A stretch of DNA of 64,000 nt. It comes from Minisyncoccota bacterium. GTDB taxonomy: Bacteria; Patescibacteriota; Minisyncoccia; UBA6257; 2-01-FULL-56-20. The translations under genes were made by a program, and so were the position numbers. A model generated the notes under the pieces. It saw nothing but the letters and a program-made list of their open reading frames with translations, ran no database searches and was not told where the DNA came from. Numbering within the stretch: position 1 is the stretch's first letter; each line of letters opens with the position of its first letter. This document shows positions 1 to 64,000 of the stretch, in pieces. The stretch lies in assembly GCA_035541435.1 (NCBI GenBank), contig DATKNL010000002.1, positions 67,962 through 131,961 of the forward strand, given 5' to 3'.

Positions 1-158
1 CCGATGATGAGCATGCCGAGGGCGGCGATCACGATCCCGAGGAGCAGCAGCGGCCGGTTGCCGAGCGGGACCTCGACCATGGTAAGGTCGCGGCCCCAGT
101 CGTCGCTCAGCGATTCCTCGAACGAGATGTTGTTTGGCGATGTGCGCTTGCGCGGCAT
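1..158 (-). CDS. Partial CDS (N-terminal ~52 codons; gene runs past window start); membrane protein, possibly penicillin-binding protein 2 (MrdA) downstream of mreD
   Basis: Manual minus-strand translation: ATG at 156-158 gives MPRKRTSPNNISFEESLSDDWGRDLTMVEVPLGNRPLLLLGIVIAALGMLIIG (basic N-terminus then TM helix), open to the window edge. Sits just downstream of mreBCD, where mrdA usually lies. Confidence 0.4.
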   Translation of the reverse strand, partial: MPRKRTSPNNISFEESLSDDWGRDLTMVEVPLGNRPLLLLGIVIAALGMLII

Positions 159-177
159 GGCTTCGTTGTGGACGTCG

Positions 178-615
178 TCAGTCGCGGTGCGCGCGCCGGT
201 TCAGGACCCCGAAGACGATCCCGCCGAACATGAGGCAGCCCGCGACGTCGATGACGAACGATCCGAAGTCGGCGACGAGGAACCTCGGCGCGACCGCGAG
301 ATAGAGCGTGAAAAGCCCCAGCACGATGAACGCGAGGCTCGCGGCCCACGGTTCCCATTTCGAATAGCGGTGCGCGAGATAGGCGGCGACGGTCACCGCC
401 GCGAAGATGAGCAGTTCGGGGCTCAGGGCGGGCTGCCAGTTGATGATGAAGATCGCCGCGAGCAGAAAGAACAGCACGTCCCAGATGTCGAACAGGAACG
501 CGAACGCGACGAGCGCCGCGAAGACGAAGTTCACGAAGACGCCGAGCGTCGCGAACCAGAACTGCAGCACGAACGCGAGCGCGAGGAAGAGGAGCGCGAG
601 GATGAACCGCATCAT
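178..615 (-). CDS. mreD: Rod shape-determining protein MreD-like polytopic membrane protein
   Basis: 145-aa, strongly hydrophobic. Start overlaps the mreC stop by 4 bp. Position mreB-mreC-mreD. Confidence 0.6.
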   Translation of the reverse strand: MMRFILALLFLALAFVLQFWFATLGVFVNFVFAALVAFAFLFDIWDVLFFLLAAIFIINWQPALSPELLIFAAVTVAAYLAHRYSKWEPWAASLAFIVLGLFTLYLAVAPRFLVADFGSFVIDVAGCLMFGGIVFGVLNRRAHRD

Positions 616-1319
616 GAGCCCTGGGCGATCACGACCGTCTGAACCTTGTTGATGTCATAGGGAAAGACGAGGGTGGCCTCGGTGAAGAGGCTGTCGGCCG
701 ACGTGCTCGTCGCGCTCACCTGCCCGACCGGCAGGCCATAGGGCATGCCCGGCCCGGCGGCATAGACGATGCTGCCCGCCGCCACGCCCGCCGTGCGCGC
801 GATCGAGCCGATCTTCGGATAGGACCCTCCTTCGAACAGGCCGTCATAGCTCGAGGTCCCCACGCGCACCGGCATCGTGAAGCCGCTGTCGAAGATCGTC
901 TCGGCGAGCGATTCGTGCGCGAAGACCTGGGCGATGCGGCCGATGAGCATCCCCTGGAACAGCACGGCCGTGCCGGTCGTCACGCCGTGGTCCGCACCCG
1001 CATCGAGCAGGAGCTCGTTTTTGAAATTGAGCGGATAGCGGGAATAGACCATCGCGCGGAGCATCCGCGGCGACGCCTGCGGCAGCTGCTCCTCGACGGT
1101 CTGATAGATGGCGACCTGCGCCTCGAGCGCCTCGTTCTGCGCCTCGAGGTTCGGGGCCAGGGCGTCACCGGGCGCCGCGGACGACGCCTCGCCCACCCCG
1201 CTTCCGGGCGTAAGCCACTGGCGGATGCGCCAGCCATAGGACGGCGCGAAGAAAATCCCGCCGGCAAGAAGCACGAGCAGGACGCCGAGGATCCAACGAT
1301 GGGACCGCCGATAGGTCAT
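612..1319 (-). CDS. mreC: Rod shape-determining protein MreC
   Basis: N-terminal TM, coiled-coil (LEAQNEALEAQVAIYQ), C-terminal beta-rich region typical of MreC. Immediately downstream of mreB. Confidence 0.75.
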   Translation of the reverse strand: MTYRRSHRWILGVLLVLLAGGIFFAPSYGWRIRQWLTPGSGVGEASSAAPGDALAPNLEAQNEALEAQVAIYQTVEEQLPQASPRMLRAMVYSRYPLNFKNELLLDAGADHGVTTGTAVLFQGMLIGRIAQVFAHESLAETIFDSGFTMPVRVGTSSYDGLFEGGSYPKIGSIARTAGVAAGSIVYAAGPGMPYGLPVGQVSATSTSADSLFTEATLVFPYDINKVQTVVIAQGS

Positions 1320-1340
1320 GAAAAAGGCTGCGATGAGAAG

Positions 1341-2384
1341 TTACAGGTTGATCGAGAGCGGCTTCAGCGGGTTGTCGAGCAGCTCGCGATGGCCCTCGAG
1401 GTTGTCGACGATCTGTCCCAGGCCGCGCACGACGCAGGTGAGCGGATCGTCGGCCACGTGCACGGTGACGCCCGTCTCCTTCTCGAGCAGCTCGTCGAGG
1501 CCGCGCAGCAGCGCGCCGCCGCCGCAGAGCACGATGCCCTGCCGCAGCACGTCGCCCGCGAGCTCCGGCGGCGTCTCTTCGATCACCTCGCGCACCGAGT
1601 CGATGATCGCGCGGAGCGACTTCGAGAGCGCCATGCGCACGTGGTTGTTGCGCAGCGCGATCTCGTTCGGCAGGCCGGTGCCGAGGTCGCGGCCGCGGAT
1701 CGGCACCTCCATCCGCTCGTCGAGCGGGATGGCCGATCCGACCGCGATCTTCGCGAATTCCGCCGTCGGCTCGCCGATCGCCAGGTGGAACTCGTCGCGC
1801 ACGAACCGCATGACGTCCTCGTTGAAGCGGTCGCCCGCGACCTTCAGGGTGCGCGAGACGACGGTGCCGCCCATCGAGATGACGGCGATGTCGGTCGTCC
1901 CGCCGCCGATGTCGATGATGAGGCTCGCCGACGGCAGCGAGATCGGCAGGCCCGAGCCGAGGGCCGCTGCGGTGGGCGACTCGACGAGATAGACCTTCGA
2001 GACGCCGGCGTTCAGGGTCGCGTCCTCGACGGACTTGCGCTCGACCTCGGTCAGGTTGTTCGGAATGGCGAGGATCGCGCGGCGGTACGAGACCATCGAG
2101 CTCGCCTTCGGGCGGCTGAGCAGGTGCCGCAGCATCTCTTCGGTCATCTCAAAGTCGGAAATCACGCCGTTCACGAGCGGGCGCACGACGTTGATGTGCG
2201 GCGGCACCCGGCCGAGCATCTTCTTCGCGTCGTCGCCAACCGCGAGCACGTGGTTCGTCTTGGTGTTCACGGCCGCGACCGATGGCTCGTTCACCATGAT
2301 CCCCCGCCCCTTCACATAGATGAGCGAGTTGGCCGTGCCGAGGTCGATGCCGATGTCTTTGAAAACCGAATCGAAGAGTCCCAT
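1341..2384 (-). CDS. mreB: Rod shape-determining actin homologue MreB
   Basis: 347 aa. DLGTANSLIYV, ILAIPNNLTEVERK and DIGGGTTDIAV actin-fold phosphate/adenosine motifs. Confidence 0.95.
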   Translation of the reverse strand: MGLFDSVFKDIGIDLGTANSLIYVKGRGIMVNEPSVAAVNTKTNHVLAVGDDAKKMLGRVPPHINVVRPLVNGVISDFEMTEEMLRHLLSRPKASSMVSYRRAILAIPNNLTEVERKSVEDATLNAGVSKVYLVESPTAAALGSGLPISLPSASLIIDIGGGTTDIAVISMGGTVVSRTLKVAGDRFNEDVMRFVRDEFHLAIGEPTAEFAKIAVGSAIPLDERMEVPIRGRDLGTGLPNEIALRNNHVRMALSKSLRAIIDSVREVIEETPPELAGDVLRQGIVLCGGGALLRGLDELLEKETGVTVHVADDPLTCVVRGLGQIVDNLEGHRELLDNPLKPLSINL

Positions 2385-2406
2385 CCGATTTCGTAAATGA
2401 TTGCGT

Positions 2407-3630
2407 TTATTTGATAAGCTTGACGGCCTCGTCGAGCGGGACGACCTTCGCGTCCTTCTCGCCGCGCCGCCTGACTTCCACCGCGCCGTCCCCGACCTTC
2501 GGGCTCGTGACGATGCGCCACGGAATGCCGATCAGGTCCGCTTCGGCGAATTTTTCGCCCGCAGATGCCGCCCTATCGTCATAGAGTACATCAATGCCCT
2601 TGCTCCGTAAAGATTCATAGATGCCGTCGCCGTCCGCGCCGTTCAGGGCGAGCAGGTGCGCGTCGAACGGGGCGACCGATGCCGGCCACAGTATACCATG
2701 GTCATCGTGAAAAAGCTCGACGATCGTGCCCATGAGGCGCGTGACGCCGATGCCGTAGGAGCCCATGACCACATAGTCGCGCTCCCCCGCCTCGTTCGTG
2801 AATGTGAGGTCGAACGCCTTCGCATATTTCGTGCCAAGCGGGAAGATGTTGCCCACTTCGACCGCCTTCTTCGCGTGCACGACGCCGCCGCACTTCGGGC
2901 ACGCCGCGCCGTCGTGCAGCTTCGAGATCTCCTGGTTCTCGGCATAGTCGCACGTGCCGCAGACGAAGATGGTGTCCTCCCCCACGTCGCAGGCGACCTG
3001 GAACTCGTGCGTGTTGCTCACCGTGAATTCGCCGCCGGCGGCGAGGGTGTAATAGGCCTTCACGCCGCAGCGCGCGAACACCTTCTTATAGGCCTCGGCC
3101 ACGCGGGCGTAATAGTCGAACAGGTCCTTTTCGTTCGCGTGGAAGCTGTAGAGGTCCTTCATCAGGAACTCCCGCCCGCGCAGCAGGCCCGACTTCGCGC
3201 GCGGCTCGTGCCGGAACTTGGTCTGGATCTGATAGGCCGCGAACGGCAGGTCCTTATAGGAGCTCACGTAATGCGACGCGATCTCGCTCATCACCTCCTC
3301 GTGCGTCCAGCTGATGTTGAAGTTCGGCTCCTTCTCGTCGCCCGCCGTCACCTTATAGACGACGTCGACGTCCCACCGTCCGGTCGCCGTGAGGTATTTC
3401 TTCTCGTGGAGCGCCGACATGAGCATCTCCTCGCCGTCCACCGCGTCCATCTCCTCGCGGATGATGTTCGATATCCTGCGGATGACGCGCCACCCGAGCG
3501 GCAGCAGGGAATAGACGCCGGCCGAGTTCTTATAGACGAATCCCGCGCGGGTGAGCAGCTGGGCGTTCAACGCCACCTCGTCCTTCGGGGCCGACCGCTC
3601 GGTTTTCGTGAAAAGCTTCGATTGGCGCAT
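2407..3630 (-). CDS. proS: Prolyl-tRNA synthetase (short ~407-aa form with Zn-ribbon insertion, no bacterial INS editing domain)
   Basis: Class II aaRS motifs (FRHEPRAKSGLLRGREF, GSYGIGVTR), C-terminal anticodon-binding domain. Start reassigned to ATG at 3630 (MRQSKLFTKTERSAPKDE); the ORF-track N-terminal extension is not protein-like. Confidence 0.9.
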   Translation of the reverse strand: MRQSKLFTKTERSAPKDEVALNAQLLTRAGFVYKNSAGVYSLLPLGWRVIRRISNIIREEMDAVDGEEMLMSALHEKKYLTATGRWDVDVVYKVTAGDEKEPNFNISWTHEEVMSEIASHYVSSYKDLPFAAYQIQTKFRHEPRAKSGLLRGREFLMKDLYSFHANEKDLFDYYARVAEAYKKVFARCGVKAYYTLAAGGEFTVSNTHEFQVACDVGEDTIFVCGTCDYAENQEISKLHDGAACPKCGGVVHAKKAVEVGNIFPLGTKYAKAFDLTFTNEAGERDYVVMGSYGIGVTRLMGTIVELFHDDHGILWPASVAPFDAHLLALNGADGDGIYESLRSKGIDVLYDDRAASAGEKFAEADLIGIPWRIVTSPKVGDGAVEVRRRGEKDAKVVPLDEAVKLIK

Positions 3631-3758
3631 CGCGTGAGGGGTTGGAATTTCCCTAAGCGTAGCACGAAAGGAATGCGCGTGCCACACGCGCGGCGCGGCC
3701 CAATCCACAGCCCCGTTTCGCGGGGCGCGCGCCCGCGTGCTACAATACGGGCATTCCA

Positions 3759-5966
3759 ATGGCAACGTCCCAGCTCGCGCTTGAGACACCGCTGTATGAG
3801 ATCGTGGGCGCACGCGCTCCGCTCCTGCGGCGGCTTGAAAAGCTGGGCGTGAAGACCGTGGGCGACCTGCTCTGGCACTTCCCCGTCCGCTACGAGGACT
3901 ATTCGAAGACCTATTCGATCGCCGAGCTCGAGCCGGGGCAGCAGGCGACGATCCAGGGCACCGTCGAGGAGATGCGCGTGCGCCACAGCTTCAGGCGCGG
4001 CATGGAGATCGTCGAAGGGACGATCGCCGACGAGACCGGATCGATCCGCGCCGTGTGGTTCAACCAGCCCTACCTCGCGAACGTGCTGAAGCCCGGCCGT
4101 CGCGCGAACTTCGCCGGCAAGGTCTCGCTGTCCGAGGAGGGCGAGCTCTATCTCAACCATCCGGTCCACGAGATCATCCGCATGAACGCGTTCGGCGCCG
4201 CGCCGAGCCACACGGGCCGACTCGTGCCCGTCTATCCCGAGACCCGCGGCCTCACCTCGCGCTGGATCCGTTTCATCATGCAGTCGGTCTTCAAGCGCAA
4301 CCCGAGGCTCGACGAATGGCTCCCCGACTCGGTGCTCGCCGAATTCGGCTTCCCGGACGTGGACGACGCCATCCGCACGGTGCACTTCCCGAACGAGGCC
4401 GAGGAGGCCGCGCGCGCGAAGCTGCGGTTCTCGTTCGAGGAGCTCTTCTTATTGCAGCTGTGGAATGTCCGGCAGAAGGCTCGGCTCGCCGCCGAGCGGG
4501 CGCCGGCCGTCCCCGTCGACATCGAGCGCATCAAGGACCTGCTCGCCGCCCTCCCCTTCGAGCTCACCCCGTCGCAGAAGAAGTCGCTCTGGGAGATCAC
4601 GAAGGACCTTGCGAACGAGCGGCCGATGAACCGCCTGCTGCAGGGCGACGTGGGGTCCGGCAAGACGGTCGTCGCGGCGATCGGCGCGATCGTCGCCGCC
4701 GACCACGGCCTGCAGACCGCCTTCATGGCGCCGACCGAGATCCTCGCTCGGCAGCACTTCGAGACGATGAAGAAGCTCTTCGACCGGTTCGAGCGGCACG
4801 AGGGGCCGGACGCGAAAAAGCTGCCGGCGATCGGCCTCCTGACCGGCACGAACGCGGTCGTCTTCTATGAGCGCGACATCGAGGCGAAGGTCCCGAAGCA
4901 GGAATTCCACAAGCACGTGGCGGACGGCGCGGTGAGCGTCGTCTTCGGCACGCACGCGCTCATCGAGAAGGGCGTCGTCTTCAAAAACCTCGGGTTCGTC
5001 ATCATCGACGAGCAGCATCGCTTCGGCGTGCGGCAGCGCGCCGAGCTCCTCGGGCGCAAGACGCGCGAGAAGAAGCAGGCGGCCGGGACCGAGCGGCAGA
5101 TCCCCCACTTCCTCAGCATGTCCGCCACGCCGATCCCGCGCACGCTCATGCTGTCGGTCTTCGGCGACCTCGACCTGTCGCTCATCACCGAGCTTCCGTC
5201 CGGCCGCAAGCCGATCGAGACGCGCATCGTCTCCCCGATCGAGCGGCAGGCGACCTATGACTTCGCCCGCAGCGAGATCAAGAACGGCCGGCAGGCATTC
5301 GTCATCTGTCCGCGCATCGAGCCGAGCGAGGACGACAGCGCGAAGGCGGGCGGGCGGAACGAGGCGCAGAAGAAGCTCGACCTCCGGTCGGTGAAAGAGG
5401 AATACGACCGGCTCTCGAAGACCGTCTTCCCCGACCTCAGGCTCGCGATGCTCCACGGGCAGATGAAGGGCAGCGAGAAGGAATCCGTCATGAAAAAGTT
5501 CGCCGCCGGCGAGTTCGACATCCTCGTCACGACCTCGGTCGTCGAGGTCGGCGTCGACGTGCCGAACGCGACGATCATGATCATCGAGGGCGCGGACCGG
5601 TTCGGCCTCGCGCAGCTCTATCAGTTCCGCGGACGCGTGGGCCGCGGCGAGCACCAGTCCTACTGCTTCCTCATGGCCGAATCGACGTCCGACGCCGCGA
5701 ACGCCCGCCTGCGCGCGATCCTCGAGGCGAAGAACGGATTTGAGCTCGCCGAGCGCGACCTCGAGCTGCGCGGACCCGGCCAGTTCTTCGGCGAGGCACA
5801 GACCGGCCTGCCCGACATCGCGATGGAAGCGCTCCGCAACCCCGAGCTCGTTCAGGGCAGCCGCGCGGCCGCGCTCAGGCTCCTGCAGGAAGAGCCGCGC
5901 CTGACGAAATTCCCCGCGCTCCGCGCGCGGGTCGAGTCGTTCGGCAAGAAGATCCACCGGGAATAA
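3759..5966 (+). CDS. recG: ATP-dependent DNA helicase RecG
   Basis: 735 aa. N-terminal wedge domain, helicase motifs GDVGSGKT, DEQHRFG, SATPIPRT, and the RecG C-terminal region. Confidence 0.95.
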   Translation: MATSQLALETPLYEIVGARAPLLRRLEKLGVKTVGDLLWHFPVRYEDYSKTYSIAELEPGQQATIQGTVEEMRVRHSFRRGMEIVEGTIADETGSIRAVWFNQPYLANVLKPGRRANFAGKVSLSEEGELYLNHPVHEIIRMNAFGAAPSHTGRLVPVYPETRGLTSRWIRFIMQSVFKRNPRLDEWLPDSVLAEFGFPDVDDAIRTVHFPNEAEEAARAKLRFSFEELFLLQLWNVRQKARLAAERAPAVPVDIERIKDLLAALPFELTPSQKKSLWEITKDLANERPMNRLLQGDVGSGKTVVAAIGAIVAADHGLQTAFMAPTEILARQHFETMKKLFDRFERHEGPDAKKLPAIGLLTGTNAVVFYERDIEAKVPKQEFHKHVADGAVSVVFGTHALIEKGVVFKNLGFVIIDEQHRFGVRQRAELLGRKTREKKQAAGTERQIPHFLSMSATPIPRTLMLSVFGDLDLSLITELPSGRKPIETRIVSPIERQATYDFARSEIKNGRQAFVICPRIEPSEDDSAKAGGRNEAQKKLDLRSVKEEYDRLSKTVFPDLRLAMLHGQMKGSEKESVMKKFAAGEFDILVTTSVVEVGVDVPNATIMIIEGADRFGLAQLYQFRGRVGRGEHQSYCFLMAESTSDAANARLRAILEAKNGFELAERDLELRGPGQFFGEAQTGLPDIAMEALRNPELVQGSRAAALRLLQEEPRLTKFPALRARVESFGKKIHRE

Positions 5967-5976
5967 GGTAGCGGCG

Positions 5977-7491
5977 CTACGCCGCCTTCGCGACCGCCTC
6001 CTTGCGCCCCTTGGGCGTCACCCAGAACCCGAGCCGGTACTTGCCGCCGAGCATGAGCCGCGTCTGCGCCTCGAGTCCCGGGAAGGCCCCGAAGACGATG
6101 AGCGTGACCGGCATGAAGGCCCACTGCAACAGATAGATGAGATAGCGGTACGGACCGAAGTCGCGCGGCTTCGGCGGCAAAAGCAGGATCGAGAGGATCG
6201 CCGAGCTCACGATGCCGAGCATCGAGAGCGTGATGATCCAGCGCGTCACGTGCGGCAGGTAGTATGCGAGGAGCGTCGAGCCGAAGTGCCGGCCGCCGAG
6301 GAAGAGCGGCAGCCATCCGAGCGCGAAGATCATGAGCGAGTTCGTCGCCCATGAATGGAATCCCTCGATCCCGTTGAAGGCCCAATAGCGCTTCTTCGCG
6401 GCCGGGATCTCGGGATCGCGCCGGAAGCCGTCGAGCATGTACGGGATGTTCTCGGCGCCCCAGCCCCACCGGCGCTGCTGCTTGTAGATGTTCCTCATCG
6501 TGCCCCAGAACGTCGGCGCGACGTTCGCGTCCATCGAGACGGGATAGAGCATCGGCTCGACGCGGAAGTCGCCATGATAGCGCAGATAGCCCTGCCAGAA
6601 GATGCGCGAGTCCTCCGAGACGATGTCGCAGTCCCAGAAGCCCACGTCGATGAGCGTCGAGAGCGGGATCGACTGCGACGAGAACGACGTGAGCCGCTCC
6701 GGCCGCGACTGCTGCATCATCTGCCAGAAGGTCGTCGAGAACGCGACGACGCGCGCGAGCGCCGGCGCCTCATAGACGTTGTTCGTGAAAAACGGGATCG
6801 GCTGATAGATCGCGCGCAGCGGGTCGCGCACCGTTAGAAAGAGGTACGTCAGCCGCCCGAAATAGTCCGGGAAGACCTGCGTGTCGACGTCAAAGACCGA
6901 CACGAGGACCCGCCCGTGCCCGATCCTCATCGGGTCGACGATCTTCGCCTGCGCCTCGCGGCCGGCCCATGCCTCGTTCGACCCCTTGCCGGGGATCTCG
7001 CCCGCCGCCCCGGCCGGGTGCACCGTCGTCATGAAGCGCCCGAACCGCGGACCGAACTCGCGCCCGATGCGCTCCCCCGTCTCGCGCGCGCCGGCGCCCG
7101 CACGCTCCTCGAGCGCGAGGACGACGATCATGCGGTCCGTCGGATAGCGCACCGCGAGCAGGCTCTCGAAGCTCTCCTTCACGACCTCGTACGGCTCGTC
7201 GTACATCGGCAGGATCACGAGGTGCCACACGTCCCGCCACGGCATGCGCACGCCGCCCGCCGACGCGAGCTTGTCGAGCTCGGCCTGCCAGTCCACTTTC
7301 ATATTGGCCTTCATCGCCTGATAGGTTGCCCGCAGGTGCAGCGAAAGGTACGCAGTCTTCAGGAGCCAATAGACGTCGAACAAAATGATGAACACCGACA
7401 CCCACACCGGCAGGAGCCAAGAAAAAAGGACCATCAGCACGATGGTCGACCACGCCAGGATTCCCGGCAGCATTTCGAAAAATCGTTTCAT
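5977..7491 (-). CDS. Family-2 membrane glycosyltransferase (cellulose-synthase / processive beta-glycan synthase-like)
   Basis: 504 aa. N- and C-terminal TM helices, GT2 core with DVDT-like and QQRRWGWG (QxxRW) motifs. Confidence 0.8.
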   Translation of the reverse strand: MKRFFEMLPGILAWSTIVLMVLFSWLLPVWVSVFIILFDVYWLLKTAYLSLHLRATYQAMKANMKVDWQAELDKLASAGGVRMPWRDVWHLVILPMYDEPYEVVKESFESLLAVRYPTDRMIVVLALEERAGAGARETGERIGREFGPRFGRFMTTVHPAGAAGEIPGKGSNEAWAGREAQAKIVDPMRIGHGRVLVSVFDVDTQVFPDYFGRLTYLFLTVRDPLRAIYQPIPFFTNNVYEAPALARVVAFSTTFWQMMQQSRPERLTSFSSQSIPLSTLIDVGFWDCDIVSEDSRIFWQGYLRYHGDFRVEPMLYPVSMDANVAPTFWGTMRNIYKQQRRWGWGAENIPYMLDGFRRDPEIPAAKKRYWAFNGIEGFHSWATNSLMIFALGWLPLFLGGRHFGSTLLAYYLPHVTRWIITLSMLGIVSSAILSILLLPPKPRDFGPYRYLIYLLQWAFMPVTLIVFGAFPGLEAQTRLMLGGKYRLGFWVTPKGRKEAVAKAA

Positions 7492-7641
7492 GTTCGGTGC
7501 GGGCGCCGGCGCCCGCGATGACGACTCATCATACGGCCTAGACGCGAAAATATAAAGGAGGAGGCCGCAAGGCCTGACGCTTTAGCCCTCGTTTCCTTAA
7601 TGATACCACTGGCGGCCGCGCAGCCGGTGCGCCCCGGCTGA

Positions 7642-7670
7642 TTGACAACCATCGCGCCGCGTTTCACAAT
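7642..7670 (+). promoter_or_regulatory. Sigma-70-like promoter (TTGACA-N17-CACAAT) for gene 7710
   Basis: Consensus -35 and a near-consensus -10 at 17-bp spacing, ~40 bp upstream of the GGAGGA RBS/ATG at 7710. Confidence 0.45.
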
Positions 7671-7709
7671 GATCGCAGTTATTCCAAATCAAAAGGTCAG
7701 GAGGACCTT

Positions 7710-8099
7710 ATGAGAACTGCCGTAGCAGGCGCCTTCTGGTTCCTGTGCGTCGTAATGACCATCGCCGCTTATGAAGACCCGGTCGGTTACGCGGGCTCAG
7801 CCATCGCCCTCGGCGCCATGGCACTCGTCTTCAACCTGGCCGCCGCAAGGATCCTCAGAAGCTATCCGTTCCCAATCGCGGTCCTCGCCGTGATCGGCGT
7901 CAGCGTCGTCAATGTGATGCTTAACTTGCACTACGGCCGCTATTTTGCGGAATTGAACATCCTCGGGCGCGCGGCATTCTCCCTGGTTGTTGCTTTGGCC
8001 AACGCGCTCGCCGTGGTCCGCATCATCGATTGGCTCATGAACCGCTTCGCCGACCCGGCCATGAGAAAAACTGGCGGCATCGACGTGAGCGGATTCTAG
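7710..8099 (+). CDS. Hypothetical small polytopic membrane protein
   Basis: 129-aa ORF with GGAGGA RBS 7 nt upstream; three or four hydrophobic helices. Confidence 0.5.
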   Translation: MRTAVAGAFWFLCVVMTIAAYEDPVGYAGSAIALGAMALVFNLAAARILRSYPFPIAVLAVIGVSVVNVMLNLHYGRYFAELNILGRAAFSLVVALANALAVVRIIDWLMNRFADPAMRKTGGIDVSGF

Positions 8100-8147
8100 G
8101 AGGCCGCCGGCATGGCTTTCCGCCGCCATTCACCATCAATAAAAATC

Positions 8148-8179
8148 AGCCGGGGCCCGCGCCTCGGCTTTTTTGTTTT
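8148..8179. terminator. Rho-independent terminator between convergent genes
   Basis: GC hairpin (AGCCG..CGGCT) followed by TTTTTTGTTTT, in the gap between genes ending at 8099(+) and 8195(-). Confidence 0.45.
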
Positions 8180-8194
8180 CAAAGAAAACGGGCA

Positions 8195-8818
8195 TCACAG
8201 CACCCGGCTTCGCGCGATATCGAACCATGACGGATCAACCTCGTCGAGCGCTTCGACAAGGCCGGGGCCGTCGATCAGTTCGAGCGGCAGGCCTTTCGCC
8301 CATGAGCGGGCGGCCGCCGTATAGCCCGCGGTCGTCACGAAAAATCCCTTGTCGGCCTTGACCTTCAACATGCTGCCATAGAGGTCGCGGATCGGGGGTT
8401 CCCCGATCTTCTTGTCCGCGCGGTAGTGCTTCACCTGCGCGACGGCGGTCGCGCCGTCTTTCTTAAGGACAAGATCGAGGCCGTGGTCCCCCGTCTTGCC
8501 GGTAACGGTGACGTCATATCCCCAATGCTCGAAAAGCCATCCGATCAGCTTTTCGAACGCGCGGTCGTCGATCGTCGCGAGATCGCTCATAGCGATGGCG
8601 GCAAGCCACAGGCTGCTCTGCCGGCGCTTCCTCCTGAAGACGCTCACGGCGACGGCGATAATCAGGACGGCAGCGAGGACCGCGAGCACCGTGACGATCG
8701 TCGCACCGCTCGGCTTGAAAACCACGAGGCCCGCCAGCACGACAAGCGCCGCGAGGACCGCGAGCGCGTTGCCCGGCGAGGACTGCTTGCGATAATACCG
8801 TCTGCGGCGGCGCGACAT
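8195..8818 (-). CDS. Membrane-anchored restriction-endonuclease-like (Mrr_cat domain) protein
   Basis: 207 aa. N-terminal Arg-rich segment plus TM helix, C-terminal Mrr catalytic-like region (WGYDVTVTGKTGDHGLDLV...QVKHY...GFFVTTAGYT). Confidence 0.6.
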   Translation of the reverse strand: MSRRRRRYYRKQSSPGNALAVLAALVVLAGLVVFKPSGATIVTVLAVLAAVLIIAVAVSVFRRKRRQSSLWLAAIAMSDLATIDDRAFEKLIGWLFEHWGYDVTVTGKTGDHGLDLVLKKDGATAVAQVKHYRADKKIGEPPIRDLYGSMLKVKADKGFFVTTAGYTAAARSWAKGLPLELIDGPGLVEALDEVDPSWFDIARSRVL

Positions 8819-8859
8819 GAGGTGTAGCGTTTAGTATACAAAATTCGACGATACTCAGT

Positions 8860-8888
8860 TTGACAACGTAGCTAGCCTATTATATAAT
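8860..8888 (+). promoter_or_regulatory. Consensus sigma-70 promoter TTGACA-N17-TATAAT for gene 8941
   Basis: Perfect -35 and -10 hexamers at 17-bp spacing in an AT-rich gap, followed by AAGGAGA RBS and ATG at 8941. Confidence 0.55.
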
Positions 8889-8940
8889 TAGCTCGGTATT
8901 TTGGAAATCGAAATCACTGCACAGACAAGGAGAAGAAGCG

Positions 8941-10779
8941 ATGTTTTACATCATGGTGTCGCTCGTGAGCGCGTTCGTCGGGGCTCTTCCTTTGCTTTTC
9001 AAACGGAAGATCAATGCCGCGATCGTGCAGGGTCTGATTACCGCGATCGTTGGATACTGCCTCATTTACCTCCTGGCTCCTTCGACGGCATATCCGCTGC
9101 TCGGGGCGCCTGGACTGCTGACGGTAATCTGGTGGGTCTTCGCCGCCGTCATAGATGGCTCGCAGGAGAACGAAGTCACCGCTCTTGTCGTAGTCCCGAT
9201 CTTCGGGATCATCCTTTATGCGGTCGTCGGCTTGTCCGGATGGGAAGCGTTTCGCGCAAGCGATTACGCCAACATGATGGGCTCGGTGGACGTGCGCGAA
9301 TGGACGCAGGATGTTCAACCCAAGGATCCTGCCCATATGCGCATGAGCACGAAAGAGAATGCCCTCTATCAGGCGAAGAAGGTCATGGGAAAGGATGGAG
9401 CCATCGGCAGCCAGTTCGAGATCAGCGAAGACAACATGACGCTCCAGATGATCCGCGGGGAACTCTGGTACGTCGTTCCACTGGATTATTCCGGGTTCGG
9501 CGTATGGATGAACTCTCGGGGAGTCCCGGGATACATCAAGGTTCATGCCGAGGATCCCCATCGGGAACCTGAGCTCGTAATACTGAAAGATGACGAGCTT
9601 ATGCACTACACGCCGGGTGCCTACTTTGGCAACGACTTAGAGCGGCACCTCCGGAATCGTGGCTATCTCAACAAGCTGCTTTCCGATTGGACCTTCGAGG
9701 TCGATGAGGACGGGCATGACTGGTGGGTGGTCACGGTTTCCGAACCGACCATCGCATGGTGGGGTGAGCGCGTTTCCGGCGTCGCGATCGTGAATCCGTC
9801 TACCGGCGATGACACGTTCTATCCGCTCGGGAAAGTTCCCGATTGGGTGGACCGAGTCATTCCTCAGCATATCGTGAAAGATTACCTTGCATGGCAAGGC
9901 GACCTGTCCGGAGGCTGGTGGAACAGCTGGTGGGGAGCCGTAAACCTCACGGAACCCGAGACGCCGAATCTCATCTATGGTTCCGGCGATCAGCCCGAAT
10001 GGGTGACCGGCATCACGTCTTCGAACGGCAAAGATGACTCGCTCGTGGCGTTGGTGTATACCAATTCACGAACCGGGAAATCTGTCCGTTATGTGATGAA
10101 GGGCGGAGGCACCGATACGGCCATCCTTGATGCCGTGAACAAGAACAGCCAGGTTCAGTTCAAGCACCTGCATGGCGTGGCGCCGCAGATCTACAACGTG
10201 TATGGTCAGCCGACGAGCGTCATCCCGTTGTTCAACGAAAGCCATTCGTACCAAGGCGTCGCCATGGTTCCCATCAACGACATCCAAACGGTGGCGGTGG
10301 GTGGCGACCAATATGAGGCGCTCCGTTCGTACGAACAGCTCCTCTCCGAGGCGGGCCAGCGCGTCGCGTTGGACAAAGAGCGCACCCTGCAAACCATCGA
10401 GGGGGTCGTCGACCGCTTTAGCGCGGAGGTTACGAGCAGCGGAGGTACGGTCTATTACCTTCACCTCCCTGGCATTTCGTGCCTCTTTACTGCCGGCGCC
10501 GGCGCATCAGCGAAGCTGCCGGTAACGAAAGAGGGCGATAAGGTGAAGATCGAGTTCTATGCATCGGACCGCGATGTGGTCCCGATCCATGGGTTCGATA
10601 ATCTTTCCCTTGTCCTCTCGGCCAGCAAAGTACAACAGCAGGTTCGCGCCGAAGTGAAGGAACGGCAAGGCACTCAGGAAGTTCGATCCGATACGCAGAC
10701 CGTCGTGAACCGGATCCAACAAATGTCGCCCGAGGATTTGCAAAAGCTGAAATCGCAAGTCCCTCCTCAGTCGCAGTGA
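8941..10779 (+). CDS. Hypothetical membrane-anchored extracytoplasmic protein (612 aa)
   Basis: Strong RBS. Three N-terminal TM helices then a large Trp-rich soluble domain. No recognizable catalytic motifs. Confidence 0.6.
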   Translation: MFYIMVSLVSAFVGALPLLFKRKINAAIVQGLITAIVGYCLIYLLAPSTAYPLLGAPGLLTVIWWVFAAVIDGSQENEVTALVVVPIFGIILYAVVGLSGWEAFRASDYANMMGSVDVREWTQDVQPKDPAHMRMSTKENALYQAKKVMGKDGAIGSQFEISEDNMTLQMIRGELWYVVPLDYSGFGVWMNSRGVPGYIKVHAEDPHREPELVILKDDELMHYTPGAYFGNDLERHLRNRGYLNKLLSDWTFEVDEDGHDWWVVTVSEPTIAWWGERVSGVAIVNPSTGDDTFYPLGKVPDWVDRVIPQHIVKDYLAWQGDLSGGWWNSWWGAVNLTEPETPNLIYGSGDQPEWVTGITSSNGKDDSLVALVYTNSRTGKSVRYVMKGGGTDTAILDAVNKNSQVQFKHLHGVAPQIYNVYGQPTSVIPLFNESHSYQGVAMVPINDIQTVAVGGDQYEALRSYEQLLSEAGQRVALDKERTLQTIEGVVDRFSAEVTSSGGTVYYLHLPGISCLFTAGAGASAKLPVTKEGDKVKIEFYASDRDVVPIHGFDNLSLVLSASKVQQQVRAEVKERQGTQEVRSDTQTVVNRIQQMSPEDLQKLKSQVPPQSQ

Positions 10780-10979
10780 TTGAATTCAACCCTCGGCCCG
10801 CCATGCACCAACCAGTGCGATGCGGGCTGATTTTTTTGTCTCGAAAATTTGCAGTCCCAAGGGGAATCGCCCCGCGGCTCACGCGCTCGCCGTCGCTCGC
10901 GCGTGGCCTGGGCACCGCCTCACGGATTTTCTCTGCTGAGAAAATCCGCTCCGGCGGTCCGATTCCTCTTTGAGAAAAC

Positions 10980-11098
10980 CGACAAAACAAAACATGCCTC
11001 GGTAAGGGCTCTCGGAGGCGCGATGAGCGCCGAGAGCTGAGGCGCGCATCCAGCAGGACGCGACGCCGCACCTTACCGAGGCATGTTTTGCTTTGTCA
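10980..11098. repeat. Long inverted repeat (27-bp arms, 1 mismatch, ~63-nt loop) abutting the tRNA-Glu 3' end
   Basis: GACAAAACAAAACATGCCTCGGTAAGG at 10980-11006 vs its reverse complement at 11072-11098. A second perfect 10-bp hairpin lies at 10923-10946. Confidence 0.6.
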
Positions 11099-11099
11099 G

Positions 11100-11171
11100 T
11101 AGCCCCAAGGGGAATCGAACCCCTATTTGCGCCGTGAAAGGGCGCCGTCCTAGCCATTAGACGATGAGGCC
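11100..11171 (-). tRNA. tRNA-Glu (anticodon UUC)
   Basis: Manual fold of the reverse complement: acceptor GGCCUCA/UGGGGCU with two G-U pairs, anticodon stem-loop with CUUUCAC loop giving UUC, T-arm GGGG-UUCGAUU-CCCC. No encoded CCA. Confidence 0.85.
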
Positions 11172-11289
11172 TCGCTGCCGACGGCGCGCGCCGCACGACA
11201 ACCATCCTATTTAACGCGAATTTGACAGAAAACACAAGTTCCAGCATGATAAACCTCAGAAGATCGTCAACCGAAACCCGGGGTGAGCC

Positions 11290-11646
11290 ATGGACTTTCT
11301 CACAGGAATCCTTCGGATCCTTGCGAGGCCGCTGCAGATTTTCCTGCAAATCTTCGCGAGGCAACCTATCTACCTTCAGCTCAGAGGAAGCACGACCGAG
11401 CTGACCGCCCAGTATTACGCATTGGACAGGGAATGCATCGAAGTCGTGACCGACGGCGAGAACGCCCTTTTCGTGCCGGGCAGCGACATCAACCAGGCCC
11501 TCTGCCTCTTTTATAAGAGGAAGATCCCGGGATGGATCAACTACCGCGACGACTATGTGACGAGAGGCATCTGCAAGCGCGGGGAATTCTATGCGCAGGT
11601 GGACGCCGAAAAGCCGGAGCCGTCCGGCCAGCACGCCGCGGTCTGA
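11290..11646 (+). CDS. Hypothetical protein (118 aa)
   Basis: ORF followed by a strong terminator; no recognizable domain. Confidence 0.4.
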   Translation: MDFLTGILRILARPLQIFLQIFARQPIYLQLRGSTTELTAQYYALDRECIEVVTDGENALFVPGSDINQALCLFYKRKIPGWINYRDDYVTRGICKRGEFYAQVDAEKPEPSGQHAAV

Positions 11647-11663
11647 CCCTCAGCCCATCCCCT

Positions 11664-11702
11664 ATGCCGCCAATCCCCATTGGCGGCATTTTGTTTTTTT
11701 TT
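11664..11702 (+). terminator. Rho-independent terminator
   Basis: Perfect 11-bp stem ATGCCGCCAAT/ATTGGCGGCAT with CCCC loop, followed by TTTGTTTTTTTTT. Confidence 0.65.
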
Positions 11703-11761
11703 CGCGCGCGGCCAAGGGCAGTGTTTGAAATCCGACGCGCCAGCCGATACAATCAACTTCT

Positions 11762-12826
11762 ATGAACCTTCGCGTACTCGCCATCGAGACGTCCTGCGAC
11801 GAGACCGGACTTGCCGTCGTGCATGTGTCGGGCGGGCTTCGCGCGCCGAAGGTGCGCGTCGTGAAGAGCCTCGTCGCATCGCAGATCAAGATCCATCAGC
11901 CGTTCGGCGGCGTCGTCCCGAACCTCGCGAAGCGGGAGCACCTGAAGAACCTGCCTGTCCTCTATGCGAAGCTGACCGGCGGCGCGAAGAACGAAGCGCG
12001 GTTCTGGAAGGCGATCGACCTCGTGACCGTCACCGTGGGGCCGGGGCTCGAACCCGCGCTCTGGACCGGCATCGAGTTCGCCAAGCGCATCGCGCGCGAG
12101 CACGGCAAGCCGCTCGTCGGCGCGAACCACCTCGAGGGGCACCTGTACAGCTTCCTGCTCGGACCGGCCGGACGCGGCGGCGCGGCGCGCGCGAGCCTCT
12201 TCCCCGCCGTCGCGCTCATCGTCTCGGGCGGGCACACCGTGCTCTTGCGGCTCGAATCGTTTTCAAAATGGAAGCGGCTCGGCGAGACGCGCGACGACGC
12301 CGCGGGCGAGGCCTATGACAAGGTCGCGCGGCTGCTCGACCTCCCCTATCCGGGCGGTCCCGAAATCGAGCGGCTGGCCAAGCTTGGCAACGATGACGCG
12401 ATCGCCTTCCCGCGCCCGATGATCAACGACAGGAATTTCGATTTCAGCTTTTCGGGACTCAAGACGTCCGTCCTCTATTATCTGCGCGGGCAGGACGGCA
12501 CGGTCCCGACCATCAGGAGCGCCAAAGCGAAGGCCGACATCGCCGCGAGTTTTCAGAAAGCGGCGCTCGACGTGCTGGTCGCGAAGACGGTCCGCGCCGC
12601 GCGCGATGCGGGCGCGAAGTCGGTGCTGCTCTCGGGCGGCGTCGCGGCGAACCGCGCGCTGCGGACGCGCCTCGCACGCGAATCACGCAGGATCGGCGCG
12701 CCGTGCCTCGTCCCTCCCCCCGCCTATAACCTCGACAACGCCGCGATGATCGGCGTCGCGGGCGCGATGGCGCACCTGCGCAAGAAGCGCTATCCGCTCA
12801 CGGCCGACGGCGGCCTCGACATTTAG
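11762..12826 (+). CDS. tsaD: tRNA N6-adenosine threonylcarbamoyltransferase TsaD (Kae1/Gcp family)
   Basis: 354 aa. LAIETSCDETGLAV start, metal-binding His pair and ASKH-fold motifs. A -10 (TACAAT) ends ~9 nt before the ATG, implying a leaderless or near-leaderless mRNA. Confidence 0.9.
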   Translation: MNLRVLAIETSCDETGLAVVHVSGGLRAPKVRVVKSLVASQIKIHQPFGGVVPNLAKREHLKNLPVLYAKLTGGAKNEARFWKAIDLVTVTVGPGLEPALWTGIEFAKRIAREHGKPLVGANHLEGHLYSFLLGPAGRGGAARASLFPAVALIVSGGHTVLLRLESFSKWKRLGETRDDAAGEAYDKVARLLDLPYPGGPEIERLAKLGNDDAIAFPRPMINDRNFDFSFSGLKTSVLYYLRGQDGTVPTIRSAKAKADIAASFQKAALDVLVAKTVRAARDAGAKSVLLSGGVAANRALRTRLARESRRIGAPCLVPPPAYNLDNAAMIGVAGAMAHLRKKRYPLTADGGLDI

Positions 12827-12860
12827 AGGACCTGAAACGCGCCCGTCGTCGCAGCGTCAA

Positions 12861-14348
12861 TTAGTACGACGTGGGAACCCACTGGTCGATGCGGTTGTTC
12901 GTGTAATCGGCGACGTAGAGATTCCCGTTCGACGAGAACCCGATGCCGAAGGGATTCTGGAACTGGCCGTTCCCGGAACCGACCGAGCCGAACGATGTGC
13001 TATAGACGAAGGTGCCGCCGCTCGGAACCCATTTGTCCACGCGGTTGTTCGAAGCCTGGGCGATATACAGGTTGCCGCCCGAGTCGAAGGCGATGCCCAG
13101 GGGATCGCTCAGGAAGCCGTTCCCCGATCCGCTCGAGCCGAACGACAGGCTATAGGCATAGGTCGCCCCGCTCGGGGTCCACTTGTCGATGCGGTTGTTG
13201 TTCGAGTCGCTCACGTACATGTTGCCGCCGCCGTCGAAGGCGATGTAGGCCGGGCCGCTGAACTGGCCGTCGCCCGAACCGCCGGAGCCCGTCGACGTGC
13301 TATAGACGAAGGTGCCGCCGCTCGGGGTCCACTTCTCGATGCGGTTGTTCGACATGTCGGCGACATACATGTTGCCGCCATAGAACGCGATCCCCACGGG
13401 ATCGTTGAACTGGCCGTCGCCTGAGCCGAGCGACCCGGTCGACGTGCTATAGACGAACGTGGTGCTGCTCGGCACCCACTTCTCAAGGCGGTTGTTGAAC
13501 GAATCGGCGATCCACAGGTTGCCGCTGCCGTCGAAGGCGAGGCCCTGCGGATGGCTGAACTGGCCCGCGCCGGCGCCGCCGGAGCCGAATGGCGTGCTCG
13601 AGACGAACGCGCCGCCGCTCGGCACCCACTTGTCGATGCGGTTGTTCGAATAGTCGGCGATATAGATGTTGCCGCTGCCGTCGAAGGCGAGCGCGTCGGG
13701 ATGGCCGAACTGGCCGTTGCCGGCGCCGGACGTCCCGAAGGACGTCCCGAAAAGGTATGACGGCCGGCCGGGGCTCGTGAGCTGGATGTCGCCCACCTCA
13801 TAGGCCTTCGTGTCGCTGCCGCCGTCGTTCGCGGCGAGCGGCGTGTATTTCTGCGACTCGAGATAGCTTGAGACCTTCCATCCGTTGCCGTTCGTCACAT
13901 AGACGTAATAGTCGCCGGACGAGGTCGTGTTCACCGGGTCGATGGGCAGCTTCGACAGGGGCGAGCCGGCGTTCATCTTGGTGAAGTCGATCGGGACCCA
14001 TCCCGTGCCGTCCACCTTATACACCGAAGCCGAGGCGGCGCAGTGATAGGCCCCGCCTGCCGGGAACCCAAGCCCCGAGCAGTCCGTTCCCGCCGAGCTC
14101 GTCGCGGTCGGATCGATAAGCGACAGATAATAGACGTAGGGCGTGCCGTAGCCGCCTGCGAGATTCTCGTTGTTCGCGATGCCGACCGCGTTGTTGATCG
14201 TGCTGAGGTCCGAAACGCGGGTCGCGTCGCGCGCCTGCTGCAGGGTGATCTGCGGGTTGATCACATAAATAACAACCACCGCGATCACCGCGATGACGCC
14301 GATCACAATGAGAAGCTCTATGAGGGTAAATCCGGCCTTCCTACTCAT
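12861..14348 (-). CDS. Type-IV-pilin-like protein (prepilin N-terminal methylation/TM segment) fused to an NHL-repeat beta-propeller
   Basis: N-terminus GFTLIELLIVIGVIAVIAVV (class III signal). C-terminal half has ~6 repeats of the ...GQF..P.G.A.D..GN.Y.AD..NNRI.KW... NHL signature. Confidence 0.8.
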   Translation of the reverse strand: MSRKAGFTLIELLIVIGVIAVIAVVVIYVINPQITLQQARDATRVSDLSTINNAVGIANNENLAGGYGTPYVYYLSLIDPTATSSAGTDCSGLGFPAGGAYHCAASASVYKVDGTGWVPIDFTKMNAGSPLSKLPIDPVNTTSSGDYYVYVTNGNGWKVSSYLESQKYTPLAANDGGSDTKAYEVGDIQLTSPGRPSYLFGTSFGTSGAGNGQFGHPDALAFDGSGNIYIADYSNNRIDKWVPSGGAFVSSTPFGSGGAGAGQFSHPQGLAFDGSGNLWIADSFNNRLEKWVPSSTTFVYSTSTGSLGSGDGQFNDPVGIAFYGGNMYVADMSNNRIEKWTPSGGTFVYSTSTGSGGSGDGQFSGPAYIAFDGGGNMYVSDSNNNRIDKWTPSGATYAYSLSFGSSGSGNGFLSDPLGIAFDSGGNLYIAQASNNRVDKWVPSGGTFVYSTSFGSVGSGNGQFQNPFGIGFSSNGNLYVADYTNNRIDQWVPTSY

Positions 14349-14403
14349 AGGAGTAGTTTAGCAGAAACGGTTTGCGCGCCCTGGGTAGAACCTCGTCGGC
14401 CCG

Positions 14404-15903
14404 CTAAAAGCCTGTCGGAACCCACTTGTTCACGCGATAGGCCATCTGCCGGTCGGATATGAGGATATTCCCGCTCGCGTCGAAGGCGATGCCCCATGGA
14501 TAGGTGAACTGCCCGGTGCTCGTTCCCGCCGAGCCGAACGAGGTGCTATAGGTGAAGACGCCCGAATTCGGGAACCATTTGTCGATCCGCTTGTTGCCGG
14601 CGTCGGCGACATAGAGGTTGCCACCGGCATCGAACGCGAGCCCGATGGGGTTCTGCATCTGCGCGCTGCCCGAGCCGAGCGATCCGAAGGACGTGCTATA
14701 GGCATAGGTACCGCCACTCGGGACCCACTTCTCGACGCGGTTGTTGGCTGAATCCGAGATATAAAGGTTGCCGCTGCCGTCGATCGCGATGCCGGTCGGG
14801 CCGTTCACCTGCCCTGGTCCCGAGCCGAGCGATCCGAAGGACGTGCTATAGGCATAGGTCGTGCCGCTCGGCGTCCATTTCTGGATGACGCTGTTCAGGT
14901 AGTCGTTCACGTAAAGGTTGCCGCTGCCGTCGAAGACGAAGCTGAACGGGTCGTTGAACTGGCCAGGGCCGGACCCACCGGTGCCGAACGACGTGACGTA
15001 GGCGTAGGTCGTGCCGCTCGGCGCCCACTGCTGGATCCGCTTGTTGTTGATGTCGCCGATGAGCAGGTTGCCGCTGCCGTCGATCAGGATGCTCGTCGGG
15101 CCGTTGAACTGTCCCGCTCCGGAGCCGCCCGAGCCGAACGTGGTGAAATAGGTATAGGTCGTGCCGCTCGGGACCCACTTCTCGATGCGGTTGTTCAGGA
15201 AGTCCGCGACGAGGACGTTGCCGCTCGCATCGACCGCGACGCCGGTCGGGCCGTTGAACTGGCCCGCGCCCGCGCCGTTCGTTCCGAAGCTCGTGCCGTA
15301 CGTGAACGCGACCCGTCCGGGGCTCGAAAGCTGGATGGCGCCCACCTCATAGGCCTTCGGATCGGTGCCGCCGTCGCTCGCGGCCAAGGGGCCGTACTTC
15401 TGCGAGTCAAGATAGGTGGACAGCTTCCATCCGTTGCCGTTCGTCACATAGACGTAATAGTCGCCTGACGAGGTCGTGTTTACCGGATCGACGGGCAGCT
15501 TCGAGATCGGCGCGCCGGAGCTCATCTTGGTGAAGTTGATCGGTATCCATCCCGTGCCGTCGATATTATAGAGGGACGACGACGCGGCGCAGTGATATGA
15601 GCCGCCGGCGGGAAAGCCGAGGGCTGAGCAGTCGGTTCCTGCCGAGCTCGTGGCGGTCTTGTCGATGAGCGAAAGATAATAGACGTACGGCGTGCCATAG
15701 CCGCCCGGAAGGCTCTCGTTGTTCGCGATGCCGACAACGTTGTTGATCGTGCTGAGGTCGGAAACGCGGGTCGCATCCCGCGACTGCTGGAGCGTCGCCT
15801 GAGGATTGATCACGTAGATCACCACCACGGCGATGACCGCGATCACGGCGATCACGATAAGAAGTTCGATCAGGGTGAATCCGCCAGCCTTATTCAGTTT
15901 CAT
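14404..15903 (-). CDS. Type-IV-pilin-like NHL-repeat beta-propeller protein (tandem paralog)
   Basis: Start moved to ATG 15903 (MKLNKAGGFTLIELLIVIAVIAV). First ~200 aa ~85% identical to neighbour 12861-14348; NHL blades more divergent. Confidence 0.8.
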   Translation of the reverse strand: MKLNKAGGFTLIELLIVIAVIAVIAVVVIYVINPQATLQQSRDATRVSDLSTINNVVGIANNESLPGGYGTPYVYYLSLIDKTATSSAGTDCSALGFPAGGSYHCAASSSLYNIDGTGWIPINFTKMSSGAPISKLPVDPVNTTSSGDYYVYVTNGNGWKLSTYLDSQKYGPLAASDGGTDPKAYEVGAIQLSSPGRVAFTYGTSFGTNGAGAGQFNGPTGVAVDASGNVLVADFLNNRIEKWVPSGTTYTYFTTFGSGGSGAGQFNGPTSILIDGSGNLLIGDINNKRIQQWAPSGTTYAYVTSFGTGGSGPGQFNDPFSFVFDGSGNLYVNDYLNSVIQKWTPSGTTYAYSTSFGSLGSGPGQVNGPTGIAIDGSGNLYISDSANNRVEKWVPSGGTYAYSTSFGSLGSGSAQMQNPIGLAFDAGGNLYVADAGNKRIDKWFPNSGVFTYSTSFGSAGTSTGQFTYPWGIAFDASGNILISDRQMAYRVNKWVPTGF

Positions 15904-15949
15904 AACCCTTTCATTATATCCCTCCGCGCCGCCACCCCCTGTGCACAAC

Positions 15950-17131
15950 CTAAAGCAGTCCCTTCCTTATCTTGTTCCGCACGCCTTCCACGTAGCTGTT
16001 GAAATAATGAAGGTTGTGGAACGTGATGAGCGTCGCGGCCGTGATCTCCTTCGCGCGCACGAGATGGGCGACGTACGAGCGCGTGTATTCCGCGCACGTG
16101 AGGCACCCGCATTTCGGATCGAGCGGCTTCCTGTCGTTAAGGAACGCCGCTTTGCCGAGATCAAGCCGGCCCGCACTCGTGAAGGCGATGCCGCGGCGCG
16201 CATAATGCGTCGGGACCGTGCAGTCGAACGTGTCGATCCCCTGCTTCACGATCGTCTCGATATCCTCGAGATAACCGATGCCCAAAAGGTGGCGCGGCTT
16301 GCGCTCGTCGAGGAGCGGCAGCGTCCATTCGAGGATTTTTTTCGTGCCGACGCCCTGGTCGCCCTTGCCGCTGCTCCCGCGACCGCCCTGCGCGTCGCCG
16401 AGGTCGCCGCCGATGCCGAACCCGTCGAAGGGCAGCCCGTTCACGAACCGGGCGCTTTCCTTCCTTAAATTTTCATAAAGGGATCCTTGCACGATGCCAT
16501 AAAGCGCCTGGGACGTTCTTCGCGCCTCGAGGCACCGCTTCGCCCACGCATGCGTCCTCGCGAGCGATTTTTTCATGTATTCGCGCGACACGCGCGGCGG
16601 CGTGCATTCGTCGAACGCGAACATGATGTCGGCGCCAAGCGCCTCCTGGATCCTGACCGACTCCTTCGGGCCGAGAAAGAGCTCGTCGCCCGTGAGCGGC
16701 GAGATGAAGCGCACGCCGTCGTCCGTGATGCGGAGCGACTTCGGCTGGTCGCCGCGCTCGACCGCCTGCTCGATCTTGTTCACGAAATGCTTCGCGACCT
16801 TGCCGACCCCGAGATCCCGCCCGAAGCCGAGGCTGAACACCTGGAACCCGCCCGAATCCGTCATCATGGGCCGCGGCCAGTTCATGAACTTCTGCAGGCC
16901 GCCCGCCGCCTTCACCACCTTCTCGCCCGGCATGAGGTGCAGGTGGTAAGTGTTCGCGATGATCATCTGCGTCCGCGTCGCGGCGACCTCGTCGCTGCGC
17001 ATCGCCTTCACGGCCGCGAGCGTGCCGACCGGCACGAGCGTGGGGGTCTCGACCTCGCCGTGCGGGGTCGTGAGGACGCCGAGCCGCGCCCGGCTGCGTT
17101 TGGATTTTTTGAGGATCCTGAATCCGATCAT
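15950..17131 (-). CDS. tgt: Queuine tRNA-ribosyltransferase (tRNA-guanine transglycosylase)
   Basis: Start reassigned to MIGFRILKK at 17131. Catalytic Asp region (MTDSGGFQVFSL) and Zn site CGCLTCAEYTRSYVAHL. Confidence 0.9.
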   Translation of the reverse strand: MIGFRILKKSKRSRARLGVLTTPHGEVETPTLVPVGTLAAVKAMRSDEVAATRTQMIIANTYHLHLMPGEKVVKAAGGLQKFMNWPRPMMTDSGGFQVFSLGFGRDLGVGKVAKHFVNKIEQAVERGDQPKSLRITDDGVRFISPLTGDELFLGPKESVRIQEALGADIMFAFDECTPPRVSREYMKKSLARTHAWAKRCLEARRTSQALYGIVQGSLYENLRKESARFVNGLPFDGFGIGGDLGDAQGGRGSSGKGDQGVGTKKILEWTLPLLDERKPRHLLGIGYLEDIETIVKQGIDTFDCTVPTHYARRGIAFTSAGRLDLGKAAFLNDRKPLDPKCGCLTCAEYTRSYVAHLVRAKEITAATLITFHNLHYFNSYVEGVRNKIRKGLL

Positions 17132-17229
17132 GCGGTTCAGTGTAGCGGCCGCCCCGCGAAAAGGAAAGGCGCCCGACCTAGGTCGGGCATTTTGCCATCC
17201 GTCCATCTTCCTTTTATACTCTCATCATC

Positions 17230-19356
17230 ATGGAAACCCGCTACGACCACGAGAAAACCGAGCCGCGCATTTATGCCCAATGGGAGCAATCCGGCTATTT
17301 CAACCCCGACACGCTGCCCGGCGACCGCCCCGAGCCCTTCACGATCGTCATGCCCCCGCCGAACTCGAACGGGTCGCTGCACGTCGGCCACGCGCTCTTC
17401 GTCACACTGCAGGACATCATGATCCGCTTCGCGCGCATGCGCGGGAAGAAGGCGCTGTGGATCCCGGGCGCCGACCACGCGGGGTTCGAGACGCAGATCG
17501 TCTATGAGCGGGAGCTCGAGAAGCAGGGCCGCTCGCGGTTCGCAATGAAGCCCGAGGAACTTTACAAGGAGATCCTCGCCTTCACGCTCTCGAACAAGAC
17601 CTATATGGAGAACCAGATCCGCTCGCTCGGCGCGTCGTGCGACTGGTCGCGCGAGAAGTTCACGCTCGATCCCGACGTCGTACGCAAGACCCAGCAGACG
17701 TTCCGGCGGCTCTACGACGACGGGCTTCTTTATCGCGGCAAGCGCATCGTGAACTGGTGCGTCAAGCACCAGACGTCGCTTTCGGACGTCGAGACCGAGT
17801 TCAAGGACCGCAAGGATCCCTTCTATTATTTCACCTACGGCCCGTTCACGATCGGCACGGCGCGGCCCGAGACCAAGTTCGGCGACAAGTACGTGGTCGT
17901 GCATCCGGCCGACGAGCGCTATGCGCAGTTCAAGGACGGCCAGAAGATCGAGCTCGAATGGATCAACGGCCCGATCACGGCGACCGTGGTCAAGGACGAG
18001 GCGATCGACATGTCGTTCGGCACGGGCGCGATGACGATCACGCCGTGGCACGATCCGGTGGACTTCGAGATCGCCGAACGCCACAAGCTCGACAAGGAGC
18101 CGATCATCGACCTGCACGGCAAGCTGCTGCCCATCGCCGGCGAGTTCGCCGGCATGAAGATCGACGAGGCGCGCGCGAAGATCGTCGAGAAGCTCCGCGC
18201 GAAGGGCCTGCTCGTGAAGACCGACGAGGACTACGAGCACGCGGTGCGCGTCTGCTACAAGTGCGAGCGCGTGATCGAGCCGCAGGTGCTCGACCAGTGG
18301 TTCGTGAAGATGAAGCCGCTCGCCGACCTCGCCCTCAAGGCGGTCGCCGAGAAGAAAATCGCGTTCATCCCCGACCGGTTCGAGAAGGTCTTCACCTATT
18401 GGATGGAGCACACGCTCGACTGGAACATCTCGCGGCAGATCGTCTGGGGCATCCCGATCCCCGCGAAAATCTGCGAGCGGTGCGGCGACGGCGTCCCCGA
18501 CCTCGAAGACGCGGTCACGGCATGCCCGAAATGCGGCGGCCCCGTCCGCAAGGACACCGACACGTTCGACACCTGGTTCTCGTCCGGCCAATGGCCGCTC
18601 ATGGTGCTCGGCTATCCCGACGGGCGCGATTTCAAGACGTTCTATCCGACCGACGTCATGGAGACTGCCTACGACCTGGTGTTCAAGTGGATCCCGCGCA
18701 TGGTCTTCTTCGGCCTCTATCTCGCGGGCGACGTCCCCTTCAGGACGGTCTATTTCCACGGCCTTGTGAACGACGCCCACGGCAAGAAGATGTCGAAGAG
18801 CAAAGGGAACGTGATGAACCCGCTCGACATGACGGCCAAGTACGGCACCGACGCGCTGCGCATCTCGCTCGTCGTCGGCAATCCGGCCGGCAGCGAGATG
18901 AGCCTTTCGGAGGACCGCATCCGCGGCTACCGCAACTTCTCGACGAAGATCTGGAACATCGCGCGGTTCATCGAGATGAACCGGCCGGCGGGCAGCACGG
19001 CGACGAAGGAATCATTTAAAAAAGATGAAACGATGCTTGCAAAAAATCCTCATATGCAGAGGATGGCGGAGCTCCGCAAGGACGTGACCGCCCACATCGA
19101 GGCCTTCGAGTTCCACCTCGCGGCCGAGAAGCTCTATCACTACGTCTGGCACGAGCTCGCCGACAAGGTGATCGAGGCCGAGAAGGGCCGCCTGCGCGAC
19201 GGCTCCCCCGCCGAGCGCGAGGAATCGTACGAACTCCTCGAAGCGCTCCTGCTCGGCTCGCTCAAGATGCTCCATCCCTTCATGCCGTTCGTCACCGAGG
19301 AGATCTGGCAGATCTTCAGGCCCGGCACGATGCTCATCGTGGAACCCTGGGAATAA
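17230..19356 (+). CDS. valS: Valyl-tRNA synthetase, short form (708 aa, no C-terminal coiled-coil)
   Basis: Class I motifs PPPNSNGSLHVGHA (HIGH) and KMSKSKGN. ValRS-type editing/CP1 region and DWNISRQIVWGIPIP. -10 TATACT lies ~9 nt before the ATG. Confidence 0.85.
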   Translation: METRYDHEKTEPRIYAQWEQSGYFNPDTLPGDRPEPFTIVMPPPNSNGSLHVGHALFVTLQDIMIRFARMRGKKALWIPGADHAGFETQIVYERELEKQGRSRFAMKPEELYKEILAFTLSNKTYMENQIRSLGASCDWSREKFTLDPDVVRKTQQTFRRLYDDGLLYRGKRIVNWCVKHQTSLSDVETEFKDRKDPFYYFTYGPFTIGTARPETKFGDKYVVVHPADERYAQFKDGQKIELEWINGPITATVVKDEAIDMSFGTGAMTITPWHDPVDFEIAERHKLDKEPIIDLHGKLLPIAGEFAGMKIDEARAKIVEKLRAKGLLVKTDEDYEHAVRVCYKCERVIEPQVLDQWFVKMKPLADLALKAVAEKKIAFIPDRFEKVFTYWMEHTLDWNISRQIVWGIPIPAKICERCGDGVPDLEDAVTACPKCGGPVRKDTDTFDTWFSSGQWPLMVLGYPDGRDFKTFYPTDVMETAYDLVFKWIPRMVFFGLYLAGDVPFRTVYFHGLVNDAHGKKMSKSKGNVMNPLDMTAKYGTDALRISLVVGNPAGSEMSLSEDRIRGYRNFSTKIWNIARFIEMNRPAGSTATKESFKKDETMLAKNPHMQRMAELRKDVTAHIEAFEFHLAAEKLYHYVWHELADKVIEAEKGRLRDGSPAEREESYELLEALLLGSLKMLHPFMPFVTEEIWQIFRPGTMLIVEPWE

Positions 19357-19387
19357 CCGACGCAAAGCCGCGTGATACAATGAAGGC

Positions 19388-20065
19388 ATGCTGATTGCGG
19401 CCTTCGTGATCGGGCTCCTGCCGGGCTTCGCCTGGCTGGCTTTCTATCTGGGCGAGGATCCCCACCCCGAACCGAAGCGCCTCATCGCACTCACGTTCAT
19501 CGTCGGCATCGCCTTCGGCTTCTTCACGATCGGCCTCGAGGAGCTCCTCACGCACGGGTTCGGCAGCGTGAACATCGAGGAGCTCTCGATCCTTTCGCTC
19601 TTCTCGCTCGCCCTCGTCGAGGAGTTCATGAAGTTCGCCGCGGCGCACTTCGTCGTCGCGCACAACCCGGAGTTCGACGAGCCGGTCGACGCGATGATCT
19701 ATATGGTGGTCGCCGCGCTCGGCTTCGCGACGCTCGAGAACATCGGCGCGATCGCGAATATCGCGGCGTCCCCGTCGATCGTGGCCTCGATCTTCCAGAC
19801 GATCTCGTTCCGCTTCGTCGGGGCGACGCTGCTGCACTCCCTCACCTCGGCGATCGTCGGCTATTACTGGGCGCTCGGCATCGCGCGGCGCCGGGTCGGC
19901 CGGACGCTCGTCCCGGGGTTCCTCGTGGCCGCGGTCATCCACGCTTTTTTCAACTATCTCATCCTGAGCTATGGCGAGATCGTGTATGCTGTGGTATTCT
20001 TGATGATAATAGGATTTTTTGTGTTGTATGATTTTGAGAAGCTTAAGGCGCAACCGGCAGCCTGA
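19388..20065 (+). CDS. PrsW-family intramembrane metalloprotease-like protein
   Basis: Polytopic membrane protein with EEFMKF (EExxK), FxxxH and HAFFNYL (HxxxN) motif set. Confidence 0.65.
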   Translation: MLIAAFVIGLLPGFAWLAFYLGEDPHPEPKRLIALTFIVGIAFGFFTIGLEELLTHGFGSVNIEELSILSLFSLALVEEFMKFAAAHFVVAHNPEFDEPVDAMIYMVVAALGFATLENIGAIANIAASPSIVASIFQTISFRFVGATLLHSLTSAIVGYYWALGIARRRVGRTLVPGFLVAAVIHAFFNYLILSYGEIVYAVVFLMIIGFFVLYDFEKLKAQPAA

Positions 20066-20075
20066 GGAACAACCC

Positions 20076-20567
20076 ATGAACCAGAACGACGACTATTATT
20101 TCGAACAGCTCGCAAGCGGCAAGGAGCAGCCCGAAGTCGAGGCCGAGCTCGCGCGCGCGAACGCCGGCGCGGTCTCGCCGTCGCGCCCCCGCCTGCGCAC
20201 CAAGCGCGCCGGCAGCGAATGGGCCGACGCGGAACCCGAAGGCCAGCTCACCGTCGACGTCTATCAGACGCCCGACGAGATCGTCGTCGAATCGGCGATC
20301 GCGGGCGTCCATCCCGACGACCTCGACATCACGGCGACCATCGACTCGGTCTCGATCCGCGGGACGCGCTCGCACGAGAAGCCGGTCCAGGACGAGGACT
20401 ACCTCTATCAGGAATGCTATTGGGGACGGTTCGCCCGCACGATCATCCTCCCGCAGGAAGTCGAGCCAGAAGGCGCCGAGGTGACGTTCAAGAACGGCAT
20501 CCTGTCCGTCCACCTGCCGAAAGCCAGCAAGAAGAAGACGCGCAAGCTGCAGGTCCGCATCGACTAG
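20076..20567 (+). CDS. Small heat-shock protein, Hsp20 / alpha-crystallin family
   Basis: Start reassigned to ATG 20076 with GAGGAA RBS. ACD core (LTVDVYQT...VTFKNGILSVHLPK). Confidence 0.85.
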   Translation: MNQNDDYYFEQLASGKEQPEVEAELARANAGAVSPSRPRLRTKRAGSEWADAEPEGQLTVDVYQTPDEIVVESAIAGVHPDDLDITATIDSVSIRGTRSHEKPVQDEDYLYQECYWGRFARTIILPQEVEPEGAEVTFKNGILSVHLPKASKKKTRKLQVRID

Positions 20568-20612
20568 CGGCGCCTTGCGCGAATCGCGGATTTCGGCTAT
20601 ACTCCCAAGACC

Positions 20613-20840
20613 ATGAGGAAATGCGCACGATGCGGAAAAGGTTCCCAGATGCAGGGCGAACGTCGCCTGCTTCGCGGCCACTATAACCCGGTGAACTGGT
20701 CCCGCAAATATCCGAACCTCCAGTACGCGCGGATCGACGGCAAGCGGGTGCTCGTCTGCACGCAGTGTTTACGCACGATCAATAAGCCGGCCCGCAAGGT
20801 GGTGCGGAAGGCGGCCGTGACGGCAGCCGTGGCGGCATAG
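20613..20840 (+). CDS. rpmB: Ribosomal protein bL28-like (Zn-ribbon form)
   Basis: 75 aa. MRKCARCGK...PNLQYARIDGKRVLVCTQC matches the bL28 pattern M-RKC..GK.....NLQ..RI..GK..V.V plus CxxC...CxxC. Confidence 0.6.
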   Translation: MRKCARCGKGSQMQGERRLLRGHYNPVNWSRKYPNLQYARIDGKRVLVCTQCLRTINKPARKVVRKAAVTAAVAA

Positions 20841-20853
20841 CCTGCGACCCGCC

Positions 20854-21618
20854 ATGGAATCGATCCCGGAACACCTCAAGTTTTCCCGGAGCGCGGAAAC
20901 CCTCGAACACGAGGGTATTTCTATAGAAGCCTATCTCGACAACCTCGAGCAGGACCTCAAAGAGGAGCTTGAGCGCATCATGCGGGACGAGAAGATGCTC
21001 GGCGAAGGCGAGGCCGGCAAGGTCTTCGAGGTCCATGCCAGCCGCTCGAAATGCCAGGCGTGCGTGAAGGTCTGGCATCCGCACCTCGAAAAGCTCAAAA
21101 GCGAGAACTATTTGGAATACCGGCAGATCCAGGCCCTGGACCCCGAAGACGAGTTCAACCTGCAGGACGACCTTTATATCAGCGGCTTCAGGAACATCCC
21201 GCGGCCGTTCGCATTCGCGAAGATCGGCAACCTCGCCATCATGGGGATGGAAAAGGTACAGGGATACACGCTGCAGGATATCAAAAGCGCGGGCGCCCAC
21301 ATTGCGAATCCGGCCTGGAAGGACCTCGACAGGCTGCTCTTCGAACTCAACATCAGCCACAAGGTCCTTCATCGCGACATCCATAAAAGCAACATCATGC
21401 TCCGCACGTCGGATAAGCTTGCGCCGGGCGGCGAGCTTTCGGGCGAACTCGTCTTCATCGATCTCGGCCGCGGGCGCAAGATCCACGGCCGCCCGACGCC
21501 GGACGACTATCGGTTGACAATCGGCAATAATGTGATATCCTATACCCAGGACAAATCGGCGGTTGAGCAGCTGCGGCCGAATCCGCGAACGCCTGATACG
21601 AATATCTTTACACGATAG
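20854..21618 (+). CDS. Minimal eukaryotic-like protein kinase fold protein (atypical kinase)
   Basis: GEGEAGKVF glycine loop, CVKV lysine, HRDIHKSNIML catalytic loop, IDLG (DFG-like). No canonical activation segment. ~254 aa. Confidence 0.5.
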   Translation: MESIPEHLKFSRSAETLEHEGISIEAYLDNLEQDLKEELERIMRDEKMLGEGEAGKVFEVHASRSKCQACVKVWHPHLEKLKSENYLEYRQIQALDPEDEFNLQDDLYISGFRNIPRPFAFAKIGNLAIMGMEKVQGYTLQDIKSAGAHIANPAWKDLDRLLFELNISHKVLHRDIHKSNIMLRTSDKLAPGGELSGELVFIDLGRGRKIHGRPTPDDYRLTIGNNVISYTQDKSAVEQLRPNPRTPDTNIFTR

Positions 21619-21626
21619 GAATCGTT

Positions 21627-21926
21627 ATGACCCTCATAGCTCGCATCAGCAAAAACGTTGTTCAGGAATTGAAAACCCAGGCAGAACAATCAGCGCCGGA
21701 CGTTTCAAACCCCACGGGCGACCTCTTCATCATGAAGTCGGCGCCGCTTGCGGGGATCCGGCTCAAGGTTCCTCTCGAAGCGTATCTTGCGAACATCCCC
21801 CGCCGGCCGGACATCGTTCCGACCGACGACGAGCTGTTTGCGATCGTCGTGAACAGCGAGGTCTCGCTGCGCGACGGTAAGACGTTCATCGACGGACAGG
21901 AGGTCGACCTTCTTCCGAAACTCTGA
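21627..21926 (+). CDS. Hypothetical protein (99 aa)
   Basis: ORF followed by a clear terminator; no domain recognized. Confidence 0.45.
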   Translation: MTLIARISKNVVQELKTQAEQSAPDVSNPTGDLFIMKSAPLAGIRLKVPLEAYLANIPRRPDIVPTDDELFAIVVNSEVSLRDGKTFIDGQEVDLLPKL

Positions 21927-21930
21927 TCAA

Positions 21931-21958
21931 GGATGCCCTCGGGCATCCTTTTTCTTTT
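21931..21958 (+). terminator. Rho-independent terminator
   Basis: GGATGCC-CTCG-GGCATCC hairpin then TTTTTCTTTT. Confidence 0.6.
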
Positions 21959-21985
21959 GAGGGAAATGCGCTAGCATAGAGCGGA

Positions 21986-22056
21986 CGGGCCGTAGTATAC
22001 CGGTAGTACGAGCGCATGGGGTGCGTTTAGACCGGGTTCGATTCCCGGCGGCCCGA
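21986..22056 (+). tRNA. tRNA-Pro (anticodon GGG)
   Basis: Manual fold: acceptor CGGGCCG/CGGCCCG, anticodon loop AUGGGGU giving GGG, T-arm CCGGG-UUCGAUU-CCCGG, discriminator A. No encoded CCA. Confidence 0.8.
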
Positions 22057-22081
22057 CTCAAATAAAACAGCTCTTGAACGA

Positions 22082-22121
22082 GAATCGAACGAGCGGAGGG
22101 GTCGGGGAACCGCGGCCGGTT
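22082..22121 (+). repeat. tRNA-adjacent ~40-nt repeat, copy 1 (GAATCGAACGAGCGGAGGGGTCGGGGAACCGCGGCCGGTT)
   Basis: Near-identical (one extra G) to 58875-58915 downstream of tRNA-Gly. Begins 26 nt after the tRNA-Pro 3' end. Confidence 0.55.
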
Positions 22122-23049
22122 GCTGCTTCTGCGTCGCTTTTCGCGTATAATGAATCGCATGGATCCCATGACCGCAACCTATGTCGACCGGGCTCAGAAT
22201 GAGCTCACCGAGCACCTTGTCTATGGCAAGCTCGCCGCGCGCGAGAAGAACCCGCACAACCGCGCGCTCCTCGAACGGCTTTCGGCCTCCGAAAAGACGC
22301 ACTATGAGTTTTGGAAGACGCTCGCTCCCGAAGCCGAGCACGTGAAGCCGCGCAAAACGGGCCTCATCGGCATCCCCCTTTTGCGCTCGGCGCTCGGCAT
22401 CACCTTCGTCACGAAATTCCTCGAGGGCCACGAACGGGATGCGATCTCGACCTATCGCGAGATGCTGAAGACGATCGCCCCCGAGCACCGTCAGCGGCTC
22501 GAGGCGATCATCAAGGACGAGGAATCGCACGAGCAGGGGCTGCTCACCCAGCTCCAGGAGCGCCGCATCGCCTATATCGGCTTCATTGCGCTCGGCCTGT
22601 CGGACGCGATCGTCGAGATCACCGGCGTCCATGCCGGCTTCCTCGGCGTCACCGGCTCCACGCTCATCGCGGGCGTTTCGGGCATCATCGTCGGCTTCGC
22701 CGCCGCGATATCGATGGGATCGGCCGCCTATATCCAGGCCAAGCAGGATCCCGACAAATCCCCGGTCCCGTCCGCCCTATCCACCGGCCTCACCTATCTC
22801 GGATCGGTCATCATGCTCGCCCTCCCCTATTTCCTCATCCGCACCATGGTCGTGGCCTTCGTCATCTCGACGGGCATCGGCGTCCTGCTGCTCGCCGGGT
22901 TCATCTTCTTCAGCGCCGTGGTCTTCGACAAGCAGTTCTTCCGCGAGTTCGGCGAGTCGGTGGGTCTCATGCTCGGAACCGCCCTTGCGACCTACGTCCT
23001 CGGCACCGTCGTCGGATCGGTCTTCCACCTCAATCAGGCAAGCTTCTAA
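22120..23049 (+). CDS. Ferritin-like (rubrerythrin-type) domain fused to a VIT1/CCC1-family iron/manganese transporter domain
   Basis: N-terminal four-helix ferritin-like region (EKTHYEFW...EESHEQ), C-terminal polytopic VIT1-like region. True start probably an internal ATG (22150/22159/22168), since a TATAAT sits at 22145-22150. Confidence 0.7.
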   Translation: MLLLRRFSRIMNRMDPMTATYVDRAQNELTEHLVYGKLAAREKNPHNRALLERLSASEKTHYEFWKTLAPEAEHVKPRKTGLIGIPLLRSALGITFVTKFLEGHERDAISTYREMLKTIAPEHRQRLEAIIKDEESHEQGLLTQLQERRIAYIGFIALGLSDAIVEITGVHAGFLGVTGSTLIAGVSGIIVGFAAAISMGSAAYIQAKQDPDKSPVPSALSTGLTYLGSVIMLALPYFLIRTMVVAFVISTGIGVLLLAGFIFFSAVVFDKQFFREFGESVGLMLGTALATYVLGTVVGSVFHLNQASF

Positions 23050-23069
23050 GCCCTCCGCCGCGGACCGTC

Positions 23070-23405
23070 ATGCCCATCATCGATCTCAGGCAGAAGCACT
23101 GCGTCCCCTGCGAAGGCGGCATGCCGCCGCTTAACAAAGAGCAGATCGCCCATTACGCGCCCCAGGCGCCCGGCTGGACCGTTTCGGCCGACGACAAGAG
23201 GATATCGCGGGAGCTCAAGTTCAAGGACTTCGCCGAAGCGATGAAGTTCGTGAACAGCGTTGCGGGCATCGCGGAGGCGGAGGGCCATCATCCCGACCTC
23301 TATGTCTTCTATAACCTCGTGAAGCTCGACCTCACGACCCACGCGATGAACGGCCTCTCGGAAAACGACTTCATCATGGCGGCCAAGATCAACGCCCTTG
23401 TATGA
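23070..23405 (+). CDS. Pterin-4a-carbinolamine dehydratase (PCD/DCoH)
   Basis: Start reassigned to MPIIDLRQ at 23070. EGHHPD active-site motif. ~111 aa. Confidence 0.85.
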   Translation: MPIIDLRQKHCVPCEGGMPPLNKEQIAHYAPQAPGWTVSADDKRISRELKFKDFAEAMKFVNSVAGIAEAEGHHPDLYVFYNLVKLDLTTHAMNGLSENDFIMAAKINALV

Positions 23406-23423
23406 ATTCCGTCGCGGGCGGTG

Positions 23424-23590
23424 TATAATGATAGTGATCCCGCTGCAGATCTCGGATCAAACAATTTTGACAGGGAGGGCGATTATTTCTCAGATCCGTG
23501 GATCTGAGGTGAGCCCACCCACCTGGCGCAACGCCAGAGATCTCAAGCGGGAGCCAAAGAATCCGACGCATGTCGGATTTTTTGTCGGCC
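23424..23590 (+). promoter_or_regulatory. Candidate structured RNA leader / riboswitch-like attenuator: TGTATAAT -10, ~150-nt structured region, intrinsic terminator just before the ATG of the PEGA-domain gene
   Basis: Extended -10 at 23422-23429. Long-range helix GATCCCGCTGCAGATCTC (23436-53) vs GAGATCTCAAGCGGGAGC (23538-55). Internal hairpins CTCAGATC-CGTG-GATCTGAG and TGGCG-CAA-CGCCA. Terminator AATCCGAC-GCAT-GTCGGATT + TTTTTTG at 23561-23587. ATG at 23612. Confidence 0.3.
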
Positions 23591-23611
23591 CGTTCTGCTA
23601 CAATTAACCAT

Positions 23612-24931
23612 ATGACTCGTCGGACGAGGAGAATTGTCTTTTACATACTCGTGGCCCTGTTCGTCGTCGTCGGTACCGGAGCCGTCCTCTATGCGGAGGG
23701 TCTGCGGCTCGACTTCGCCTCGTTGAAACTGAAGAAGGTCGGCGGCATCTATGTGCGCGCCTTCCCGCAGGGCGCCTCGATCGCGCTCGACGGGACGCCG
23801 ATCCGCAACCAGTCGAACTTCCTCACGCACGGCACCCTCATCTCGAACCTATTTCCCAAGAGCTACACCCTGTCGCTCACGCTGCCCGGCTATGACGCAT
23901 GGCAGGAGCGCGCCGACGTCGAGCCGTCGCTCGTCGTCGAGATGAAATACGCCGTCCTCGTCCCGAACACCGGCACGGCCGTCGCGACCTCGGGCGACGT
24001 CACGGACTTCTTCGCCGTCGGGAACGAGCGCGTCGAGACCCGCGAAAGCGGCGCGATCGTGTGGCGCGGCGCGGCCGTGGCCACGGGAACCGTCATGAGC
24101 CGCAGCAGCGACTTCAAGACCATGGTCTATCGCACCGCCGCCGGGCGCTACATGCTCTTCGACTTCACGACCGGCACGTCCGCCGACCTCACCGCGCTTT
24201 TCGAGAAGAAGCACGTCGCGGCCGGCGCCATCCGCTCGATCATCGTCAACCCGAAGAACGACACCGGCGGCCTGGCGCTTACCGGAAGCCGCGTATGGTC
24301 CGTCGACTTCGCCGGCCTCTCGGTCACGCCGATCGCCACCTCGTCGCCGCAGGATTCCATCGCCCCGACCCTCGCGGCCTCGCAGTCCGAGAGCGCCTGG
24401 AGCGAGATCGAGACCGCCTCGGACACGTCCCGCATCTCGGTCTATGACAACTTCTCGGGTCTCGTGATCGGGCGCGTCGAAGTCCCCGGCGCGACCCAGA
24501 CGCTCGGCTGGCTGAGCGACTCGTCGCTCGGCATCCTTCAGACGAACGGGTCGCTGTACATCTATGACCTCCCGACCCAGGCGCTCCGCTCGATCGCGAG
24601 CGACGTGAAGTCGTTCTATCCGTCGCCCGACGGGACGCTCGTCGCCGCGCTCGAACGCTCGAGCCTCGAGATCTTCGACTTCGCGGACGACGACTATTAC
24701 CGCTTCAACCTTCCGGACATGGCAACCATCCAGGGCCTCGCCTGGTACAAGGACGAGAACCACCTTTTCATCACCTATCCCGACCGGATCGCCTTCTTCG
24801 ACCTCGCCGACACCTCGCTCATGAACGTGACGCCGGTCGCCCACGGGACCGACCCCCTCTATGACCCGCAGGAAAACGCCCTGTACGTCGTGCAGGGCGG
24901 CAACGTGAAGCGGTTCACGTTCCCAAGCTGA
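23612..24931 (+). CDS. Membrane-anchored PEGA-domain protein with C-terminal beta-rich domain
   Basis: Start reassigned to MTRRTRRIVFYIL at 23612 (N-terminal TM). PEGA-like segment (GASIALDGTPI...PGYDAWQ). Confidence 0.55.
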   Translation: MTRRTRRIVFYILVALFVVVGTGAVLYAEGLRLDFASLKLKKVGGIYVRAFPQGASIALDGTPIRNQSNFLTHGTLISNLFPKSYTLSLTLPGYDAWQERADVEPSLVVEMKYAVLVPNTGTAVATSGDVTDFFAVGNERVETRESGAIVWRGAAVATGTVMSRSSDFKTMVYRTAAGRYMLFDFTTGTSADLTALFEKKHVAAGAIRSIIVNPKNDTGGLALTGSRVWSVDFAGLSVTPIATSSPQDSIAPTLAASQSESAWSEIETASDTSRISVYDNFSGLVIGRVEVPGATQTLGWLSDSSLGILQTNGSLYIYDLPTQALRSIASDVKSFYPSPDGTLVAALERSSLEIFDFADDDYYRFNLPDMATIQGLAWYKDENHLFITYPDRIAFFDLADTSLMNVTPVAHGTDPLYDPQENALYVVQGGNVKRFTFPS

Positions 24932-24969
24932 CCTTGTCGCGGCGCCGGGACGGCCCGCGTCTTTGATCT

Positions 24970-25554
24970 TTAGGCCGGACCGTTCTGATTGAAATGCTTG
25001 CGCGCGCGGAGCAGAAGCTCGCGCTGCACGTATTTTGCCTTCGTCCGTCCGACGCCCGGCAGCATGAGCCGGTTCTCAGGCAGCGACTTGTCCCCCGTCA
25101 TGAAGATCACGATGCGGCTCACGCCGATCAGCCGGTCGAGCGGCCCTCGGACGATGTTCACGTTCTGAATCTGGTGATAGAGCGCCGCCGTCTCGGTGCG
25201 CATGACGTAGCCCGAGGTCATCATGAACGCCTCGTCGGTGAAGACATAGACGCGGTAGCGGTATTCGAGATAGGTCTCGAGGAAGACCACGACGAAATAG
25301 GCGACCGCGAGCAGGGTGACGATCTTCGCGGCATAGACGCCCCACGGCCCGTATTCCGGCGGCAGAAGCGGGACGGCATACCAGATCCCGATCGAGACGA
25401 GCGCAAGGAAGATGAAAATGCGGATGCGCTTCATGAAGAAGAGCATGAACGCGCGCCGGCCGAGCCGGTGCTTCTTGTCGTTCTCGAATCCCGCGAACTC
25501 GGGCTTCGCGCCGGGTCTCGCCGCGGTTTCCGGGGTTTTCACGGCTTCGGTCAT
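24970..25554 (-). CDS. Bacterial PH-domain (YdbS/YdbT-like) membrane protein
   Basis: Two TM helices followed by a bPH_2-like domain (VFTDEAFMMTSGYVMRTETAALYHQIQNVNIVRGPLDRLIG...). Confidence 0.55.
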   Translation of the reverse strand: MTEAVKTPETAARPGAKPEFAGFENDKKHRLGRRAFMLFFMKRIRIFIFLALVSIGIWYAVPLLPPEYGPWGVYAAKIVTLLAVAYFVVVFLETYLEYRYRVYVFTDEAFMMTSGYVMRTETAALYHQIQNVNIVRGPLDRLIGVSRIVIFMTGDKSLPENRLMLPGVGRTKAKYVQRELLLRARKHFNQNGPA

Positions 25555-25568
25555 GCTATCATTATAGT

Positions 25569-26039
25569 ATGTTCGGCAAAGAACCGCATGCGAAATTGCC
25601 GCACGGGGTGCGCTTCGTCGCGTTCCTGCTGCGCCTCGTGCTCGGTGCGAGCTTCCTCTATCTCGGCTATGCGAGCCTCTTCAACCCGCAGCTCGGCCTG
25701 GTCCTCGAAGGCCGCTCGCTCTCGGGCGTCTATGCCTGGGTGAACGGTATGCCGGCGACGACCTGGCTCCATCCGGTCGCGCAGTGGGGCTTCCTCGCGA
25801 TCGGCGCGCTGCTCGTCCTCGGCGTAGCCACGCGCTTCGCCTCGTTCGCCGCGATCGTCCTCATCCTTGCGGGCTACATCCCGAGCGTCGGCTACACCGT
25901 CTCGAGCGTCCTCCAGTTCGTGAACGACGAGCTTGTCGTGATCATCGCCCTCCTCATGCTCATCGCGACCAAGGCCGGCGACTATCTGGGCCTCGACGCG
26001 TTCTTCCATTTCGGCTTCCACCGAAAGAAAGAAAAATGA
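25569..26039 (+). CDS. DoxX-family membrane protein
   Basis: 156 aa, four TM helices, DoxX-like sequence features. Confidence 0.75.
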   Translation: MFGKEPHAKLPHGVRFVAFLLRLVLGASFLYLGYASLFNPQLGLVLEGRSLSGVYAWVNGMPATTWLHPVAQWGFLAIGALLVLGVATRFASFAAIVLILAGYIPSVGYTVSSVLQFVNDELVVIIALLMLIATKAGDYLGLDAFFHFGFHRKKEK

Positions 26040-26066
26040 AAAAATCCTAAAAGGAACCTTGACAGC

Positions 26067-27122
26067 TCAGGCCGGCCCCGTGCCGGTTTTTTTGCGCAAA
26101 ATGACGAACGGCGTCATCTCGTCGGACTGCCCTGCCGGATTGTCGCGGAACGCCCGCATGATGAACGGTTCCGTGATCGCGCGCGACGTCTTGCCGAGTG
26201 AGAACGCGCCGCGGTAGTTCGCGTCGACGATCACCGCCTCGCAGCCGAACCGCTCCCTAATCGCGCGCGCGACGCCGTCCGGGTCGAGCGGGGCGAGCTT
26301 CGCCGCGTGGGCGTACTCGAGAATGAGGAACGACATCGGGCAGTCGATCGACTTCGCGCGCTTGCCGCAGATGCGATAGAACATGCCGCGGATGCCGAGC
26401 GGCCGCGTCACCGCCGCGACGGCCGCGGCGAAGAGCACGCGCGGATAGCCGGCCTCCTCGATGAACAGCTGCATGGCGATCGACGTGCCGTGGCCGAAGC
26501 CGCGGAAGTCCGCCGAACCATAGGCGTTGCCGATGTTACGGGCGAGGAACCGCGCGAGGCCGGTCGGCCTGATCGTCCCGATGTCGACGACGCGCTGCTG
26601 CACGATGCAGACGGCCTTCTCGCTCACGAAAAGGATGTCGCCAGGCCTGAGGTGCGGGCCCGCATAGTTCGCGATGATCGGCATGAGGTCCGTGTCGTCC
26701 ATCGTGATGAGCCGCGTGCGCACGGGCAGGCGCTCGTAGGTCATGCCGTCAACGTCGATCTCGATCGTCTTGCCGGGGTTCGGCGCGAGCTCCGCCGACG
26801 GCTTCACCTCTTTTGCCGGCGCGCGGTCATAGGTGACGCGCTCGCCGCGGAAGGCGGCGAAAAGCTTCTCGACAAGCGGACGGATCGCATCGAATCCTTC
26901 GCCGAGCTTCGCGCGCGACCGCAGAAGCTCGGTCGCCTCCATATAAAGGATGTGCGCCTCGTCGACGCGGTCCGGCCCGAACGAGGCCTCGGCGATGACG
27001 GCGCCGTCGCCTTTCGCGGCCTTCAGGGTGACTCGGCCGCTCCCCACGGGATCATACGCGATCGCGATCCCCGTTCCCGCAAGCATGTCGTCATACGCGA
27101 GCTGTCGCTCCTTGAAGGGCAT
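26067..27122 (-). CDS. CofE-like (F420-0:gamma-glutamyl ligase family fold) amide-ligase-like protein with extra N-terminal domain
   Basis: C-terminal ~200 aa resemble CofE-family (GDILFVSEKAVCIVQQR ~ GDVLVVSSK..AEGR; LAPLDPDG...AVIVDANYR ~ LPPLDPDG..VIITDTNGR). N-terminal 150 aa unassigned. Confidence 0.45.
   Translation of the reverse strand: MPFKERQLAYDDMLAGTGIAIAYDPVGSGRVTLKAAKGDGAVIAEASFGPDRVDEAHILYMEATELLRSRAKLGEGFDAIRPLVEKLFAAFRGERVTYDRAPAKEVKPSAELAPNPGKTIEIDVDGMTYERLPVRTRLITMDDTDLMPIIANYAGPHLRPGDILFVSEKAVCIVQQRVVDIGTIRPTGLARFLARNIGNAYGSADFRGFGHGTSIAMQLFIEEAGYPRVLFAAAVAAVTRPLGIRGMFYRICGKRAKSIDCPMSFLILEYAHAAKLAPLDPDGVARAIRERFGCEAVIVDANYRGAFSLGKTSRAITEPFIMRAFRDNPAGQSDEMTPFVILRKKTGTGPA
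26070..26093 (+). terminator. Rho-independent terminator after DoxX gene (overlaps 3' end of convergent gene)
   Basis: GCCGGC-CCCGT-GCCGG hairpin plus TTTTTTT. Confidence 0.5.
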
Positions 27123-27125
27123 TTT

Positions 27126-27154
27126 TTGACTGTATCATTAAAGCTTTATAAAAT
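27126..27154 (+). promoter_or_regulatory. Promoter TTGACT-N17-TAAAAT for panD (leaderless: -10 ends 6 nt before ATG)
   Basis: -35 and -10 hexamers at 17-bp spacing; ATG at 27161, no room for an SD. Confidence 0.45.
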
Positions 27155-27160
27155 GAACCC

Positions 27161-27544
27161 ATGCTCATCCGCGCCTGCATGGCGAAAATCCACCGCGCGA
27201 CCGTGACCCAGGCCGACCTCAACTATGTCGGCTCCGTCACGATCGACCAGGACCTCCTCGACGCGAGCGGCCTCGTTCCCTATCAGATGGTGAACATCAA
27301 CAACCTCGCGAACGGGACCTTCTGGCAGACCTATGTGATTCCCGGCAAGCGGGGTCAGGGAACGATCTGCCTCAACGGCCCGCCGGCGCGCCACTTCCAG
27401 CCCGGCGACAAGGTGATCATCATCGGCGAAGCCTATCTCGAGCCGAGCGAGCTCGGCAGCCTGAATCCCGTCGTCGTTTTCGTCGACGACAGAAACAAGG
27501 TGACGAAGATCGAGAAGCACAACGCGCTCGAAGTGGCGGAATAG
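27161..27544 (+). CDS. panD: Aspartate 1-decarboxylase (pyruvoyl-dependent)
   Basis: KIHRATVTQADLNYVGSVTID and the GS|VTID self-cleavage region; overall match to PanD over ~115 aa. Confidence 0.9.
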   Translation: MLIRACMAKIHRATVTQADLNYVGSVTIDQDLLDASGLVPYQMVNINNLANGTFWQTYVIPGKRGQGTICLNGPPARHFQPGDKVIIIGEAYLEPSELGSLNPVVVFVDDRNKVTKIEKHNALEVAE

Positions 27545-27619
27545 GACCGGATTAGGACGGACCAGCGAATAAGAAACGGCCGTTGCGCATGACGCAACGG
27601 CCTTGTTGATTGACGGCGA

Positions 27620-28696
27620 CTACGAGAAGAGTTCCCAGGAGAACGGCGGCACGAACCATTCCGGCTTCGTGTGGAACGGGACGTTCGCCATGAAGCGGTC
27701 CCCATAGGCCCGGGACCCGTCCGGAAACACCATGAGCACCCGCACCCGGCCGTCGTTGTGACGATGGCTGTCGAGGCGCCCCGCGAGCTTCTCCCCGGCG
27801 AGGAACCGGTTCGCCGCGACGCGGACCATGCCGCTGCTCGGGCCGCCGGTGACGCCGCCGAACCGGTGGTCGATCGCAGCCAGACGGTAGCAGGGGTCTT
27901 TCGGGACCTCGACCACCTGATTGACGGCCTTCTCCCACGGCAGCGAGACCTCCTTCATGCGGGCGCGGTCGCGCACGCCGGGGACCTCCTCGCCATCCTC
28001 GAGCAGCGCACCGACGACCGTGACGTTATTATCCCCCAGCTGCTGTTTGAAGAACCGGCTGAGACCGATGACCGTCCCTCCGGTGCCGATGTCGGCCACC
28101 AGGACGTCGATCGACTTCTCGGGCAGCTCTTCGAAAACGGCGGGACCGGTCAGGAATTCATGGATGCGGTAGCCGGCGGGGTTTGCGTATTGGTCGAGGT
28201 TTCGGGCAACGCCCTCTTTGTGCATGGCGCGGGCGGTCGCAATGCCGCTCATGCCAGGCCGCGGATGGATGATCTCCGCCCCCGTAAGGACGAGCGGATC
28301 GCGCTTGCCATCGGGGAGGTCGCTGTTCACGACGAGGATGACGCCTGGGGCGTTGAACGGGTGCGCGACACCGAGATAGCCGAGCGCGATCCCGGTATTC
28401 CCAGAGGTCGCCTCGACCAACGGCTTGTCGGAGAGGTCGATCTCCCGGTCTTTGGCGTCCACGAGCAGGCCTAAGACCGTCAGGAATTTTATGTTTTCGT
28501 ACGGCAACCGGTACATGATCGCCGCATAAAGGTCCACGCCGTCGCTATAGAACGGGTTGAGGATCGGCGGAATTTCCCAGATCGGAATGTCGAGGGACCA
28601 TGCGTCCACCTTTGGAGAGGTGGTCCGGCTATCGAGGTACCGATCGAGATACAGGTTGCGGATTGCCACGGCAGCTCCTTTCGTAATCGAACTCAT
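27620..28696 (-). CDS. PLP-dependent enzyme of the cysteine synthase / Trp-synthase-beta (fold type II) family
   Basis: Start reassigned to MSSITKG at 28696. SGNTGIALGY motif and ADIGTGGTV glycine-rich PLP-phosphate loop. Confidence 0.75.
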   Translation of the reverse strand: MSSITKGAAVAIRNLYLDRYLDSRTTSPKVDAWSLDIPIWEIPPILNPFYSDGVDLYAAIMYRLPYENIKFLTVLGLLVDAKDREIDLSDKPLVEATSGNTGIALGYLGVAHPFNAPGVILVVNSDLPDGKRDPLVLTGAEIIHPRPGMSGIATARAMHKEGVARNLDQYANPAGYRIHEFLTGPAVFEELPEKSIDVLVADIGTGGTVIGLSRFFKQQLGDNNVTVVGALLEDGEEVPGVRDRARMKEVSLPWEKAVNQVVEVPKDPCYRLAAIDHRFGGVTGGPSSGMVRVAANRFLAGEKLAGRLDSHRHNDGRVRVLMVFPDGSRAYGDRFMANVPFHTKPEWFVPPFSWELFS

Positions 28697-28772
28697 AACA
28701 ATGCTGCAGCTGCGGCAATCATAGCCCCGGCGCCCCGAAATCGCAACCGTCCCGCCGGCTGCCTGGGGCGGC

Positions 28773-29873
28773 CTATCTGAGCGCAAGGAACGCCTGCAGA
28801 TAATCGACGGCGATGCCGCCATAAGAGGCGTCGTTCGCAAAGGCGCCATCGATGGCGGCCGTCGCGCCATAGAGGTCGTCCTTCGACATGCCGAAGAAGG
28901 TAATCGAGCGCGGCGAGACGTCGCCCGCCTCCTGCGCCACGATCACCTGCACGCCCGTGCCGTCGGCGGCCCGCACCTCGTCGCCCGCGAGCGCCACCGA
29001 TCCCCCGCCGCCCGTCACCACGTTGCGGTACGCGAGCACCATCACGCGGCCGCTGCCGGCGGGCAGCGCGCCGAGCGCGCGGACGACGTGATTGAACGGA
29101 TAGTCTGCCACGCCGCCGATCACGATCTTCGGAACCGTCCCGTGATCCGACGAATAGAAATACGGGACGATCATCGTAAGCGGCAGCGGCGCCGAGGACG
29201 AGGCCGTGGACGATGCCGCAGCCGCCTGGTCGCGCGAGACGAGGTTCCTCACGAGGCCGACATAGTCGGCAAGCACCGTCGCGGGATCGGTCGCGTAATC
29301 AGGCAGCGAGTAGGACTCGACGTCGAACTGCACGCCGCGGAACTTGCCGTCATGCGTCGCGTTGAACGATTGGACGAAGCTCATGACCGCATACGGCTGC
29401 CAATAATACTGCGGCTCGCCCCAGTCGATCTCGCCCGCCTCGGCGTCGACCGCGATGCCGCGCTGGTGCGCGATCGAGATGAACTCATAGAGCGCGTTCG
29501 AGAACCGTGCGAACGCGGCCTGCTTCGCCGCGCCGGCACGCAGGTTGTAGATGTTGAGGTAAGGATCGATCGAAAGGTAGATCGCGTTGAAATGGCTGTC
29601 AGCCGCATCGTCAACGATCTGCTGCATCGTCGACGTGGGCATCTGCGCTATGGGGTTCCAGACCCACGTGCCGATCTCTTTGTTGGTCATCACGCCGAAC
29701 GGGGTCGACGTGGGCGCGGGCGGCCCGGACGGGGTCGACGTCGCGCCGCTGCTGCCGATGCCCGGTACGGCCTGGTTGCGCGGGGCGACAAGCAGCGTCA
29801 AAAGGACGGCAAGGACGGCTACGCCCACGAGAGCAAGCTTGCCCCGGCTAACGGTGAATCGGCCCATCTGCAT
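28773..29873 (-). CDS. Secreted/anchored hypothetical protein, putative TIM-barrel glycoside-hydrolase-like (paralog A)
   Basis: N-terminal signal/TM. Shares GIAVDAEAGE, RGVQFDVE, VMVLAYRN and VQVIVAQE blocks with paralog 30166-31632. Confidence 0.55.
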   Translation of the reverse strand: MQMGRFTVSRGKLALVGVAVLAVLLTLLVAPRNQAVPGIGSSGATSTPSGPPAPTSTPFGVMTNKEIGTWVWNPIAQMPTSTMQQIVDDAADSHFNAIYLSIDPYLNIYNLRAGAAKQAAFARFSNALYEFISIAHQRGIAVDAEAGEIDWGEPQYYWQPYAVMSFVQSFNATHDGKFRGVQFDVESYSLPDYATDPATVLADYVGLVRNLVSRDQAAAASSTASSSAPLPLTMIVPYFYSSDHGTVPKIVIGGVADYPFNHVVRALGALPAGSGRVMVLAYRNVVTGGGGSVALAGDEVRAADGTGVQVIVAQEAGDVSPRSITFFGMSKDDLYGATAAIDGAFANDASYGGIAVDYLQAFLALR

Positions 29874-30165
29874 AGGGTGGTTGGTATGGAACCATTATAC
29901 GGAATGCGTCCGCCGGCCCGGATTCAGATCTGAAATAAATACCCCGGACGGTTGTATTAAGGGAAGTCAGGCAGCAGCTCGCTCCCTAGCGGATTCGTCC
30001 CCGCTATCGCTGCGTTTTTGGCGCCTGTGATCCTCATAAAATAACCATCAACCTCATGTAAGATCGATCTGGAGAAGGCCGAGCGCTTGGCCAAATGACC
30101 GCCTTGCTGTCGAGCAGGGACGTGGCGCCCGGTCGCGACCTCGCAACTAACCAGACCCCTACTAT

Positions 30166-31632
30166 ATGAATTTCAGCGTTCAGGGAAGCCGCGGGCGGCA
30201 ATTCCTCACCGCCGCATTCGCCGCGCTCCTCATCGGAGCGACCGGCGCAACCGCAGCCTCCTTTGTCAGCGTTCCTTCCCCTCTTACGGCCAGCATCGCA
30301 AGCGCCGCGGCAGCGACGCCCTGCATGCCGAGCCTCACCCTGCAGACCACGAGCGGCAACGCGTATCAGGGTACGTCCATGAGCTATCTCATCACGGCCG
30401 TGAATTCCGGTGGCATCGCATGCACCAACACGGTCGTCACCCTCTATTACGCAGCCAACGAGCACTTTGGTTCGTCATCGCCGTCACCGGCTCCCGGCAG
30501 TTACTATTGGAACATCGGGACCATGGCGACCGGATCGCATGAAAGCATCCGGCTCGTGACCAACCGCAACGCGGACCTCGCCTCGGGCCAGCTCACCGAC
30601 GCCGCATGCGTGGGAGCCTCGAACGGGACCCGCACCTGCGGCCACACCGCGCCGGTCGCCGGACCGACGGTGGTCGTCCAGGCAGGACCCGTGCAGCCCG
30701 CTCCCGCTCCCGTTCATGTCACCGCCCCCGCTTCGGCGCCAGCGCCGTCGTCGGTCGCCCAGCCCGCAGTCGCCCTTCCCGGATCGTCCGAGAGCGGCGT
30801 CTGGGAATGGACCTCGGCCTATGGCATGACGCCCTCAGCGGCCCAGCAGATCGTGAACAACGCGTCGGCAGGCGGGTTCAACGTGATCTATGAGACCGTT
30901 GACTCGTCGTTCAACCTGAGCGGCACCGCCCTCGCGAACTACGAATCGTCCCTCAACACGCTCCTCACCCTCGCCGCAGAGAAAGGCATCGCGGTCGATG
31001 CCGAAGCCGGCGCAAGCGACTGGGCCCTCGCGGGCGGATGGAGCAAGCCCGAAGCCATCGTGAGCTTCGTCGCGAACTACAACCAGTCGCACGCGGTCAA
31101 GTTCCGCGGCGTGCAGTTCGACATCGAGCCCTACACGCTCGCCCAATACGCCTCGAGCCCCGCAAGCGTGCTCACGAGCTACGTACAGATGGTCGAAGCG
31201 GTCACGAACGTCGACCGCACTTATGGCCTCCCGCTCGGGTTCGACGTCCCGTTCTTCTATACGGCACCGACAGGCGCCCCTCAGGTCACGGTTGACGGCA
31301 TTACGACCTATCCGATCAACCATCTCGTGCGGCTCCTCAACACCCTGCCGAACGGCCGCCTGCTCGTGATGTCCTATCGCAACACCGCTGCCGGGTCGAA
31401 CGGAACCGTCGCCATCGCGACGCCCGAAATCCAGGCAGCGAACGGCACCAACGTGAAAGTGATCGTCGGACAGGAAACGAGCAACGTCACGCCGAGCTAC
31501 ATCACCTTCTATGGCATGACGAAGGCGCAGATGGCGACGCAGGTTGCCGCAGTCCGGCAGTCGCTCGCCTCGAACCCGTCCTTCGGCGGCATGGCGACCC
31601 ACTACCTCGAGACCTATATGCAGCTCCCCTAA
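30166..31632 (+). CDS. Secreted hypothetical protein: N-terminal DUF11-like beta domain + putative glycoside-hydrolase-like domain (paralog B)
   Basis: Signal peptide, ~180-aa extra N-terminal domain, C-terminal domain paralogous to 28773-29873 (GIAVDAEAGASDW, RGVQFDIEPY, LLVMSYRN, VKVIVGQE). Confidence 0.55.
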   Translation: MNFSVQGSRGRQFLTAAFAALLIGATGATAASFVSVPSPLTASIASAAAATPCMPSLTLQTTSGNAYQGTSMSYLITAVNSGGIACTNTVVTLYYAANEHFGSSSPSPAPGSYYWNIGTMATGSHESIRLVTNRNADLASGQLTDAACVGASNGTRTCGHTAPVAGPTVVVQAGPVQPAPAPVHVTAPASAPAPSSVAQPAVALPGSSESGVWEWTSAYGMTPSAAQQIVNNASAGGFNVIYETVDSSFNLSGTALANYESSLNTLLTLAAEKGIAVDAEAGASDWALAGGWSKPEAIVSFVANYNQSHAVKFRGVQFDIEPYTLAQYASSPASVLTSYVQMVEAVTNVDRTYGLPLGFDVPFFYTAPTGAPQVTVDGITTYPINHLVRLLNTLPNGRLLVMSYRNTAAGSNGTVAIATPEIQAANGTNVKVIVGQETSNVTPSYITFYGMTKAQMATQVAAVRQSLASNPSFGGMATHYLETYMQLP

Positions 31633-31675
31633 GCTGCACCCTAAAAGAAACCTTTTCTCGGCTGAAACCCGAAAA

Positions 31676-31697
31676 CCGCCCCAAAAGGGCGGTTTTT
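31676..31697 (+). terminator. Rho-independent terminator
   Basis: CCGCCC-CAAAA-GGGCGG plus TTTTT. Confidence 0.6.
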
Positions 31698-31726
31698 GGC
31701 TAATAGCCTGCTTTGTTTATGGTACC

Positions 31727-31754
31727 TTGACAGAAAAAGGTAGCTTGCTAAAAT
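31727..31754 (+). promoter_or_regulatory. Promoter TTGACA-N16-TAAAAT for padR (ATG 6-7 nt after -10, leaderless)
   Basis: Consensus -35, good -10; ATG at 31761. Confidence 0.5.
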
Positions 31755-31760
31755 AGAATT

Positions 31761-32078
31761 ATGGAAACGAAAGACAAGTTCGATCCGATCCGTAAGGGTC
31801 TTCTGGAATTCGTGGTGTTGCGGGTGATCGCGAGCCGAAAGGTCTATGCCGCCGACATCCTGAAGATCCTCGACTCCACGGAATTCGGCACGCAGGAAGG
31901 CACGCTCTATCCCCTGCTCTCGCGCCTGCGCCGGGAAGGGCTCGTGGAATATGAATGGATCGAGTCGGACGCCGGTCCGCCGCGCAAGTACTACCGCCTG
32001 ACGGCGAAAGGCGACGAGCAGCGAAAGGTCCTTGAGCGGTATTGGGACGATCTCACCGCAACCATAAAAAACCTATGA
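31761..32078 (+). CDS. PadR-family transcriptional regulator
   Basis: 105 aa winged-HTH (TLYPLLSRLRREGLVEYEW...RKYYRLT). Confidence 0.85.
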   Translation: METKDKFDPIRKGLLEFVVLRVIASRKVYAADILKILDSTEFGTQEGTLYPLLSRLRREGLVEYEWIESDAGPPRKYYRLTAKGDEQRKVLERYWDDLTATIKNL

Positions 32079-33208
32079 ACAAAGTCATCACCATCAATCT
32101 GAACGGACGCGCCTATCAGCTCGAAGAGGCCGGCTATGAGACCCTGCGCGCCTATCTCGACCAGGCGGCCGCGAAGCTACAGGGCAATCCCGACAAGGAC
32201 GAGATCATGGCCGACTTCGAGCAGGCCATCGCCGACAAGTGCGATGCCTATCTCGGCAGCCACAAGAACGTCATCGGCGCGGCGGAAATCGACGAGATCA
32301 TCAAGAAGATGGGGCCGGTCGACGCGGGCGGCGGCGAACGCGCGGCGGCCGATGCGCCGAACGCCGGGCGGGCGGGCGGCACGCTGCCGCCGAAGCGGCT
32401 GTTCCAGATCCGTGAAGGCGCCTGGATCTCGGGCGTCTGCAACGGCCTCGCCGCCTATTTCAACGTCGACGTCGCGCTCGTGCGGATCCTCTTCGTGCTG
32501 CTCGGCATCCTGACGCACGGGTTCGGCGTCGCGGCCTATGTGATCCTCATGATTCTCATGCCGGTCGCCCGCACGGACGACGACCTTGCCGCGGCGCGGG
32601 GCGTGAAGCCCCTCAACGCGCACGACTTCATCGAGCAGGCGAAGTCGCGCTATGCGGACTTCGAGCGGGAATTCGCCAAGCGCCCCGAACAGCCCGACGC
32701 GATGGCTGGCCGCGAGGCATGGCACAAGTGGCGCGACGACATGAAGGCGTGGCGGCGGGAATGGAAGGCCGACATGCGGCGTGAGCGCGGCATGCGGCGC
32801 GCCGAGATGCACGCGCACCGGCACGAGCTCCACGAGCAGTACGGGATGGGATTCTTCCGCTTTGTCGTCGGCGTCATCCTCGTCTTCCTGTTTGCCGCCT
32901 GGATCATGGCCCTTGTCTCGGTCGTGAGCCACGGCACCGCGTTCGGCTTCGCCCTCGCGGCGGGCCATCCGCTCTGGGTGCCCATCGTGTTCCTCTGCGC
33001 CCTCTTCTATGTGGTGGCCGCCCCGTTCAGGCTGCTCATGCGGAACGCGCGGCCCTGGCGCCGGCGCCATTACAGCGCGTTCATCGACATCGTCGAGTCG
33101 CTCTTCTTCATCTTCGCCCTCTATCTGCTCGCCTATACCGCCGGGATGATGTTCCCGAGCGTGAACGAGGCGCTTTCGACGGCCTGGAACTATCTGCGGT
33201 CGGTCTAG
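32075..33208 (+). CDS. PspC-domain membrane protein
   Basis: Start reassigned to MNKVITINLNG at 32075 (ATGA overlap with padR stop). PspC domain (LFQIREGAWISGVCNGLAAYFNVDVALVRILFVLL), Arg/His-rich linker, C-terminal TM bundle. Confidence 0.75.
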   Translation: MNKVITINLNGRAYQLEEAGYETLRAYLDQAAAKLQGNPDKDEIMADFEQAIADKCDAYLGSHKNVIGAAEIDEIIKKMGPVDAGGGERAAADAPNAGRAGGTLPPKRLFQIREGAWISGVCNGLAAYFNVDVALVRILFVLLGILTHGFGVAAYVILMILMPVARTDDDLAAARGVKPLNAHDFIEQAKSRYADFEREFAKRPEQPDAMAGREAWHKWRDDMKAWRREWKADMRRERGMRRAEMHAHRHELHEQYGMGFFRFVVGVILVFLFAAWIMALVSVVSHGTAFGFALAAGHPLWVPIVFLCALFYVVAAPFRLLMRNARPWRRRHYSAFIDIVESLFFIFALYLLAYTAGMMFPSVNEALSTAWNYLRSV

Positions 33209-33215
33209 GCCGAGG

Positions 33216-33470
33216 CTATGCGATCCTGAAGCCGGTGAACTTGCCCCGTGCTTCGGACCACGTCTCGTCCAGCTTCGTGACTTTCGCCGTGATCGGGCCC
33301 TTCCTGCACCATTCCAAAAATTCCTTGAGCGCGTCCTCGTCCCCTTCGGCTTCGATATAGACGCTTCCGTCGGGTTCGTTCATGACGAAACCGGCGATGT
33401 GGAGCTTGCGCGCGACCCAATAGGCCGACATGCGATAGCCGACGCCCTGCACGTCGCCGCTGATCTTCAT
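33216..33470 (-). CDS. acyP: Acylphosphatase
   Basis: Start reassigned to MKISGDVQGVGYR at 33470. VQGVGYR and GFVMNEPDGSV signature. Confidence 0.8.
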   Translation of the reverse strand: MKISGDVQGVGYRMSAYWVARKLHIAGFVMNEPDGSVYIEAEGDEDALKEFLEWCRKGPITAKVTKLDETWSEARGKFTGFRIA

Positions 33471-33569
33471 CGTGAGGTTCTTCACGACCTCATTATGGCA
33501 CAAATCCCGCAACGAAAAAGCGGCCCTTCGCGGGCCGCCGTTCCTTATCGATCGGGCTGACGCGGGCCG

Positions 33570-33782
33570 CTAGCCCATATCAGGCGTCTCGTCCCACTTC
33601 TTATTGAAGTCGGCGGACCACTTCGCGGTCTCCGCCTGGGGCATGGCCTTGATCTGCTCGGCCATCTCGGGATGGGCTTCCTCGACATGCTTCATGCCGT
33701 TCTGCATGAGCTCCTCGGGATTGCTTCCGGTGAGGACGGCCTCGCACGGACCTCCCATCTGGGCGCAGGTCATCTGTTTCAT
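33570..33782 (-). CDS. DUF1059-family small protein
   Basis: 70 aa, MKQMTCAQMGGPCEAVLTGSNPEEL...HVEEAHPEM pattern. Confidence 0.55.
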   Translation of the reverse strand: MKQMTCAQMGGPCEAVLTGSNPEELMQNGMKHVEEAHPEMAEQIKAMPQAETAKWSADFNKKWDETPDMG

Positions 33783-33833
33783 TGGCGTATGTGCGTTAGG
33801 TTTGTTTGCTCTCGGTCGACCTGTTCTCTCGCC

Positions 33834-34190
33834 TCATAACTCTATCATATCGAAGGCTATGATCCCGTATCGGCGGATCTTCTCGCGGTAGCCGGGATAG
33901 CCGCGGTAGATAGTACGCATTTCGCCGAGGGAACGCACCGCCGGCATGACGCGCCTCACGGGAACCGCCTTCGCAAGCGCGCCGACCGTCCTGAATACCC
34001 TGACCCGGGCTATCTTCCTTCGCAGCCGCCCGCGGCCGCACGTGAACACGAGCACGTCACCCTTCCGGATCGCCCGGTATCTCGGCGTCGCGGCGCGGGT
34101 CTCGACCGTCTTCAGGCCATCGCGGATGTCGATGAACATGCCGCGGTCCTCGGCGCGGAGCCGCAGGGTCCATTCCTTGGGGTTCGTCAT
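33834..34190 (-). CDS. ASCH-domain protein
   Basis: 118 aa. Beta-barrel ASCH-like pattern (KTVETR..., GDVLVF). Confidence 0.6.
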   Translation of the reverse strand: MTNPKEWTLRLRAEDRGMFIDIRDGLKTVETRAATPRYRAIRKGDVLVFTCGRGRLRRKIARVRVFRTVGALAKAVPVRRVMPAVRSLGEMRTIYRGYPGYREKIRRYGIIAFDMIEL

Positions 34191-34191
34191 G

Positions 34192-35562
34192 TCATTGCGG
34201 AACGCACGCGAGCGACGACTGGCCGGGCGGCGTGCGGCACACGCCCGTGACGGTTCCGCCCTGCGGGGCGCTGAACGAGCACGACGCGCCGCTCGCGCTG
34301 CCGCTGCACGCGGCTGTCGCGGCTGCGGGAGGTTGGCCCGGCGTGCCGCCCTGATTCGTCTGCTGGCCGCCCTGCCCGCCCGATCCGCCGCCCGATGACG
34401 GCCCGGCGGTCGGACCCTTCACGGTGGACGTGCCGCGGAAGCAGCTCACGGAATACGGGAAATCCGCCGTCATGACATAGTGGTACATGGTGACGAGCGA
34501 CCCGTCGAGCATGACCGGGCTCGTGATGCCGTGGCATTCGTCGAGGTCGGCCGTCGTCAGATAGCGGTCCGCGGCGATCTTCGATCCGGTGATGGGAAAG
34601 CCGTCGAAGGCGAAGCCGATCACCGTGGTCGATCCGTTCGGCAGGCAGGCGCTCGGTCCGTGGTAATGATATTCGCCCGCCTCCTGCGGATGGCCGTTGC
34701 ATTTGTCCTGCACCTCGTGCGCGGGCGCGTCGCGGTTCTCGGCATCGAACCCGTCGAAAAGCATCACGCCGTCCGTCATGACCCCGACCTCGCCGCCGAT
34801 GCACGACGGCGCCGCGGCCGCCACGGGCTTCGCCGGGAACGAGAACGTGAGCGACTGCGCCGTCACGCTGTTCGGGTTGCGGTCGTAGCGATAGGCCGGA
34901 TCGGTCGACTGGATCGGGAAGATCCCCGTCGGGACGCCGACCGGCAGGTCGTTCGTCACGATGGTGCGCGTCCCGTTGGCCACCGACATCGAATAGCTCG
35001 CGTTCGCCCACGTGACCGAACCCGCGACGGCGACCTTCTGGCCCTCGTTCCAGGTCGAGGCGCCGATCCACGGACCGTCCTCCTGGGCCCCGCCGCCGCT
35101 CGGCATATTCGCGTTGCAGAGATAGATGTATCCCTTCTTGGGGCCGCTCGTCACATACTTGCCGTCGCCGAGCGGCAGGACGCCGTCGGCATAGTTGTCG
35201 CTTCCGAGGCTGGCCAGCGGATCGGTCGACGCCTTTGCAGCCGATGAAGAGGCCGACTTCGCCGGCGCGGGAGCCGGCGCGGGAGCCGGCGTCGGTTCGA
35301 GCTGGTTCAAAACGCCCTGTTCCGCCGCGGTCGCCGAAGCCTCAAGGTCCGCCGCCTGCCGGGCCGCCTGTTCGGCTGCCGACCCCTCGGCCGGCGTCTG
35401 GATTGACGGCGGCGGCGAACCGCTCCCGCTACGCGTGCTGCCGAAATAAAAACCGCCCGCAGCGGCGGCGAGCGCTATCACGACGACGACTATGAGAAGT
35501 TCGGCAAGGGCGAACCCCGCCCGATCGGACGGGGCGCGCGAAACCATGCGTTGACCGTGCAT
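34192..35562 (-). CDS. Type-IV-pilin-like protein with YHYH domain
   Basis: N-terminal GFALAELLIVVVVIALAAA prepilin-like segment, Pro/Ala-rich linker, domain containing EYHYHG, C-terminal Gly/Cys-rich tail. Confidence 0.65.
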   Translation of the reverse strand: MHGQRMVSRAPSDRAGFALAELLIVVVVIALAAAAGGFYFGSTRSGSGSPPPSIQTPAEGSAAEQAARQAADLEASATAAEQGVLNQLEPTPAPAPAPAPAKSASSSAAKASTDPLASLGSDNYADGVLPLGDGKYVTSGPKKGYIYLCNANMPSGGGAQEDGPWIGASTWNEGQKVAVAGSVTWANASYSMSVANGTRTIVTNDLPVGVPTGIFPIQSTDPAYRYDRNPNSVTAQSLTFSFPAKPVAAAAPSCIGGEVGVMTDGVMLFDGFDAENRDAPAHEVQDKCNGHPQEAGEYHYHGPSACLPNGSTTVIGFAFDGFPITGSKIAADRYLTTADLDECHGITSPVMLDGSLVTMYHYVMTADFPYSVSCFRGTSTVKGPTAGPSSGGGSGGQGGQQTNQGGTPGQPPAAATAACSGSASGASCSFSAPQGGTVTGVCRTPPGQSSLACVPQ

Positions 35563-35586
35563 GGTTTCATGATACCAAACCGGCCG

Positions 35587-35946
35587 CTACGAGGTCCGTT
35601 CGCGGTCGAGCTTGCGCGCGGCCTCGGGCGTCGAGACCGTCCGGCTCATGGTGAACAGCTTGGCGATGCCCCAGGCGATGATGAGATAGACGATCATGGC
35701 GAGAAGGGTCGTCCATTCGAAGACCTTGTCTCCGACCGCCGTCGCGCGGAAGACCGCGATGAACGGCACGGCGAAAGGCCAGCTTGCGACATAGATGAAG
35801 CTCGTGAAGCCCGCCCCGGGATTCGCGCCGGCAAGCCGCAGCAGGAATCTGAACGCGAGAAGGATTTCGACGAGGTCGCAGAGATACCAGACGACCTGCG
35901 TCCCCCGGAACAGCGGTTTGGTTGTCGGCGAATGATAGGAGTCCAT
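35587..35946 (-). CDS. Hypothetical small membrane protein (possibly YggT-like)
   Basis: Only the last 119 codons of the long track ORF look protein-like (MDSYHSPTTKPLF..., two TM helices). The upstream 330 codons are Arg/Glu-rich antisense-type sequence opposite gene 36040-37185. Confidence 0.4.
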   Translation of the reverse strand: MDSYHSPTTKPLFRGTQVVWYLCDLVEILLAFRFLLRLAGANPGAGFTSFIYVASWPFAVPFIAVFRATAVGDKVFEWTTLLAMIVYLIIAWGIAKLFTMSRTVSTPEAARKLDRERTS

Positions 35947-36039
35947 GGCCAATAATACCCGCCGGCGGACGGCGCCGTTACGAACGCCCGGGCCGGCGTC
36001 CGCGATCCAGAGCTTGACGGAGCGGCGCAAAACGCTACG

Positions 36040-37185
36040 GTGTGCGCTATGATTAGTACAATGTCCGCGAATCCGGAACCCAGCCGCAGGAGCATCGTCG
36101 CCGGTGCCCGCCGCTTCTATGCCCGCATCGAGCGGCCGTTTTCGTCGATCTCGCTCATCGGCGGATTCGTCTTCGACGCGGTCGCGCTCACCCGCGTCGA
36201 CGCGTTCTGGGAGAACTTCTGGGTCGTCGTCCACCTCGTCATCGTGACCGCCTGCGCGATCGCGCTGAACTTCGTCGAGAACAAGGGCGGGAACGAGGAG
36301 AATCCCGAAAAGCTCCACTTCTGGCTCGTGAACATCATGCAGTTCTTCTTCGGCGGCATCTTCTCGACCTTCCTCGTCTTCTATTTCAGGAGCGGCACGA
36401 TCGGGACGAGCTGGCCCTTCCTCGCCATCCTCGCCGCCGCCTTCATCGCGAACGAGCGCCTCAAGAAGCACTACGCGCGGCTCGCGTTCCAGATCAGCCT
36501 GCTCTTCCTTTCCTATTATGCGTTCGCGATCTATCTCATGCCGATCCTCCTGCACGACATCAGCGACACGACCTTCGTGCTGAGCGGGGGCGCCGCGCTC
36601 GCCGCGATCGGCGTCGTGGCGCTCATCCTGCGCTTCGGCACGCGCGAGCGGTTCGAGCGGCGCACGAAGGTCGGCGCGTGGCTCGGCGTGCTCGGCATCT
36701 TCGCGGCGCTCAACCTGCTCTATTTCGCGAACCTGATCCCGCCCCTGCCCCTGTCGCTCAAGGACGCCGGCATCTATGACAGCCTCGCCGTGAACTCGCC
36801 CGGACACTACACCGTGACGTCGCAGGACCAGGGCCCGCTCGGATTCTTCCGCTGGGGCGACACGCTCCTCTTGAACACCCACGGCCAGGCGCTCTATGCC
36901 TATACGGCGGTCTTCTCGCCCACCGCGTTCAATACGACCATCGTGCACGAATGGCAGTTCTATGACCCGGCGCAGAAGGGATGGGTGACCCGCGCGCGCG
37001 TGAAGCTCCCCGTGACCGGCGGGAGCGACGGCGGCTGGCGCACGTTCTCGGCTGTCTCGAACATCACGCCGGGCCCGTGGCGCGTGAACGTGCTCACGAC
37101 GAACGGCCTCCTCGTCGGACGCCTCCAGTTCATGGCCGTCGCCACCAACACGCCGCCGCAGATCGTGACGCGCGAGATCAACTAG
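36040..37185 (+). CDS. Hypothetical polytopic membrane protein with C-terminal extracytoplasmic beta-rich domain
   Basis: 381-aa ORF, about eight predicted TM helices then a soluble domain. Start may be an internal Met. Confidence 0.55.
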   Translation: MCAMISTMSANPEPSRRSIVAGARRFYARIERPFSSISLIGGFVFDAVALTRVDAFWENFWVVVHLVIVTACAIALNFVENKGGNEENPEKLHFWLVNIMQFFFGGIFSTFLVFYFRSGTIGTSWPFLAILAAAFIANERLKKHYARLAFQISLLFLSYYAFAIYLMPILLHDISDTTFVLSGGAALAAIGVVALILRFGTRERFERRTKVGAWLGVLGIFAALNLLYFANLIPPLPLSLKDAGIYDSLAVNSPGHYTVTSQDQGPLGFFRWGDTLLLNTHGQALYAYTAVFSPTAFNTTIVHEWQFYDPAQKGWVTRARVKLPVTGGSDGGWRTFSAVSNITPGPWRVNVLTTNGLLVGRLQFMAVATNTPPQIVTREIN

Positions 37186-37216
37186 GGCCGGCGTGCTATA
37201 CTAAGAAGAAACCACC

Positions 37217-37444
37217 ATGGATTGCAAAGACTGCAAGGATTGCGGGTGCTGCAACGGGACGACGGAACGCGCGGGATGGAAAGGCCGACGCTACAAACAC
37301 CACGGACACGGCATGGGAATCCTCTGGGCGATTGGCTGGCTGTTCACGATCGGCTTCCTGCATCTCTCGTTTTGGAAAGGCGTGCTCGCGATCATCATCT
37401 GGCCCTTCTATATCGGCGCGACGGTGAGCGCGATGATCCACTGA
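37217..37444 (+). CDS. Small Cys-rich membrane protein (hypothetical)
   Basis: 75 aa. CKDCKDCGCC N-terminus and two TM helices. Coding status uncertain. Confidence 0.35.
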   Translation: MDCKDCKDCGCCNGTTERAGWKGRRYKHHGHGMGILWAIGWLFTIGFLHLSFWKGVLAIIIWPFYIGATVSAMIH

Positions 37445-37939
37445 TTAGAACCGCCTGTCGTCCGCGGACGGGCCATAGATGGACGGCACCGCGATATCGT
37501 TGAGCCGCAGATAGACGGTGAGCTGGCCGCGATGATGGACCATATGCCTGATCGACGAGCTTGCCGTATCGAGCTTCGTGCCGCTCATGAGGACCTGGTC
37601 GCCCCGCTTCAGCTCGAAGCGGCCGTTCGCGAGCTCGTCCTCCGAGACGGCGGCAAGCGCCTTCCTCGCGCCCTCGAGGTTCGCGTCGAACTCCTTCACG
37701 AACTCGGGGCCGGCCTTCGCGTCGGCGTGCTTGAACGTCCCGAAGTTGATCGTCCCCTCTTCGACGGCGCTCGAGATCCATCGCGGGATCTCGGCGGTGA
37801 CGAGCGCGAGATAGCCCATGAGCATCGACTTCTCGTGCGGCTTGTAGTCATAGAGCGCGGCCGGAACGCGCTCAAGGCACTCGCGGGTCGCGCGCGCTTC
37901 GGTTTCGAGTTCGTGGATCAAAAGCTCTTTGGTGGTCAT
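37445..37939 (-). CDS. DinB/YfiT-like (DinB_2) metal-dependent four-helix-bundle protein
   Basis: 164 aa with conserved His pattern (HEKSML..., HMVHHRGQ). Confidence 0.7.
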   Translation of the reverse strand: MTTKELLIHELETEARATRECLERVPAALYDYKPHEKSMLMGYLALVTAEIPRWISSAVEEGTINFGTFKHADAKAGPEFVKEFDANLEGARKALAAVSEDELANGRFELKRGDQVLMSGTKLDTASSSIRHMVHHRGQLTVYLRLNDIAVPSIYGPSADDRRF

Positions 37940-38059
37940 TGGGTTGGTTTTTTTTGTTAATACGATGGTGGTTCCATTATATAACGTCCGGCTGCGAAAA
38001 ATATAGCATACCCGCGCGCGGATGCAGAGGGCGAAGGCAGCCGCGTTGCCCGGGCTTCA

Positions 38060-38088
38060 TTGAGAAAATCGCGCAGGGCAAGTATGAT
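38060..38088 (+). promoter_or_regulatory. Promoter TTGAGA-N17-TATGAT for DUF1653 gene
   Basis: Hexamers at 17-bp spacing, 18 nt upstream of ATG 38106. Confidence 0.45.
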
Positions 38089-38105
38089 GTCACAAAAAGA
38101 CCGCC

Positions 38106-38435
38106 ATGAACATTCCTTCGAAGGTGCCCTCCCCGGGGTTCTATTATCACTACAAGCACGACCCGGACGGCCCAATAAACAACTATGCCTATGAGGTCGT
38201 GGGCGTGGGATGCCACACCGAGGACGACTGCCGCCCCGAAGACGCGAATCTCGTGGTCTATCGCCCGCTCTACGAATCATCGGTCTATAAGGCCGGGAAG
38301 CTTTTCGACCTGCGCCCCCTTGAGATGTTCATGGAGGACGTGACGAAGGACGGCAAGACGTTTCCGCGATTCAGGAAAATCACCGATGCGTCGGTGATCG
38401 AGCGGCTTTCGGCGATCCAACGGCAGATGTATTAA
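38106..38435 (+). CDS. DUF1653-family protein
   Basis: GFYYHYKHDPDG...YAYEVVGVGCHTE...LVVYRPLY pattern of DUF1653. Confidence 0.7.
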   Translation: MNIPSKVPSPGFYYHYKHDPDGPINNYAYEVVGVGCHTEDDCRPEDANLVVYRPLYESSVYKAGKLFDLRPLEMFMEDVTKDGKTFPRFRKITDASVIERLSAIQRQMY

Positions 38436-38890
38436 CGATTCAACCGCCAAATTTCATAATTCAACACCGTTGCGAAAGACGACCAGAGCGCATAGGGCAC
38501 CATAAGCCATGCGGCCGCGGCATTGACTCCGGAAAATAGAACGACGGTTGTCACGATGAATATCAGAAGGACGACGAGTTCGACAAGCGCAGCGCCGAGG
38601 CGCTTTGCACCGAAAAACAAGGGCGTCCACAGGGCGTTGAGGATGAGCTGAACGACGAAAACGTCGAAGGCGGTTCCGCTCCCGCTTGTCCGGAACACGA
38701 GGTAGGCCGCGATCCCCTGCAGCGCGTAAAGGATCGTCCAGACTGGTCCGAAAACCCAGTTGGGTGGATTGAATGTCGGCTTTCTCAGCTTGGCGTACCA
38801 CGTCGGAATCGCGCGAACCGTAAAGAGGCTTCCGCCAACGCCCACCAGTTCGCACAACGCAATGAAGACGGCGAGCAGGAGCCAATTCAT
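38432..38890 (-). CDS. tspO: TspO/MBR (tryptophan-rich sensory protein) family
   Basis: 152 aa, five TM helices, conserved Trp/Pro pattern (WYAKLRKPTFNPPNWVFGPVWTILY). Confidence 0.85.
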   Translation of the reverse strand: MNWLLLAVFIALCELVGVGGSLFTVRAIPTWYAKLRKPTFNPPNWVFGPVWTILYALQGIAAYLVFRTSGSGTAFDVFVVQLILNALWTPLFFGAKRLGAALVELVVLLIFIVTTVVLFSGVNAAAAWLMVPYALWSSFATVLNYEIWRLNR

Positions 38891-39038
38891 GTATCAATTA
38901 TACTCCCGACTTCGGGGTTGTTCATCAAAAGAAAAGCCCGGAAAAGCAATTGACAAAGTCGATAAGATTTAGCATACTATTCCAGTCCGAGCGCACTCCA
39001 TAAAGGAGGCAGGATGGACGGAAAGAGAGTTCTTTACT

Positions 39039-39608
39039 ATGGCTGCAAGAAGTGATGTTGCGACGATGGTGCGTGGCATGGGGATGGGCATGAAAGTGCT
39101 CGACCTGCTCGTGAACGAAGCCGAGAAGCAGGGTGCGGACAAGGAGGCATTCGCCTTTTTGACCCGTCCGCGCTTCAAGGGAAATCTTGAAAAGATAGGG
39201 AAAGCTATTGCCGAGTGCGATTGGCGAATTCCCGCGAGCGAGATGCGCGCACTCGCGCGGAAACGCGAATCGGAAGAATACGGTCTCGACTCGGAAGCCG
39301 AAATTGAGCAGGCGGCAAACCTCTGGTGGTCGGGAACGTGCATTGATTTCGGGATCCCCTATGATCGGTATTGCCAAAATCCCAACCACGGCGATCCTGC
39401 GATTCTGCCCATTTTTCTGAAAGAGCTGGACGGAAAAGCAATGGAATACCCGCTTATCCTTTCGCCCTTCATCGGCAGCGAGCGCCGTTTCGTGGTTGTC
39501 GACTTCATCACGACCGAAGCGCTGTATCGCCCGGGCGATCGGATCGACATAAATCAAATCGACGCGCTTGCAGTTGCCGATTGTAAGTATTTCGATTTCG
39601 AGAAGTAA
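39039..39608 (+). CDS. Hypothetical protein in lower-GC island
   Basis: 189-aa ORF with local composition clearly more AT-rich than flanking DNA. No domain recognized. Confidence 0.45.
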   Translation: MAARSDVATMVRGMGMGMKVLDLLVNEAEKQGADKEAFAFLTRPRFKGNLEKIGKAIAECDWRIPASEMRALARKRESEEYGLDSEAEIEQAANLWWSGTCIDFGIPYDRYCQNPNHGDPAILPIFLKELDGKAMEYPLILSPFIGSERRFVVVDFITTEALYRPGDRIDINQIDALAVADCKYFDFEK

Positions 39609-39929
39609 TCGCTAACCAAGGCGCACGCCAGCTCATGTTGGACGTGCGTTTTTTTATATTTGTTTCAGAGTCCGTTCTTTCGTCGCTCCCATTATCCAGC
39701 GATATTTTTATTTCAGCAACATTACAAAACCACGACTTCCGGGGCAAACAAAAACAGCTCCATTTCTGAAGCTGTTTTCGGGAATTCGTACATGGTTGCG
39801 TCCCAACTCGACACCGTCTCAATGATTTTAGCGACCCATAATCTGAAGTCAAATTTGATTTAATTTAGATTTAATCTAACTTTTTTATCATGTTCGTCGT
39901 GGAACACCTGCAGATTTCCAGCATATGCT

Positions 39930-40610
39930 CTATTCCTTAATCATCTTCAAAAGCGCCTCCTTGGAAACCACTTTGCCATCTATGGCGATTTGGCCGGATA
40001 TTTCGTTAATGGCTTTCTCAATCTTCTCCATGCCCTTGTTTACCTTGGCCCGGATCAGCTCATCCACAATAAAGGTTTTCATTTCCTTTCCTTCCGCATA
40101 AGCTTTCTTCAACGCAGCATCCCGCTCTTTGGGCTTATATGTCAAAAGCTGATGCACCACCTTATTCCGCTGCTTGATGTAAGCGTCCAGCTTTTTATAG
40201 AGCGGTGCGTCAATGACATGCCCGATCAGAAGAAGCTCCAGTTGTTTCGATATCTGCCAGCGTTCAACACTTTTCGCAAGCTCCTTATTTCCCGCAAGGC
40301 CGTCCATGAAATGAATTGCAACGCATGTCTTTATCACGCCCTCAAACAGGCATGACTGGATAAGAAACGCCTCTAAAAATTGCCCCTGCTGATAAAAAGA
40401 TTCCGCTCGCGCTACTAGCTGGTCGTAGATCGCCTCCTCTTTTGGAATGCCTTGGTTGGCCATAACTTCATTATACTTGACCTCCTCCACCGGAACATTC
40501 TCTGCGACGTTTGCGCTACCGTGAGCTACCCGGCGTTCCATTTTGCAGTCCGCTACTGATCTATGTTTTTGATAAGACCTCACGCGATAGCGCAAAATAG
40601 CGCAGGACAA
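39930..40610 (-). CDS. Hypothetical all-alpha protein in lower-GC island; weak HEPN resemblance (single Rx4H match)
   Basis: KQRNKVVHQL matches the R-[N]-x3-H HEPN signature near a predicted C-terminal helix. Start uncertain (internal Mets at codon 24/50). Confidence 0.4.
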   Translation of the reverse strand: MSCAILRYRVRSYQKHRSVADCKMERRVAHGSANVAENVPVEEVKYNEVMANQGIPKEEAIYDQLVARAESFYQQGQFLEAFLIQSCLFEGVIKTCVAIHFMDGLAGNKELAKSVERWQISKQLELLLIGHVIDAPLYKKLDAYIKQRNKVVHQLLTYKPKERDAALKKAYAEGKEMKTFIVDELIRAKVNKGMEKIEKAINEISGQIAIDGKVVSKEALLKMIKE

Positions 40611-40750
40611 ATCTCGATTAAAAATGACGGCATCTGTAATTTATTTGAATTCTGCAAAATCCGTATAAACCTCCAAGAATAAAGGCGATCCTCCAACGAA
40701 CTTCACTGTTCAGCAATCCCATTTGCATCTGCTTGTTTCCTGCTCATGCC

Positions 40751-40777
40751 CAAAAAACCCAGCATTTCTGCTGGGTT
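40751..40777 (-). terminator. Rho-independent terminator ending the rplM-rpsI transcript
   Basis: Minus-strand AACCCAGC-loop-GCTGGGTT hairpin followed by a U-run (plus-strand AAAAAA at 40752-40757). Confidence 0.6.
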
Positions 40778-40804
40778 CTCGTAAGCATTCTAACCAAAGC
40801 TCCT

Positions 40805-41296
40805 CTAGCGCTTCGCCCATTGGGGACTCCGGCGCGCTTTCTTCTTGCCGTACTTCTTGCGTTCAACCATGCGGCTGTCGCGGGTCATATAGCCGACGGC
40901 GCGGAGGCGCGGCTTCCATTCGCCGTCGCGGAGCACGATCGCGCGGGCGAGGCCCAGGCGGATCGCTTCGGCCTGCGCGCGGATGCCGCCGCCGACGATC
41001 CGCACCGACACGTCGAGGTCGGTGAGCTTGAGTTCGTTGAGGGGTGCCTTGGCGGCCGCGACGAGGCGCGCGGTGCTGAAATAGGACTTCACGTCCTTGC
41101 CGTTCACGGTGACGGTCCCCTTGCCGGCCGAAATGCGCACGCGGGCGATCGCCGTCTTGCGGCGGCCGACGGCCTCGGTATAGCGCGCGGCCTTATGCCC
41201 GTGCGACGGGGCGGGCGCGTGATGTGCCTCGGCGGCCGCCGGTGCGGATGCGGCGGTCTGGGGCTCCTTCTTCACGGTGTCTTTGGCGGTGGCCAT
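40805..41296 (-). CDS. rpsI: 30S ribosomal protein S9 (with N-terminal extension)
   Basis: GRRKTAIARV...GGGIRAQAEAIRLGLARA...KKYGKKKARR. Confidence 0.9.
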   Translation of the reverse strand: MATAKDTVKKEPQTAASAPAAAEAHHAPAPSHGHKAARYTEAVGRRKTAIARVRISAGKGTVTVNGKDVKSYFSTARLVAAAKAPLNELKLTDLDVSVRIVGGGIRAQAEAIRLGLARAIVLRDGEWKPRLRAVGYMTRDSRMVERKKYGKKKARRSPQWAKR

Positions 41297-41312
41297 TGGG
41301 TAGTAGTGTGGG

Positions 41313-41657
41313 TTATTCCTCGACGAAAATCAAATTCTTGATCCGCTGCTGCGTCAGAAAGTTCTGCGGGAGCATCTTGCGGACCGCGCGGCGCAGGACC
41401 CACTTCGGATCCTTGGCCATCGCCTCGTTGAACGTCTTCTCTTTGATGTGACCCACATAGCCCGTGTGGCGGCGGTACACCTTGTCGGTCGCCTTCGTGC
41501 CGGTGACGATGATCCCGCCCACGTTCTTCACATAGACCTTGTCGGCGGCCACGCGGTTGCGCTGGTATGCGGCCGACTTCTTGCCCTGCAGGATGAGGGA
41601 GATCTCGGAGGCCACGCGCCCGAGCACCTTGTTTTTGGCGTCAATATGATAGTCCAT
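41313..41657 (-). CDS. rplM: 50S ribosomal protein L13
   Basis: WHVIDA-type start (YHIDAKNKVLGRVASEI), ...GHIKEKTF. Confidence 0.9.
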   Translation of the reverse strand: MDYHIDAKNKVLGRVASEISLILQGKKSAAYQRNRVAADKVYVKNVGGIIVTGTKATDKVYRRHTGYVGHIKEKTFNEAMAKDPKWVLRRAVRKMLPQNFLTQQRIKNLIFVEE

Positions 41658-41665
41658 GGTCGTGG

Positions 41666-42019
41666 TTAGACGAATTCGATGCGGGCCATCGCGGCGCCGT
41701 CGCGCTTGCGGCTCGTGCCGAGCTTCGTGATGCGCAGGTAGCCGCCGGCGCGCTCGGCGTAGCGCGGGCCATAGTCGACATAGAGCTTGTTCGCGACCTT
41801 CTCGTTATGCACGCGGCTCAGGATGACGCGGCGCGACGCGAGGGTCTGCTTCTTCGCGAACGTCACCAGGCGCTCGACGATCGGGCGGATCGCCTTCGCG
41901 CGGGCCTCGGTCGTCTCGATCGCGCCCGTGCGGATGAGGTCGTTGCTCAGGTTGCGCAGGAAGGACGCGCGCGGACCGCGCTTGCGATTGAACTTCTTGC
42001 CTTTCTTTGCGTGCCTCAT
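41666..42019 (-). CDS. rplQ: 50S ribosomal protein L17
   Basis: MRHAKKGKKFNRKRGPRASFLRNL...TTEARAK. Confidence 0.9.
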   Translation of the reverse strand: MRHAKKGKKFNRKRGPRASFLRNLSNDLIRTGAIETTEARAKAIRPIVERLVTFAKKQTLASRRVILSRVHNEKVANKLYVDYGPRYAERAGGYLRITKLGTSRKRDGAAMARIEFV

Positions 42020-42069
42020 GGGAGTGTTACGAAATTACGAATTGGTGCGAATATACGAATGCCGATTGT

Positions 42070-42831
42070 CTAGGCTTCCTTTTTGGCGGCCTTCTTCTTT
42101 TTGCCGCCTTCGGCGACGGGCGGTTCGAAGTCCTTCACCTCGACGGCCGAAACCTTCTCGAAGTGGTCCTTCAAAATATTGCCTGCCTTGTGGAGCGCCG
42201 AGGACGGGCTCACCGTGCCGTCGGTCGTCACCTCGAGGCGGAGGCGGTTATAGTCGGTGCGGTCGCCGACGCGCATGTCGTCGATCGTGAAGTTGACCTT
42301 CTCGACCGGCGTGAAGATCGCGTCGACCGCGATCGTGCCGATCGGCAGGCGGCCTTCGCTCTTGCGGGCCTCGACGGGGACGTATCCCAGACCGCGCTCG
42401 ATCTTCACCTCGATGTCGAGCTCGGCGTCCTTCGCCGTGAGCGTGCCGATCACCTCGTCGGGATTCATGATCTCGATGTTCGCGTTTGCCTCGATGTCGG
42501 CGGCCGTGACGACGGTCTCGCCCTTGGCCTTGAGGGCCAGGACCTGCGGCTCGTCGACGTGCATGCGGATGCGGATCTTCTTGAAATTGAGCGCGAGCTC
42601 GACGATGTCCTCTTTGAGGCCCGGAAGGGTCGAGAACTCGTGCGGCACGTTCTTGATCTTGATCTCGGTCACCGCGGCGCCCGGCAGCGACGACAGGAGC
42701 GCGCGGCGGAGGGCGTTGCCGACCGTGAGGCCGTAGCCGGCGTAAAGGCCCTCGATCTCGAACACGCCGTTCTTCGCGTCTTCGGAAACGGTCTTGATGG
42801 AAACGGTTGAGCTCAGATAGGCAAATTCCAT
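42070..42831 (-). CDS. rpoA: DNA-directed RNA polymerase alpha subunit, NTD only (253 aa, no alpha-CTD)
   Basis: Alpha NTD dimerisation/assembly motifs (GYGLTVGNALRRALLSS, VTEIKI). Ends after NTD with a Lys-rich tail; no linker/CTD sequence before rplQ. Confidence 0.9.
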   Translation of the reverse strand: MEFAYLSSTVSIKTVSEDAKNGVFEIEGLYAGYGLTVGNALRRALLSSLPGAAVTEIKIKNVPHEFSTLPGLKEDIVELALNFKKIRIRMHVDEPQVLALKAKGETVVTAADIEANANIEIMNPDEVIGTLTAKDAELDIEVKIERGLGYVPVEARKSEGRLPIGTIAVDAIFTPVEKVNFTIDDMRVGDRTDYNRLRLEVTTDGTVSPSSALHKAGNILKDHFEKVSAVEVKDFEPPVAEGGKKKKAAKKEA

Positions 42832-42856
42832 GGTGGTGTTCTTGTTGATATGGGGG

Positions 42857-43474
42857 TTATTTGGAGAAGGATTCGACCAGCAGGTTGATTTCGAAAGGAG
42901 GATTGACGTCGGTCGGCAGCGCGAGCACCTGGCCTGTCATCTTCTCGGCATCGACCTGGAGCCAAGAAGGCGCGTCGTGCGTCGTCATCGCTTCTTTTCG
43001 CTTGTTGAGTCCGGCCTTGGCGAGCGATCCCGCGCGGACCGAGATTGTGTCGCCCTTCCTCACCTCGTAGCCGGGCGACTTCACCTTCTTCTTGTTCACG
43101 TCGATGTGGCCGTGGACCACGATCTGCCGCGCCGCGAGGCGCGACGGGGCGAACCCGAGCTGGAAGATCACGTTGTCGAGGCGGCGTTCGAGGAGCTCGA
43201 TCATCTTGGCGCCCGTCGATCCCTTCGCGACCTGCGCGCGCTCGAAGAGGCGCCTCAGGTTCTTATCGTCGACGCCATAGCTCAGCTTGAACTTGCTCTT
43301 CTCGCGGAGCTGCAGGCCGAATTCCGAAAGGGCGCGCGGGCGCGAGTTCGGGCCGTGCACGCCGGGGCGGTACGGCTTGCGCACCGTTGCGGACTTCGGC
43401 GACATCGAACGCTCCCCCTTCAGACCGAGGCGCACGCCCAATGCCCGCTCACGTTTTTCCTTAGGACCGACCAT
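42857..43474 (-). CDS. rpsD: 30S ribosomal protein S4
   Basis: Start reassigned to MVGPKEKRERALG at 43474. S4 domain (VDDKNLRRLFERAQ...). The ORF-track upstream extension is not protein-like. Confidence 0.9.
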   Translation of the reverse strand: MVGPKEKRERALGVRLGLKGERSMSPKSATVRKPYRPGVHGPNSRPRALSEFGLQLREKSKFKLSYGVDDKNLRRLFERAQVAKGSTGAKMIELLERRLDNVIFQLGFAPSRLAARQIVVHGHIDVNKKKVKSPGYEVRKGDTISVRAGSLAKAGLNKRKEAMTTHDAPSWLQVDAEKMTGQVLALPTDVNPPFEINLLVESFSK

Positions 43475-43503
43475 GGTGGTTGTTTGTTCTTTATTAATAG
43501 AGG

Positions 43504-43941
43504 TTAGACCCTGCGGACCTTGGGCGGCCGGGGGCCGTTGTGCGGGACCGGGGTCGCGTCCTTGATCGAGAGGATATTGAAGCCGTGGTTGATGAGGGAG
43601 CGGATCGCCGAGTCGCGGCCGCTGCCGATCCCCTTCACGATGACCGCGATGTCCTGCGGGCCGTTGTTCTGCAGCTTTTCGGCGATCGCGGCGATGACGC
43701 GCGACGAGGCGAACGGGGTCGCCTTCTTCGGGCCCGAGAAGCCGAGTGAGCCGGCCGAGGCCCACGCGAGCACGTTGCCCTGCGCGTCGGTCACGGTGAC
43801 GACGGTGTTGTTATAGCTCGCGTTCACATAGACCTTGCCCTCCTGGACGCGGCGCGTCTTGCGCGCGGAAACCGCCGGCTTCGCCGCCGCCTGCGTTCCC
43901 GCTGCATCGCCCGATTGGGTTGTGACTTTCTTCTTTCCCAT
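43504..43941 (-). CDS. rpsK: 30S ribosomal protein S11
   Basis: NASYNNTVVTVTDAQGNVLAWASAGSLGFSG... Confidence 0.9.
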   Translation of the reverse strand: MGKKKVTTQSGDAAGTQAAAKPAVSARKTRRVQEGKVYVNASYNNTVVTVTDAQGNVLAWASAGSLGFSGPKKATPFASSRVIAAIAEKLQNNGPQDIAVIVKGIGSGRDSAIRSLINHGFNILSIKDATPVPHNGPRPPKVRRV

Positions 43942-43950
43942 GGCTATCTG

Positions 43951-44334
43951 TTATTTGAGGTCGACTTTGCGCTTGCCGCTGCCCGCCGTCTTGCGGACGT
44001 TGCCGCGGACGGTGCGGGAGTTCGTGCGCGTGCGCTGGCCGCGCACCGGCAGGCGCCGCATGTGGCGCAGGCCGCGATAGGCCTGCAGCTCCTTCAGGCG
44101 GTTGATGTTGCCACGCACGAGCTGGCGGAGCTCGCCTTCGACCGGAAAATTCTTCTCGATGAAGTTCTGGATGCGCAGAATCTCGTCCGCGGTGAGGTCC
44201 TTCGCCTTCTTCGCGACGTCGACGGCGGCGGCCGCGAGCGCCTTGTGGCTCACGGACGGACCAACGCCATAAAGATAGGTGAGCGACACCTCAATCCTCT
44301 TGTTGTCGGGAATGTTGACGCCGAAGATACGCAT
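43951..44334 (-). CDS. rpsM: 30S ribosomal protein S13
   Basis: MRIFGVNIPDNKRIEVSLTYLYGVG... Confidence 0.9.
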   Translation of the reverse strand: MRIFGVNIPDNKRIEVSLTYLYGVGPSVSHKALAAAAVDVAKKAKDLTADEILRIQNFIEKNFPVEGELRQLVRGNINRLKELQAYRGLRHMRRLPVRGQRTRTNSRTVRGNVRKTAGSGKRKVDLK

Positions 44335-44339
44335 GATGG

Positions 44340-44453
44340 TTATCCTTGCCGCTGTTTATGCTTGGGGTTTTTGCAGCGCACGTAAAGCTTGCCCTTTCGT
44401 TTGACGATCTGGCAGTTGGCACACATCTTCTTGATGGAGCTTCGAACTTTCAT
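44340..44453 (-). CDS. rpmJ: 50S ribosomal protein L36 (not in ORF track; found by manual translation)
   Basis: Minus-strand ATG at 44453 gives [37 protein letters not shown] (37 aa, C-x2-C-x12-C-x4-H Zn-ribbon). Confidence 0.85.
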
Positions 44454-44498
44454 GGTATTGCGTTCTGCGTTGCCGGTCCGCACGCCGCGTCCGCCTGT

Positions 44499-44708
44499 TT
44501 AGAGGCGCCGCACGATCCGTCCGCGATGCCCGTCGGGAGCGAGTTCCACGAGCACCCGGTCGCCCGGCAGCACGCGGATATTGTTGATCTTCATCTTGCC
44601 CGCCAAATGAGCGAGAACCTCCGTTCCCGCCTCGTTCATCGTGACTTTGAACATCAGGCCCGGGAGGGCCTCGATCACCCGACCTTCTTTCGCCGTGTCC
44701 TTCTCCAT
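44499..44708 (-). CDS. infA: Translation initiation factor IF-1
   Basis: Start reassigned to [17 protein letters not shown] at 44708. S1-like OB fold ([37 protein letters not shown]). Confidence 0.85.
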
Positions 44709-44847
44709 TAACGCCGTGGGTGTCTCATGAAAACAGGAATAATGGCGATTTGATGCGGTAAGGAGATTATAGTCCGGCTTCGGCTCATTTGTCAACAAGA
44801 TCCCTTGAAGATCCCTTGGCGGGCGGGCCCGGCCGCCACCCCGCCTC

Positions 44848-46635
44848 CTAGTGGACGGTGATATGGACCTTGCCCGGATTCGCCGGGATGCTCATGAGCC
44901 ACAGGGGCCACACCGATATCTTGCCGTCCGCGAGGTTCGGCAGGTTGAGGATCTCGTTGCGGGCGCTTGCGATGCTCTGCCCCTGGATGGTCGACGAGAA
45001 GTCGTCGGCCGAGAAGGACGGCTCGAGGTTCGCCTGGACGGCGGCGTCGAACTTCACCTGGCCCGTCGTGAAGTTCGCCTGCACGCCCGAATAGTCGATC
45101 GTGACCGACGAGAACGTCGAGCTCGCCTCGGTCGCCTGCGCGAGCGAGAGCAGATAGGCCTTGAGCGCGTTCTCGTCGAAGCCGACGGCGACCATCGTCG
45201 CCTGGCCGAAGACGGTGAAGTTGCCATTCGCGTCAGTCGTCGTCCCCACGATGAGCTTCGAGACCTGATAGGTCGTCGCGCCGTCGAGGATCTTGAAGTT
45301 CTGCGGATAGGCGTTCGTGAATCCGCCGGCGAGGCTCGCCTGCAGGATCGCGGTCGTCGAGGCCTTGGCCGCCGTGATGTCGGCCGCGGTCGGGACCGCC
45401 TTCGTGCCGGTGAAGCCGCCCGCCGTCGAGGTCGCGATCGCGCCATAGAAGCCCTGATAGCGTCCGGCGTCCTTCTGGAATCCAGGAATGGTGAGGTGCG
45501 CGACCGGTCCCATATTATAAGAGAGGCCGGGCTGGTCGGCGACGATCGCCGCGGTGACCGACGACGGGGTGATCGTACCGTTCGCGACCTGCGCGCCCGG
45601 CACCGTCACATTGTTCACGAGCCGGAAGATCTTGCCGTCGGGCGTCAGGAACCGCGTCGTGGCGACGAGCTCCTGGGGCGACGAGTTGTAGGCGTTATAG
45701 ATCGTGATGACGCCCGTCGACTTGAGGTTCACGTTCTGCTGGGAGCTTGCCGGGAAGTTCTCGGTGATGTTCTTCGGCGACGTGAAGACGGTCGCCGGAA
45801 TCACGACGGTTCCCCCGCTGCTCGTGAAGGCCGACGCGTTCTTGTCGGCGATGAACGATCCCTGATAGCTCCACGGGGTCTGCTTGAAGTTGATCGCGAT
45901 GTCGGCGCGGTCGAAATAGGCGGTGAGTATGTAGCCCACGGCCGCGAGCGCGATCACGACGGCTGCGAGCGTCCACCAGACCTTCGCCGATATGCGGCGC
46001 GGTGCGGCGTCGTCATCGCCGTCTTCGGCGTCGCTGTCCGAGCCATTCCCGCCGTCATCCTCCCCGCCTTCTGACCTCATGCGGCGCAGGCGCGCCGGCA
46101 GGCTGATTTTCTTGAAAAACCGGTTCTCCTCGATCGATTCCTCAATCTCGGCCTCTTCCTCGGTCTCGGGCTGGAGCGCGTCTTCGGCTTCATCCGCCGT
46201 CTCGTCCCGGCCGCCGCCGGCCTCGTCGTCATCGCCCGCGCCGGCGCCGCCCGACGACTCTTCTATCTCGACGATCTCGAGCTTGGTCTCGGCCTTCTTC
46301 GCGCGCGACTTCTTCGCCTTCGGCTCATGCGCCCCCTCGTCCTTCGGGACGATGTCGGAAAACCCGCCCGAGCCGCGGACGCTCTTCCACAGCGGATGGC
46401 TTGCCTCGATGTCGGCCTGCTTCGCATAGGCGAGGATCGTCTCGTCCACCGATTCGATGACGACCGACTTTCCGGCGGCGTCGCTTTCGCGCCTGAGCAG
46501 CGTGAAATTCCGCACGGACTTGCCCAGTGCGGAGTTTTTCGGGATGACGAGGACGACCTCGTTCTCGGGTTCGTTCAGGATCTTGTCGATGACTTCGGCG
46601 ATGCCCTCGGACTTGTCGGCTATTATCTTTTTCAT
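44848..46635 (-). CDS. Hypothetical bitopic membrane protein (cytoplasmic N-domain, acidic linker, TM, large extracytoplasmic domain)
   Basis: 595 aa. N-terminal 120-aa globular region, ~100-aa Asp/Glu/Gly-rich linker, single TM ([22 protein letters not shown]), Thr/Ala/Gly-rich external domain. Confidence 0.55.
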
Positions 46636-46683
46636 CTTTACTATTATATCACACGCATGCGCGCCGGAATCGCGCGCACGCGC

Positions 46684-47853
46684 CTAGTTGAGCAGCCAGT
46701 GCAGCCGCCGCCGCAGCTTCTGGTTGATCTCGGAATTGCTCTTGTCGAAATAGGCCTCGATGAACGGCAGTACGTTGCGCACGAGGACGCGCCGCGGCAC
46801 GGCGCCCCCGTCCTTCACCGCGACCGACGACGGGAAGTCGAGCGACTCGAGGATCTCGCCGAGCGGCACGGGCTCGATCGTCACGCCGGCCGCGCGGTGC
46901 GGCGTCTCGAACGGCAGCTCGTGCGGCGCGTCGACATAGGCGTAGCCGCCGAGCTTCTCCTTCTCGAGCGCCTCGGTGAAATGGCGCACGGCGGGATCGA
47001 TCACGCGCTTCATGGCGCGCAGGGCGTCCTTCGACATGTTCCCGTGCAGGTATTCGCGATAGAGCCGTTCGGCGGCCGCCATGCTCACACCGAGCTCGGC
47101 CGCGATGCGCCGGATCAGCTCGTCGAAGTCCCAGCCAAGCTTCTCCCTATATAGGACGGGGTGTCCTTCTTTGGCCTCGGCCATGACATAGACGGCCGCG
47201 CCGCCGCCCTCGGCCTCGATGAGCGCGAGCGGCAGCGGGCGGCTGCGGGCGATCGCGAGCAGCCGGGACTGCGGCCCCTCGACGAAAAAGAAATGGTCGG
47301 GCGCGTTGAAAAATCCCTTCAGCTCCTCGAAGAGCTCGCGGGTCGTGAAACGCAGTTCGAGGATGAGCGAAATCTTCTTGCCGGTGAAGCCGGCCGGATT
47401 CACGACCGACTTGCCGTCGATCTTGAAATGGCGCGCCTCGGCGCCGACGAGGATCGTGTCGAGCTCATGGATGCCGAGTCGCTTCGCCGCCTCGCTGCGG
47501 CACTGGTTGAAGACCTTCGCCATCGCCTGCGCGATGAGGTTCTCGAGTTCGGCGAGCGTGATCTCGAACTTCGCATCGGCCTTCTCGCGCGGCAGCTCGA
47601 GCGGCAGCGGGATCGTGGTCGCGAGCGACGGGTGCGCCGTCGCGATCACCTTGCGCCGCCCGCGCTTGAAAAGATATTCCCCCTCCCACGACTTCTGGGT
47701 CACGCGCCGCATCGGCGATTGCAGGAACTTCCTGAGGCTCGCATTCTCGACGTACTTCTCGACGACGATGCCGCGGTTCTCGCCGAGCGTGAGGAAGAGC
47801 GCGTTCACGCCGGCCGGAGCGATCTCAAGGATGAGGAATTTCTCCTTTTTCAC
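46684..47853 (-). CDS. Hypothetical protein, possibly actin-fold ATPase of the FtsA/PilM type
   Basis: MKKEKFLILEIAPAGV (phosphate-1-like start) and EAEGGGAAVYV (phosphate-2-like). Weak similarity only. Confidence 0.35.
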   Translation of the reverse strand: MKKEKFLILEIAPAGVNALFLTLGENRGIVVEKYVENASLRKFLQSPMRRVTQKSWEGEYLFKRGRRKVIATAHPSLATTIPLPLELPREKADAKFEITLAELENLIAQAMAKVFNQCRSEAAKRLGIHELDTILVGAEARHFKIDGKSVVNPAGFTGKKISLILELRFTTRELFEELKGFFNAPDHFFFVEGPQSRLLAIARSRPLPLALIEAEGGGAAVYVMAEAKEGHPVLYREKLGWDFDELIRRIAAELGVSMAAAERLYREYLHGNMSKDALRAMKRVIDPAVRHFTEALEKEKLGGYAYVDAPHELPFETPHRAAGVTIEPVPLGEILESLDFPSSVAVKDGGAVPRRVLVRNVLPFIEAYFDKSNSEINQKLRRRLHWLLN

Positions 47854-47888
47854 ACCTCCATCATAGCATAGGTTTTTCCCCGTCCCGC

Positions 47889-49772
47889 CTATTCGATCGT
47901 CCCGCGCGCGCGCCGGATGCCGGCGGCGACCGCCTCCTCTTTCGCGAACGTGAAGCGCCCGATCTCGCCCGTGTGCGCGACATGCGGGCCGCCGCAGAAC
48001 TCGATCGAAAACGCCTTGGCGAACTGCGGGTCGGCCTGCGTTGCGCCCTTCGGGCCGATCGAATAGACCGAGACGCGCTCGGGATATTTCTGCCCGAACT
48101 CGTGCTCAGCGCCGAGCTTCTCGGCCTCCTCGCGGGCCATCTCGGACCGGATCACGGGCAGGTCCTCGGCGATCTTCTCGTTCACGATCTCTTCAACGCG
48201 GCGCTTCTCGTCGTCGGTCATCCTGCCGTCATAGGAGAAGTCGAGGCGCAGCCGCTCGCTCGTGATGTTGCTGCCGCGCTGCTTCACCTGCGGGCCGAGC
48301 ACGGTCTGCAACGCCTTGAGCAACAGGTGGTGCGCGGTGTGCAGGCGCACGGTCTTCTCGGACGTGTCGGCGAGGCCGCCCTTGAAGGTGCCGGCCGATG
48401 CGGTGCGCGAAAGGTCCTGATGCTTCTTGAATTCGGCTTCGAACTCGGCACGGTCGACGGCGATGCCGCGCCCGCGCGACATCTCTTCGGTGAGCTCCCA
48501 AGGGAACCCGTAGCTCTGATAGAGGTCGAAGGCATCGGTGCCCGTCACGGAGCCGCCCGCGACCCTTCGTTCGAATTCCCTAAGGCCGTCCTTCACGGTC
48601 GCGCCGAACTTCTGGAACTCGTCGGCGACCGCCTTCTGGATCGCCGCCTCGTTCGCGTCGAGTTCGGGATAGGCGTCGGCATAGGACGAGCATGCGGCCC
48701 GCACCGTCTCGCGGAGCCACGAGGGCGCCGTCTTCTCGGCGCCCGAGAAGAGCGCCGCCCGGCGGATGAGCTTGCGCAGCACGTAGCCCCGCCCCTTGTT
48801 CGACGGCAGTACGCCGTCGGCGACGAGGAACACCGCGGCGCGGATGTGATCGAGGATCACGCGCACCCGCTTCACGTCGTCCGCCGGCACGTGACGTGCC
48901 ATCGCCGCGAATACGTCGACGTGGAACACGTCCGGATCGTCGTTCGCCGCCGCCGCGATGCGCTCGAGGCCGCCGCCAAAGTCGACGTTGCGCTGCGCGA
49001 GCTTCTCGAACGTGCCGTCGTCGCGCTTCTTGTATTCCATGAAGACCGAGTTGCCGATCTCGAGGAACCGCCCGCAGTCGCAGTTCGGATGGCACTGCGC
49101 GCCGAACTTCGCATCGTGCGTGGCACCCGTCGGGTCGAAGTCATAGAAGACCTCCGAGTCGGGACCGCCCGGTTCGCCGGCCGGCATCTTCGCCGGGACG
49201 CCGGCGCGGCTCCACCAGTTCTTCTTCACGTCATACGAGAAGATTCGGCCGCCCTGCATGCCCTTCGCGCTTCCCTCGGTCTCGGAACCGAGCGGCACAT
49301 AGGCGGCGTCGATCCCCTTCCCTTTGAACAGCCGCTTCCAGATCGCGACCGATTCCTCGTCGGCCGGGATGCCCGTCTCGCGGTCGCCGGCGAACACGGT
49401 GACGTACAGGCGCGCCGGATCAAGGCCGGCGCCCTTCGCCGGATCGGTCAGGAATTCGAAAAGCCACGGCAGCTGCTCCTCTTTGAAATAGTCGCCGAGC
49501 GACCAGTTGCCAAGCATCTCGAAGAAGGTGGTGTGACGGTTGTCGCCCACCTCGTCGATGTCCTCGGCGCGGAAGCACTTCTCGGCATCGGCAAGCCGCC
49601 GCCCTTCGGGGTGCTTCTCGCCAAGCAGGTACGGCACGAGCGGCTGCATGCCCGAGCCCGTGAAGAGGGTCGTCGGATCGTTCTCGGGGACGATCGATGC
49701 GGAGGGCAGCACGGCGTGGCCCCGGGCCTTGAAGAACGCGAGGTAGCGCGACCGGATGTCGGAGATCGTCAT
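47889..49772 (-). CDS. alaS: Alanyl-tRNA synthetase, short form (catalytic + editing domains; no C-Ala domain)
   Basis: 627 aa. N-terminal class II catalytic core (FTGSGMQPL...), editing-domain Zn motifs HTAHHLL and GGPHVAHTGEIG. Ends shortly after the editing domain. Confidence 0.9.
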   Translation of the reverse strand: MTISDIRSRYLAFFKARGHAVLPSASIVPENDPTTLFTGSGMQPLVPYLLGEKHPEGRRLADAEKCFRAEDIDEVGDNRHTTFFEMLGNWSLGDYFKEEQLPWLFEFLTDPAKGAGLDPARLYVTVFAGDRETGIPADEESVAIWKRLFKGKGIDAAYVPLGSETEGSAKGMQGGRIFSYDVKKNWWSRAGVPAKMPAGEPGGPDSEVFYDFDPTGATHDAKFGAQCHPNCDCGRFLEIGNSVFMEYKKRDDGTFEKLAQRNVDFGGGLERIAAAANDDPDVFHVDVFAAMARHVPADDVKRVRVILDHIRAAVFLVADGVLPSNKGRGYVLRKLIRRAALFSGAEKTAPSWLRETVRAACSSYADAYPELDANEAAIQKAVADEFQKFGATVKDGLREFERRVAGGSVTGTDAFDLYQSYGFPWELTEEMSRGRGIAVDRAEFEAEFKKHQDLSRTASAGTFKGGLADTSEKTVRLHTAHHLLLKALQTVLGPQVKQRGSNITSERLRLDFSYDGRMTDDEKRRVEEIVNEKIAEDLPVIRSEMAREEAEKLGAEHEFGQKYPERVSVYSIGPKGATQADPQFAKAFSIEFCGGPHVAHTGEIGRFTFAKEEAVAAGIRRARGTIE

Positions 49773-49865
49773 AGCTCATAAAATATCACATTTTCCGGAC
49801 ATTAAAAACATCCCGCCGGCGGTTCGCACGCGCGGCGGGATTGTCAACGGTCCTTTAACCGAAAT

Positions 49866-51113
49866 TTAAGAAATGCTTTCGAAGCCTTCGAGCGCCGCGG
49901 CCTTGCCGTGCTCGCGGATCTTCTCAAGCGCCTTCGCCTCGATCTGCCGGATGCGCTCGCGCGTCACGCCGAACGCCTTGCCGACCTCCTCGAGCGTGTG
50001 GCTGATGCCGTCCTCGAGGCCGAAGCGCATCTTGAGGATCTGCTGCTCGCGCTCGGTAAGGTCGATCATGATCTCGCGGATGAGGTCGCGGAGCATCGCG
50101 CGCGCGGTGAGCTGCGCCGGGGTCGCGTTCTTCTCGTCGGGGATGAAGTCTGACAGGGTCGAGTCCTCCTCGTCGCCGATCGGCGTCTCGATCGAGAGCA
50201 CCTCCTGCGAGATCTTCTGGATGTGGCGGACCTTCTCGACGTCGACGCCCATTTCGGCGGCCAGCTCCTCGGCGAGCGGGTCGCGGCCGAGCTCCTGGAT
50301 CAGCTGGCGGCGGACCTGGGTGTATTTCGAGATGGTCTCGACCATGTGGACCGGGATGCGCACCGTGCGCGACTGGTCGGCGAGGGCGCGCGTGATCGCC
50401 TGGCGGATCCACCAGGTCGCATAGGTCGAGAACTTGAAGCCGCGCCGGTAATCGAACTTCTCGACGGCGCGCGAAAGGCCGATGTTCCCCTCCTGGATGA
50501 GGTCGAGGATCGAAAGGTGCGGCGTGCGGTTCACGTAGCGCTTGGCGATCGAGACGACGAGCCGGAGGTTCGCCTTCATGAGCCGCTGCCGCGCGTCCTC
50601 GTCGCCCTTCTCGGCGCGCTTCGCGAGCTCGCGCTCCTCGTCCTTCGAGAGGAGCGGCGTGCGGCCGATCTCCTTCAGGTACATCTGCACGGCGTCGGGG
50701 ACGTCGCCCTCGAACGCCATCGAGTCGTCGATCGCGCGGTCGTCCTCGTCCTTCGAGAAGTCGATGAGGGCGCTCGTCTCGATCACCTTGATGCCCGCCT
50801 TCTCGAGGCGGTCATAGATCTCGTCGAGCAGCCCGACGTTGTCCTCGATCTTCGGGAAATAATAGAGGATCTCGTTGTCCGTCACGAAGCCGCGCGGGCG
50901 GCCGCGCTCAATGAGCTCGTTGATCTCCTGGGCGTGGGCCTTGACGCTCTTCTCGAGCTTCGAAAGCGGCTTCGCCTTCTTCGATTTCGAAGGGGCCGAA
51001 GCTTTCGGGGACGCCTTTTTGAGGCGGGTTTTGGCCGCCTTCTTTTTGGAAGTCTTGGTTGCCATGCGATGTCCGTGCCGGGCCTTCGCCTTAGTGCGCG
51101 CTTTTGGGGCCAT
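49866..51113 (-). CDS. rpoD: RNA polymerase sigma factor RpoD (sigma-70), Lys-rich N-terminus
   Basis: Regions 1.2-4 present ([10 protein letters not shown]..., [11 protein letters not shown]..., [15 protein letters not shown]...[24 protein letters not shown]). My base count puts the ATG one nt off the track end, so track coordinates are kept. Confidence 0.9.
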
Positions 51114-51167
51114 TACTTGATACTTTATTATCCGTCATTTCTTACAAAAATGCAAGTAGCTCGGGCC

Positions 51168-52904
51168 TTACGAGGGATCGTCCGCGACGATGGGAAGGCC
51201 GTCGAGCTCCTTCAGTGCCGCCGCGAGCTCGGCATCATTCCCGTTCGCCTCGGCATTCCGCACCGCAAGGGTGAGGATCGCCCGCCGCTCGCGGTAGTAT
51301 TCCTTCGCAAGTTCCGCCTTGAGCCGCATGATCTCGTCGTCCGAAACGCCGCCGTCTCCGCCCCCACCGCCGCCGAAGACGATCATCCCGACGACGTGGT
51401 CGAGCCCCGGGTCCTCGCTCTTGTGCTGCCCGGCGGCGAGCAGCCTGAAGACCTCCTTCTGGGCGGGCTTGAGATAAGGAAGGCAGTCCTCGACGATCGC
51501 GAAGTCGTTCTTTGAGAACGCCGCGATGAAGAGCCGTTCGGCAAGGCGGTCCTGGCGGGACACCTCGCGCTTGGCCGCGTCGTCGTCGCCCGCGCCGTCG
51601 GCCCTCCGCGGCGACGAGGCCGGGACGCCCGACGACGATTTCTCAGCCTCTTCCTGCAGCGTCTTTTCGGGGATGCCGGTCCGCTTCGCGAGTTCGGCGA
51701 ACCAGAAGCCGCGCTCGACGGGGCTCGCGATCACCTTCAGCTTGCCGAGGACGGCGCGGAGCCGCTGCAGCCCGTCGCGGTTCTTGAGCTCGGCCGGGTC
51801 CGCGGGCAGGAACTTCTTGAAATAGAATTCGGGCGCGGGCATCGCGGCGGCGACCGTGCGCGCGACCGCGGCCGGGTCGGCCTTCGCGGCGTCGGCCGCG
51901 TCCTTATAGTCGGTGAACATCGCGACCTTCACGGTGAAGTCGTTCGCCTCGGCGAGGTCGATCGCCCGCTCGGCCGCGTCGGCGCCCGCGGCGTCGCTGT
52001 CGAAGCAGAGCACGATGTCCTCGGCGAGCCGGTGGATCACCGTAAGGTGGTCCGCGGTGAGCGCCGTCCCCGAGCTCGCCACCACGTTGCGCACGCCGGA
52101 CTGGTAGCTCATGAGGAAATCCATCTGCCCCTCCATGAGCACGGCCGCCTTCGTCTCGCGGATCGCGTCCTTGCTCTTCCAGAACCCATAGAGCAGCTTC
52201 GACTTCTGGAAGATCGGCGTCTCGGGGCTGTTCACGTATTTGCCCATGTCGCCCTTGTCGAGCTGCGGCAGGATGCGGCCGGTGAACCCGACCACCTTGC
52301 CCACGTGGTTGTGGATCGGGAACATGATGCGCCCCCGGAACCGGTCGAGCATGAGCCCGCGCTCCGTCTTGATGGAAAGCCCCGCCTGGACGAGGTCCTG
52401 CGGCGACGCGCCGGTGTTCAGCAGGTGCATCGAAAGCCCCTCGGGTTCGTTCGGCGCCCAGCCGATCTCGAACGTCTCGACCGTCTCGGGTGCAAGTCCC
52501 CGCTCCTCGAGATATTTTTTTGCGACCGGCGCGGCGGCGAACGCCTTCCTGAAAAACGCCTTGGCCTGGTCGTTCAGGTCATAGAGGAGGCCGCTATAGC
52601 GGTATTCGGCCGGATTCTCGTGGCGCAGCTCGACGCCGGTCTTCTCGGCGAGCATCCGCATCGCCTCGCCGAACTCGACGTTCTCATAACGCATCACGAA
52701 CGAGAAGGCGTCGCCGCCGAGGCCGCAGCCGAAGCAGTGCCAGGACTGCCGGTCGGGCGAGACCATGAAGGACGGCGTCTTCTCGTGATGGAACGGGCAG
52801 AGCGCCTTGAAGTTACGGCCCGCCGGCACGAGCGTGAGATAGCCGCGCAGGAAGTCGACGATGTCGAGCCTGCTTTTGATGAGTTCGGTCGTCGAGGAAG
52901 GCAT
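51168..52904 (-). CDS. dnaG: DNA primase DnaG
   Basis: Start reassigned to MPSSTTEL at 52904. Zn-ribbon CPFHHEKTPSF...CFGCG, TOPRIM (EGQMD...) domain. Immediately upstream of rpoD. Confidence 0.9.
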   Translation of the reverse strand: MPSSTTELIKSRLDIVDFLRGYLTLVPAGRNFKALCPFHHEKTPSFMVSPDRQSWHCFGCGLGGDAFSFVMRYENVEFGEAMRMLAEKTGVELRHENPAEYRYSGLLYDLNDQAKAFFRKAFAAAPVAKKYLEERGLAPETVETFEIGWAPNEPEGLSMHLLNTGASPQDLVQAGLSIKTERGLMLDRFRGRIMFPIHNHVGKVVGFTGRILPQLDKGDMGKYVNSPETPIFQKSKLLYGFWKSKDAIRETKAAVLMEGQMDFLMSYQSGVRNVVASSGTALTADHLTVIHRLAEDIVLCFDSDAAGADAAERAIDLAEANDFTVKVAMFTDYKDAADAAKADPAAVARTVAAAMPAPEFYFKKFLPADPAELKNRDGLQRLRAVLGKLKVIASPVERGFWFAELAKRTGIPEKTLQEEAEKSSSGVPASSPRRADGAGDDDAAKREVSRQDRLAERLFIAAFSKNDFAIVEDCLPYLKPAQKEVFRLLAAGQHKSEDPGLDHVVGMIVFGGGGGGDGGVSDDEIMRLKAELAKEYYRERRAILTLAVRNAEANGNDAELAAALKELDGLPIVADDPS

Positions 52905-52994
52905 GTTGCTCCTATTGTATGCCCCGCCCGCATGCGCCGCAATGCCGGGCCGCGCCCGCACGCGCCGTCCTTCGAGGGAAATATTAAAAAATCA

Positions 52995-54041
52995 TTAAAG
53001 GATCGCGATCTGGGCCGCGGCGCTCTGGTTCAGCATGACGGCGAGTCCCGCGACGACGATCACGATGAGCGCGCCGAAGATGAGTTTCGGATGCTGCACC
53101 TCGAACTTGATGAAGACGTTGAGGCCGAGCGCGACGAGGAAGAGCGCCATGAGGAACATATAGAAGTCGTTGGCGAGCGCCTTCGGGTCGGCGACGAGCC
53201 GCTGCAGGAAGTTCGTCTGCGGCGCGAGCGGCGCGGCGTGGTCCGACGAGATGAAGCCGAGGACGGCGCTCGAGCTGTTCGCGAGCGGCGGCGCGGTGGT
53301 CGCGCTCTCGGATGTTGCATTCCGGCCGGCCGCGGCGATCACGGTGTTCGTTGCCGGTTTCGGCGCGGGCTTCGGGGTCGGAGCCGGCGTCGGTTTGGCG
53401 TTCGGTTTCGCCGCGGGCGCGGGCGCGGCGGCGTTCGCCGACGAGAGTCCCGGGATCGGGCTGACCGCCACGGCGACCGGTGCGGGCGTCCCGAAGAGCT
53501 CGACGGCGAAGGTCGCATGATGGCCCTCGAACATGCCGTCGGCTTTCGCCATGCCGATCTCGGTGTAGTCCGGATCGAGGATGTTCGCGCGGTGTTCGGG
53601 CGAATTCATCCAGGCGTTCGTCACGTCCTGCGAGTCCGAGAAGTCGACGGCGAGGTTCTCGCCGGCATAGTCGAAGGAATAGCCGACCTGCGCGAACCAG
53701 TACCACGGCGTGAGCCCTTCGGGGCTCGTATGGGCGAAATAGCCCTTCGAGGCCATGTCGTTCGCCTTTTCCTGGGCGGCGGCGTCGAGAAGCGCGTTCT
53801 CACGGAGCGGCTGCAGGCTGTCCTTGACGCGGTTCGCGTTGGTCTCGTCGATGAGCGCGTTCGCGAGGACGATGCCGAAGAGCCTCGACCGCGGGATCAC
53901 GTAGCGCGACGCGCCGACATAGGCGCCTTCGGCGACGATGATCACGAGGCAGAAGAGCGCGACGACGCGCGGATGGAGGAGGTGCGGCTGATAGTCGTTC
54001 CCCTTGTGCGGAATGAAATACTTCTTGACCGCCTTGCGCAT
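52995..54041 (-). CDS. CAP/SCP/PR-1-like domain protein with N- and C-terminal membrane anchors and Pro/Ala-rich linker
   Basis: CAP-domain motifs (GYFAHTSPEG, GENLA, HRANIL). N-terminal TM, PAPxPKP linker, two C-terminal TM helices. Confidence 0.6.
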   Translation of the reverse strand: MRKAVKKYFIPHKGNDYQPHLLHPRVVALFCLVIIVAEGAYVGASRYVIPRSRLFGIVLANALIDETNANRVKDSLQPLRENALLDAAAQEKANDMASKGYFAHTSPEGLTPWYWFAQVGYSFDYAGENLAVDFSDSQDVTNAWMNSPEHRANILDPDYTEIGMAKADGMFEGHHATFAVELFGTPAPVAVAVSPIPGLSSANAAAPAPAAKPNAKPTPAPTPKPAPKPATNTVIAAAGRNATSESATTAPPLANSSSAVLGFISSDHAAPLAPQTNFLQRLVADPKALANDFYMFLMALFLVALGLNVFIKFEVQHPKLIFGALIVIVVAGLAVMLNQSAAAQIAIL

Positions 54042-54162
54042 GAAAATATTATGTCACATGAGATGGCGCAATGCAAGTCGCGCGCCCGCCCCGCTTCTTT
54101 GACACCCCGGCGTCCGGGCGTACAATCGAATCAGGACGTGAATTTCGGATTGGAGGTGGACG

Positions 54163-54354
54163 ATGAAAGGCTTGATCGGCTTGGCGCTCCTCATTGCGTG
54201 TGTCTTCTATTTCGTGCTGGGAAAGGACGGACACGGAACGATCTCGCCGCTCGGGTTCTTCGTTGCGACAGGTGCGTTCCTTGTCGGCATCGGATGGATC
54301 CTCTTCGACAATATCCCGAACCGTCCGCCGCGGTCGGCGGCGGAAAGAAAATAG
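54163..54354 (+). CDS. Small membrane protein (63 aa), hypothetical
   Basis: GGAGGTGGACG RBS 5 nt before the ATG, two TM helices, followed by a hairpin/T-run at ~54370-54405. Confidence 0.4.
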   Translation: MKGLIGLALLIACVFYFVLGKDGHGTISPLGFFVATGAFLVGIGWILFDNIPNRPPRSAAERK

Positions 54355-54401
54355 ACAGCCAGGAAGACGAGGTCTCGCCATGAGACCTCGTTTTTGTTTC
54401 T

Positions 54402-55349
54402 TCAATCGCCGTATCCGATCTTTTTCCCGTTCTTCTCGTAACCGATCTTCACGAGTCCGCCGTTCCAATAGTGCAGGTCGGTGGCTTTCAGAAATTTCTC
54501 ACCACATTCGCCGAGGGTAACGTCCCACTCCTTCAGCGCCCTTTGCTTCGGCGCAGGGTCGTGATGCGTGAGGAGCCCGATCGAACGCCAATACATCCTC
54601 CGCTCCTGCCGCCGCGGCCCGAATAGGCCAAGGATGGCGCGACGAGCGTGATGCACTGGTTCGCGCTCAACGAGGCGGTAGACGTGCTCGAGGGCAGCCG
54701 CACGGATCAGGTTTTCGCTCGGCAGCGTCACGGCCTTCACGACGGCCTGCTTGAACCGGAGCGCGAACACCCGTTCGAGATAGATCATCCTGTCCTCATA
54801 CCAGAACGCTTCCGCATGCTCGTCAAAAAATTCCCGGTAGCGGATCGGGAACAGTCCGAACCGCATCGCCCATTTCACGTCGACGACGAAGAAGTCGAGC
54901 GACATGCCGATCTTGAACATGTTGCCCTCGAGCTTCGTCCCCCACGCGCACACCGCAAGCGGCTTCTTCTCGTTCCGCATGCCTGTTATGATTTTTTCGA
55001 CATAGTTCGGCTTGACGCACCACGTGTCCGATGCGAGCACGACGACGTAATCGATGTGAGGATGTTTCGTCGCGAAGCGTTCCAGTCCGGCGTTGAGCAG
55101 GAGTTCCGCGCCGCCGAAGTGGCCGGGGTTTTCGAGCCGCAGCAGGTCGTCCTCGAGATAGCGCTCGGGCCACCACGAGGCTTCGCCGTTGAACGCGTGG
55201 ACGACGGTCGCTTCGCGCAGAAGTTCGGACTTCCCCCAGACGTTGCGGATGATCTCAAGGTTCACCCGCGCGTCGTCGACGCGGTTGTGCGTATAGATGA
55301 GGACGCCGACATTGCTCGTGGCCGTGTCGCGTCCGGTGTTTCCGTCCAT
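54402..55349 (-). CDS. Hypothetical protein, possibly glycosyltransferase-like, immediately downstream of the giant surface-protein gene
   Basis: Start reassigned to MDGNTGRDTA at 55349. Single globular domain with DxD-like segments; no confident family. Confidence 0.45.
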   Translation of the reverse strand: MDGNTGRDTATSNVGVLIYTHNRVDDARVNLEIIRNVWGKSELLREATVVHAFNGEASWWPERYLEDDLLRLENPGHFGGAELLLNAGLERFATKHPHIDYVVVLASDTWCVKPNYVEKIITGMRNEKKPLAVCAWGTKLEGNMFKIGMSLDFFVVDVKWAMRFGLFPIRYREFFDEHAEAFWYEDRMIYLERVFALRFKQAVVKAVTLPSENLIRAAALEHVYRLVEREPVHHARRAILGLFGPRRQERRMYWRSIGLLTHHDPAPKQRALKEWDVTLGECGEKFLKATDLHYWNGGLVKIGYEKNGKKIGYGD

Positions 55350-55514
55350 GCACTCACTATAACAAAACGATTCCCGTCCGCCTCCCGCCAAGAACGCAAA
55401 AACCCCGCAGAGCGGGGTTTTTGCTTGGTGCCATCGTGGCTCGCGCTTCGCGGAACCGGTTGGCTTCCGTGCACGGGGCGATGCGCCTGCTGCAGCAGTC
55501 GCATGCGCTGGCCG

Positions 55515-58412
55515 TTACGGAAGCGGCGGAACCGCGAGGTTGAGCGCCGGGCACTCGATCAGGTTGATCCACCGCTGGGTCGTCTTATAGACGTAGTCCG
55601 TCGGTGTGAATTCCGTCTCGAGGCCGTAGGGCAGCCAGGGGCGAAGCACCTCGATGTGGTACTTCACCTGGAACTGGTCGACGGCTGCGATCGTGTCCGA
55701 ACCGTAATACCCGGTGACCGGAAGGCCGATGCCGAGGTTCTGGTTCAGGAAGAGTTGCAGCTTGCGGACTTCGGCGGGATCGTTCAGATCCTTGCGGATC
55801 GGATGGATGTACTGCGTGAGATAGATGCCGCAGCTTTCGCCGAGGACCTGGCCGGTCGTACTCGTGCTCGTGCCGAGCACCTGTCCGCCGCCACCGCCAC
55901 CGCCGTTGCCGCCGCCTCCACCTCCGCCTCCGCCACCTCCGCCGCCGGTGCCGCCCGCGACCGTGATGGTCGAGGACGCCGTGTTGTTGCCGACGTTCGG
56001 GTCAAGGACCCTGTTCGATTCGCCGACATGCGCGACGTTCGTGATCGCCTGTCCCGCGGTCCCCTGGTTGACCGTCGCCGTGATGACGAGGGTCACCTGG
56101 TGGCCGCTCGCGAGGTCGCCGATCGCCCACGCGCCCGTCGAGGTCGCGTACGTCCCCTGCGACGTGGTCGCCGAGACGAGCGTGAGCCCCGCGGGAAGCG
56201 TGTCGGTCGCGACTGCGCCGAACGATTCCGAAGGACCGAGGCCGGACACGGTCACCGTATAATGGATCGTCGATCCCTCATTCGGTGTCGCGTTGTCCAC
56301 GGATTTCGCGATGCCGATTTCGGCCGTGGGGATTCCTCCCCCGCCGCCACCGCCACCGCCTCCCCCGCCGCCGCCTCCACCACCGCCACCTCCGCCTCCG
56401 CCGCCATTCGTCTGAATGACGATCGAAACCGACGAGGTGTTGTTGCTCATGTTGGCGTCGGTCGAGCTGGACGACTCGCCGATCGTGGCGACGTTCGTGA
56501 TCGTCTGTCCCGCCGTCCCGGCATTGACCGTCGCCGTGATGACGAGGGTCGCCGTCGCGTTCGCGGGCATGTCGCCCACGACCCACGCGCCCGTCGAGGT
56601 CGCGTACGTCCCCTGCGACGTGGTCGCCGAGACGAACGTGAGCCCTGCGGGAAGCGTGTCGGTCGCGACGACCCCGGTCGAGGTCGCGGGACCGAGCGCC
56701 GAAGCGGCGAGCGTGAAGTTCACGGTGTCGCCCTCTTTCGGATTGCCGTTGTCGACGGTCTTCATGATCGCGATGTCGGCAGTCGTGGTCGGCGTTCCGC
56801 CGCCACCCCCGCCGCCCCCGCCACCGCCGCCGTTATTCGACTGCACGGCGAGGGTCGCGCTTGCGCTGTCGTTCGCGCCGTTCGAATCGTGCACGCCCGA
56901 GCCCTGCGAGACGGTCGCGGTGTTCACGATCGTCTGGCCCGCCGTCCCCGACGCCACGGTAGCCGTGATCGTGAGGGTGAGGCTGGAGCTCGGCGTGAGC
57001 GTCCCGATCGTCCAGAGGCCGGTCGAGCTCGCGAACGAGCCGCCGGTCGCGCTGGCCGAGACGAAGTCGAGCCCTGCGGGGAGCGTGTCGCTTGCGACGA
57101 CGCCCGGCGCGTTGCTCGGACCCGCGTTCGAGACGGTCACCGCGTAATGCACGGTGTCGCCCTCCTTCGGGTTCGCGTTGTCGACGGACTTCGCCACCGC
57201 GAGGTCGTCGGTCTGCTGGCCGACGGCCGGGTTCACGCTGATCGTCACGCTCGCGCTATCGTTGCCGATCGTCGCGGTGTTCGTGATCTGCATGCCCGAC
57301 TCGTTTCCGTTGATCTTCGCCGTGATGACGAGGTCGGCCGTCGCGCCCGAGGCGATGTCGCCGATCGTCCACGCGCCCGTCGAGGAGGCATAGCTGCCTT
57401 CCGACGAGCTGGCGCTGACGAACGTGAGGCCCGCGGGCATGACGTCGGTTGCCACGACGCTTGTCGCGTCGACGGCAGCCGTGTCGGTCACCGTGACCGT
57501 GTAATGGATCACGTCGCCCGCGAACGGGGTGCCGTTGTCGACGGTCTTCGTGAGCGTGAAGCTCGGCGTGGTCGAGGTCGACGTTCCGCCGCCCCCGCCT
57601 CCGCCGTTGCCGCCGCTCCCCGATCCGCAGCCTGCGCTCGCGGAGCCGGAGCCGCTCGAGCTTGCGCTCGAACTGGCGCTCGAACCCGTTCCCGACGACG
57701 AGCTGGTGCTCGTCGTGTTCGAGCTCGATGAGCTCGACGCGGTACTGGTGCACGAACCCGAGCCGGAGCTCGAGGACGACGAGGACGATCCGGAACCGGA
57801 ACCCGATCCCGAACCTGAGCTCGTCGAGCTCGAATTGCCGCCGTTGCCCGTCGTTCCCGTCGTGCTGCCCGAACCCGAACCGCTTGACGCGGTCGAGCTT
57901 GCGCTCGAACCCGAGGTTGAACCCGAGGACGAGGAGCTCGACGCGTTGCCATCCGTTCCGGACGCGCTTGCGGTGCTCGAGCTGTTCCCCGAAGCCGACC
58001 CGGAGGTCGTGCTCGAGGCGCTGCCGTTTCCGGCTGAGCTCGAGGTGCTCGAGGAATTCGAGGCGCTCGCGGTGCCCGACGTCGATGACGCCGATGTGCC
58101 GCTCGGGCCCGAAGAGCTCGACGCGGTGCTCGAAGCGCTCGCGCTCGAACTCGAACCGGAGCTCGAGCTTGAGGACGAGGTGGAACTCGTGTTCCCGCCC
58201 GTGCCCGAACTCGATGCCGCGCTCGAACCGTTATCCGATGTCAAGCTCGTCGCCGAACCCGCCACGGTCTGGCTCACAGCCTGGTCCGTAACGCCTGCCG
58301 CGCGCGCGACTGAAAGGTGACCGGCAACGGTGACTGCGGCGAACGCCCCCATGAGGAAGACTCCCTCGATGACGGCGATGCCGATAAGCAATTTCTTTAT
58401 TGCCTGTATCAT
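55515..58412 (-). CDS. Large secreted cell-surface protein: signal peptide, ~260-aa Ser/Thr/Gly-rich low-complexity region, 4x DUF11 repeats separated by poly-Gly linkers, C-terminal peptidoglycan-binding-like domain
   Basis: DUF11 signature repeated four times (TVDNG.P..GD...Y...V...GP....V.A.D.LPAGL.FVSA..S.G.YA.STG.W.IG....). Gly runs of 12-25 residues encoded by GGN/CCN DNA tracts. C-terminus VRKLQLFLNQNLGIGLPVTGYYGSDTIAAVDQFQ resembles PG_binding_1. Confidence 0.8.
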   Translation of the reverse strand: MIQAIKKLLIGIAVIEGVFLMGAFAAVTVAGHLSVARAAGVTDQAVSQTVAGSATSLTSDNGSSAASSSGTGGNTSSTSSSSSSSGSSSSASASSTASSSSGPSGTSASSTSGTASASNSSSTSSSAGNGSASSTTSGSASGNSSSTASASGTDGNASSSSSSGSTSGSSASSTASSGSGSGSTTGTTGNGGNSSSTSSGSGSGSGSGSSSSSSSSGSGSCTSTASSSSSSNTTSTSSSSGTGSSASSSASSSGSGSASAGCGSGSGGNGGGGGGGTSTSTTPSFTLTKTVDNGTPFAGDVIHYTVTVTDTAAVDATSVVATDVMPAGLTFVSASSSEGSYASSTGAWTIGDIASGATADLVITAKINGNESGMQITNTATIGNDSASVTISVNPAVGQQTDDLAVAKSVDNANPKEGDTVHYAVTVSNAGPSNAPGVVASDTLPAGLDFVSASATGGSFASSTGLWTIGTLTPSSSLTLTITATVASGTAGQTIVNTATVSQGSGVHDSNGANDSASATLAVQSNNGGGGGGGGGGGGTPTTTADIAIMKTVDNGNPKEGDTVNFTLAASALGPATSTGVVATDTLPAGLTFVSATTSQGTYATSTGAWVVGDMPANATATLVITATVNAGTAGQTITNVATIGESSSSTDANMSNNTSSVSIVIQTNGGGGGGGGGGGGGGGGGGGGGGGGIPTAEIGIAKSVDNATPNEGSTIHYTVTVSGLGPSESFGAVATDTLPAGLTLVSATTSQGTYATSTGAWAIGDLASGHQVTLVITATVNQGTAGQAITNVAHVGESNRVLDPNVGNNTASSTITVAGGTGGGGGGGGGGGGGNGGGGGGGQVLGTSTSTTGQVLGESCGIYLTQYIHPIRKDLNDPAEVRKLQLFLNQNLGIGLPVTGYYGSDTIAAVDQFQVKYHIEVLRPWLPYGLETEFTPTDYVYKTTQRWINLIECPALNLAVPPLP

Positions 58413-58743
58413 TTCAATCTTATTGGTTTTTTTGCGACTCTTTCACAAACAAAATTTAGGTGTAAAAGGGCCACAAAAAAAGAATTGGTAAGGTGCTAAA
58501 AACTTAACGCTACTGGACGCATTTTTACCACATATGCGGCAATTGCGCAAGGGTTCCTTGTGGGACGAGCGTGCGTTTTCCGCATGTTTGCCGCGCCGAA
58601 GGGAGCATGCCGTCCACCGCCTGCAGATACCTACGGAATGATTGCCATCCTCGTTTCCCGCGACCTCGACGCCTTCCCGCAACCCGTTTGCTCCGCAAGA
58701 AGGATTAGCGTAGGATAGGAAGGTTCTCGGCATTCGTCGCCGC

Positions 58744-58814
58744 GCGGGTATGGTTCAGTGGCAGAACGCGACCTTCCCAAGGTTGAGATACGGGTTCGAT
58801 TCCCGTTACCCGCT
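58744..58814 (+). tRNA. tRNA-Gly (anticodon CCC)
   Basis: Manual fold: acceptor GCGGGUA/UACCCGC, D-arm GUUC-AGUGGCA-GAAC, anticodon loop UUCCCAA giving CCC, T-arm ACGGG-UUCGAUU-CCCGU, discriminator U. Confidence 0.85.
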
Positions 58815-58825
58815 CATATAAAAAA

Positions 58826-58856
58826 GAGGAACCTCGGAAAGAGGTTCCTCTTTTTT
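58826..58856 (+). terminator. Rho-independent terminator after tRNA-Gly
   Basis: Perfect 10-bp stem GAGGAACCTC/GAGGTTCCTC, GGAAA loop, TTTTTT. Confidence 0.8.
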
Positions 58857-58874
58857 ATATTCAGTTGGCGACGG

Positions 58875-58915
58875 GAATCGAACGAGCGGAGGGGGTCGGG
58901 GAACCGCGGCCGGTT
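58875..58915 (+). repeat. tRNA-adjacent ~40-nt repeat, copy 2 (contains perfect GGGGAACCG-CGGC-CGGTTCCCC hairpin)
   Basis: GAATCGAACGAGCGGAGGGGGTCGGGGAACCGCGGCCGGTT matches 22082-22121 apart from one extra G. Confidence 0.55.
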
Positions 58916-59031
58916 CCCCGTGTCGGAGGGCCGCCGTCTTCGGCGGCAGTGCGGCACCGAGGGTGCCGCAGGCGCAGCGAGGCCGGAGGCCGAGCGAGCA
59001 GTGAGATTCCCGCCGCATCGCTTGACCGACC

Positions 59032-59060
59032 AACGGTCAGATACTATGATATTCGCGGCA
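59032..59060 (+). promoter_or_regulatory. Promoter TTGACC-N17-TATGAT for gene 59078
   Basis: Hexamers at 17-bp spacing, 17 nt upstream of a GGAGGA-ATG start. Confidence 0.4.
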
Positions 59061-59077
59061 TTGCGGGAGGATATCGC

Positions 59078-59431
59078 ATGTATCATTGGATGATCGTCTG
59101 CCTGGGGGTATCCAATATCTCTCTCGATCACGCGATGCGAGAGTCCCTTATGGCCGCAGTGGAAGAAATGGCATTATCTTCCAAAACCCAACACTCTTTC
59201 AAAAGCGATACGGGAGAAGGCCAGGTCCGCAAGGTGAGCGACTTCGTATCATTCTTCGGCGAAGGCGGCCCGTGCTTCGCGGCTGAAGTCGACACTGATC
59301 GCGGGACCGGAAAAGCATCCTTCATCGTGCCCCAACGATATATCGACGCTGTTGCTGCGGGAGCTAAGTTCGATGGCGGGTTTTCGCTCGAACTTGATCC
59401 CAAGCAATCCAGACGGGCACAGTGGAATTAA
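59078..59431 (+). CDS. Hypothetical protein (117 aa) at the edge of the lower-GC island
   Basis: Start reassigned to ATG 59078 with GGAGGA RBS. The ORF-track N-terminal extension overlaps the repeat/hairpin region and is Arg/Gly-rich noise. Confidence 0.45.
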   Translation: MYHWMIVCLGVSNISLDHAMRESLMAAVEEMALSSKTQHSFKSDTGEGQVRKVSDFVSFFGEGGPCFAAEVDTDRGTGKASFIVPQRYIDAVAAGAKFDGGFSLELDPKQSRRAQWN

Positions 59432-59526
59432 CAGAATCGTTTTCCGGACGAGATCGTGACGGGAATCTTCCAATAAGCCGCGACGGAGATGTCGCGGCTT
59501 TTTTTATCAAAAGCGCCGATCCGACA

Positions 59527-62500
59527 TCATCGATTCAGCACCCTTACCACCCCCTCGTTTGCGTCAACCTCAATCCAGTCGCCGTCATTTATCACGTCGG
59601 TAGCTATTCTGGTGCCGATAACGCAAGGCTTCTTAAACTCCCTCGCAATAATGGCGGCGTGACTCGTGACTCCGCCTTCGTCGGTGACGAAAGCGGCCGA
59701 TCTTTTCATCGCCGGCAGATAGTCGGGCATCGTCATGGGACTAATCAGGATCTCGCCCTCTTTCAAGGTCGGCACATCCTTAAGGCTCATGATTTTTCTT
59801 GCAATGCCGCGAACTTTACCCCGGTGAGCGGATTGGCCCGAAAACTCCTTGATAGCGTCAGGCGCCTCAGAAACAATGGCGATATTAAATTTTTCTTCCA
59901 TTTCCCTAACACCCGCACCGACGAATAATGTTGCATCCGCAAAGGAATAGCTCTTCGTCCTGGCCTTCAATTCCCTCAATGAGGGCAGCTCCTTGGAATT
60001 GATTTCTTCGATGGTCAAAGCCGCCGAGAGCTTGCCTAGTTTTGGGAATATTTTAAGCAGTGAATTTCTTATCACGATGTCGCCATTCGGCACCATCGTT
60101 TCAGTGGAAACCCTAGCCCTTTTAACAATACGAAACGCTTTGCTGGTCGAACTTGCCATTTCCATCGTCCACCATACCGATTCGAACCAGGCCCACGCAT
60201 CCTCCAGATGAGCCATGAAGCTGACCAGCGTCTTATGGTTCAGCGTTCTTTTCCCTTTCCAAATTGGCTCGATATCCTTCGCCCTTTTATAAAATTCTCT
60301 TACGCATTTCTCGACGAACTTTTTATCCCTTTTCATGGACCTTCTCAGTTCGCCTTTTATCCAATCGATCCCTGCCTCATCGAGATAATCAGTAACCAGG
60401 CCATTCTCTCTGACGAAGATTTGATAAGGCAGCCTTGGATTGGTTCTGGCCGTCCATTGCCTTGGATTGGTAGTTTCAGCTCGGCACCACATCTGAATGA
60501 TCGGCAGGCAAAAATCTCGGACATAGGATTTGACATAGGTGCCTCTGATTTTCTTGCCCGATCCCGAGACGCTCGATCCCGCTATCCTTCTAACCCTTCC
60601 CTTGTCTGCATCGACCTCCACCATGTCGCCGTCCTTAAAGAATTCTGTCGCTATCTTCGTTCCGATGATGCAGGGTTTTCTAAGTTCCCTGGCAACGATT
60701 CCAGCGTGACACGTTATTCCACCTTCATCCGTGACAAAAGCCAGCGCCTTCTTCATAGCCGGCAAGAAGTCCGGCGTAGTCATAGGAGATACGATCACGT
60801 CGCCTTCTTTGACTTCCCCAACCTGATCCCGTCGCCGGAGTATCTTCACGCGGCCAACCACTCTGCCTTTTTGGGCTATTTCTCCGGCAATGACATTAGG
60901 ATCATTGATAGCGATGGATTCCTTTTCAAATGAGAATTGAGGATTTACATTTTCAAAGTCAGACAAGGTGCCAATAAAATGGTTTTTACCCTGAACAATA
61001 AGCGAGTGCCGCTTGCGGTCCTTCAGTGTCCTGTTGGCAGGAATCTTCCTAAGTTCGCTGATAAAAATCGCGGTTTCATAATGTTTTGCCCGCGGATATA
61101 AAGCGGAGATGCTGTCCATTATTACGATGTCATTTCGCGCAAAGAACTCATCCTTATTGCGCATCGCAAGAGCCTTTTTTCTGATGGGTTTTGGCGTTTT
61201 GTCGTCAACGGCGGAATAGTAATAAGCAATGAAGTAAGGGATTGCTTCCTTGGAAAGCTCAATGAGTTTAATGAGCTTACTCATCGGAAGCGGCGCCATC
61301 TTCCACAGTTCATGAATCGCATCGAGCCTGATTCTATATTCCCCGAGGATCTTGTCGATAAATTTCGGATTTCTTCTGTTTTCCTTCAAAATGGCATTTT
61401 CCAACCATTCGGTGGCTTTTACGTTCTCCCAAATTTCGATGCTTCCCTGATTCATGTAATGGATAATCCCAGGCAGATAAGGGTTCTTCCAACCAAATTC
61501 TCCTTCGACACCGTCAGAACATCCGAATGCCCATATCTCCTGCATGATATAGGTGGTATCACGGGTATATATCTTTTTGAACTTTATAGGATCGTCTTTT
61601 TCCTTCTTTGGCCAAGACAACGTCGTAATGGGCCGCGACTGCACGATATAAAATTTTCCCTTTTCCAAGGCCCATTCAATATCACACGGAAAACCATATT
61701 GGTCTTCGATGCGAAGAATCAATTTCGACAACTCGAGGATTTGCTTGTCGGGAAGAGCTTGCTTACCTGCTTTCGATTTGGAAATATCTTTCCACTCGTT
61801 TTCGCCCCTCGGCAAACGATAGAGTCCTCTGCCTTTTTTCGGGATTATCCGCTCAATAATTTTTCTTGGTTCTTTTTCGATTACATAGCTATCAGGAGTG
61901 ACTTGGCCGGAAACGATTGCTTCGCCCAACCCATAGCTTGCCTCGATGATAAGCTGGTTGCGATCCTGCGTTACTGGATGGACCGAAAAGGCGACGCCCG
62001 AAACCTCGCTCTCGACCATCTTTTGAACGACCACGGCGACGGAAATTTTTTCGGCGCGAAGCCCCTTCTCGAAGCGGTAGAAAATGGCGCGGGGCGTAAA
62101 GAGTGACGCCCAGCAGCGTTTCACATTTTCTAAAAGATTGCCTCCAGTGGTATTTAAAAAGCTATCCAGCTGCCCCGCCCACGCCGCCGATGAGCCGTCC
62201 TCGGCCGTTGCGCTGGAACGCACCGCGACGAATTTAGCTCCCAATTTCTTGAAGTTTCTTTTGATCTCCATGGCGACGTCCTCTGGCATTTCAGTGCCGA
62301 TAATGATCGCCCTGATTTCCTCGGATGCCCGCTCGACGCTGGCCGTGTTTCGATGCTTTATCTTATGCAAAATGGCATCTATGTCAGCTGCAATCCCCTG
62401 CTCTTCAATGAACTTTTCGAAGGCTGTCGAAAGAATGACGAAACCGGACGGAACCGGAAGGCCCGCTTGCGTCATTTCCCCAAGTGACGCTCCCTTGCCA

Positions 62501-62556
62501 CCAGCAAGCGCGACATCCTTTTTGCTCAACCCTTCAAAGTCCCGCGAGAATTCCAT
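59527..62556 (-). CDS. PEP-synthase / rifampin-phosphotransferase-like protein: N-terminal PPDK_N ATP-grasp nucleotide-binding domain plus two PEP-utilizing-enzyme mobile (phospho-His swivel) domains; no PEP/pyruvate TIM-barrel domain
   Basis: 1009 aa. N-terminus (ALAGGKGASLGEMTQAGLPVP...VAVRSSATAEDG...) is PpsA/PPDK_N-like. Swivel 1 ~aa 575-680 (GDVIVSPMTTPDFLPAMKKALAFVTDEGGITCHAGIVARELRKPCIIG) and swivel 2 ~aa 905-1009 (GEILISPMTMPDYLPAMKRSAAFVTDEGGVTSHAAIIAREFKKPCVIG), each preceded by a helical region. The gene is visibly AT-richer than the genome background. Confidence 0.75.
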   Translation of the reverse strand: MEFSRDFEGLSKKDVALAGGKGASLGEMTQAGLPVPSGFVILSTAFEKFIEEQGIAADIDAILHKIKHRNTASVERASEEIRAIIIGTEMPEDVAMEIKRNFKKLGAKFVAVRSSATAEDGSSAAWAGQLDSFLNTTGGNLLENVKRCWASLFTPRAIFYRFEKGLRAEKISVAVVVQKMVESEVSGVAFSVHPVTQDRNQLIIEASYGLGEAIVSGQVTPDSYVIEKEPRKIIERIIPKKGRGLYRLPRGENEWKDISKSKAGKQALPDKQILELSKLILRIEDQYGFPCDIEWALEKGKFYIVQSRPITTLSWPKKEKDDPIKFKKIYTRDTTYIMQEIWAFGCSDGVEGEFGWKNPYLPGIIHYMNQGSIEIWENVKATEWLENAILKENRRNPKFIDKILGEYRIRLDAIHELWKMAPLPMSKLIKLIELSKEAIPYFIAYYYSAVDDKTPKPIRKKALAMRNKDEFFARNDIVIMDSISALYPRAKHYETAIFISELRKIPANRTLKDRKRHSLIVQGKNHFIGTLSDFENVNPQFSFEKESIAINDPNVIAGEIAQKGRVVGRVKILRRRDQVGEVKEGDVIVSPMTTPDFLPAMKKALAFVTDEGGITCHAGIVARELRKPCIIGTKIATEFFKDGDMVEVDADKGRVRRIAGSSVSGSGKKIRGTYVKSYVRDFCLPIIQMWCRAETTNPRQWTARTNPRLPYQIFVRENGLVTDYLDEAGIDWIKGELRRSMKRDKKFVEKCVREFYKRAKDIEPIWKGKRTLNHKTLVSFMAHLEDAWAWFESVWWTMEMASSTSKAFRIVKRARVSTETMVPNGDIVIRNSLLKIFPKLGKLSAALTIEEINSKELPSLRELKARTKSYSFADATLFVGAGVREMEEKFNIAIVSEAPDAIKEFSGQSAHRGKVRGIARKIMSLKDVPTLKEGEILISPMTMPDYLPAMKRSAAFVTDEGGVTSHAAIIAREFKKPCVIGTRIATDVINDGDWIEVDANEGVVRVLNR

Positions 62557-62664
62557 GTTGAACTTATCTTAGGCCATCCTTGGTGATTTTCCAAAACTCC
62601 GGCTTCGAAGGCCGCGGCGTGATCAAATTAAAAGCACCTCCCCTTGGGAAGGTGCTTCGTCCGT

Positions 62665-63180
62665 TCAATCGGCATCGGCAGTCGTCTTCATCATCCCCAA
62701 CCGGATGATTTCATTACTGCCGGAGTCGACAGGCGGAAAACCGATCAGTTCCTCGCCGCGCTGATGCGCCGCAACGGCGCCCGCGTGAATCGCCCGGAGC
62801 GTGTCCCGCGCCCATCCTTCAGGCACAAACATGTCCTCGAGCGGCTGCTTGAGCTCCTCGCCGAACGAGAAAACCCACGGCGGCTCGCCGCGGCCGCCCG
62901 GCTGATGGTACGGCACGTCGACGCCATACAGTCCGTCGCCGAAGGAATACCTGAAGACCTTTTTGCGCGGCGGCGCCTCGGTTCTGTTGATCGTCCGGTT
63001 GTACCGTGCGAGCGCTGCGAAGTGCTGAACAAGCGCAGCGAGCGTCGGCCTATAGCTGAGCCTCCTGAACAGGGCCACGCCAAGGGCCACTTCGCGGACT
63101 TCGGTCAGCTTGCACCAATACCAACGGTTCAAGGATGGAAGCCAATAGGTTACGGGTCGAACCACGATGGGATCGTCCAT
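62665..63180 (-). CDS. Hypothetical protein (171 aa)
   Basis: High-GC ORF with Trp-rich N-terminus; hairpin terminator-like structure just downstream (62622-62650). Confidence 0.4.
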   Translation of the reverse strand: MDDPIVVRPVTYWLPSLNRWYWCKLTEVREVALGVALFRRLSYRPTLAALVQHFAALARYNRTINRTEAPPRKKVFRYSFGDGLYGVDVPYHQPGGRGEPPWVFSFGEELKQPLEDMFVPEGWARDTLRAIHAGAVAAHQRGEELIGFPPVDSGSNEIIRLGMMKTTADAD

Positions 63181-63295
63181 GATTATCCTCCTGCCGCAGA
63201 GCGCGGCGCTAGCAGAGAATTTACTGACTACATCTTAGCACGAAGTCGAAACGGGCGCCCGCAAAGACTTCCAAGATATAAAGTGCATTCTAAAC

Positions 63296-63323
63296 AAAAA
63301 ACGGCCATCCATAACGGATGGCC
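63296..63323 (-). terminator. Rho-independent terminator for gene 63337-63954
   Basis: GGCCATCC-ATAAC-GGATGGCC hairpin; on the minus strand it is followed by a U-run (plus-strand AAAAAA 63296-63301). Confidence 0.5.
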
Positions 63324-63336
63324 GAATGTTATTCCC

Positions 63337-63954
63337 CTACCAATATCCGGGATGCGCCCGCCGATTCGAAAGGCTTCCCTTGTGCCGCGGACCGGCAAAC
63401 GTAGGGAGAAGTTTGCTTTCGATGTCGCCAAGCAGCTGATCGAATTTCGCCTGAACCAGGAACTCGATCCACTGCGCCAGCTTCGGATGAGGCTCCGTCG
63501 TCCTGACCCCGGGGATCAGCGTGATGCCGAGGTGCCCTTGGCGAGGGCATTCGTCTCCCGAGTGGATCCTGGCCTTGTCGCACGCCACCGCGACTGTCCC
63601 CAGGTTTTCGGTCGTAAGCTGATTCGCGATCCGAAGGCCGGGCAGCGCCTGTTTGATCAGCAGATGGAACAGGAGGGACGGAAGCGCCGCTGAAAGAACG
63701 TCCGGCATCAGCGCCTTGTATCCGCATCCCTCACAGGCGAATCGAGCCTGACTCCACCCGTTGTCTGAAAGCGCGAGAAGGCCCCCGCAATGCGACGAAA
63801 CCATCTCGTAGCCTGATCCTTCTTCGGATTGCTCGTAAGAAACGATGCCCCAATGGACGAGCCGAGAAAGATGGCACGCATGCCACAGAAGCCCTCGAAG
63901 CTGGTCGTCGGTGGTCGAACCGGGCAATCGCTCCAGGTCGTCCCATGAGTGCAT
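63337..63954 (-). CDS. Hypothetical Cys/His-containing protein (205 aa)
   Basis: ORF ending just upstream of a terminator. CxxC...C-x-G-C motif (CEGCGY) suggests a Zn site. No family assigned. Confidence 0.4.
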   Translation of the reverse strand: MHSWDDLERLPGSTTDDQLRGLLWHACHLSRLVHWGIVSYEQSEEGSGYEMVSSHCGGLLALSDNGWSQARFACEGCGYKALMPDVLSAALPSLLFHLLIKQALPGLRIANQLTTENLGTVAVACDKARIHSGDECPRQGHLGITLIPGVRTTEPHPKLAQWIEFLVQAKFDQLLGDIESKLLPTFAGPRHKGSLSNRRAHPGYW

Positions 63955-64000
63955 GCCATGCGTCTCCGGAAGCTGAATAACGAACGTCGGCTCGAAAATG

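What the first reader, a model, noticed from the sequence alone, without database searches (positions are those of the whole stretch)
38900..40720. AT-rich island between tspO and the rplM-rpsI operon encoding two orphan proteins, one with a weak HEPN-like Rx4H match
Composition shifts abruptly to AT-rich, including a ~270-bp non-coding stretch with short direct repeats (GATTTAAT x2) and hairpins (39660-39930). The 39930-40610 (-) product is all-alpha and has KQRNKVVHQL, a single match to the R-N-x3-H HEPN signature. That is weak evidence for a HEPN-like RNase-type toxin or abortive-infection protein, not a confident assignment. The convergent 189-aa partner (39039-39608) is unassigned. This is a candidate small defense or addiction locus, likely horizontally acquired.
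Basis: partly seen in the sequence, partly recalled or inferred. Interest (0 to 1): 0.6.

Follow-up and report, generated by a model that had tools for sequence, protein, structure and literature searches.

The report
Orphan HEPN RNase gene, AT-rich insert
A small AT-rich insert beside a ribosomal-protein operon of a candidate-phyla-radiation bacterium carries one stand-alone gene for a divergent HEPN-type (probable RNA-cutting, phage-defence) protein; the neighbouring "partner" gene is unrelated to it, but has a conserved, previously undescribed RNA hairpin in its leader.

Summary
Positions 39609-40804 have 41-47% GC against 62% for the window, among the lowest 1% of 500-bp windows. The sequence KQRNKVVHQL is present.

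The HEPN guess is supported well beyond a single motif match. The 177-aa product (39930-40463, minus strand) belongs to a family found mostly in Patescibacteria (the CPR group). R99, N100, H104 and E41 are at least 90% conserved in that family. The AlphaFold model has the HEPN helix order, with Rx4H at the end of core helix 3. The only recurring Pfam hits are HEPN-clan families, and one member passes the DUF4145 threshold. The best PDB fold hits are HepT and SsR10, though not significantly.

Relatives lie next to type III restriction-modification genes, LmuB-like ABC/SMC ATPases, Cas4-like nucleases, a UvrD helicase and serine recombinases. None of these occurs in this window, so the gene is an orphan.

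The "two-gene locus" reading fails. The genes are convergent, each has its own terminator, and the two families are never neighbours in about 45 other loci. The intergenic hairpins are terminators, and GATTTAAT x2 is at chance level.

An extra result: all 11 loci of the 189-aa gene family carry a 35-nt 5'-UTR hairpin (window 38985-39019) with covarying pairs and no Rfam match.

The parts
38950..38978 (+). Promoter-like site of ORF1 (TTGACA, 17 nt, CATACT)
   Evidence: Found by the consensus scan. TTGAC is invariant in all 11 ORF1 loci at the same distance from the RNA motif (alignment A7).
38985..39019 (+). Conserved 35-nt 5'-UTR hairpin of the ORF1 family: P1 GUCC/GGAC, a conserved internal loop GAGCG / GCAGGAU, P2 CUCC/GGAG and a variable apical loop
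   Evidence: Present once in 11 of 11 distinct ORF1 loci, 15-25 nt before the start codon. RNAalifold predicts 12 pairs, 5 with compensatory changes. Pair counts: 95.5% of cells paired, 0 of 500 shuffles reach the covariation score, slid controls 33-45% paired. Single-sequence MFE gives the same hairpin, z = -3.4. No Rfam match at E<=10. The covariance model finds no other copy in the window or in 50 loci.
39039..39608 (+). ORF1: 189-aa protein of unknown function and unmatched fold, a family seen so far only in Paceibacteria-type genomes
   Evidence: 23 homologues of about 185 aa. Invariant residues include R12, T42-R43-x-R45-F46, D61-W62, S67-E68. AF2 pLDDT 89.4. No PDB or BFVD fold match. 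No profile match in four libraries. Stand-alone gene in variable contexts.
39618..39659 (+). Intrinsic terminator of ORF1 (15-bp stem followed by U7)
   Evidence: strand folding: -21.7 kcal/mol, z = -4.1.
39742..39780 (-). Intrinsic terminator of the HEPN-like gene (14-bp stem followed by UUUUUGUUU), about 150 nt after its stop codon
   Evidence: strand folding: -18.8 kcal/mol, z = -4.85. Reported as inverted repeat I5.
39930..40463 (-). Orphan DUF4145-like HEPN-domain gene, 177 aa. Possible 5' extension to 40541; the maximal ORF reaches 40610. Catalytic-type residues: E41 (40341-40343), R99-N100 (40164-40169), H104 (40152-40154)
   Evidence: See the full report for the argument.
40464..40744 (-). 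AT-rich upstream region of the HEPN-like gene. The promoter is not identified; TATAAT lies 8 nt before the ATG at 40463
   Evidence: GC 0.446 for 40464-40804. No convincing small ORF. No significant RNA structure, z = -0.44. No Rfam match.
40745..40780 (-). Intrinsic terminator of the rplM-rpsI operon; this is the right-hand edge of the AT-rich insert
   Evidence: strand folding: -27.8 kcal/mol, z = -5.4.

Best explanation
The region holds three independent transcription units, not one locus.

**(1) The HEPN-like gene.** Between the terminator of ORF1 and the terminator of the rplM-rpsI operon lies an AT-rich segment of about 1.1-1.2 kb. It carries a single gene with its own terminator. Its 177-aa product is a divergent member of the HEPN superfamily, closest to the DUF4145-like branch. 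The predicted layout is: helix 1 (residues 8-25), helix 2 (29-56, with invariant E41), a two-helix insert (60-80), helix 3 (86-105, ending in the invariant R99-N100-x3-H104) and a long helix 4 / coiled coil (111-163).

Inferred mechanism: like other HEPN proteins, it dimerises so that two Rx4H motifs form a composite, metal-independent RNase site. The long C-terminal helix mediates oligomerisation or docking. When triggered it cuts cellular or phage RNA and stops translation, which is an abortive-infection type of defence.

In relatives the gene is embedded after type III restriction-modification genes, or immediately follows an LmuB-like ABC/SMC ATPase that would act as the sensor. In this genome no such partner exists within the 64 kb. 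The gene is therefore either a self-contained single-protein system, as shown experimentally for the DUF4145-HEPN protein RAZR, or a stranded effector. Its composition says it arrived by horizontal transfer from a lower-GC Patescibacteria donor.

**(2) ORF1.** It is an unrelated, lineage-specific gene. It is transcribed from a conserved sigma-70-type promoter. Its mRNA begins with a conserved 35-nt hairpin that most likely controls its translation or stability.

**Shown:** composition, terminators, family conservation, predicted topology, gene neighbourhoods, absence of pairing between the two genes, RNA covariation.
**Inferred:** RNase activity, defence role, dimerisation, horizontal transfer, regulatory role of the RNA.
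For: **Composition.**

**Separate transcription units.** Three terminators with z of -4.1 to -5.4.

**HEPN family conservation.**
- R99, N100, H104, E41 and Q36 are invariant in 63 sequences.
- E41, R99, N100 and H104 are at least 90% conserved in 115 distant relatives drawn from an exhaustive search of 1.8 billion representative proteins, which gave 153 hits at E<=1e-3.
- 111 of 114 of those relatives carry R[NHDSTQ]xxxH.

**Topology.** The AF2 model (pLDDT 85.5) matches the published HEPN rules: Rx4-6H at the end of helix 3, an acidic residue in helix 2, and an insert between helices 2 and 3 (PMC3710099).

**Profile matches.** The only recurring Pfam families are HEPN-clan:
- DUF4145 in 16 of 63 members, best 1.3e-5
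- Cthe_2314 in 11 of 63 members, 1.4e-5
- HepT-like and RiboL-PSP
- P0093 passes the DUF4145 gathering score, 25.6 against 23.1 bits

**Fold search.** The top Foldseek PDB hits are HepT/MntA, SsR10, the Aphanizomenon HEPN toxin and YutE, with probabilities of 0.5-0.95.

**Gene neighbourhoods of relatives.**
- P0002 (59% identical) lies 18 bp after type III Mod+Res and before a DUF2779/Cas4-like nuclease.
- L042 has a homologous Mod+Res, then an ATPase, then the HEPN gene.
- An LmuB-like ATPase is immediately upstream in 5 loci and two genes upstream in L008.
- Among 95 neighbouring proteins, 9 hit mad3, 7 hit PDC-S06 and 7 hit SMC_N.
- A GajB-like UvrD helicase occurs in L008, and a large serine recombinase is Pfam-confirmed there.
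- The recombinase in L041 is inferred from its N-terminal sequence only.
- These neighbourhoods match those listed for DUF4145 in PMC3710099.

**Functional precedent.** RAZR shows that a DUF4145-HEPN protein can work alone as an abortive-infection RNase (PMC13017515).

**No pairing with ORF1.**

**RNA motif.**
Against: - The window protein itself reaches only 13-14 bits on HEPN_RiboL-PSP, against a cut-off of 28.4.
- It has no PADLOC, NCBIfam or PHROGs match.
- It has no PDB relative by sequence, even with profiles.
- Foldseek E-values are 0.4 or worse, with TM-scores of 0.45-0.62.
- No immunity or antitoxin partner or sensor lies within 64 kb. Control of a toxic RNase is therefore unexplained.
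- Many family loci lie among housekeeping genes.
- No activity was tested.
- Horizontal transfer is inferred from composition only. The single related assembly (L001, 99.9% identical) also carries the gene. No sister genome lacking it was available.
Confidence: 0.6

Rival explanations
1. The two convergent genes form a toxin-antitoxin or addiction pair, with the HEPN protein as toxin and the 189-aa ORF1 as antitoxin.
For: The genes are adjacent. ORF1 also has below-average GC, 0.54. HEPN toxins are often paired with an antitoxin (HepT/MntA hits).
Against: - The genes are convergent and each has its own strong terminator.
- ORF1 homologues are never next to a HEPN-family gene in 11 loci, and HEPN-family genes are never next to an ORF1 homologue in about 35 loci.
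- ORF1 is not an MNT nucleotidyltransferase and matches no known antitoxin.
- ORF1 has its own conserved promoter and leader RNA.
Confidence: 0.03
2. The HEPN-like protein is not a defence toxin. It is a housekeeping or regulatory protein of Patescibacteria, for example an RNA-processing enzyme or a non-catalytic nucleotide- or partner-binding module.
For: - Many family loci sit among housekeeping genes, including ribonucleotide reductase, trigger factor, exonuclease VII, Sua5 and ribosomal operons.
- No antitoxin or sensor is present here.
- Distant relatives are fused to Sigma70_r4 and DnaA_C DNA-binding domains.
- The family is absent from the phage, plasmid and IMG/VR collections.
Against: - The catalytic-type residues are invariant.
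- The gene is patchy in distribution, with only 153 representative clusters among 1.8 billion.
- It is AT-shifted relative to its flanks in 25 of 27 loci.
- It recurs beside R-M genes, LmuB-like ATPases, nucleases and recombinases.
- A core housekeeping gene would be syntenic and host-like in composition.
Confidence: 0.2
3. The gene is a stranded remnant of a larger defence island, either an R-M-embedded or an ATPase-coupled HEPN effector. It has lost its partners and is now inert or decaying.
For: Relatives are embedded in multi-gene systems. No partner lies within 64 kb. Long AT-rich non-coding flanks of 321 and 341 bp surround the gene.
Against: - The ORF is full length, 177 aa against 178-181 in the nearest relatives.
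- All invariant residues are intact.
- It has a strong dedicated terminator.
- About three quarters of family loci also lack an ATPase neighbour, so solo occurrence is normal for the family.
Confidence: 0.12
4. The conserved element upstream of ORF1 is not a regulatory RNA. It is either a DNA operator for a transcription factor or just a 5'-terminal stabilising hairpin.
For: It lies directly after the promoter. It is short and nearly palindromic in outline. Only 11 sequences are available.
Against: - The pairs change by compensation (U-A to C-G, G-C to A-U, C-G to U-A). Conserved G-U pairs exist that make sense only in RNA.
- The two conserved internal-loop strands, GAGCG and GCAGGAU, are not reverse complements of each other, so the element is not a DNA palindrome.
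- Strict conservation of unpaired bases is not needed for a mere stabiliser.
Confidence: 0.25

Closest known systems
DUF4145-like HEPN domains (Pfam PF13643; Anantharaman et al. 2013, PMC3710099)
   Same: - RNxxxH at the end of core helix 3, an acidic residue in helix 2 and an insert between helices 2 and 3.
- Relatives occur in operons with restriction-modification genes and next to UvrD helicases and a DpnII/MboI REase. Some are fused to sigma-type HTH domains. All of these contexts are listed for DUF4145 in that paper.
- One family member passes the PF13643 threshold.
   Different: - The window protein and most of its family do not reach the PF13643 threshold.
- The family is stand-alone, 140-200 aa, with a long C-terminal coiled-coil helix.
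- It is almost confined to Patescibacteria/CPR.
RAZR (zinc-finger + DUF4145-HEPN abortive-infection RNase; PMC13017515)
   Same: It is a single-gene system with a DUF4145-type HEPN RNase and no antitoxin. The enzyme stays inactive until a trigger reorganises its oligomer. This shows how an orphan HEPN gene like this one can be tolerated and still function.
   Different: - The window protein has no zinc-finger sensor domain; it has a C-terminal long helix instead.
- The Rx4H spacing (R99...H104) differs from RAZR's R146...H154.
- No sequence-level match was shown here.
- No trigger is known.
HepT/MntA (HEPN-MNT) toxin-antitoxin systems (PDB 5YEP, 6M6W, 7BXO, 7AE8)
   Same: These are the best fold matches of the predicted structure. 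They are minimal HEPN proteins of similar core size with an RNxxxH motif.
   Different: There is no adjacent MNT nucleotidyltransferase gene. The tyrosine of the RX4HXY motif is absent; the sequence here is H104-Q-L. Foldseek E-values are not significant.
Lamassu / ABC-3C systems (LmuB SMC-like ATPase with variable LmuA effectors; PMC10586767)
   Same: In six related loci an ATPase of about 800 aa lies immediately upstream, or two genes upstream in L008. It matches PADLOC LmuB models full-length at 1e-20 to 1e-27. In four of these loci a small ORF of 68-78 aa precedes the ATPase. That would make the HEPN protein a candidate effector.
   Different: - No ATPase is present in this window.
- The gene order is small ORF, ATPase, HEPN, which differs from lmuA-(lmuC)-lmuB.
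- HEPN is not among the LmuA effector domains listed in the review.
- The effector here is much smaller than typical LmuA proteins.
Small hairpin-type riboswitches and protein-binding leader RNAs (for the ORF1 5'-UTR motif)
   Same: - It is a 35-nt hairpin with two covarying stems flanking a strictly conserved asymmetric internal loop.
- It lies between the promoter and the Shine-Dalgarno sequence.
- It is associated with a single gene family in 11 of 11 cases.
   Different: It matches none of the 4227 Rfam families at E<=10. No ligand or binding protein is known. Only 11 examples are available.

Membership tests
HEPN superfamily | Conserved Rx4-6H motif | tested here: met
   R99-N100-K-V-V-H104. 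R, N and H are invariant in 63 family members and at least 90% conserved in 115 distant relatives. 111 of 114 relatives carry R[NHDSTQ]xxxH.
HEPN superfamily | Motif placed at the end of core helix 3 and the start of the loop to helix 4 (PMC3710099) | tested here: met
   In the AF2 model (pLDDT 85.5), residues 99-104 close helix 86-105. A loop follows at 106-110 and then helix 111-163. This is a predicted structure, not a solved one.
HEPN superfamily | Conserved acidic residue in helix 2, and an insert between helices 2 and 3 | tested here: met
   E41 lies in helix 29-56 and is invariant or at least 90% conserved. [quoted passage not shown]
HEPN superfamily | Significant structural match to solved HEPN domains | tested here: inconclusive
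HEPN superfamily | Match to a curated HEPN-clan profile above its threshold | tested here: inconclusive
   The window protein scores 13.4-14.1 bits on PF18735 against a cut-off of 28.4. Family member P0093 scores 25.6 on PF13643 against 23.1, which passes. P0064 scores 25.7 on PF18730 against 27.1, just below. HEPN-clan families are the only recurring hits.
HEPN superfamily | Metal-independent endoribonuclease activity | not testable with these tools
   Requires biochemistry.
HEPN-MNT (HepT/MntA) toxin-antitoxin | Adjacent minimal nucleotidyltransferase (MNT) antitoxin gene | tested here: not met
   The neighbours are ORF1 (no Pfam match) and rpsI. There are no convincing small ORFs in the flanks.
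HEPN-MNT (HepT/MntA) toxin-antitoxin | RX4HXY motif with the AMPylated tyrosine | tested here: not met
   The sequence is RNKVVHQLL, with no Y at H+2.
Lamassu / ABC-3C | LmuB-type SMC/ABC ATPase encoded with the effector | tested here: not met
   tblastn of the relatives' ATPases against the whole window gives no hit. The feature is met only in related loci L008, L031, L038, L039, L040 and L042.
Known Abi / RnlA / LsoA / other catalogued defence HEPN proteins | Match to PADLOC or Pfam models of those families | tested here: not met
   PADLOC gives 0 families at E<=10. A family member (L040) also gives 0 at E<=0.01. There are no Abi or RnlA Pfam hits.
Any Rfam RNA family (for the ORF1 leader hairpin) | Covariance-model match | tested here: not met
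   No match at E<=10 on window 38940-39075 or on L054 2902-3037. The scan of 38700-41000 returned only a sub-threshold sraA hit elsewhere in the region.

The most novel reading that the evidence does not exclude
The 35-nt hairpin that begins the ORF1 mRNA (window 38985-39019) is a previously undescribed class of cis-regulatory RNA in Patescibacteria. It would be either a very small riboswitch or the operator of an autoregulatory RNA-binding protein. It controls a lineage-specific protein whose confidently predicted fold matches nothing in PDB or BFVD.

A second, independent novel reading concerns relatives of the HEPN gene. There, an LmuB-like ATPase plus this HEPN protein would form a Lamassu-type system with an RNase effector, a type not among those listed in the review read here.
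Probability: 0.4. Interest if true: 0.6.

Novelty: new member of a known kind. Interest (0 to 1): 0.4.

Why it matters
**HEPN gene.** Defence systems of CPR/Patescibacteria are poorly catalogued. These organisms have tiny genomes and mostly lack CRISPR (my own knowledge, not checked here). This work defines a CPR-centred, uncurated branch of DUF4145-like HEPN proteins. None of Pfam, NCBIfam or PADLOC names the window protein.

- The branch has clear catalytic residues.
- It recurs beside type III R-M genes and LmuB-like ATPases.
- It gives a concrete target for annotation and for testing a possible RNase-armed Lamassu-like system.

For this genome the practical result is modest: one orphan, probably horizontally acquired, candidate abortive-infection RNase, and not a two-gene module.

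**ORF1 leader hairpin.** This is potentially the more useful by-product. Structured regulatory RNAs specific to CPR bacteria are, to my knowledge, rarely reported. This one comes with a covariance model, a fixed genetic context and a protein of unknown fold to test it against.

Tried and rejected
1. **ORF1 as partner or antitoxin.** Rejected by neighbourhood analysis and by separate terminators.
2. **A small antitoxin ORF or sRNA in the two AT-rich intergenic regions.** There are no conserved or convincing ORFs. Rfam gives only a sub-threshold sraA hit, 28.7 bits against 56. Folding of 39796-39929 and 40464-40610 is not better than shuffles, z = -1.2 and -0.4.
3. **The GATTTAAT x2 direct repeat.** Chance level.
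4. **A 21-nt inverted repeat (39602-39622 / 40449-40469) bracketing the HEPN cassette, as a possible recombination site.** 18 of 21 matches is reached in 15 of 60 shuffles. Rejected.
5. **Short direct repeats D2 and D4 as target-site duplications.** At chance level by my rough estimate (D2 15 of 20, D4 an 11-mer with one mismatch). Not pursued.
6. **An upstream ATG at 39014 with a perfect SD, as a leader peptide.** It is not conserved: ATA in L049, and a different frame in L002 than in the window. The GGAGG is a stem strand of the RNA motif.
7. **tRNA or integrase at the island border.** No tRNA lies within 17 kb. No homologue of the relatives' serine recombinase occurs in the window.
8. **Sequence-profile search of PDB with 63- and 115-sequence profiles.** Nothing relevant.
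9. **Phage or plasmid origin.** No relatives in IMG/VR, INPHARED or PLSDB.
10. **Pattern scan of viral contigs for the RNA motif.** 46 hits, a number consistent with chance by my estimate. The best scores 29 bits, inside a coding region.
Full report
**Source and setting.** The window is from a Candidatus Paceibacterota (CPR/Patescibacteria) metagenome-assembled genome. The HEPN-like protein is identical to NCBI 'hypothetical protein VMT99_00775 [Candidatus Paceibacterota bacterium]'. A second assembly (L001) is 99.9% identical over 9.3 kb and has the same arrangement. The window is 62% GC.

The gene order around the finding is as follows:
- DinB(-)
- DUF1653(+)
- tspO(-)
- ORF1(+)
- HEPN-like(-)
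- rpsI(-), rplM(-), rplQ(-), rpoA(-)

**Observation.** The composition shift is real.
- Positions 39609-40804 have 41-47% GC, among the lowest 1% of 500-bp windows. The only other such region lies at 59.7-61.7 kb.
- ORF1 is only mildly low (54%), like tspO and DUF1653 (56%).
- GC3 separates the genes more sharply: 0.58 for HEPN-like, 0.63 for ORF1, 0.70 for tspO, and 0.87-0.90 for ribosomal and core genes.
- The non-coding stretch is 321 bp. Its hairpins are intrinsic terminators:
  - ORF1's at 39618-39659, z = -4.1
  - the HEPN gene's at 39780-39742 on the minus strand, z = -4.85
  - the rpsI operon terminator at 40780-40745, z = -5.4
- The AT-rich segment therefore sits exactly between two convergent terminators and carries one gene with its own terminator.
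- GATTTAAT x2 is not beyond chance.
- A 21-nt inverted repeat bracketing the gene is also at chance level.
- Rfam finds nothing meaningful in the region.

**The HEPN-like protein: family.** Word-indexed searches found 4 close relatives, then 78 with a profile. An exhaustive HMMER search of 1.84 billion cluster representatives found 153 at E<=1e-3.
- Named sources are Paceibacterota, Staskawiczbacteria, Parcubacteria, 'Saccharibacteria' and one Rhabdochlamydiaceae MAG.
- In the 63-sequence alignment, L30, A32, F33, L34, Q36, E41, L78, Y95, R99, N100, H104 and Y122 are invariant.
- In 115 more distant relatives, E41, R99, N100 and H104 remain at least 90% conserved.

**The HEPN-like protein: structure.** AlphaFold2 with this alignment gives pLDDT 85.5 and an all-alpha model. 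Its helices are at 8-25, 29-56, 60-68, 71-80, 86-105, 111-163 and 168-176.

The reference analysis of the superfamily (PMC3710099) states three rules:
- Rx4-6H lies at the end of core helix 3 and the start of the loop to helix 4.
- The conserved acidic residue lies in helix 2.
- HEPN is marked by an insert between helices 2 and 3.

All three hold here. R99-H104 closes helix 86-105. E41 is in helix 29-56. Helices 60-80 form the insert.

**The HEPN-like protein: profile and fold matches.**
- The window protein only brushes PF18735 (13-14 bits against 28.4).
- Across the family, the only recurring Pfam hits are HEPN-clan: DUF4145, Cthe_2314, HepT-like and RiboL-PSP.
- P0093 passes the DUF4145 gathering score, and P0064 narrowly misses Cthe_2314.
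- The best Foldseek PDB hits are HepT/MntA, SsR10, the Aphanizomenon HEPN toxin and YutE. They are not statistically significant.
- Profile searches of PDB sequences found nothing.

I conclude that this is a genuine but divergent and uncurated HEPN family, nearest the DUF4145-like branch. My confidence in the fold and homology assignment is about 0.85.

**Context of relatives.** I collected about 35 non-redundant loci.
- The closest relative with context is P0002 (59% identity). It lies 18 bp after a type III Mod+Res pair and before a DUF2779/Cas4-like nuclease.
- L042 has a homologous Mod+Res (Res 3e-110). Two small ORFs follow, then a 798-aa ATPase, then the HEPN gene.
- ATPases of about 800 aa that match PADLOC LmuB models full-length (1e-20 to 1e-27) lie immediately upstream in five loci. 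In L008 the ATPase is two genes upstream.
- L008 also carries a GajB-like UvrD helicase and a large serine recombinase. A recombinase in L041 is inferred from its N-terminal sequence only.
- Among 95 neighbouring proteins, the most frequent families are SMC_N, mad3, PDC-S06 and LmuB. Single cases of DpnII/MboI, PD-Lambda-2_B and PDC-S11 also occur.
- The remaining loci are next to housekeeping genes.
- The gene is lower in GC than the rest of its locus in 25 of 27 loci, by 6.4 points on average.
- Distant relatives keep RNxxxH and are fused to Sigma70_r4 and DnaA_C HTH domains.
- R-M operons, UvrD, DpnII/MboI and sigma-HTH fusions are exactly the contexts listed for DUF4145 HEPN domains in PMC3710099.
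- None of these partner genes exists anywhere in the 64-kb window.
- The family is absent from IMG/VR, INPHARED phages and PLSDB plasmids.

**Mechanism (inferred).** By analogy with characterised HEPN RNases, two protomers would pair their Rx4H motifs into one composite active site that cleaves RNA. The long helix 111-163 would mediate oligomerisation or docking to a partner.

RAZR is a zinc-finger + DUF4145-HEPN protein. It is experimental proof that such an enzyme can exist without an antitoxin, stay latent, and be switched on by phage proteins to cleave single-stranded RNA and abort infection (PMC13017515).

The window gene could work like that, or it could be an effector stranded without its ATPase or R-M context. 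My estimates are about 0.55 for an active defence RNase, 0.2 for a non-defence role and 0.12 for a remnant.

**ORF1 is not a partner.**
- It has 23 homologues of about 185 aa, in genomes of 43-52% GC. The two named by their source are Paceibacteria/Paceibacterota.
- It has many invariant residues and a confident model (pLDDT 89.4).
- It matches no fold in PDB or BFVD and no profile in four libraries.
- In 11 loci it is a stand-alone gene in changing neighbourhoods, often convergent with a ribosomal-protein operon, and never near a HEPN-family gene.
- No ORF1 homologue is found in any HEPN-family locus.

**Unexpected result inside the finding's coordinates.** DNA similarity between ORF1 loci extends upstream of the start codon. 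Alignment of 11 loci shows the following order:
- an invariant TTGAC(A) -35 box
- a -10-like box
- a 35-nt element, GUCC-GAGCG-(C)UCUCC-loop-GGAGG-CAGGAU-GGAC (window 38985-39019)
- the Shine-Dalgarno sequence and the ATG

Evidence that this is a structured RNA:
- RNAalifold predicts one hairpin with 12 pairs, 5 of which show compensatory changes.
- With my structure string, 95.5% of cells pair, and 0 of 500 shuffles reach the covariation score or the count of double changes. Slid controls give 33-45% pairing.
- Each sequence folds into the same hairpin on its own.
- The upstream ATG at 39014 is not conserved, so this is not a leader peptide.
- The conserved loop strands are not mutually complementary, and conserved G-U pairs occur. 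Both points argue for RNA rather than a DNA operator.
- No Rfam family matches at E<=10.

Evidence on its distribution:
- A covariance model (R1) finds the 11 known copies at 47-58 bits. It finds nothing else in the window or in 50 loci.
- Pattern hits in viral contigs are at chance level.

**Verdict.** The two-gene defence or addiction locus reading is not supported. The thing itself is a new member, in effect a new uncurated subfamily, of a known kind. It is of ordinary to moderate interest. The ORF1 leader RNA is an added lead of higher potential novelty.

Noticed in passing
window 38985-39019 (+); also L002 5948-5982, L048 1367-1400, L049 4948-4981, L051 4948-4981, L052 4951-4983, L054 2950-2983, L055 2950-2984, L057 2950-2983, L059 2973-3006, L061 166-199: A conserved 35-nt 5'-UTR hairpin with covarying stems and a strictly conserved internal loop lies directly after a conserved promoter. 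It is upstream of every ORF1-family gene examined (11 of 11). No Rfam match.
   Followed up: yes
window 59527-62556 (-), with tRNA-Gly at 58744-58815: This is the second AT-rich region of the window (GC 0.42-0.49). It is one 1009-aa gene whose product looks, from its sequence, like a PEP-utilising enzyme (pyruvate phosphate dikinase / PEP synthase type). It starts about 700 bp from a tRNA-Gly gene and is possibly another horizontally acquired gene. No family search was run on it.
   Followed up: no
L038 368-3555, L040 3334-6543, L042 3367-6543, L031 3387-6570 (related loci): A recurrent three-gene operon: a small ORF (68-78 aa), an LmuB-like SMC/ABC ATPase (about 800 aa) and the HEPN-family protein, with overlapping or nearly abutting genes. 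In L042 it lies directly after a type III R-M pair. This is a possible Lamassu-like system with an RNase effector.
   Followed up: partly
Proteins P0131, P0137, P0154, P0165, P0171, P0192, P0204: These are distant relatives of the HEPN-family domain, mostly retaining RNxxxH. Of the four scanned (P0131, P0137, P0154, P0204), all are fused to Sigma70_r4 plus DnaA C-terminal HTH DNA-binding domains. A further group of about 480-500 aa carries the domain at the C-terminus, after an uncharacterised region.
   Followed up: partly
L008 55-9818: A compact defence and mobile island in a Parcubacteria MAG. It holds an LmuB-like ATPase, a DUF2779/Cas4-like nuclease, the HEPN-family gene, a GajB-like UvrD helicase with a Top1 zinc ribbon, an unknown 369-aa protein and a large serine recombinase.
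   Followed up: partly
window 39749-39768 and 40751-40770: The terminator of the HEPN-like gene and the rpsI operon terminator share 15 of 20 bases (CAAAAACAGCTCCATTTCTG / CAAAAAACCCAGCATTTCTG), 1002 bp apart. This could be chance or a trace of the insertion event.
   Followed up: no
L059 3001-3573 (P0011), L002 5977-6570: Some database start codons of ORF1 homologues fall inside the RNA motif, at the ATG of GGAUGGAC. These are probably mis-called. The conserved start is the ATG about 20 nt downstream, after the Shine-Dalgarno sequence.
   Followed up: partly
L054 4511-5269 and 6256-6474; L052 3062-4941: ORF1 homologues sometimes lie near an Abi_C-domain gene with an HTH_3 regulator (L054). 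In L052 the homologue is divergent from a LexA-like S24 peptidase and a Y-family polymerase pair. No consistent pattern was seen.
   Followed up: no

Follow-up and report, generated by a model that had tools for sequence, protein, structure and literature searches.

The region at positions 54402-58412 of the window (the whole stretch of 64,000 nucleotides analysed here) raises the question of whether a surface protein with polyglycine runs is hypermutable and is glycosylated by the product of the adjoining gene, as a preliminary description of the sequence had proposed. The open reading frame at 55515-58412 on the reverse strand was present as read and encodes 965 aa, a size for which the term "giant" was too strong. 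The product would lie on the cell surface of a Patescibacteria bacterium that is uncultured and very small. From the N to the C terminus we found a signal peptide or membrane anchor, a Ser/Thr/Gly-rich region of ~235 aa, four DUF11 (CLIPPER) domains and a PG_binding_1 module, and the architecture first described (DUF11 repeats and Gly linkers in a surface protein that ends in a peptidoglycan-binding part) is upheld by the reading frame and the HMM matches. In the public gene call of a near-identical ENA contig the surface gene is broken up: a 665-aa product begins at a GTG (V301) within DUF11 domain 1, and an antisense ORF of 263 aa is called beside it. Because of this split the 965-aa protein is missing from the protein collection. 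The region is flanked by a tRNA, a PPDK-like gene, a CAP gene and dnaG.

Residues 1-38 (58299..58412, reverse strand, like all the features below), MIQAIKKLLIGIAVIEGVFLMGAFAAVTVAGHLSVARA, begin with a basic n-region, which is followed by ~23 hydrophobic residues and an A-x-A motif. As read off the translation, this export-type N-terminus, taken before for a signal peptide, is either that or a membrane anchor, and the segment may be cleaved or retained. By composition, residues 39-269 (57606..58298) are a Ser/Thr/Gly-rich low-complexity region, and the mucin-like Ser/Thr region expected at ~260 aa was found with ~235 aa; in aa 41-290 we counted 117 S, 47 G, 36 T and 24 A. At its densest the region has 71 S+T within 100 aa (counted on the near-identical L001 copy); no protein among the 82 that share the C-terminal module went above 50.

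The four DUF11 domains were confirmed by the Pfam profile (376.7 bits over the 965-aa protein, far over the threshold, in four stretches) and by four matches of TIGR01451. These are domain 1 (aa 277-400, 57213..57584), domain 2 (aa 401-527, 56832..57212), domain 3 (aa 540-669, 56406..56795) and domain 4 (aa 694-819, 55956..56333). The best Pfam stretch lies in domain 2, where aa 403-521 cover profile positions 1-114 of 114. The DNA of domains 3 and 4 is 77-83% identical with a spacing of 456 nt. In a solved CLIPPER domain a Lys-Asp-Asn triad forms an intramolecular isopeptide bond (PMC12617251), and in the repeat alignment this triad is kept in all four domains; in domain 1 it corresponds to the K of TLTKTVDN, the D of VVATDVMP and the N of QITNTATI. 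The only sequence match of domain 3 in the PDB was this solved domain, 9IFR (E 0.0087); K and N coincide with the bonded residues reported and D falls on a neighbouring Asp, the catalytic Asp number reported for 9IFR being one residue off with respect to the count in the alignment. Such bonds are predicted for each of the four domains.

The C-terminal module (aa 844-965, 55518..55883) carries the motif QVLG..STS..GQVLG, and in it two invariant cysteines, C18 and C111 by module numbering (protein residues 861 and 954), flank a PG_binding_1 core (aa 880-922, 55647-55775). The peptidoglycan-binding-like end anticipated in the preliminary description scored 28.1 bits when the module was taken alone and 24.2 bits within the full-length protein (cut-off 23 bits), and 22 of 26 homologous modules were above the cut-off. 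An AF2 model of the module was all-helical (pLDDT 81.9), and its Foldseek search placed the PG_binding_1-bearing CtpB at ranks 1-2 and the N-terminal domain of SleB at rank 19, all with non-significant E values above 1. Relatives of the module are encoded in no fewer than 350 metagenome loci. It was 53-81% identical to all but the most distant of 25 homologous modules (38%), compared with ~50% in the top local alignment for the full-length protein, and the regions that it carries as passengers are varied and unrelated, 54 of 82 being free of DUF11. Homologs combining DUF11 and PG_binding_1 are common, and the few with a source name are labelled as Pacebacteria or other CPR groups; relatives have further Ig-like domains in the place of the low-complexity head found here.

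The polyglycine tracts were found at the DNA positions first indicated (55884-55946, 56334-56405 and 56796-56831), with an additional one at 57585-57605. The latter is a run of Gly7 (GGC GGA GGC GGG GGC GGC GGA) that joins the Ser/Thr-rich region to domain 1. Domains 2 and 3 are linked by Gly12 (56796..56831), encoded by mixed GGC/GGT/GGG/GGA codons with TRF matches of 78-86%, and domains 3 and 4 by Gly24 (56334..56405), 24 GGN codons in which TRF recognised a 24-nt unit, present in three imperfect copies (81%). By codon reading, the last linker, before the module, is GGT-G13-N-G7 (aa 820-843, 55884..55955). Between domains 1 and 2 there is no Gly run and the join reads NPAVGQQTDD. The runs of 12 to 25 residues thought to separate the four domains do exist but measure 7, 12, 24 and 13+N+7, with none between the first two domains. 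In these tracts GGC, GGT, GGA and GGG are interleaved, and no perfect run with 3-nt periodicity exceeds 11 nt. An independent near-identical assembly (99.908% over 19.6 kb) differed by 18 SNPs and no indels, so all the Gly tracts are of equal length in both. Since consensus assemblies mask length variants within a population, this absence of indels between two assemblies weighs only lightly against heterogeneity. Together with the mixed codons and the short perfect runs, it speaks against the idea of slippage-prone tracts varying between cells. Nor could the tracts act as an on/off switch, because indels of triplets stay in frame.

Polyglycine linkers and the Cys-flanked module recur across this Patescibacteria protein family, with the Gly runs at matching inter-domain positions. 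The homolog P0134 repeats the pattern of the last linker (GGT-Gn-N-Gm-QVLG, n=8, m=5), and 48 of 82 proteins with the module have runs of five or more Gly. The Gly24 of our protein is longer than every run in the 120 homologs listed (maximum 11 among those inspected) and in the 82 metagenome relatives (maximum 19). All 27 tracts of at least 10 Gly in relatives had mixed codons and perfect triplet runs of 11 nt or less. Alleles 97-99% identical differed by 2 or 3 Gly codons within a tract (two events); in the comparison of L090 with L091, 966 nt contained three substitutions and a single gap, located in the Gly tract. In allele pairs with 100% identical flanks the tract lengths were always equal. 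The order of synonymous codons was kept between alleles, which argues that the tracts are old and stable. P0134 and P0140, otherwise identical, are exactly one whole DUF11 unit apart. Length variation survives, then, not at this locus but in a weaker form in relatives, as indels of 2-3 codons and of one DUF11 unit. The mixed codons, the lack of indels and the differences of 2-3 codons in relatives suggest slow in-frame indel hotspots acting over strain-level time and not contingency repeats. The linkers themselves would be a conserved family trait maintained at the protein level.

The downstream neighbour (54402..55349) encodes 315 aa from an ATG and is separated from the surface gene by a terminator-like hairpin, AAAAACCCCGC-UCU-GCGGGGUUUUU (55398..55422). 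The predicted RNA fold has -25.6 kcal/mol (z -4.0), and none of 200 shuffles folded equally well; a consensus terminator scan missed it, probably due to the stem running into the U run. The gene is probably a separate transcription unit. Pfam and NCBIfam gave no assignment, all models being below threshold; among 54 members the sub-threshold Pfam matches were NTP_transf_3 (40/54) and Glycos_transf_2 (14/54). The 126 homologs are all unnamed or "hypothetical", and the family is small (209 matching cluster representatives in 1.84 billion) and confined to Patescibacteria-type genomes. For the AF2 model (pLDDT 93.6, pTM 0.92) all 50 PDB matches listed by Foldseek belong to the GT-A fold class, nearly all being glycosyltransferases (E from 6e-7, TM ~0.4). 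The resemblance to a glycosyltransferase thus stands at the level of fold and not of Pfam or NCBIfam family. No support was obtained for its acting on the Ser/Thr region: besides the hairpin, none of 52 related GT-A-like loci had a DUF11 gene and only two had a Ser/Thr-rich ORF, while in the reverse direction none of 80 anchor-module loci held a GT-A-like gene. Gene contexts of the homologs vary; in L028 a GT-A-like gene lies immediately upstream of dnaG-rpoD with the surface gene absent, and one homolog (L002) is found within a glycan gene cluster. The hairpin, the lack of co-occurrence in either direction, the variable contexts and the L028 arrangement suggest that this Patescibacteria gene, which is widely conserved, is independent of the surface gene and would lie beside it by chance.

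We consider it probable that this is a Sec-exported envelope protein with a fibrillar-adhesin-like build, slow Gly indels and an independent GT-A neighbour. Once exported, it would hold non-covalently to the peptidoglycan of its own cell, a GC-rich Patescibacteria (CPR) bacterium, by the Cys-flanked PG_binding_1 module. The four Ig-like CLIPPER domains, each with its triad, would form the stalk, which the polyglycine linkers (12, 24, 13+7) would turn into a flexible string of beads and not a rod, and the disordered Ser/Thr/Gly-rich segment of ~235 aa would be the outermost part; any adhesive function of the protein is putative. On the time scale of strains, linker length would shift through in-frame indels that occur now and then, and not by rapid slippage. 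That the GGN repeats are instead hypermutable, linker length and repeat number differing between cells, and the neighbour a dedicated O-glycosylating enzyme of the Ser/Thr-rich region, seems to us very unlikely. Tract lengths do vary (5-19 Gly in relatives, 24 here), and the two in-tract indels (L090/L091 included), the DUF11 unit gained or lost between P0134 and P0140, the GT-A fold and the L002 glycan cluster point in that direction; against it are the interleaved codons with perfect runs of 11 nt at most, the conserved codon order of old and stable tracts, the 19.6 kb free of indels, the equal tracts between identical flanks, the in-frame triplets unable to switch, the hairpin, and the counts of 0/52, 2/52 and 0/80.

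Cultured Patescibacteria attach to host bacteria, and the topology could be the reverse: an uncleaved N-terminal membrane anchor, the Ser/Thr segment crossing the cell's own wall and the distal PG_binding_1 gripping host peptidoglycan, as an attachment device of an episymbiont. The hydrophobic stretch of ~23 aa is nearer to a transmembrane helix than to the usual core of a signal peptide, and the module is the best conserved part and is joined to many unrelated passengers. We regard this as improbable, given an A-x-A motif that fits cleavage and the build of known fibrillar adhesins, with a C-terminal wall anchor and an N-terminal binding region (PMC12617251). About equally unlikely is a structural role, in which the chain would bind no specific ligand and serve as a hydrated spacer or as a component of a wall-associated matrix resembling an S-layer or a capsule. 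No adhesive or lectin-type head domain was recognised in the low-complexity distal part, and archaeal S-layer-associated porins also carry DUF11 repeats (PMC12617251). However, just four domains with very flexible linkers are unlike lattice-forming proteins, and relatives replace the low-complexity head by further Ig-like domains.

The fibrillar-adhesin-like protein that we favour can be compared with several known systems. The serine-rich repeat glycoproteins of Gram-positive cocci (Fap1, GspB, SraP), encoded in loci with GtfA/GtfB and accessory Sec genes, share with it a long Ser-rich region, wall association and an adjoining gene of glycosyltransferase fold. Our protein differs in having neither an LPXTG motif nor a dipeptide-type SRR periodicity; the gene next door is predicted to be of GT-A fold, unlike their GT-B-fold GtfA/GtfB pair, secA2/secY2 are absent from the flanks and the adjacency is not conserved. 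The staphylococcal Ser-Asp repeats (ClfA, Sdr family) are wall-spanning spacers of variable length, and the likeness lies in a low-complexity spacer with imperfect short DNA repeats whose strain-dependent length would set the projection of folded domains. Here the spacers are several, Gly-only and inter-domain, the predicted anchor is non-covalent and only small length changes are documented, of 2-3 codons in alleles with 97-99% identity. Contingency loci, the phase-variable genes of Haemophilus, Neisseria and Mycoplasma, also have short-period repeats within surface-protein genes; theirs are long and perfect and usually frame-shifting or in promoters, whereas these are broken at nearly every third base, in frame and stable across near-identical assemblies. 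The neighbour resembles GT-A glycosyltransferases (GT2 enzymes, blood-group GTA/GTB, COLGALT1) in predicted fold, in the motif IYTHNR of an N-terminal strand, which is GT2-like, and in a conserved Asp that follows strand four (VLASDTW). It departs from them in having a single Asp without a clear DxD motif, and in a family-specific C-terminal half of ~150 aa that holds the TM at ~0.4. In build the surface protein resembles the CLIPPER (DUF11, PF01345) stalks of fibrillar adhesins, represented by 9IFR (Protein Sci 2025, PMC12617251, a text in which a keyword search found PG_binding and Patescibacteria unmentioned): tandem DUF11 Ig-like domains in secreted proteins with a wall or surface anchor, with the triad in 4/4 domains here. 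In contrast to the short linkers of those stalks, pure polyglycine of 12-24 residues lies between domains, the predicted anchor is a non-covalent PG_binding_1 module, and the distal part is Ser/Thr-rich low complexity in place of a folded adhesive domain.

The surface protein is encoded by an ORF that runs uninterrupted on the minus strand from 58412 to 55515, in a window with a GC content of about 60–68% across most of its length. Its product has 965 amino acids, short of the "giant" protein announced in the preliminary description. The translation starts with a basic and hydrophobic N-terminus with A-x-A at its end (aa 1–38), where cleavage may take place, and continues with a Ser/Thr/Gly-rich region (117 S, 36 T and 47 G in aa 41–290). 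After it come a run of Gly7, DUF11 domains 1 and 2, a Gly12 run, domain 3, a Gly24 run, domain 4, the residue string GGT-G13-N-G7 and a C-terminal module of 122 aa. What had been read from the DNA was largely confirmed, including the coordinates of the Gly tracts. Apart from the size, two points had to be corrected. The four DUF11 domains are not all separated by Gly runs, domains 1 and 2 being joined without one, and the tracts, described as long (GGC/GGT/GGA)n, are no uniform repeats, being made of interleaved GGC, GGT, GGA and GGG codons.

The public gene call on the near-identical ENA contig (L001) gives instead a 665-aa product and an antisense ORF of 263 aa (L001 7030–9835, corresponding to window 55515–58320), the latter spurious. 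An exact look-up of the 965-aa protein returned no record, because this call splits the gene. GC3 failed to separate the sense frame of the Ser/Thr-rich region (0.79) from the antisense ORF (0.80). We prefer the 965-aa model because the 665-aa product begins at GTG V301, inside DUF11 domain 1, and has lost the export signal; the 965-aa gene model is the correct one. With the split call corrected, the full surface protein can enter the databases.

The DUF11 domains, proposed from the sequence, were recovered by the corresponding HMM far over threshold: Pfam DUF11 (PF01345) gave 376.7 bits over four stretches (threshold 24.6), and NCBIfam TIGR01451 186.4 bits, also over four stretches (threshold 24). 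At the DNA level the units within the window are only 66–83% identical. DUF11, lately renamed CLIPPER, forms the stalks of fibrillar adhesins; in the crystal structure 9IFR a Lys and an Asn of the domain are joined by an intramolecular isopeptide bond, with an Asp as the catalyst (PMC12617251). A search of PDB sequences using the DUF11 region with its Gly runs retrieved mostly engineered constructs with Gly-Ser linkers; a single repeat then reached 9IFR as its only match (E 0.0087). When repeat 3 was compared with 9IFR, its K fell on Lys715 and its N on Asn806, the bonded residues, and its D on the adjacent Asp, which by our count is one residue off the published number. The K, D and N columns are kept in all four repeats of the alignment, suggesting that the four domains are of the isopeptide type and would form the bond.

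The C-terminal module (aa 844–965) matched Pfam PG_binding_1 (PF01471) at 24.2 bits when the full-length protein was searched and at 28.1 bits on its own (cut-off 23), so that the peptidoglycan-binding domain suspected earlier also passed its HMM; 22 of 26 homologous modules did the same. Two of its Cys residues are invariant, and its QVLG..GQVLG lead-in is conserved. The AF2 model of the module is helical (pLDDT 81.9). Foldseek placed two PG_binding_1-bearing proteins among its matches, CtpB at ranks 1–2 and the N-terminal domain of SleB at rank 19, all non-significant (E > 1), and phmmer reached 5tv7, a "peptidoglycan-binding/hydrolysing protein", at a weak E of 0.89. Judging from the profile matches, the module is predicted to bind peptidoglycan and hold the chain on it.

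We have found numerous homologs that combine DUF11 and PG_binding_1, most of them on unnamed metagenome contigs; the few source names include Pacebacteria. A back-translated search with the module detected it at no fewer than 350 metagenome loci. Among 82 module-bearing proteins that were inspected (loci L054–L133), 48 had runs of at least five Gly (the longest of 19 residues), and in the homologs these runs are located, as in the surface protein, between domains and immediately N-terminal of the module. Since they appear at the same positions and are frequent among the 82, the polyglycine linkers and the module are family traits. Particular to the surface protein are the linker length, Gly24 being the longest seen, and the Ser/Thr-rich head, whose densest 100 aa contain 71 S+T versus 50 or fewer in all relatives. 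Its linker style is unusual but family-typical. DUF11 was present in 28 of the 82 proteins; in the other 54 the Cys-flanked PG_binding_1 module is found at the C-terminus of many different passenger regions. At locus L004 (10771–16912) a 457-aa protein with the module adjoins a 4052-aa protein carrying Peptidase_S74.

The Gly tracts had been proposed to be hypermutable. Their mixed codons and the lack of any indel relative to the near-identical assembly argue against contingency repeats. No perfect run of 3-nt period within them exceeded 11 nt, perfect runs of 6- to 15-nt units reached 17–26 nt, and the same mixed-codon pattern, with perfect triplet runs of at most 11 nt, appeared in 27 tracts of 10 Gly or more from relatives. 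The L001 contig and the window were 99.908% identical over 19.6 kb, with 18 SNPs and 0 indels, and in pairs of relatives with 100% identical flanks the tract lengths were always equal. Nor do length changes fit an expression switch acting by frameshift or promoter spacing, the tracts being in-frame codon repeats within the coding region. Two indel events were found among relatives' alleles 97–99% identical. Over 966 nt, L090 and L091 show 3 substitutions and a single gap, a 2-codon change in the Gly tract, and L092 differs from L058/L079 by 3 Gly codons. In homologs at 70–82% protein identity unequal tract lengths are common. Two homologous proteins, P0134 and P0140, are identical save that one of them has an additional 132-aa DUF11 unit, gained or lost in frame, with the junction in the conserved VVATDTLP segment; the number of repeats may truly vary, or the assembly may have collapsed. 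These comparisons of assemblies lead us to see the Gly tracts as hotspots of in-frame indels at the timescale of strains rather than as contingency repeats, with the Gly content kept by selection at the protein level. Mixed-codon GGN runs in general should not be taken for contingency repeats.

About 330 nt upstream of the surface gene there is a tRNA-Gly with anticodon CCC (58744–58815, plus strand). A link to the Gly tracts was rejected, as GGG is used in just 5 of the tracts' 63 codons, and the proximity is probably a coincidence. DnaG (51168–52961, minus strand) has a G6-D-GG run near aa 530, apparently an inter-domain linker; this GC-rich genome may favour Gly-rich linkers in general.

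The gene next to the surface gene (54402–55349, minus strand, 315 aa counted from the ATG) had been described as glycosyltransferase-like, which held at the level of fold and not at that of a curated sequence family. Pfam and NCBIfam provided no assignment, the best Pfam match being NTP_transf_3 with 16.5 bits (cut-off 27) and NCBIfam giving zero matches. The family profile had no match among PDB sequences even at E 10, and a Pfam scan of ten remote members, in which a transitive link to a named glycosyltransferase family was sought, yielded nothing usable. We found 126 homologs at 39–62% identity, the few named ones being "hypothetical" proteins from Parcubacteria/Paceibacterota and related groups, and only 209 cluster representatives matched among 1.84 billion. 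The AF2 model, built with 54 homologs, had a pLDDT of 93.6, and all 50 PDB matches listed by Foldseek fall into the GT-A fold class and are, with few exceptions, glycosyltransferases (E from 5.7e-7, probability 1.0, TM 0.27–0.41). Besides, sub-threshold matches to NTP_transf_3 and Glycos_transf_2, which we take to be GT-A-type nucleotide-sugar folds, recur among family members. On account of both, the predicted structure supports "glycosyltransferase-like" at the fold level. A nearly invariant single Asp, D108 (VLASDTW), follows strand 101–106, where a metal-binding DxD motif was sought by position; D152, H51, H77 and H263 are also invariant. A hairpin with a 15-bp stem (54363–54395) lies just past the stop codon; a run of T on the plus strand and of A on the minus makes it a possible terminator for both directions.

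The suggestion that this GT-A-like protein modifies the Ser/Thr region found no support, given a strong terminator-like hairpin between the two genes and no co-occurrence at related loci. The hairpin escaped a consensus terminator scan; it was spotted in the sequence by eye and then borne out by RNA folding (-25.6 kcal/mol, z -4). At 52 related GT-A-like loci there was no DUF11 gene, and a Ser/Thr-rich ORF was present at just two; a GT-A-like gene was absent from all 80 loci that carry the anchor module. The contexts of the homologs differ: a glycan gene cluster in L002, the vicinity of a PG_binding_1 protein in L004, housekeeping genes in L006 and L007 and, in L005 (8001–8873), a ribosomal protein operon, where the homolog separates rpsS from rplB and is read from the opposite strand. 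In L028 (282–4396) a homolog immediately precedes dnaG-rpoD, just as in the window, with no surface gene there. Glycan-cluster genes were found by local phmmer with glycan-cluster seeds near 5 of 46 loci, a lower bound given the low sensitivity. Support for a functional link with the surface protein is thus lacking, and an adjacent gene of glycosyltransferase fold that lacks conserved synteny is no evidence of a glycosylation partnership.

Other neighbours deserve a mention. The CAP/YkwD-family protein encoded between the GT-A-like gene and dnaG (52995–54041, minus strand, Pfam CAP 62.8 bits) is another envelope protein; it has a linker rich in Pro, Ala and Lys, and its C-terminus is hydrophobic. 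On the other side, a 1009-aa protein (59527–62556, minus strand) combines a PPDK_N domain with two PEP-utilizers mobile domains. With a GC3 of 0.56, versus 0.79–0.92 in neighbouring genes, and a GC content of 46% in the 60–62 kb region, the gene looks horizontally acquired.

In Patescibacteria, which are ultra-small and for the most part uncultured, surface proteins presumably serve to attach the cells to hosts. The reading best supported by our data is that the protein would be Sec-exported and wall-associated, of the fibrillar-adhesin type. Isopeptide-type CLIPPER domains would be strung along very flexible polyglycine tethers, the PG_binding_1 module would keep the chain on peptidoglycan, and the disordered Ser/Thr-rich segment would be the distal end. 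An opposite orientation, in which the PG-binding module would be the tip that binds a host, is rated lower, as is a purely structural role in the envelope. A hypermutable and glycosylated surface protein, as first imagined, also ranks below the wall-associated adhesin: strain-level indels and the GT-A fold of the neighbour agree with it, and the mixed codons and the scattered contexts of the GT-A-like genes speak against it. We regard as improbable, if worth stating, that the Cys-flanked, polyGly-preceded module is an interchangeable tip or anchor throughout Patescibacteria which here, at the far end of a membrane-anchored Gly tether, would bind host peptidoglycan, tract indels tuning the reach between strains.

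The locus provides a well-defined example of a recurrent family, marked by isopeptide-type CLIPPER domains, polyglycine linkers of natural origin and, at the end, a conserved PG-binding module that occurs at no fewer than 350 metagenome loci. In the serine-rich-repeat glycoprotein (SRRP) system (GtfA/B plus accessory Sec) dedicated glycosyltransferase and secretion genes are located beside the Ser-rich protein; here, by contrast, the flanks hold the tRNA-Gly, the PPDK-like gene, the GT-A-like gene, the CAP gene and dnaG. When the literature was searched for natural polyglycine linkers in surface proteins of CPR bacteria, only protein-engineering papers came up, and the PDB sequence matches to the linker region were synthetic G4S linkers only. 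The polyglycine linkers described here are a natural counterpart of the engineered Gly-rich ones.

Follow-up and report, generated by a model that had tools for sequence, protein, structure and literature searches.

The window, a 64,000-nucleotide stretch of contig DATKNL010000002.1 from a Minisyncoccota bacterium, contains a gene whose 1009-residue product we read as a His-swivel dikinase of modular build within the PpsA/PPDK/RPH superfamily. Its domains run A-H1-S1-H2-S2, it would serve two acceptors, and its gene was probably acquired horizontally by this high-GC Paceibacterota genome. Taken as a whole, we give this reading a probability of roughly 0.6. The coordinates of the gene, its domains and the neighboring elements are collected in Table 1; an identical protein (P0001) is found on a record from a Candidatus Paceibacterota MAG.

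Table 1. Features of the kinase locus, in window coordinates.
Feature	Positions	Strand	Basis and remarks
tRNA-Gly, anticodon CCC	58744-58815	+	ARAGORN; Rfam tRNA 68.8 bits
Perfect 20-bp inverted repeat	58816-58860 (arms 58816-58835, 58841-58860)		Repeat search, 100% complementary; directly 3' of tRNA
tRNA trailer, GC-rich structured element of ~135 nt	58861-58995		Alignments with L111, L090 and L138
Sigma-70-like promoter match, TTGACC-17-TATGAT, 10/12	59022-59050	+	Consensus scan, pattern match alone; upstream of the small ORF
Small ORF h117, 117 aa	59078-59431	+	Convergent with the kinase gene
Intrinsic-terminator-like hairpin, 11 bp, 7 G-C pairs, T-run	59475-59500	+	Between the convergent ORF and kinase genes
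Two-module dikinase CDS, 1009 aa + stop	59527-62556	-	ORF call
Swivel phospho-His domain 2 (S2), aa 906-1009	59530-59841	-	Pfam PF00391 at 932-1002; PDB alignment
H2 acceptor-side domain, aa 673-905 (putative)	59842-60540	-	Module alignment, subtype scoring, residue mapping
Swivel phospho-His domain 1 (S1), aa 556-660	60577-60891	-	Pfam PF00391; PDB alignment to PEP synthase swivel
H1 acceptor-side domain, aa 321-555 (putative)	60892-61596	-	Mixed alpha/beta + helical bundle; R332, R466, E501, R514 conserved
ATP-grasp nucleotide-binding domain (A), PPDK_N, aa 1-320	61597-62556	-	Pfam PF01326, residues 16-320, E 6e-100
Kinase upstream intergenic region	62557-62664	-	Sequence scan

The product has a single ATP-grasp domain followed by two modules, each made of an H domain of about 235 residues and a swivel. 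The initial annotation had described a PPDK_N domain and two His swivels that keep the catalytic histidine (TCH and TSH), with no TIM barrel. This was borne out by a Pfam scan of the 1009-aa product, which found no PEP-utilizers_C TIM barrel, and by a check of the residues, His617 in GGITCH (codon at 60706-60708) and His966 in GGVTSH (codon at 59659-59661). Both histidines are retained, and a His-swivel phosphotransferase with an RPH-type domain order, as had also been proposed, is supported. In the family alignment K21, R113, T136 and H617 are invariant, and the first three appear to correspond to the RPH catalytic residues K22, R117 and T136 (PMC4844700), a correspondence read from where they fall within the GGKG and VRSSATAED motifs and not from an alignment with RPH. 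The catalytic His is kept in all 288 swivel domains of the 120 best homologs, with the motif GGxx[STC]H in 284 of them and a variant motif in the other 4. Over 128 H domains the conserved charged residues are R466 (99%), R514 (98%), E501 (95%) and R332 (88%), whose equivalents in H2 are R815, R866, E851 and R680.

The two modules align over 335 residues with 31% identity (E 2e-53), so the duplication takes in the helical part besides the swivel. To this extent the duplicated module that had been described stands, but not as an internal duplication. Module 2 scores as a distinct subtype (519 versus 37 bits), the H1 and H2 subtypes are found in either order among homologs, and the domains preceding the swivels (X) fall into at least three remotely homologous classes (hhalign 95-97%). 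These comparisons point to an old paralogous subtype that has been shuffled among proteins and not to a recent event within this one. The architecture is also less unusual than was first thought, as 104 of the 120 best homologs carry two to four swivel modules (one swivel in 16, two in 41, three in 62 and four in 1). By its homologs the kinase can be assigned to a large family, mainly of CPR (candidate phyla radiation) bacteria and DPANN archaea, with a layout of one ATP-grasp and 1-4 modules. The best full-length homolog has 50% identity. Stand-alone H+S proteins of about 340 aa dominate the representative search, L169 has a split operon in which an ATP-grasp gene is followed by an H+S gene and then a further H module, and at three other loci (L005, L008 and L171) stand-alone modules adjoin multi-module genes. 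In CPR/DPANN genomes the H+S cassette stands by itself, has a separate gene for the ATP-grasp as its neighbor, or is fused behind a single ATP-grasp in one to four copies, which are of several subtypes. It is an autonomous evolutionary unit and probably a functional one. The genomic context of the family's kinase loci showed no consistent partner gene; His_Phos_1, HAD phosphatases and TrmB regulators recur at some of them only.

By analogy with RPH and HpeHI, the single N-terminal ATP-grasp domain would bind ATP and pass the beta-phosphate to a swivel histidine, His617 or His966, with release of AMP and Pi. Each swivel, moving on flexible linkers, would then bring its phosphate to an acceptor held on the H domain immediately N-terminal to it, where the R/R/E/R residues (R332/R466/E501/R514 in H1 and R680/R815/E851/R866 in H2) could form a second phosphotransfer site. 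A precedent for such a site is the Arg666-Glu667 block in the acceptor domain of RPH (PMC4844700). Since H1 and H2 are divergent subtypes, the enzyme would most likely phosphorylate either two distinct acceptors or a single one at two sites or in two steps, and small molecules (metabolites or xenobiotics) are the most likely candidates. Neither sequence nor fold search found any similarity between the H domain and the rifampin-binding domain of RPH, and the putative acceptor-binding role is therefore suggested by architectural position and the conserved charged residues. The H domain had no match to any Pfam family or PDB entry, and no annotated or solved relative was found. The AF2 model has a mean pLDDT of 87.5, with low confidence only at residues 120-125 and in the linkers at 316-320 and 660-665; its pTM of 0.44 means that the relative placement of the domains is not predicted.

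The alternative that fares best is a macromolecular target, with the H domains as docking modules. The enzyme would then regulate a protein, as VadK may do, or act on a polymer, as glucan water dikinase does. The fold matches of H1 are helical bundles only, of a kind typical of protein-protein interaction domains, and nearby metabolic partner genes are not conserved. Precedents in the superfamily would be VadK, listed as a kinase evolved from PPDK, glucan water dikinase (PMC13553574) and PTS enzyme I, whose swivel was matched in both PDB sequence and fold searches. However, the R/R/E/R set in a compact 235-aa alpha/beta-plus-bundle domain is more suggestive of a site for a small ligand or phosphoryl group than of a surface for docking, the many subtypes, up to four per protein, resemble substrate-specific cassettes, and no carbohydrate-binding or known protein-interaction domain was detected. 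We regard a macromolecular target as unlikely, if worth keeping in mind.

The second part of our reading, that the kinase gene was acquired horizontally, probably together with the adjacent small ORF, draws on composition and synteny. GC falls to 0.43-0.55 from about 59.3 to 62.6 kb, compared with a window mean of 0.62, and the kinase gene itself has a GC of 0.484 against 0.628 in 20 kb of flanking DNA, a deficit of -0.144. The comparison with the core genome that had been suggested gave a kinase GC3 of 0.56 against 0.87-0.92 in core genes. The low-GC island that had been placed directly after tRNA-Gly is real as a drop in GC, but a 20-bp hairpin and a native element of about 135 nt intervene, and the block is essentially one gene with an adjoining ORFan and no multi-gene island. 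The donor was probably a CPR/DPANN organism of lower GC (about 0.4-0.5); the closest partial homologs (60-61% identity) lie on contigs of 0.39-0.44 GC.

The 3' side of tRNA-Gly(CCC) faces the acquired DNA. The inverted repeat next to the tRNA looks like a bidirectional terminator-like hairpin. The trailer behind it has three hairpins in which the genomes differ by compensatory changes, matched no Rfam family at threshold, and was found by nhmmer in L111, in L138 and at 22077-22124 of the window after tRNA-Pro. Being conserved in relatives, the trailer is native; it marks the limit of the native DNA, which extends about 180 nt beyond the tRNA, and is separate from the kinase system. In the relative L090 the backbone LepA-DivIC-tRNA-Gly-surface protein-CAP-DnaG-RpoD is contiguous, unlike in the kinase genome, where DivIC and tRNA-Gly are about 12.5 kb apart. 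This extra segment includes a native-looking transaldolase and Carb_kinase (GC3 ~0.9) and is therefore not a single island. The tRNA-Gly copies of four relatives (L090, L105, L111 and L112) are 94-99% identical, variable content adjoins the same tRNA in relatives, and in L105 it is adjoined by a large serine recombinase. The kinase gene sits in a variable region 3' of tRNA-Gly(CCC). Horizontal acquisition beside a tRNA hotspot is favored by composition and by the synteny of relatives, but no integrase, att direct repeat or mobility gene was found at the kinase locus itself.

Against acquisition it could be argued that the gene is native and vertically inherited, and that its low GC comes from amino-acid or codon constraints of the family or from an assembly chimera. 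The missing integration signs and the native housekeeping genes in the extra segment fit this, as does the slightly lower GC of the gene relative to its flanks in several other genomes (-0.02 to -0.045). The range over 11 other family loci is -0.045 to +0.02, however, and the deficit seen here is at least three times larger and strongest at synonymous sites. In addition, the kinase is missing from the syntenic site in all of 80 relatives, each surveyed over the 10 kb upstream of DnaG; the collection of 5.8 billion proteins holds no close ortholog; and the contig is assembled identically in two records, possibly from the same reads. Vertical descent seems improbable to us, a little more so than a macromolecular target.

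The small gene reported beside the kinase exists and is called in the source record (VMT99_00880, 113 aa in the NCBI version), but no link to the kinase family was seen. Its codon usage is atypical like that of the kinase (GC3 0.58), its only match among the 5.8 billion proteins was itself, Pfam, NCBIfam, PHROG and PADLOC gave no match, and it is unrelated to the small genes adjoining other kinases of the family; by these searches it classes as an ORFan. On the other side of the kinase gene, a consensus scan of the upstream intergenic region found no sigma-70-like promoter. In this region, at 62637-62651, the preceding gene has a terminator-like hairpin, so the kinase gene is probably monocistronic.

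Among known systems the two-component small-molecule dikinases HpeHI, CreHI and phenylphosphate synthase PpsAB, in which a separate ATP-grasp component charges in trans a component made of an acceptor domain and a swivel His (PMC12167813), offer a close parallel. This layout is echoed by the split operon of L169 and by the H+S proteins that stand alone, and the crystal structure of HpeI (9goj) strongly matches the kinase ATP-grasp. The kinase differs in that the components are fused and the acceptor-plus-swivel unit is present twice, in the much smaller size of that unit (about 340 aa, HpeH being 71 kDa), in an H domain without detectable homology to HpeH, and in a locus without aromatic-catabolism context. 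The PTS (enzyme I/HPr/EII) is a conceptual analogy only, with a swivel-type phospho-His carrier and one energy-coupling module that feeds several substrate-specific ones; its donor is PEP and not ATP, its carriers are distinct proteins, and the sequence relation covers only the swivel domain. These systems also bear on the possibility that phosphate runs serially from the ATP-grasp through S1 and S2 to one acceptor, instead of along parallel arms with their own H domains. In the PTS, where enzyme I has the swivel fold, phosphate is as a rule relayed from His to His, and HpeH alone catalyses substrate-to-substrate phosphotransfer (PMC12167813). Yet each swivel has an X domain of its own in front of it, H+S units that stand alone and proteins with a single module are complete in themselves, and the variable order of modules speaks against an ordered relay, which leaves us with little expectation of one.

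The best Foldseek match of the whole protein is the rifampin phosphotransferase RPH-Lm (5hv1, E 3.9e-36); PEP synthase (2ols, 6e-25) and PPDK (about 1e-12 to 1e-16) come after it. The likeness to RPH that had been pointed out thus holds for the fold and the order of domains (5HV1/5FBS; NCBIfam NF041857), with ATP-grasp, acceptor domain and C-terminal swivel, no TIM barrel, and conserved Arg and Glu in the acceptor-side domain; the dikinase logic (ATP to AMP, Pi and phospho-acceptor) is proposed for the kinase by analogy. It does not extend to the helical region, since the rifampin-binding domain is about 430 aa in three subdomains and, by sequence and fold search, unrelated to the H domain, and RPH has one acceptor-plus-swivel module where the kinase has two. 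Because of this, rifamycin or another antibiotic as substrate is only a guess. A resistance enzyme of the RPH type, with two modules that act to inactivate one antibiotic or two, would fit the structural match, the 406 bits for RIF_Ptrans_rph in NCBIfam, the 'rph-like' genes reported in CPR resistome surveys (PMC8651080) and the phosphotransferase activity that distant RPH clades keep according to the RPH authors (PMC4844700), but we think it quite improbable. The kinase scores under every PpsA and RPH equivalog cut-off, and far under for RPH.

Strictly speaking, the kinase is neither PEP synthase nor RPH; most likely it works as a dikinase of the RPH type that has two acceptor sites. That it is a canonical PEP synthase or PPDK, serving central carbon metabolism and having a C-terminal domain that has degenerated or been replaced, is very improbable: the PpsA equivalogs are the top NCBIfam matches (554 and 527 bits), PEP synthase 8a8e is the closest PDB sequence (E 8e-101), the swivelling-His mechanism is shared, and many sources label relatives 'phosphoenolpyruvate synthase/pyruvate phosphate dikinase', but both cut-offs (598 and 739.75) are missed, the PEP/pyruvate TIM barrel is absent, the PDB sequence matches are limited to ATP-grasp and swivel, and the domains follow the order A-X-S-X-S as against A-S-TIM.

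The 1009-residue dikinase is encoded by a gene that is an ordinary member of an uncharacterised family, and the family is the object of interest. The initial annotation had described a tRNA-Gly followed by a drop in GC, and a protein with a PPDK_N ATP-grasp domain, two swivel domains that both keep the catalytic His and no TIM barrel, and this description was accurate. Pfam searches place PPDK_N (PF01326) at residues 16-320 with an E-value of 6e-100 and find two PEP-utilizers (swivel) domains, which bears out both domain calls by HMM, while the PEP-utilizers_C TIM barrel is without a match in the kinase. The catalytic histidines are H617 (GGITCH, in TDEGGITCH) and H966 (GGVTSH, in TDEGGVTSH), and the swivel motif T/S-x-x-G-G-x-x-x-H is present. 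A family alignment of 34 sequences shows no variation at K21, R113 and T136, which appear, by motif position and not by alignment to rifampin phosphotransferase (RPH), to correspond to the catalytic residues K22, R117 and T136 of that enzyme (PMC4844700). When residues 321-662 are compared to residues 663-1009, 335 positions align at 31% identity (E 2e-53), thus the repeat unit is the whole module of a ~235-residue domain and its swivel.

Coordinates of the features at the kinase locus (nucleotides in the window, or residues of the kinase where marked aa)
Feature	Position	Strand	Remarks
tRNA-Gly(CCC)	58744-58815	+	Rfam 68.8 bits
Perfect 20-bp hairpin (58816-58860), then conserved element of ~135 nt	58861-58995		3' of tRNA-Gly; native DNA
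h117 (small ORF, 117 aa)	59078-59431	+	promoter-like site and strong terminator; atypical codon usage like the kinase gene
Kinase ORF	59527-62556	-	1009 aa
ATP-grasp domain (A)	aa 1-320
Acceptor-side domain of module 1 (H1)	aa 321-555
Swivel domain of module 1 (S1)	aa 556-660		followed by the second acceptor-swivel unit

The known enzyme that comes closest to the kinase in overall fold is RPH, as the initial annotation had proposed, and part of that resemblance stands. RPH has the same order of ATP-grasp, acceptor domain and swivel His, with the kinase repeating the acceptor-swivel unit once, and in a Foldseek search of the PDB with the whole kinase the first match is Listeria RPH (5hv1, E 3.9e-36), followed by PEP synthase (2ols, 6e-25) and PPDK (1e-12 to 1e-16). 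The model used for this search, made with AlphaFold2 from the 34-sequence alignment, has a mean pLDDT of 87.5, with low confidence at residues 120-125 within the ATP-grasp and in the linkers 316-320 and 660-665 and nowhere else; its pTM of 0.44 means that the domains are well defined and their mutual arrangement is not. The part that does not stand is the acceptor side. The three-subdomain rifampin-binding domain of RPH (~430 residues, with conserved RIF-contact blocks) was not detected in the kinase, and the RPH equivalog cut-offs are missed by far (406.5 against 999 for NF041857 and 286.9 against 1700 for NF000283), so the kinase fails membership of RPH. The other identity, a canonical PEP synthase (PpsA) with a degenerate C-terminal domain, shares the N-terminal PPDK_N ATP-grasp, and the ATP-grasp and swivel are closest in sequence to PEP synthase, but the C-terminal PEP/pyruvate-binding TIM barrel of PpsA (PEP-utilizers_C) is not in the kinase and both PpsA cut-offs are missed (554.1 against 598 for NF005057 and 527 against 739.75 for TIGR01418), so that the kinase fails membership here as well. 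The PDB and NCBIfam matches of the kinase are confined to the ATP-grasp and the swivel. The kinase is predicted to work most like RPH, HpeHI and other small-molecule dikinases.

The best 120 homologs are named from candidate phyla bacteria (CPR: Paceibacterota, Parcubacteria, Moranbacteria, Buchananbacteria and the Patescibacteria group) and from DPANN archaea (Nanoarchaeota, Woesearchaeota and Diapherotrites). Mapping the domains of the kinase on these 120 proteins gives one N-terminal ATP-grasp with one, two, three or four swivels in 16, 41, 62 and 1 of them, and the catalytic His is kept in 288 of 288 swivels. The same layout as in the kinase (A-H1-S1-H2-S2) is also found elsewhere at 42-50% identity, including in a Nanoarchaeota archaeon (protein P0009). 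Among the regions that precede the swivels, which we call X, at least three classes can be told apart by sequence, with ~238, ~379 and ~249 residues. Compared profile to profile, the classes are related with 95-97% probability when the alignments are large, whereas hhalign with two smaller curated ones (A3 and A4) gives just 33%, thus the homology of the classes is probable and not certain. Both X regions of the kinase belong to the 238-residue class, H, and are of different subtypes, with profiles that score ~520-530 bits against themselves and ~37 bits against each other. The order of the subtypes varies in the homologs (1-2 in 10, 2-1 in 6, 2-2 in 3 and 1-1 in 1), often with other classes mixed in. 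Taken with the subtype scores, this indicates that module 2 is an old paralogous cassette and not the product of a recent internal duplication, and we replace the internal duplication of the initial annotation with this view. In the open-access PMC and bioRxiv literature we found neither multi-swivel dikinases nor this CPR-DPANN family described. Against that literature two things are new, an architecture of several cassettes in which a single ATP-grasp is joined to as many as four swivel arms, and a superfamily of unannotated acceptor domains that is concentrated in CPR and DPANN.

Modelled alone, H1 reaches a pLDDT of 93.3 and a pTM of 0.89 and consists of an alpha/beta element and a helical bundle. 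This fold has no Foldseek match (best E 0.65), and neither the H class nor the 379-residue class gave a profile match to any RPH chain or Pfam family. The acceptor-side domain is thus an unannotated family in which no relative has a solved structure, and it cannot be recognised as the rifampin-binding domain. The alignment of the H domains has no conserved stretch of 7-10 columns; conservation over 128 domains is seen at R466 (99%), R514 (98%), E501 (95%) and R332 (88%), with R680, R815, E851 and R866 as the module-2 counterparts of R332, R466, E501 and R514. RPH has an Arg-Glu pair in its acceptor domain that the second phosphotransfer cannot do without and that is kept even in distant clades (PMC4844700). 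No alignment to RPH block 9 was possible for the R/R/E/R residues of the H domain; by analogy it is plausible that they would be the functional counterpart of this pair.

An exhaustive search with H1 alone against 1.84 billion representative proteins gave 200 clusters at E<=1e-3, the majority of them proteins of 335-350 residues with an N-terminal H and space for one swivel. At one locus from another genome (L169) an ATP-grasp-only gene is followed after 14 nt by a gene for a 341-residue H1-type domain with swivel and then by a further H-type module gene, an arrangement that is a split version of the fused kinase, and stand-alone X plus swivel genes adjoin multi-module genes at the loci L005, L008 and L171. 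These split and stand-alone genes are organised like the characterised two-component systems HpeHI, CreHI and PpsAB, in which the ATP-grasp is a protein of its own that acts in trans to charge the swivel His on its acceptor-binding partner (PMC12167813). The existence of both fused and split forms suggests that a single ATP-grasp is able to supply several cassettes, whether in cis or in trans. A dense cluster of family genes from one CPR genome lies at 4265-20860 of L005 (JGI Ga0645779_00060, a 901-kb contig), downstream of mur/ftsW cell-wall genes. It holds three stand-alone X plus swivel genes (573, 626 and 375 residues), a 1619-residue three-module protein and a second protein of ~2300 residues with PPDK_N and PEP-utilizers domains, interspersed with phosphatase genes (HD and His_Phos_1) and one rve transposase gene.

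Gene context of the family is not conserved across genomes, and the neighbours are instead housekeeping genes, such as SMC and RNase R at L002 and a ribosomal-protein/adk/map cluster at L007. Occasional neighbours are His_Phos_1 or HAD phosphatases (L004, L005, L006) and TrmB regulators (L004, L171, L172). The TrmB and phosphatase genes lie at L004 12455-13216 and 13273-13884, L171 275-1039, L172 5640-5888, and L006 7205-7855, 12296-12886 and 13286-13924. Their recurrence, at three loci each, could hint at a link to the handling of sugars or phospho-metabolites, in numbers too small to call, and as conserved partners both were rejected because the recurrence is too sporadic. We likewise rejected a role in a defence system, since PADLOC gave no defence-system match for the kinase and three neighbours and the PHROGs match was to an Xre-type HTH gene only.

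In the mechanism that we propose, the ATP-grasp domain would phosphorylate the swivel His with release of AMP and Pi, and each swivel would take the phosphate to an acceptor held by its own H domain. Given two different H subtypes, this would mean two acceptors or two steps on one. Small-molecule acceptors are most likely, macromolecular targets are possible, and rifamycin specifically is unlikely. For the family a broader reading is conceivable, to which we give a probability of about 0.4, in which CPR and DPANN would possess a modular phosphorylation system, new to the literature, where one ATP-grasp charging domain serves a varying set of interchangeable cassettes, a PTS-like, ATP-driven hub that would have spread horizontally. 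Each cassette would be an acceptor-binding domain of novel fold with its own phospho-His swivel arm, and the acceptor-binding domains would form at least three remotely related classes with many subtypes. The cassettes would either stand fused, up to four in a row, or be separate genes charged in trans, and would have been spread by horizontal transfer between two domains of life. If this is true, organisms of minimal metabolism could use phosphorylation to trap, activate or inactivate a range of compounds, whether scavenged or hostile.

CPR and DPANN account for a large part of the diversity of microbes, and their members are host-dependent with tiny genomes. Several large copies of the family are kept in such genomes, thus the family likely matters to their lifestyle. 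Current labels of the family are "PEP synthase/PPDK", "rifampicin phosphotransferase" and "PEP/pyruvate-binding domain-containing protein", which can mislead by giving false gluconeogenesis calls in metabolic reconstruction and false rph calls in resistome surveys. Treating the acceptor domain and swivel as a shuffled cassette behind one ATP-grasp provides a model for a dikinase with several substrates that is concrete and can be tested, and the new domain family, defined with its conserved R/R/E/R site, can be used in structural and substrate-screening work. A dikinase whose single nucleotide-binding domain bears two to four swivelling arms would be a mechanistic novelty in an enzyme class that is otherwise well studied.

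A foreign origin of the kinase gene is supported by its composition, and synteny agrees. The GC content is 0.43-0.55 over ~59.3-62.6 kb against a window mean of 0.62, and the gene has a GC of 0.484 against 0.628 in its flanks, as compared to differences of -0.045 to +0.02 between gene and flanks at 11 homologous loci. GC3 is 0.56 for the kinase gene and 0.58 for h117 versus 0.87-0.92 for DivIC, transaldolase, CAP, DnaG and RpoD. An identical protein is on record from a Candidatus Paceibacterota MAG; apart from it, the closest homologs of the kinase in 5.8 billion proteins (60-61% identical over partial length, 50% at full length) lie on contigs of 0.39-0.51 GC. Relatives were found by a DnaG-based scan of GTDB species genomes (Paceibacterota, with DnaG 39-77% and RpoD up to 96% identical), and in this comparison of related genomes, a check that the initial annotation had suggested, no kinase lies within 10 kb upstream of DnaG in any of the 80 relatives' loci. 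A metagenome scan by the transaldolase neighbour returned loci just 57-70% identical and non-syntenic, and so, unlike the DnaG scan, is uninformative on close relatives.

The tRNA-Gly island of the initial annotation survives in its atypical composition and in its absence from the corresponding locus of these relatives, and not in an integrase or att repeat. No integrase or recombinase is found in 23 kb around the kinase on the source contig, which was read to 8.5 kb past the window end, no phage or mobility gene at the kinase locus, and no second copy of the tRNA-Gly 3' end as an att site within 23 kb with up to 3 mismatches, nor any relevant repeat family. The low-GC block lies on the 3' side of tRNA-Gly, with ~180 nt of native conserved DNA (58816-58995) between the two. 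In a relative (L090) the order is LepA, DivIC, tRNA-Gly after <0.7 kb, surface protein, CAP, DnaG and RpoD; in the window DivIC and tRNA-Gly are ~12.5 kb apart, and this extra 12.5-kb segment also carries housekeeping genes of native composition. The foreign segment is best delimited to ~59.0-62.6 kb, that is h117 and the kinase gene, with terminator-like hairpins on both sides. The 3' flank of tRNA-Gly is variable, with EF-G in L111 and a large serine recombinase in L105. The latter, encoded at 104-1750 of L105 (DATKNI010000021.1), has 548 residues with Resolvase, Recombinase and Zn_ribbon_recom domains, and its gene runs precisely up to the 3' terminus of the tRNA-Gly(CCC) ortholog. The contig breaks off 100 bp upstream of the gene, short of the element itself. 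The arrangement suggests that a serine-recombinase element integrates at tRNA-Gly(CCC) in the lineage of the kinase. The kinase locus offers a clean example of probable single-gene horizontal acquisition at a tRNA-flanking hotspot in a Paceibacterota lineage. The EF-G (fusA-like) gene by tRNA-Gly in L111 (289-2565) is split over several overlapping ORFs, which could be frameshifts from either assembly errors or a pseudogene.

The GC-rich element that follows tRNA-Gly(CCC) in the window is also present there in L111 (3200-3320) and L138 (6779-6840), and its core of ~50 nt (ACGGGAATCGAACGAGCGGAGGGGGTCGGGGAACCGCGGCCGGTTCCCC) occurs after tRNA-Pro(GGG) as well (window 22077-22124). It starts with the reverse complement of a tRNA T-arm, and its hairpins carry compensatory changes between genomes, e.g. 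GGCACC...GGTGCC versus GGAACC...GGTTCC. This inverted tRNA-like fragment, which has no second copy in 23 kb, was considered as an att remnant and rejected, since it is part of a native conserved element found also after tRNA-Pro. Rfam gave only sub-threshold noise and no family at threshold, and ARAGORN found no tRNA or tmRNA in it. The element might be a small RNA not described so far, or else serve tRNA processing or termination in the Paceibacterota lineage of the kinase.

The small ORF h117 is an ORFan that matches only itself. It has no link to the small genes adjoining other kinases, which are also mutually unrelated, and nothing points to it working jointly with the kinase. On the other side, the kinase adjoins a five-gene run (62665-66600, equal to 5519-9892 of the source contig locus L001) without Pfam or PHROGs relatives except for one gene, a double-HTH Xre-type regulator with a GC3 of 0.65 and codon usage as atypical as that of the kinase gene. 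The remaining genes have an intermediate GC3 of 0.71-0.81, and the run may be older acquired DNA in the variable region of the kinase. Directly 5' of tRNA-Gly lies a gene for a 965-residue surface-type protein (55515-58412, - strand) with a Ser/Thr/Gly-rich N-terminal region, four DUF11-like repeats of ~140 residues split by poly-glycine runs of up to ~25 G, and a conserved C-terminal part; its orthologs in relatives have 1067-1294 residues and differ in repeat number. A further lower-GC patch lies at 38001-40000 of the window, where a 2-kb bin has 0.52 and the surroundings have 0.62-0.65.
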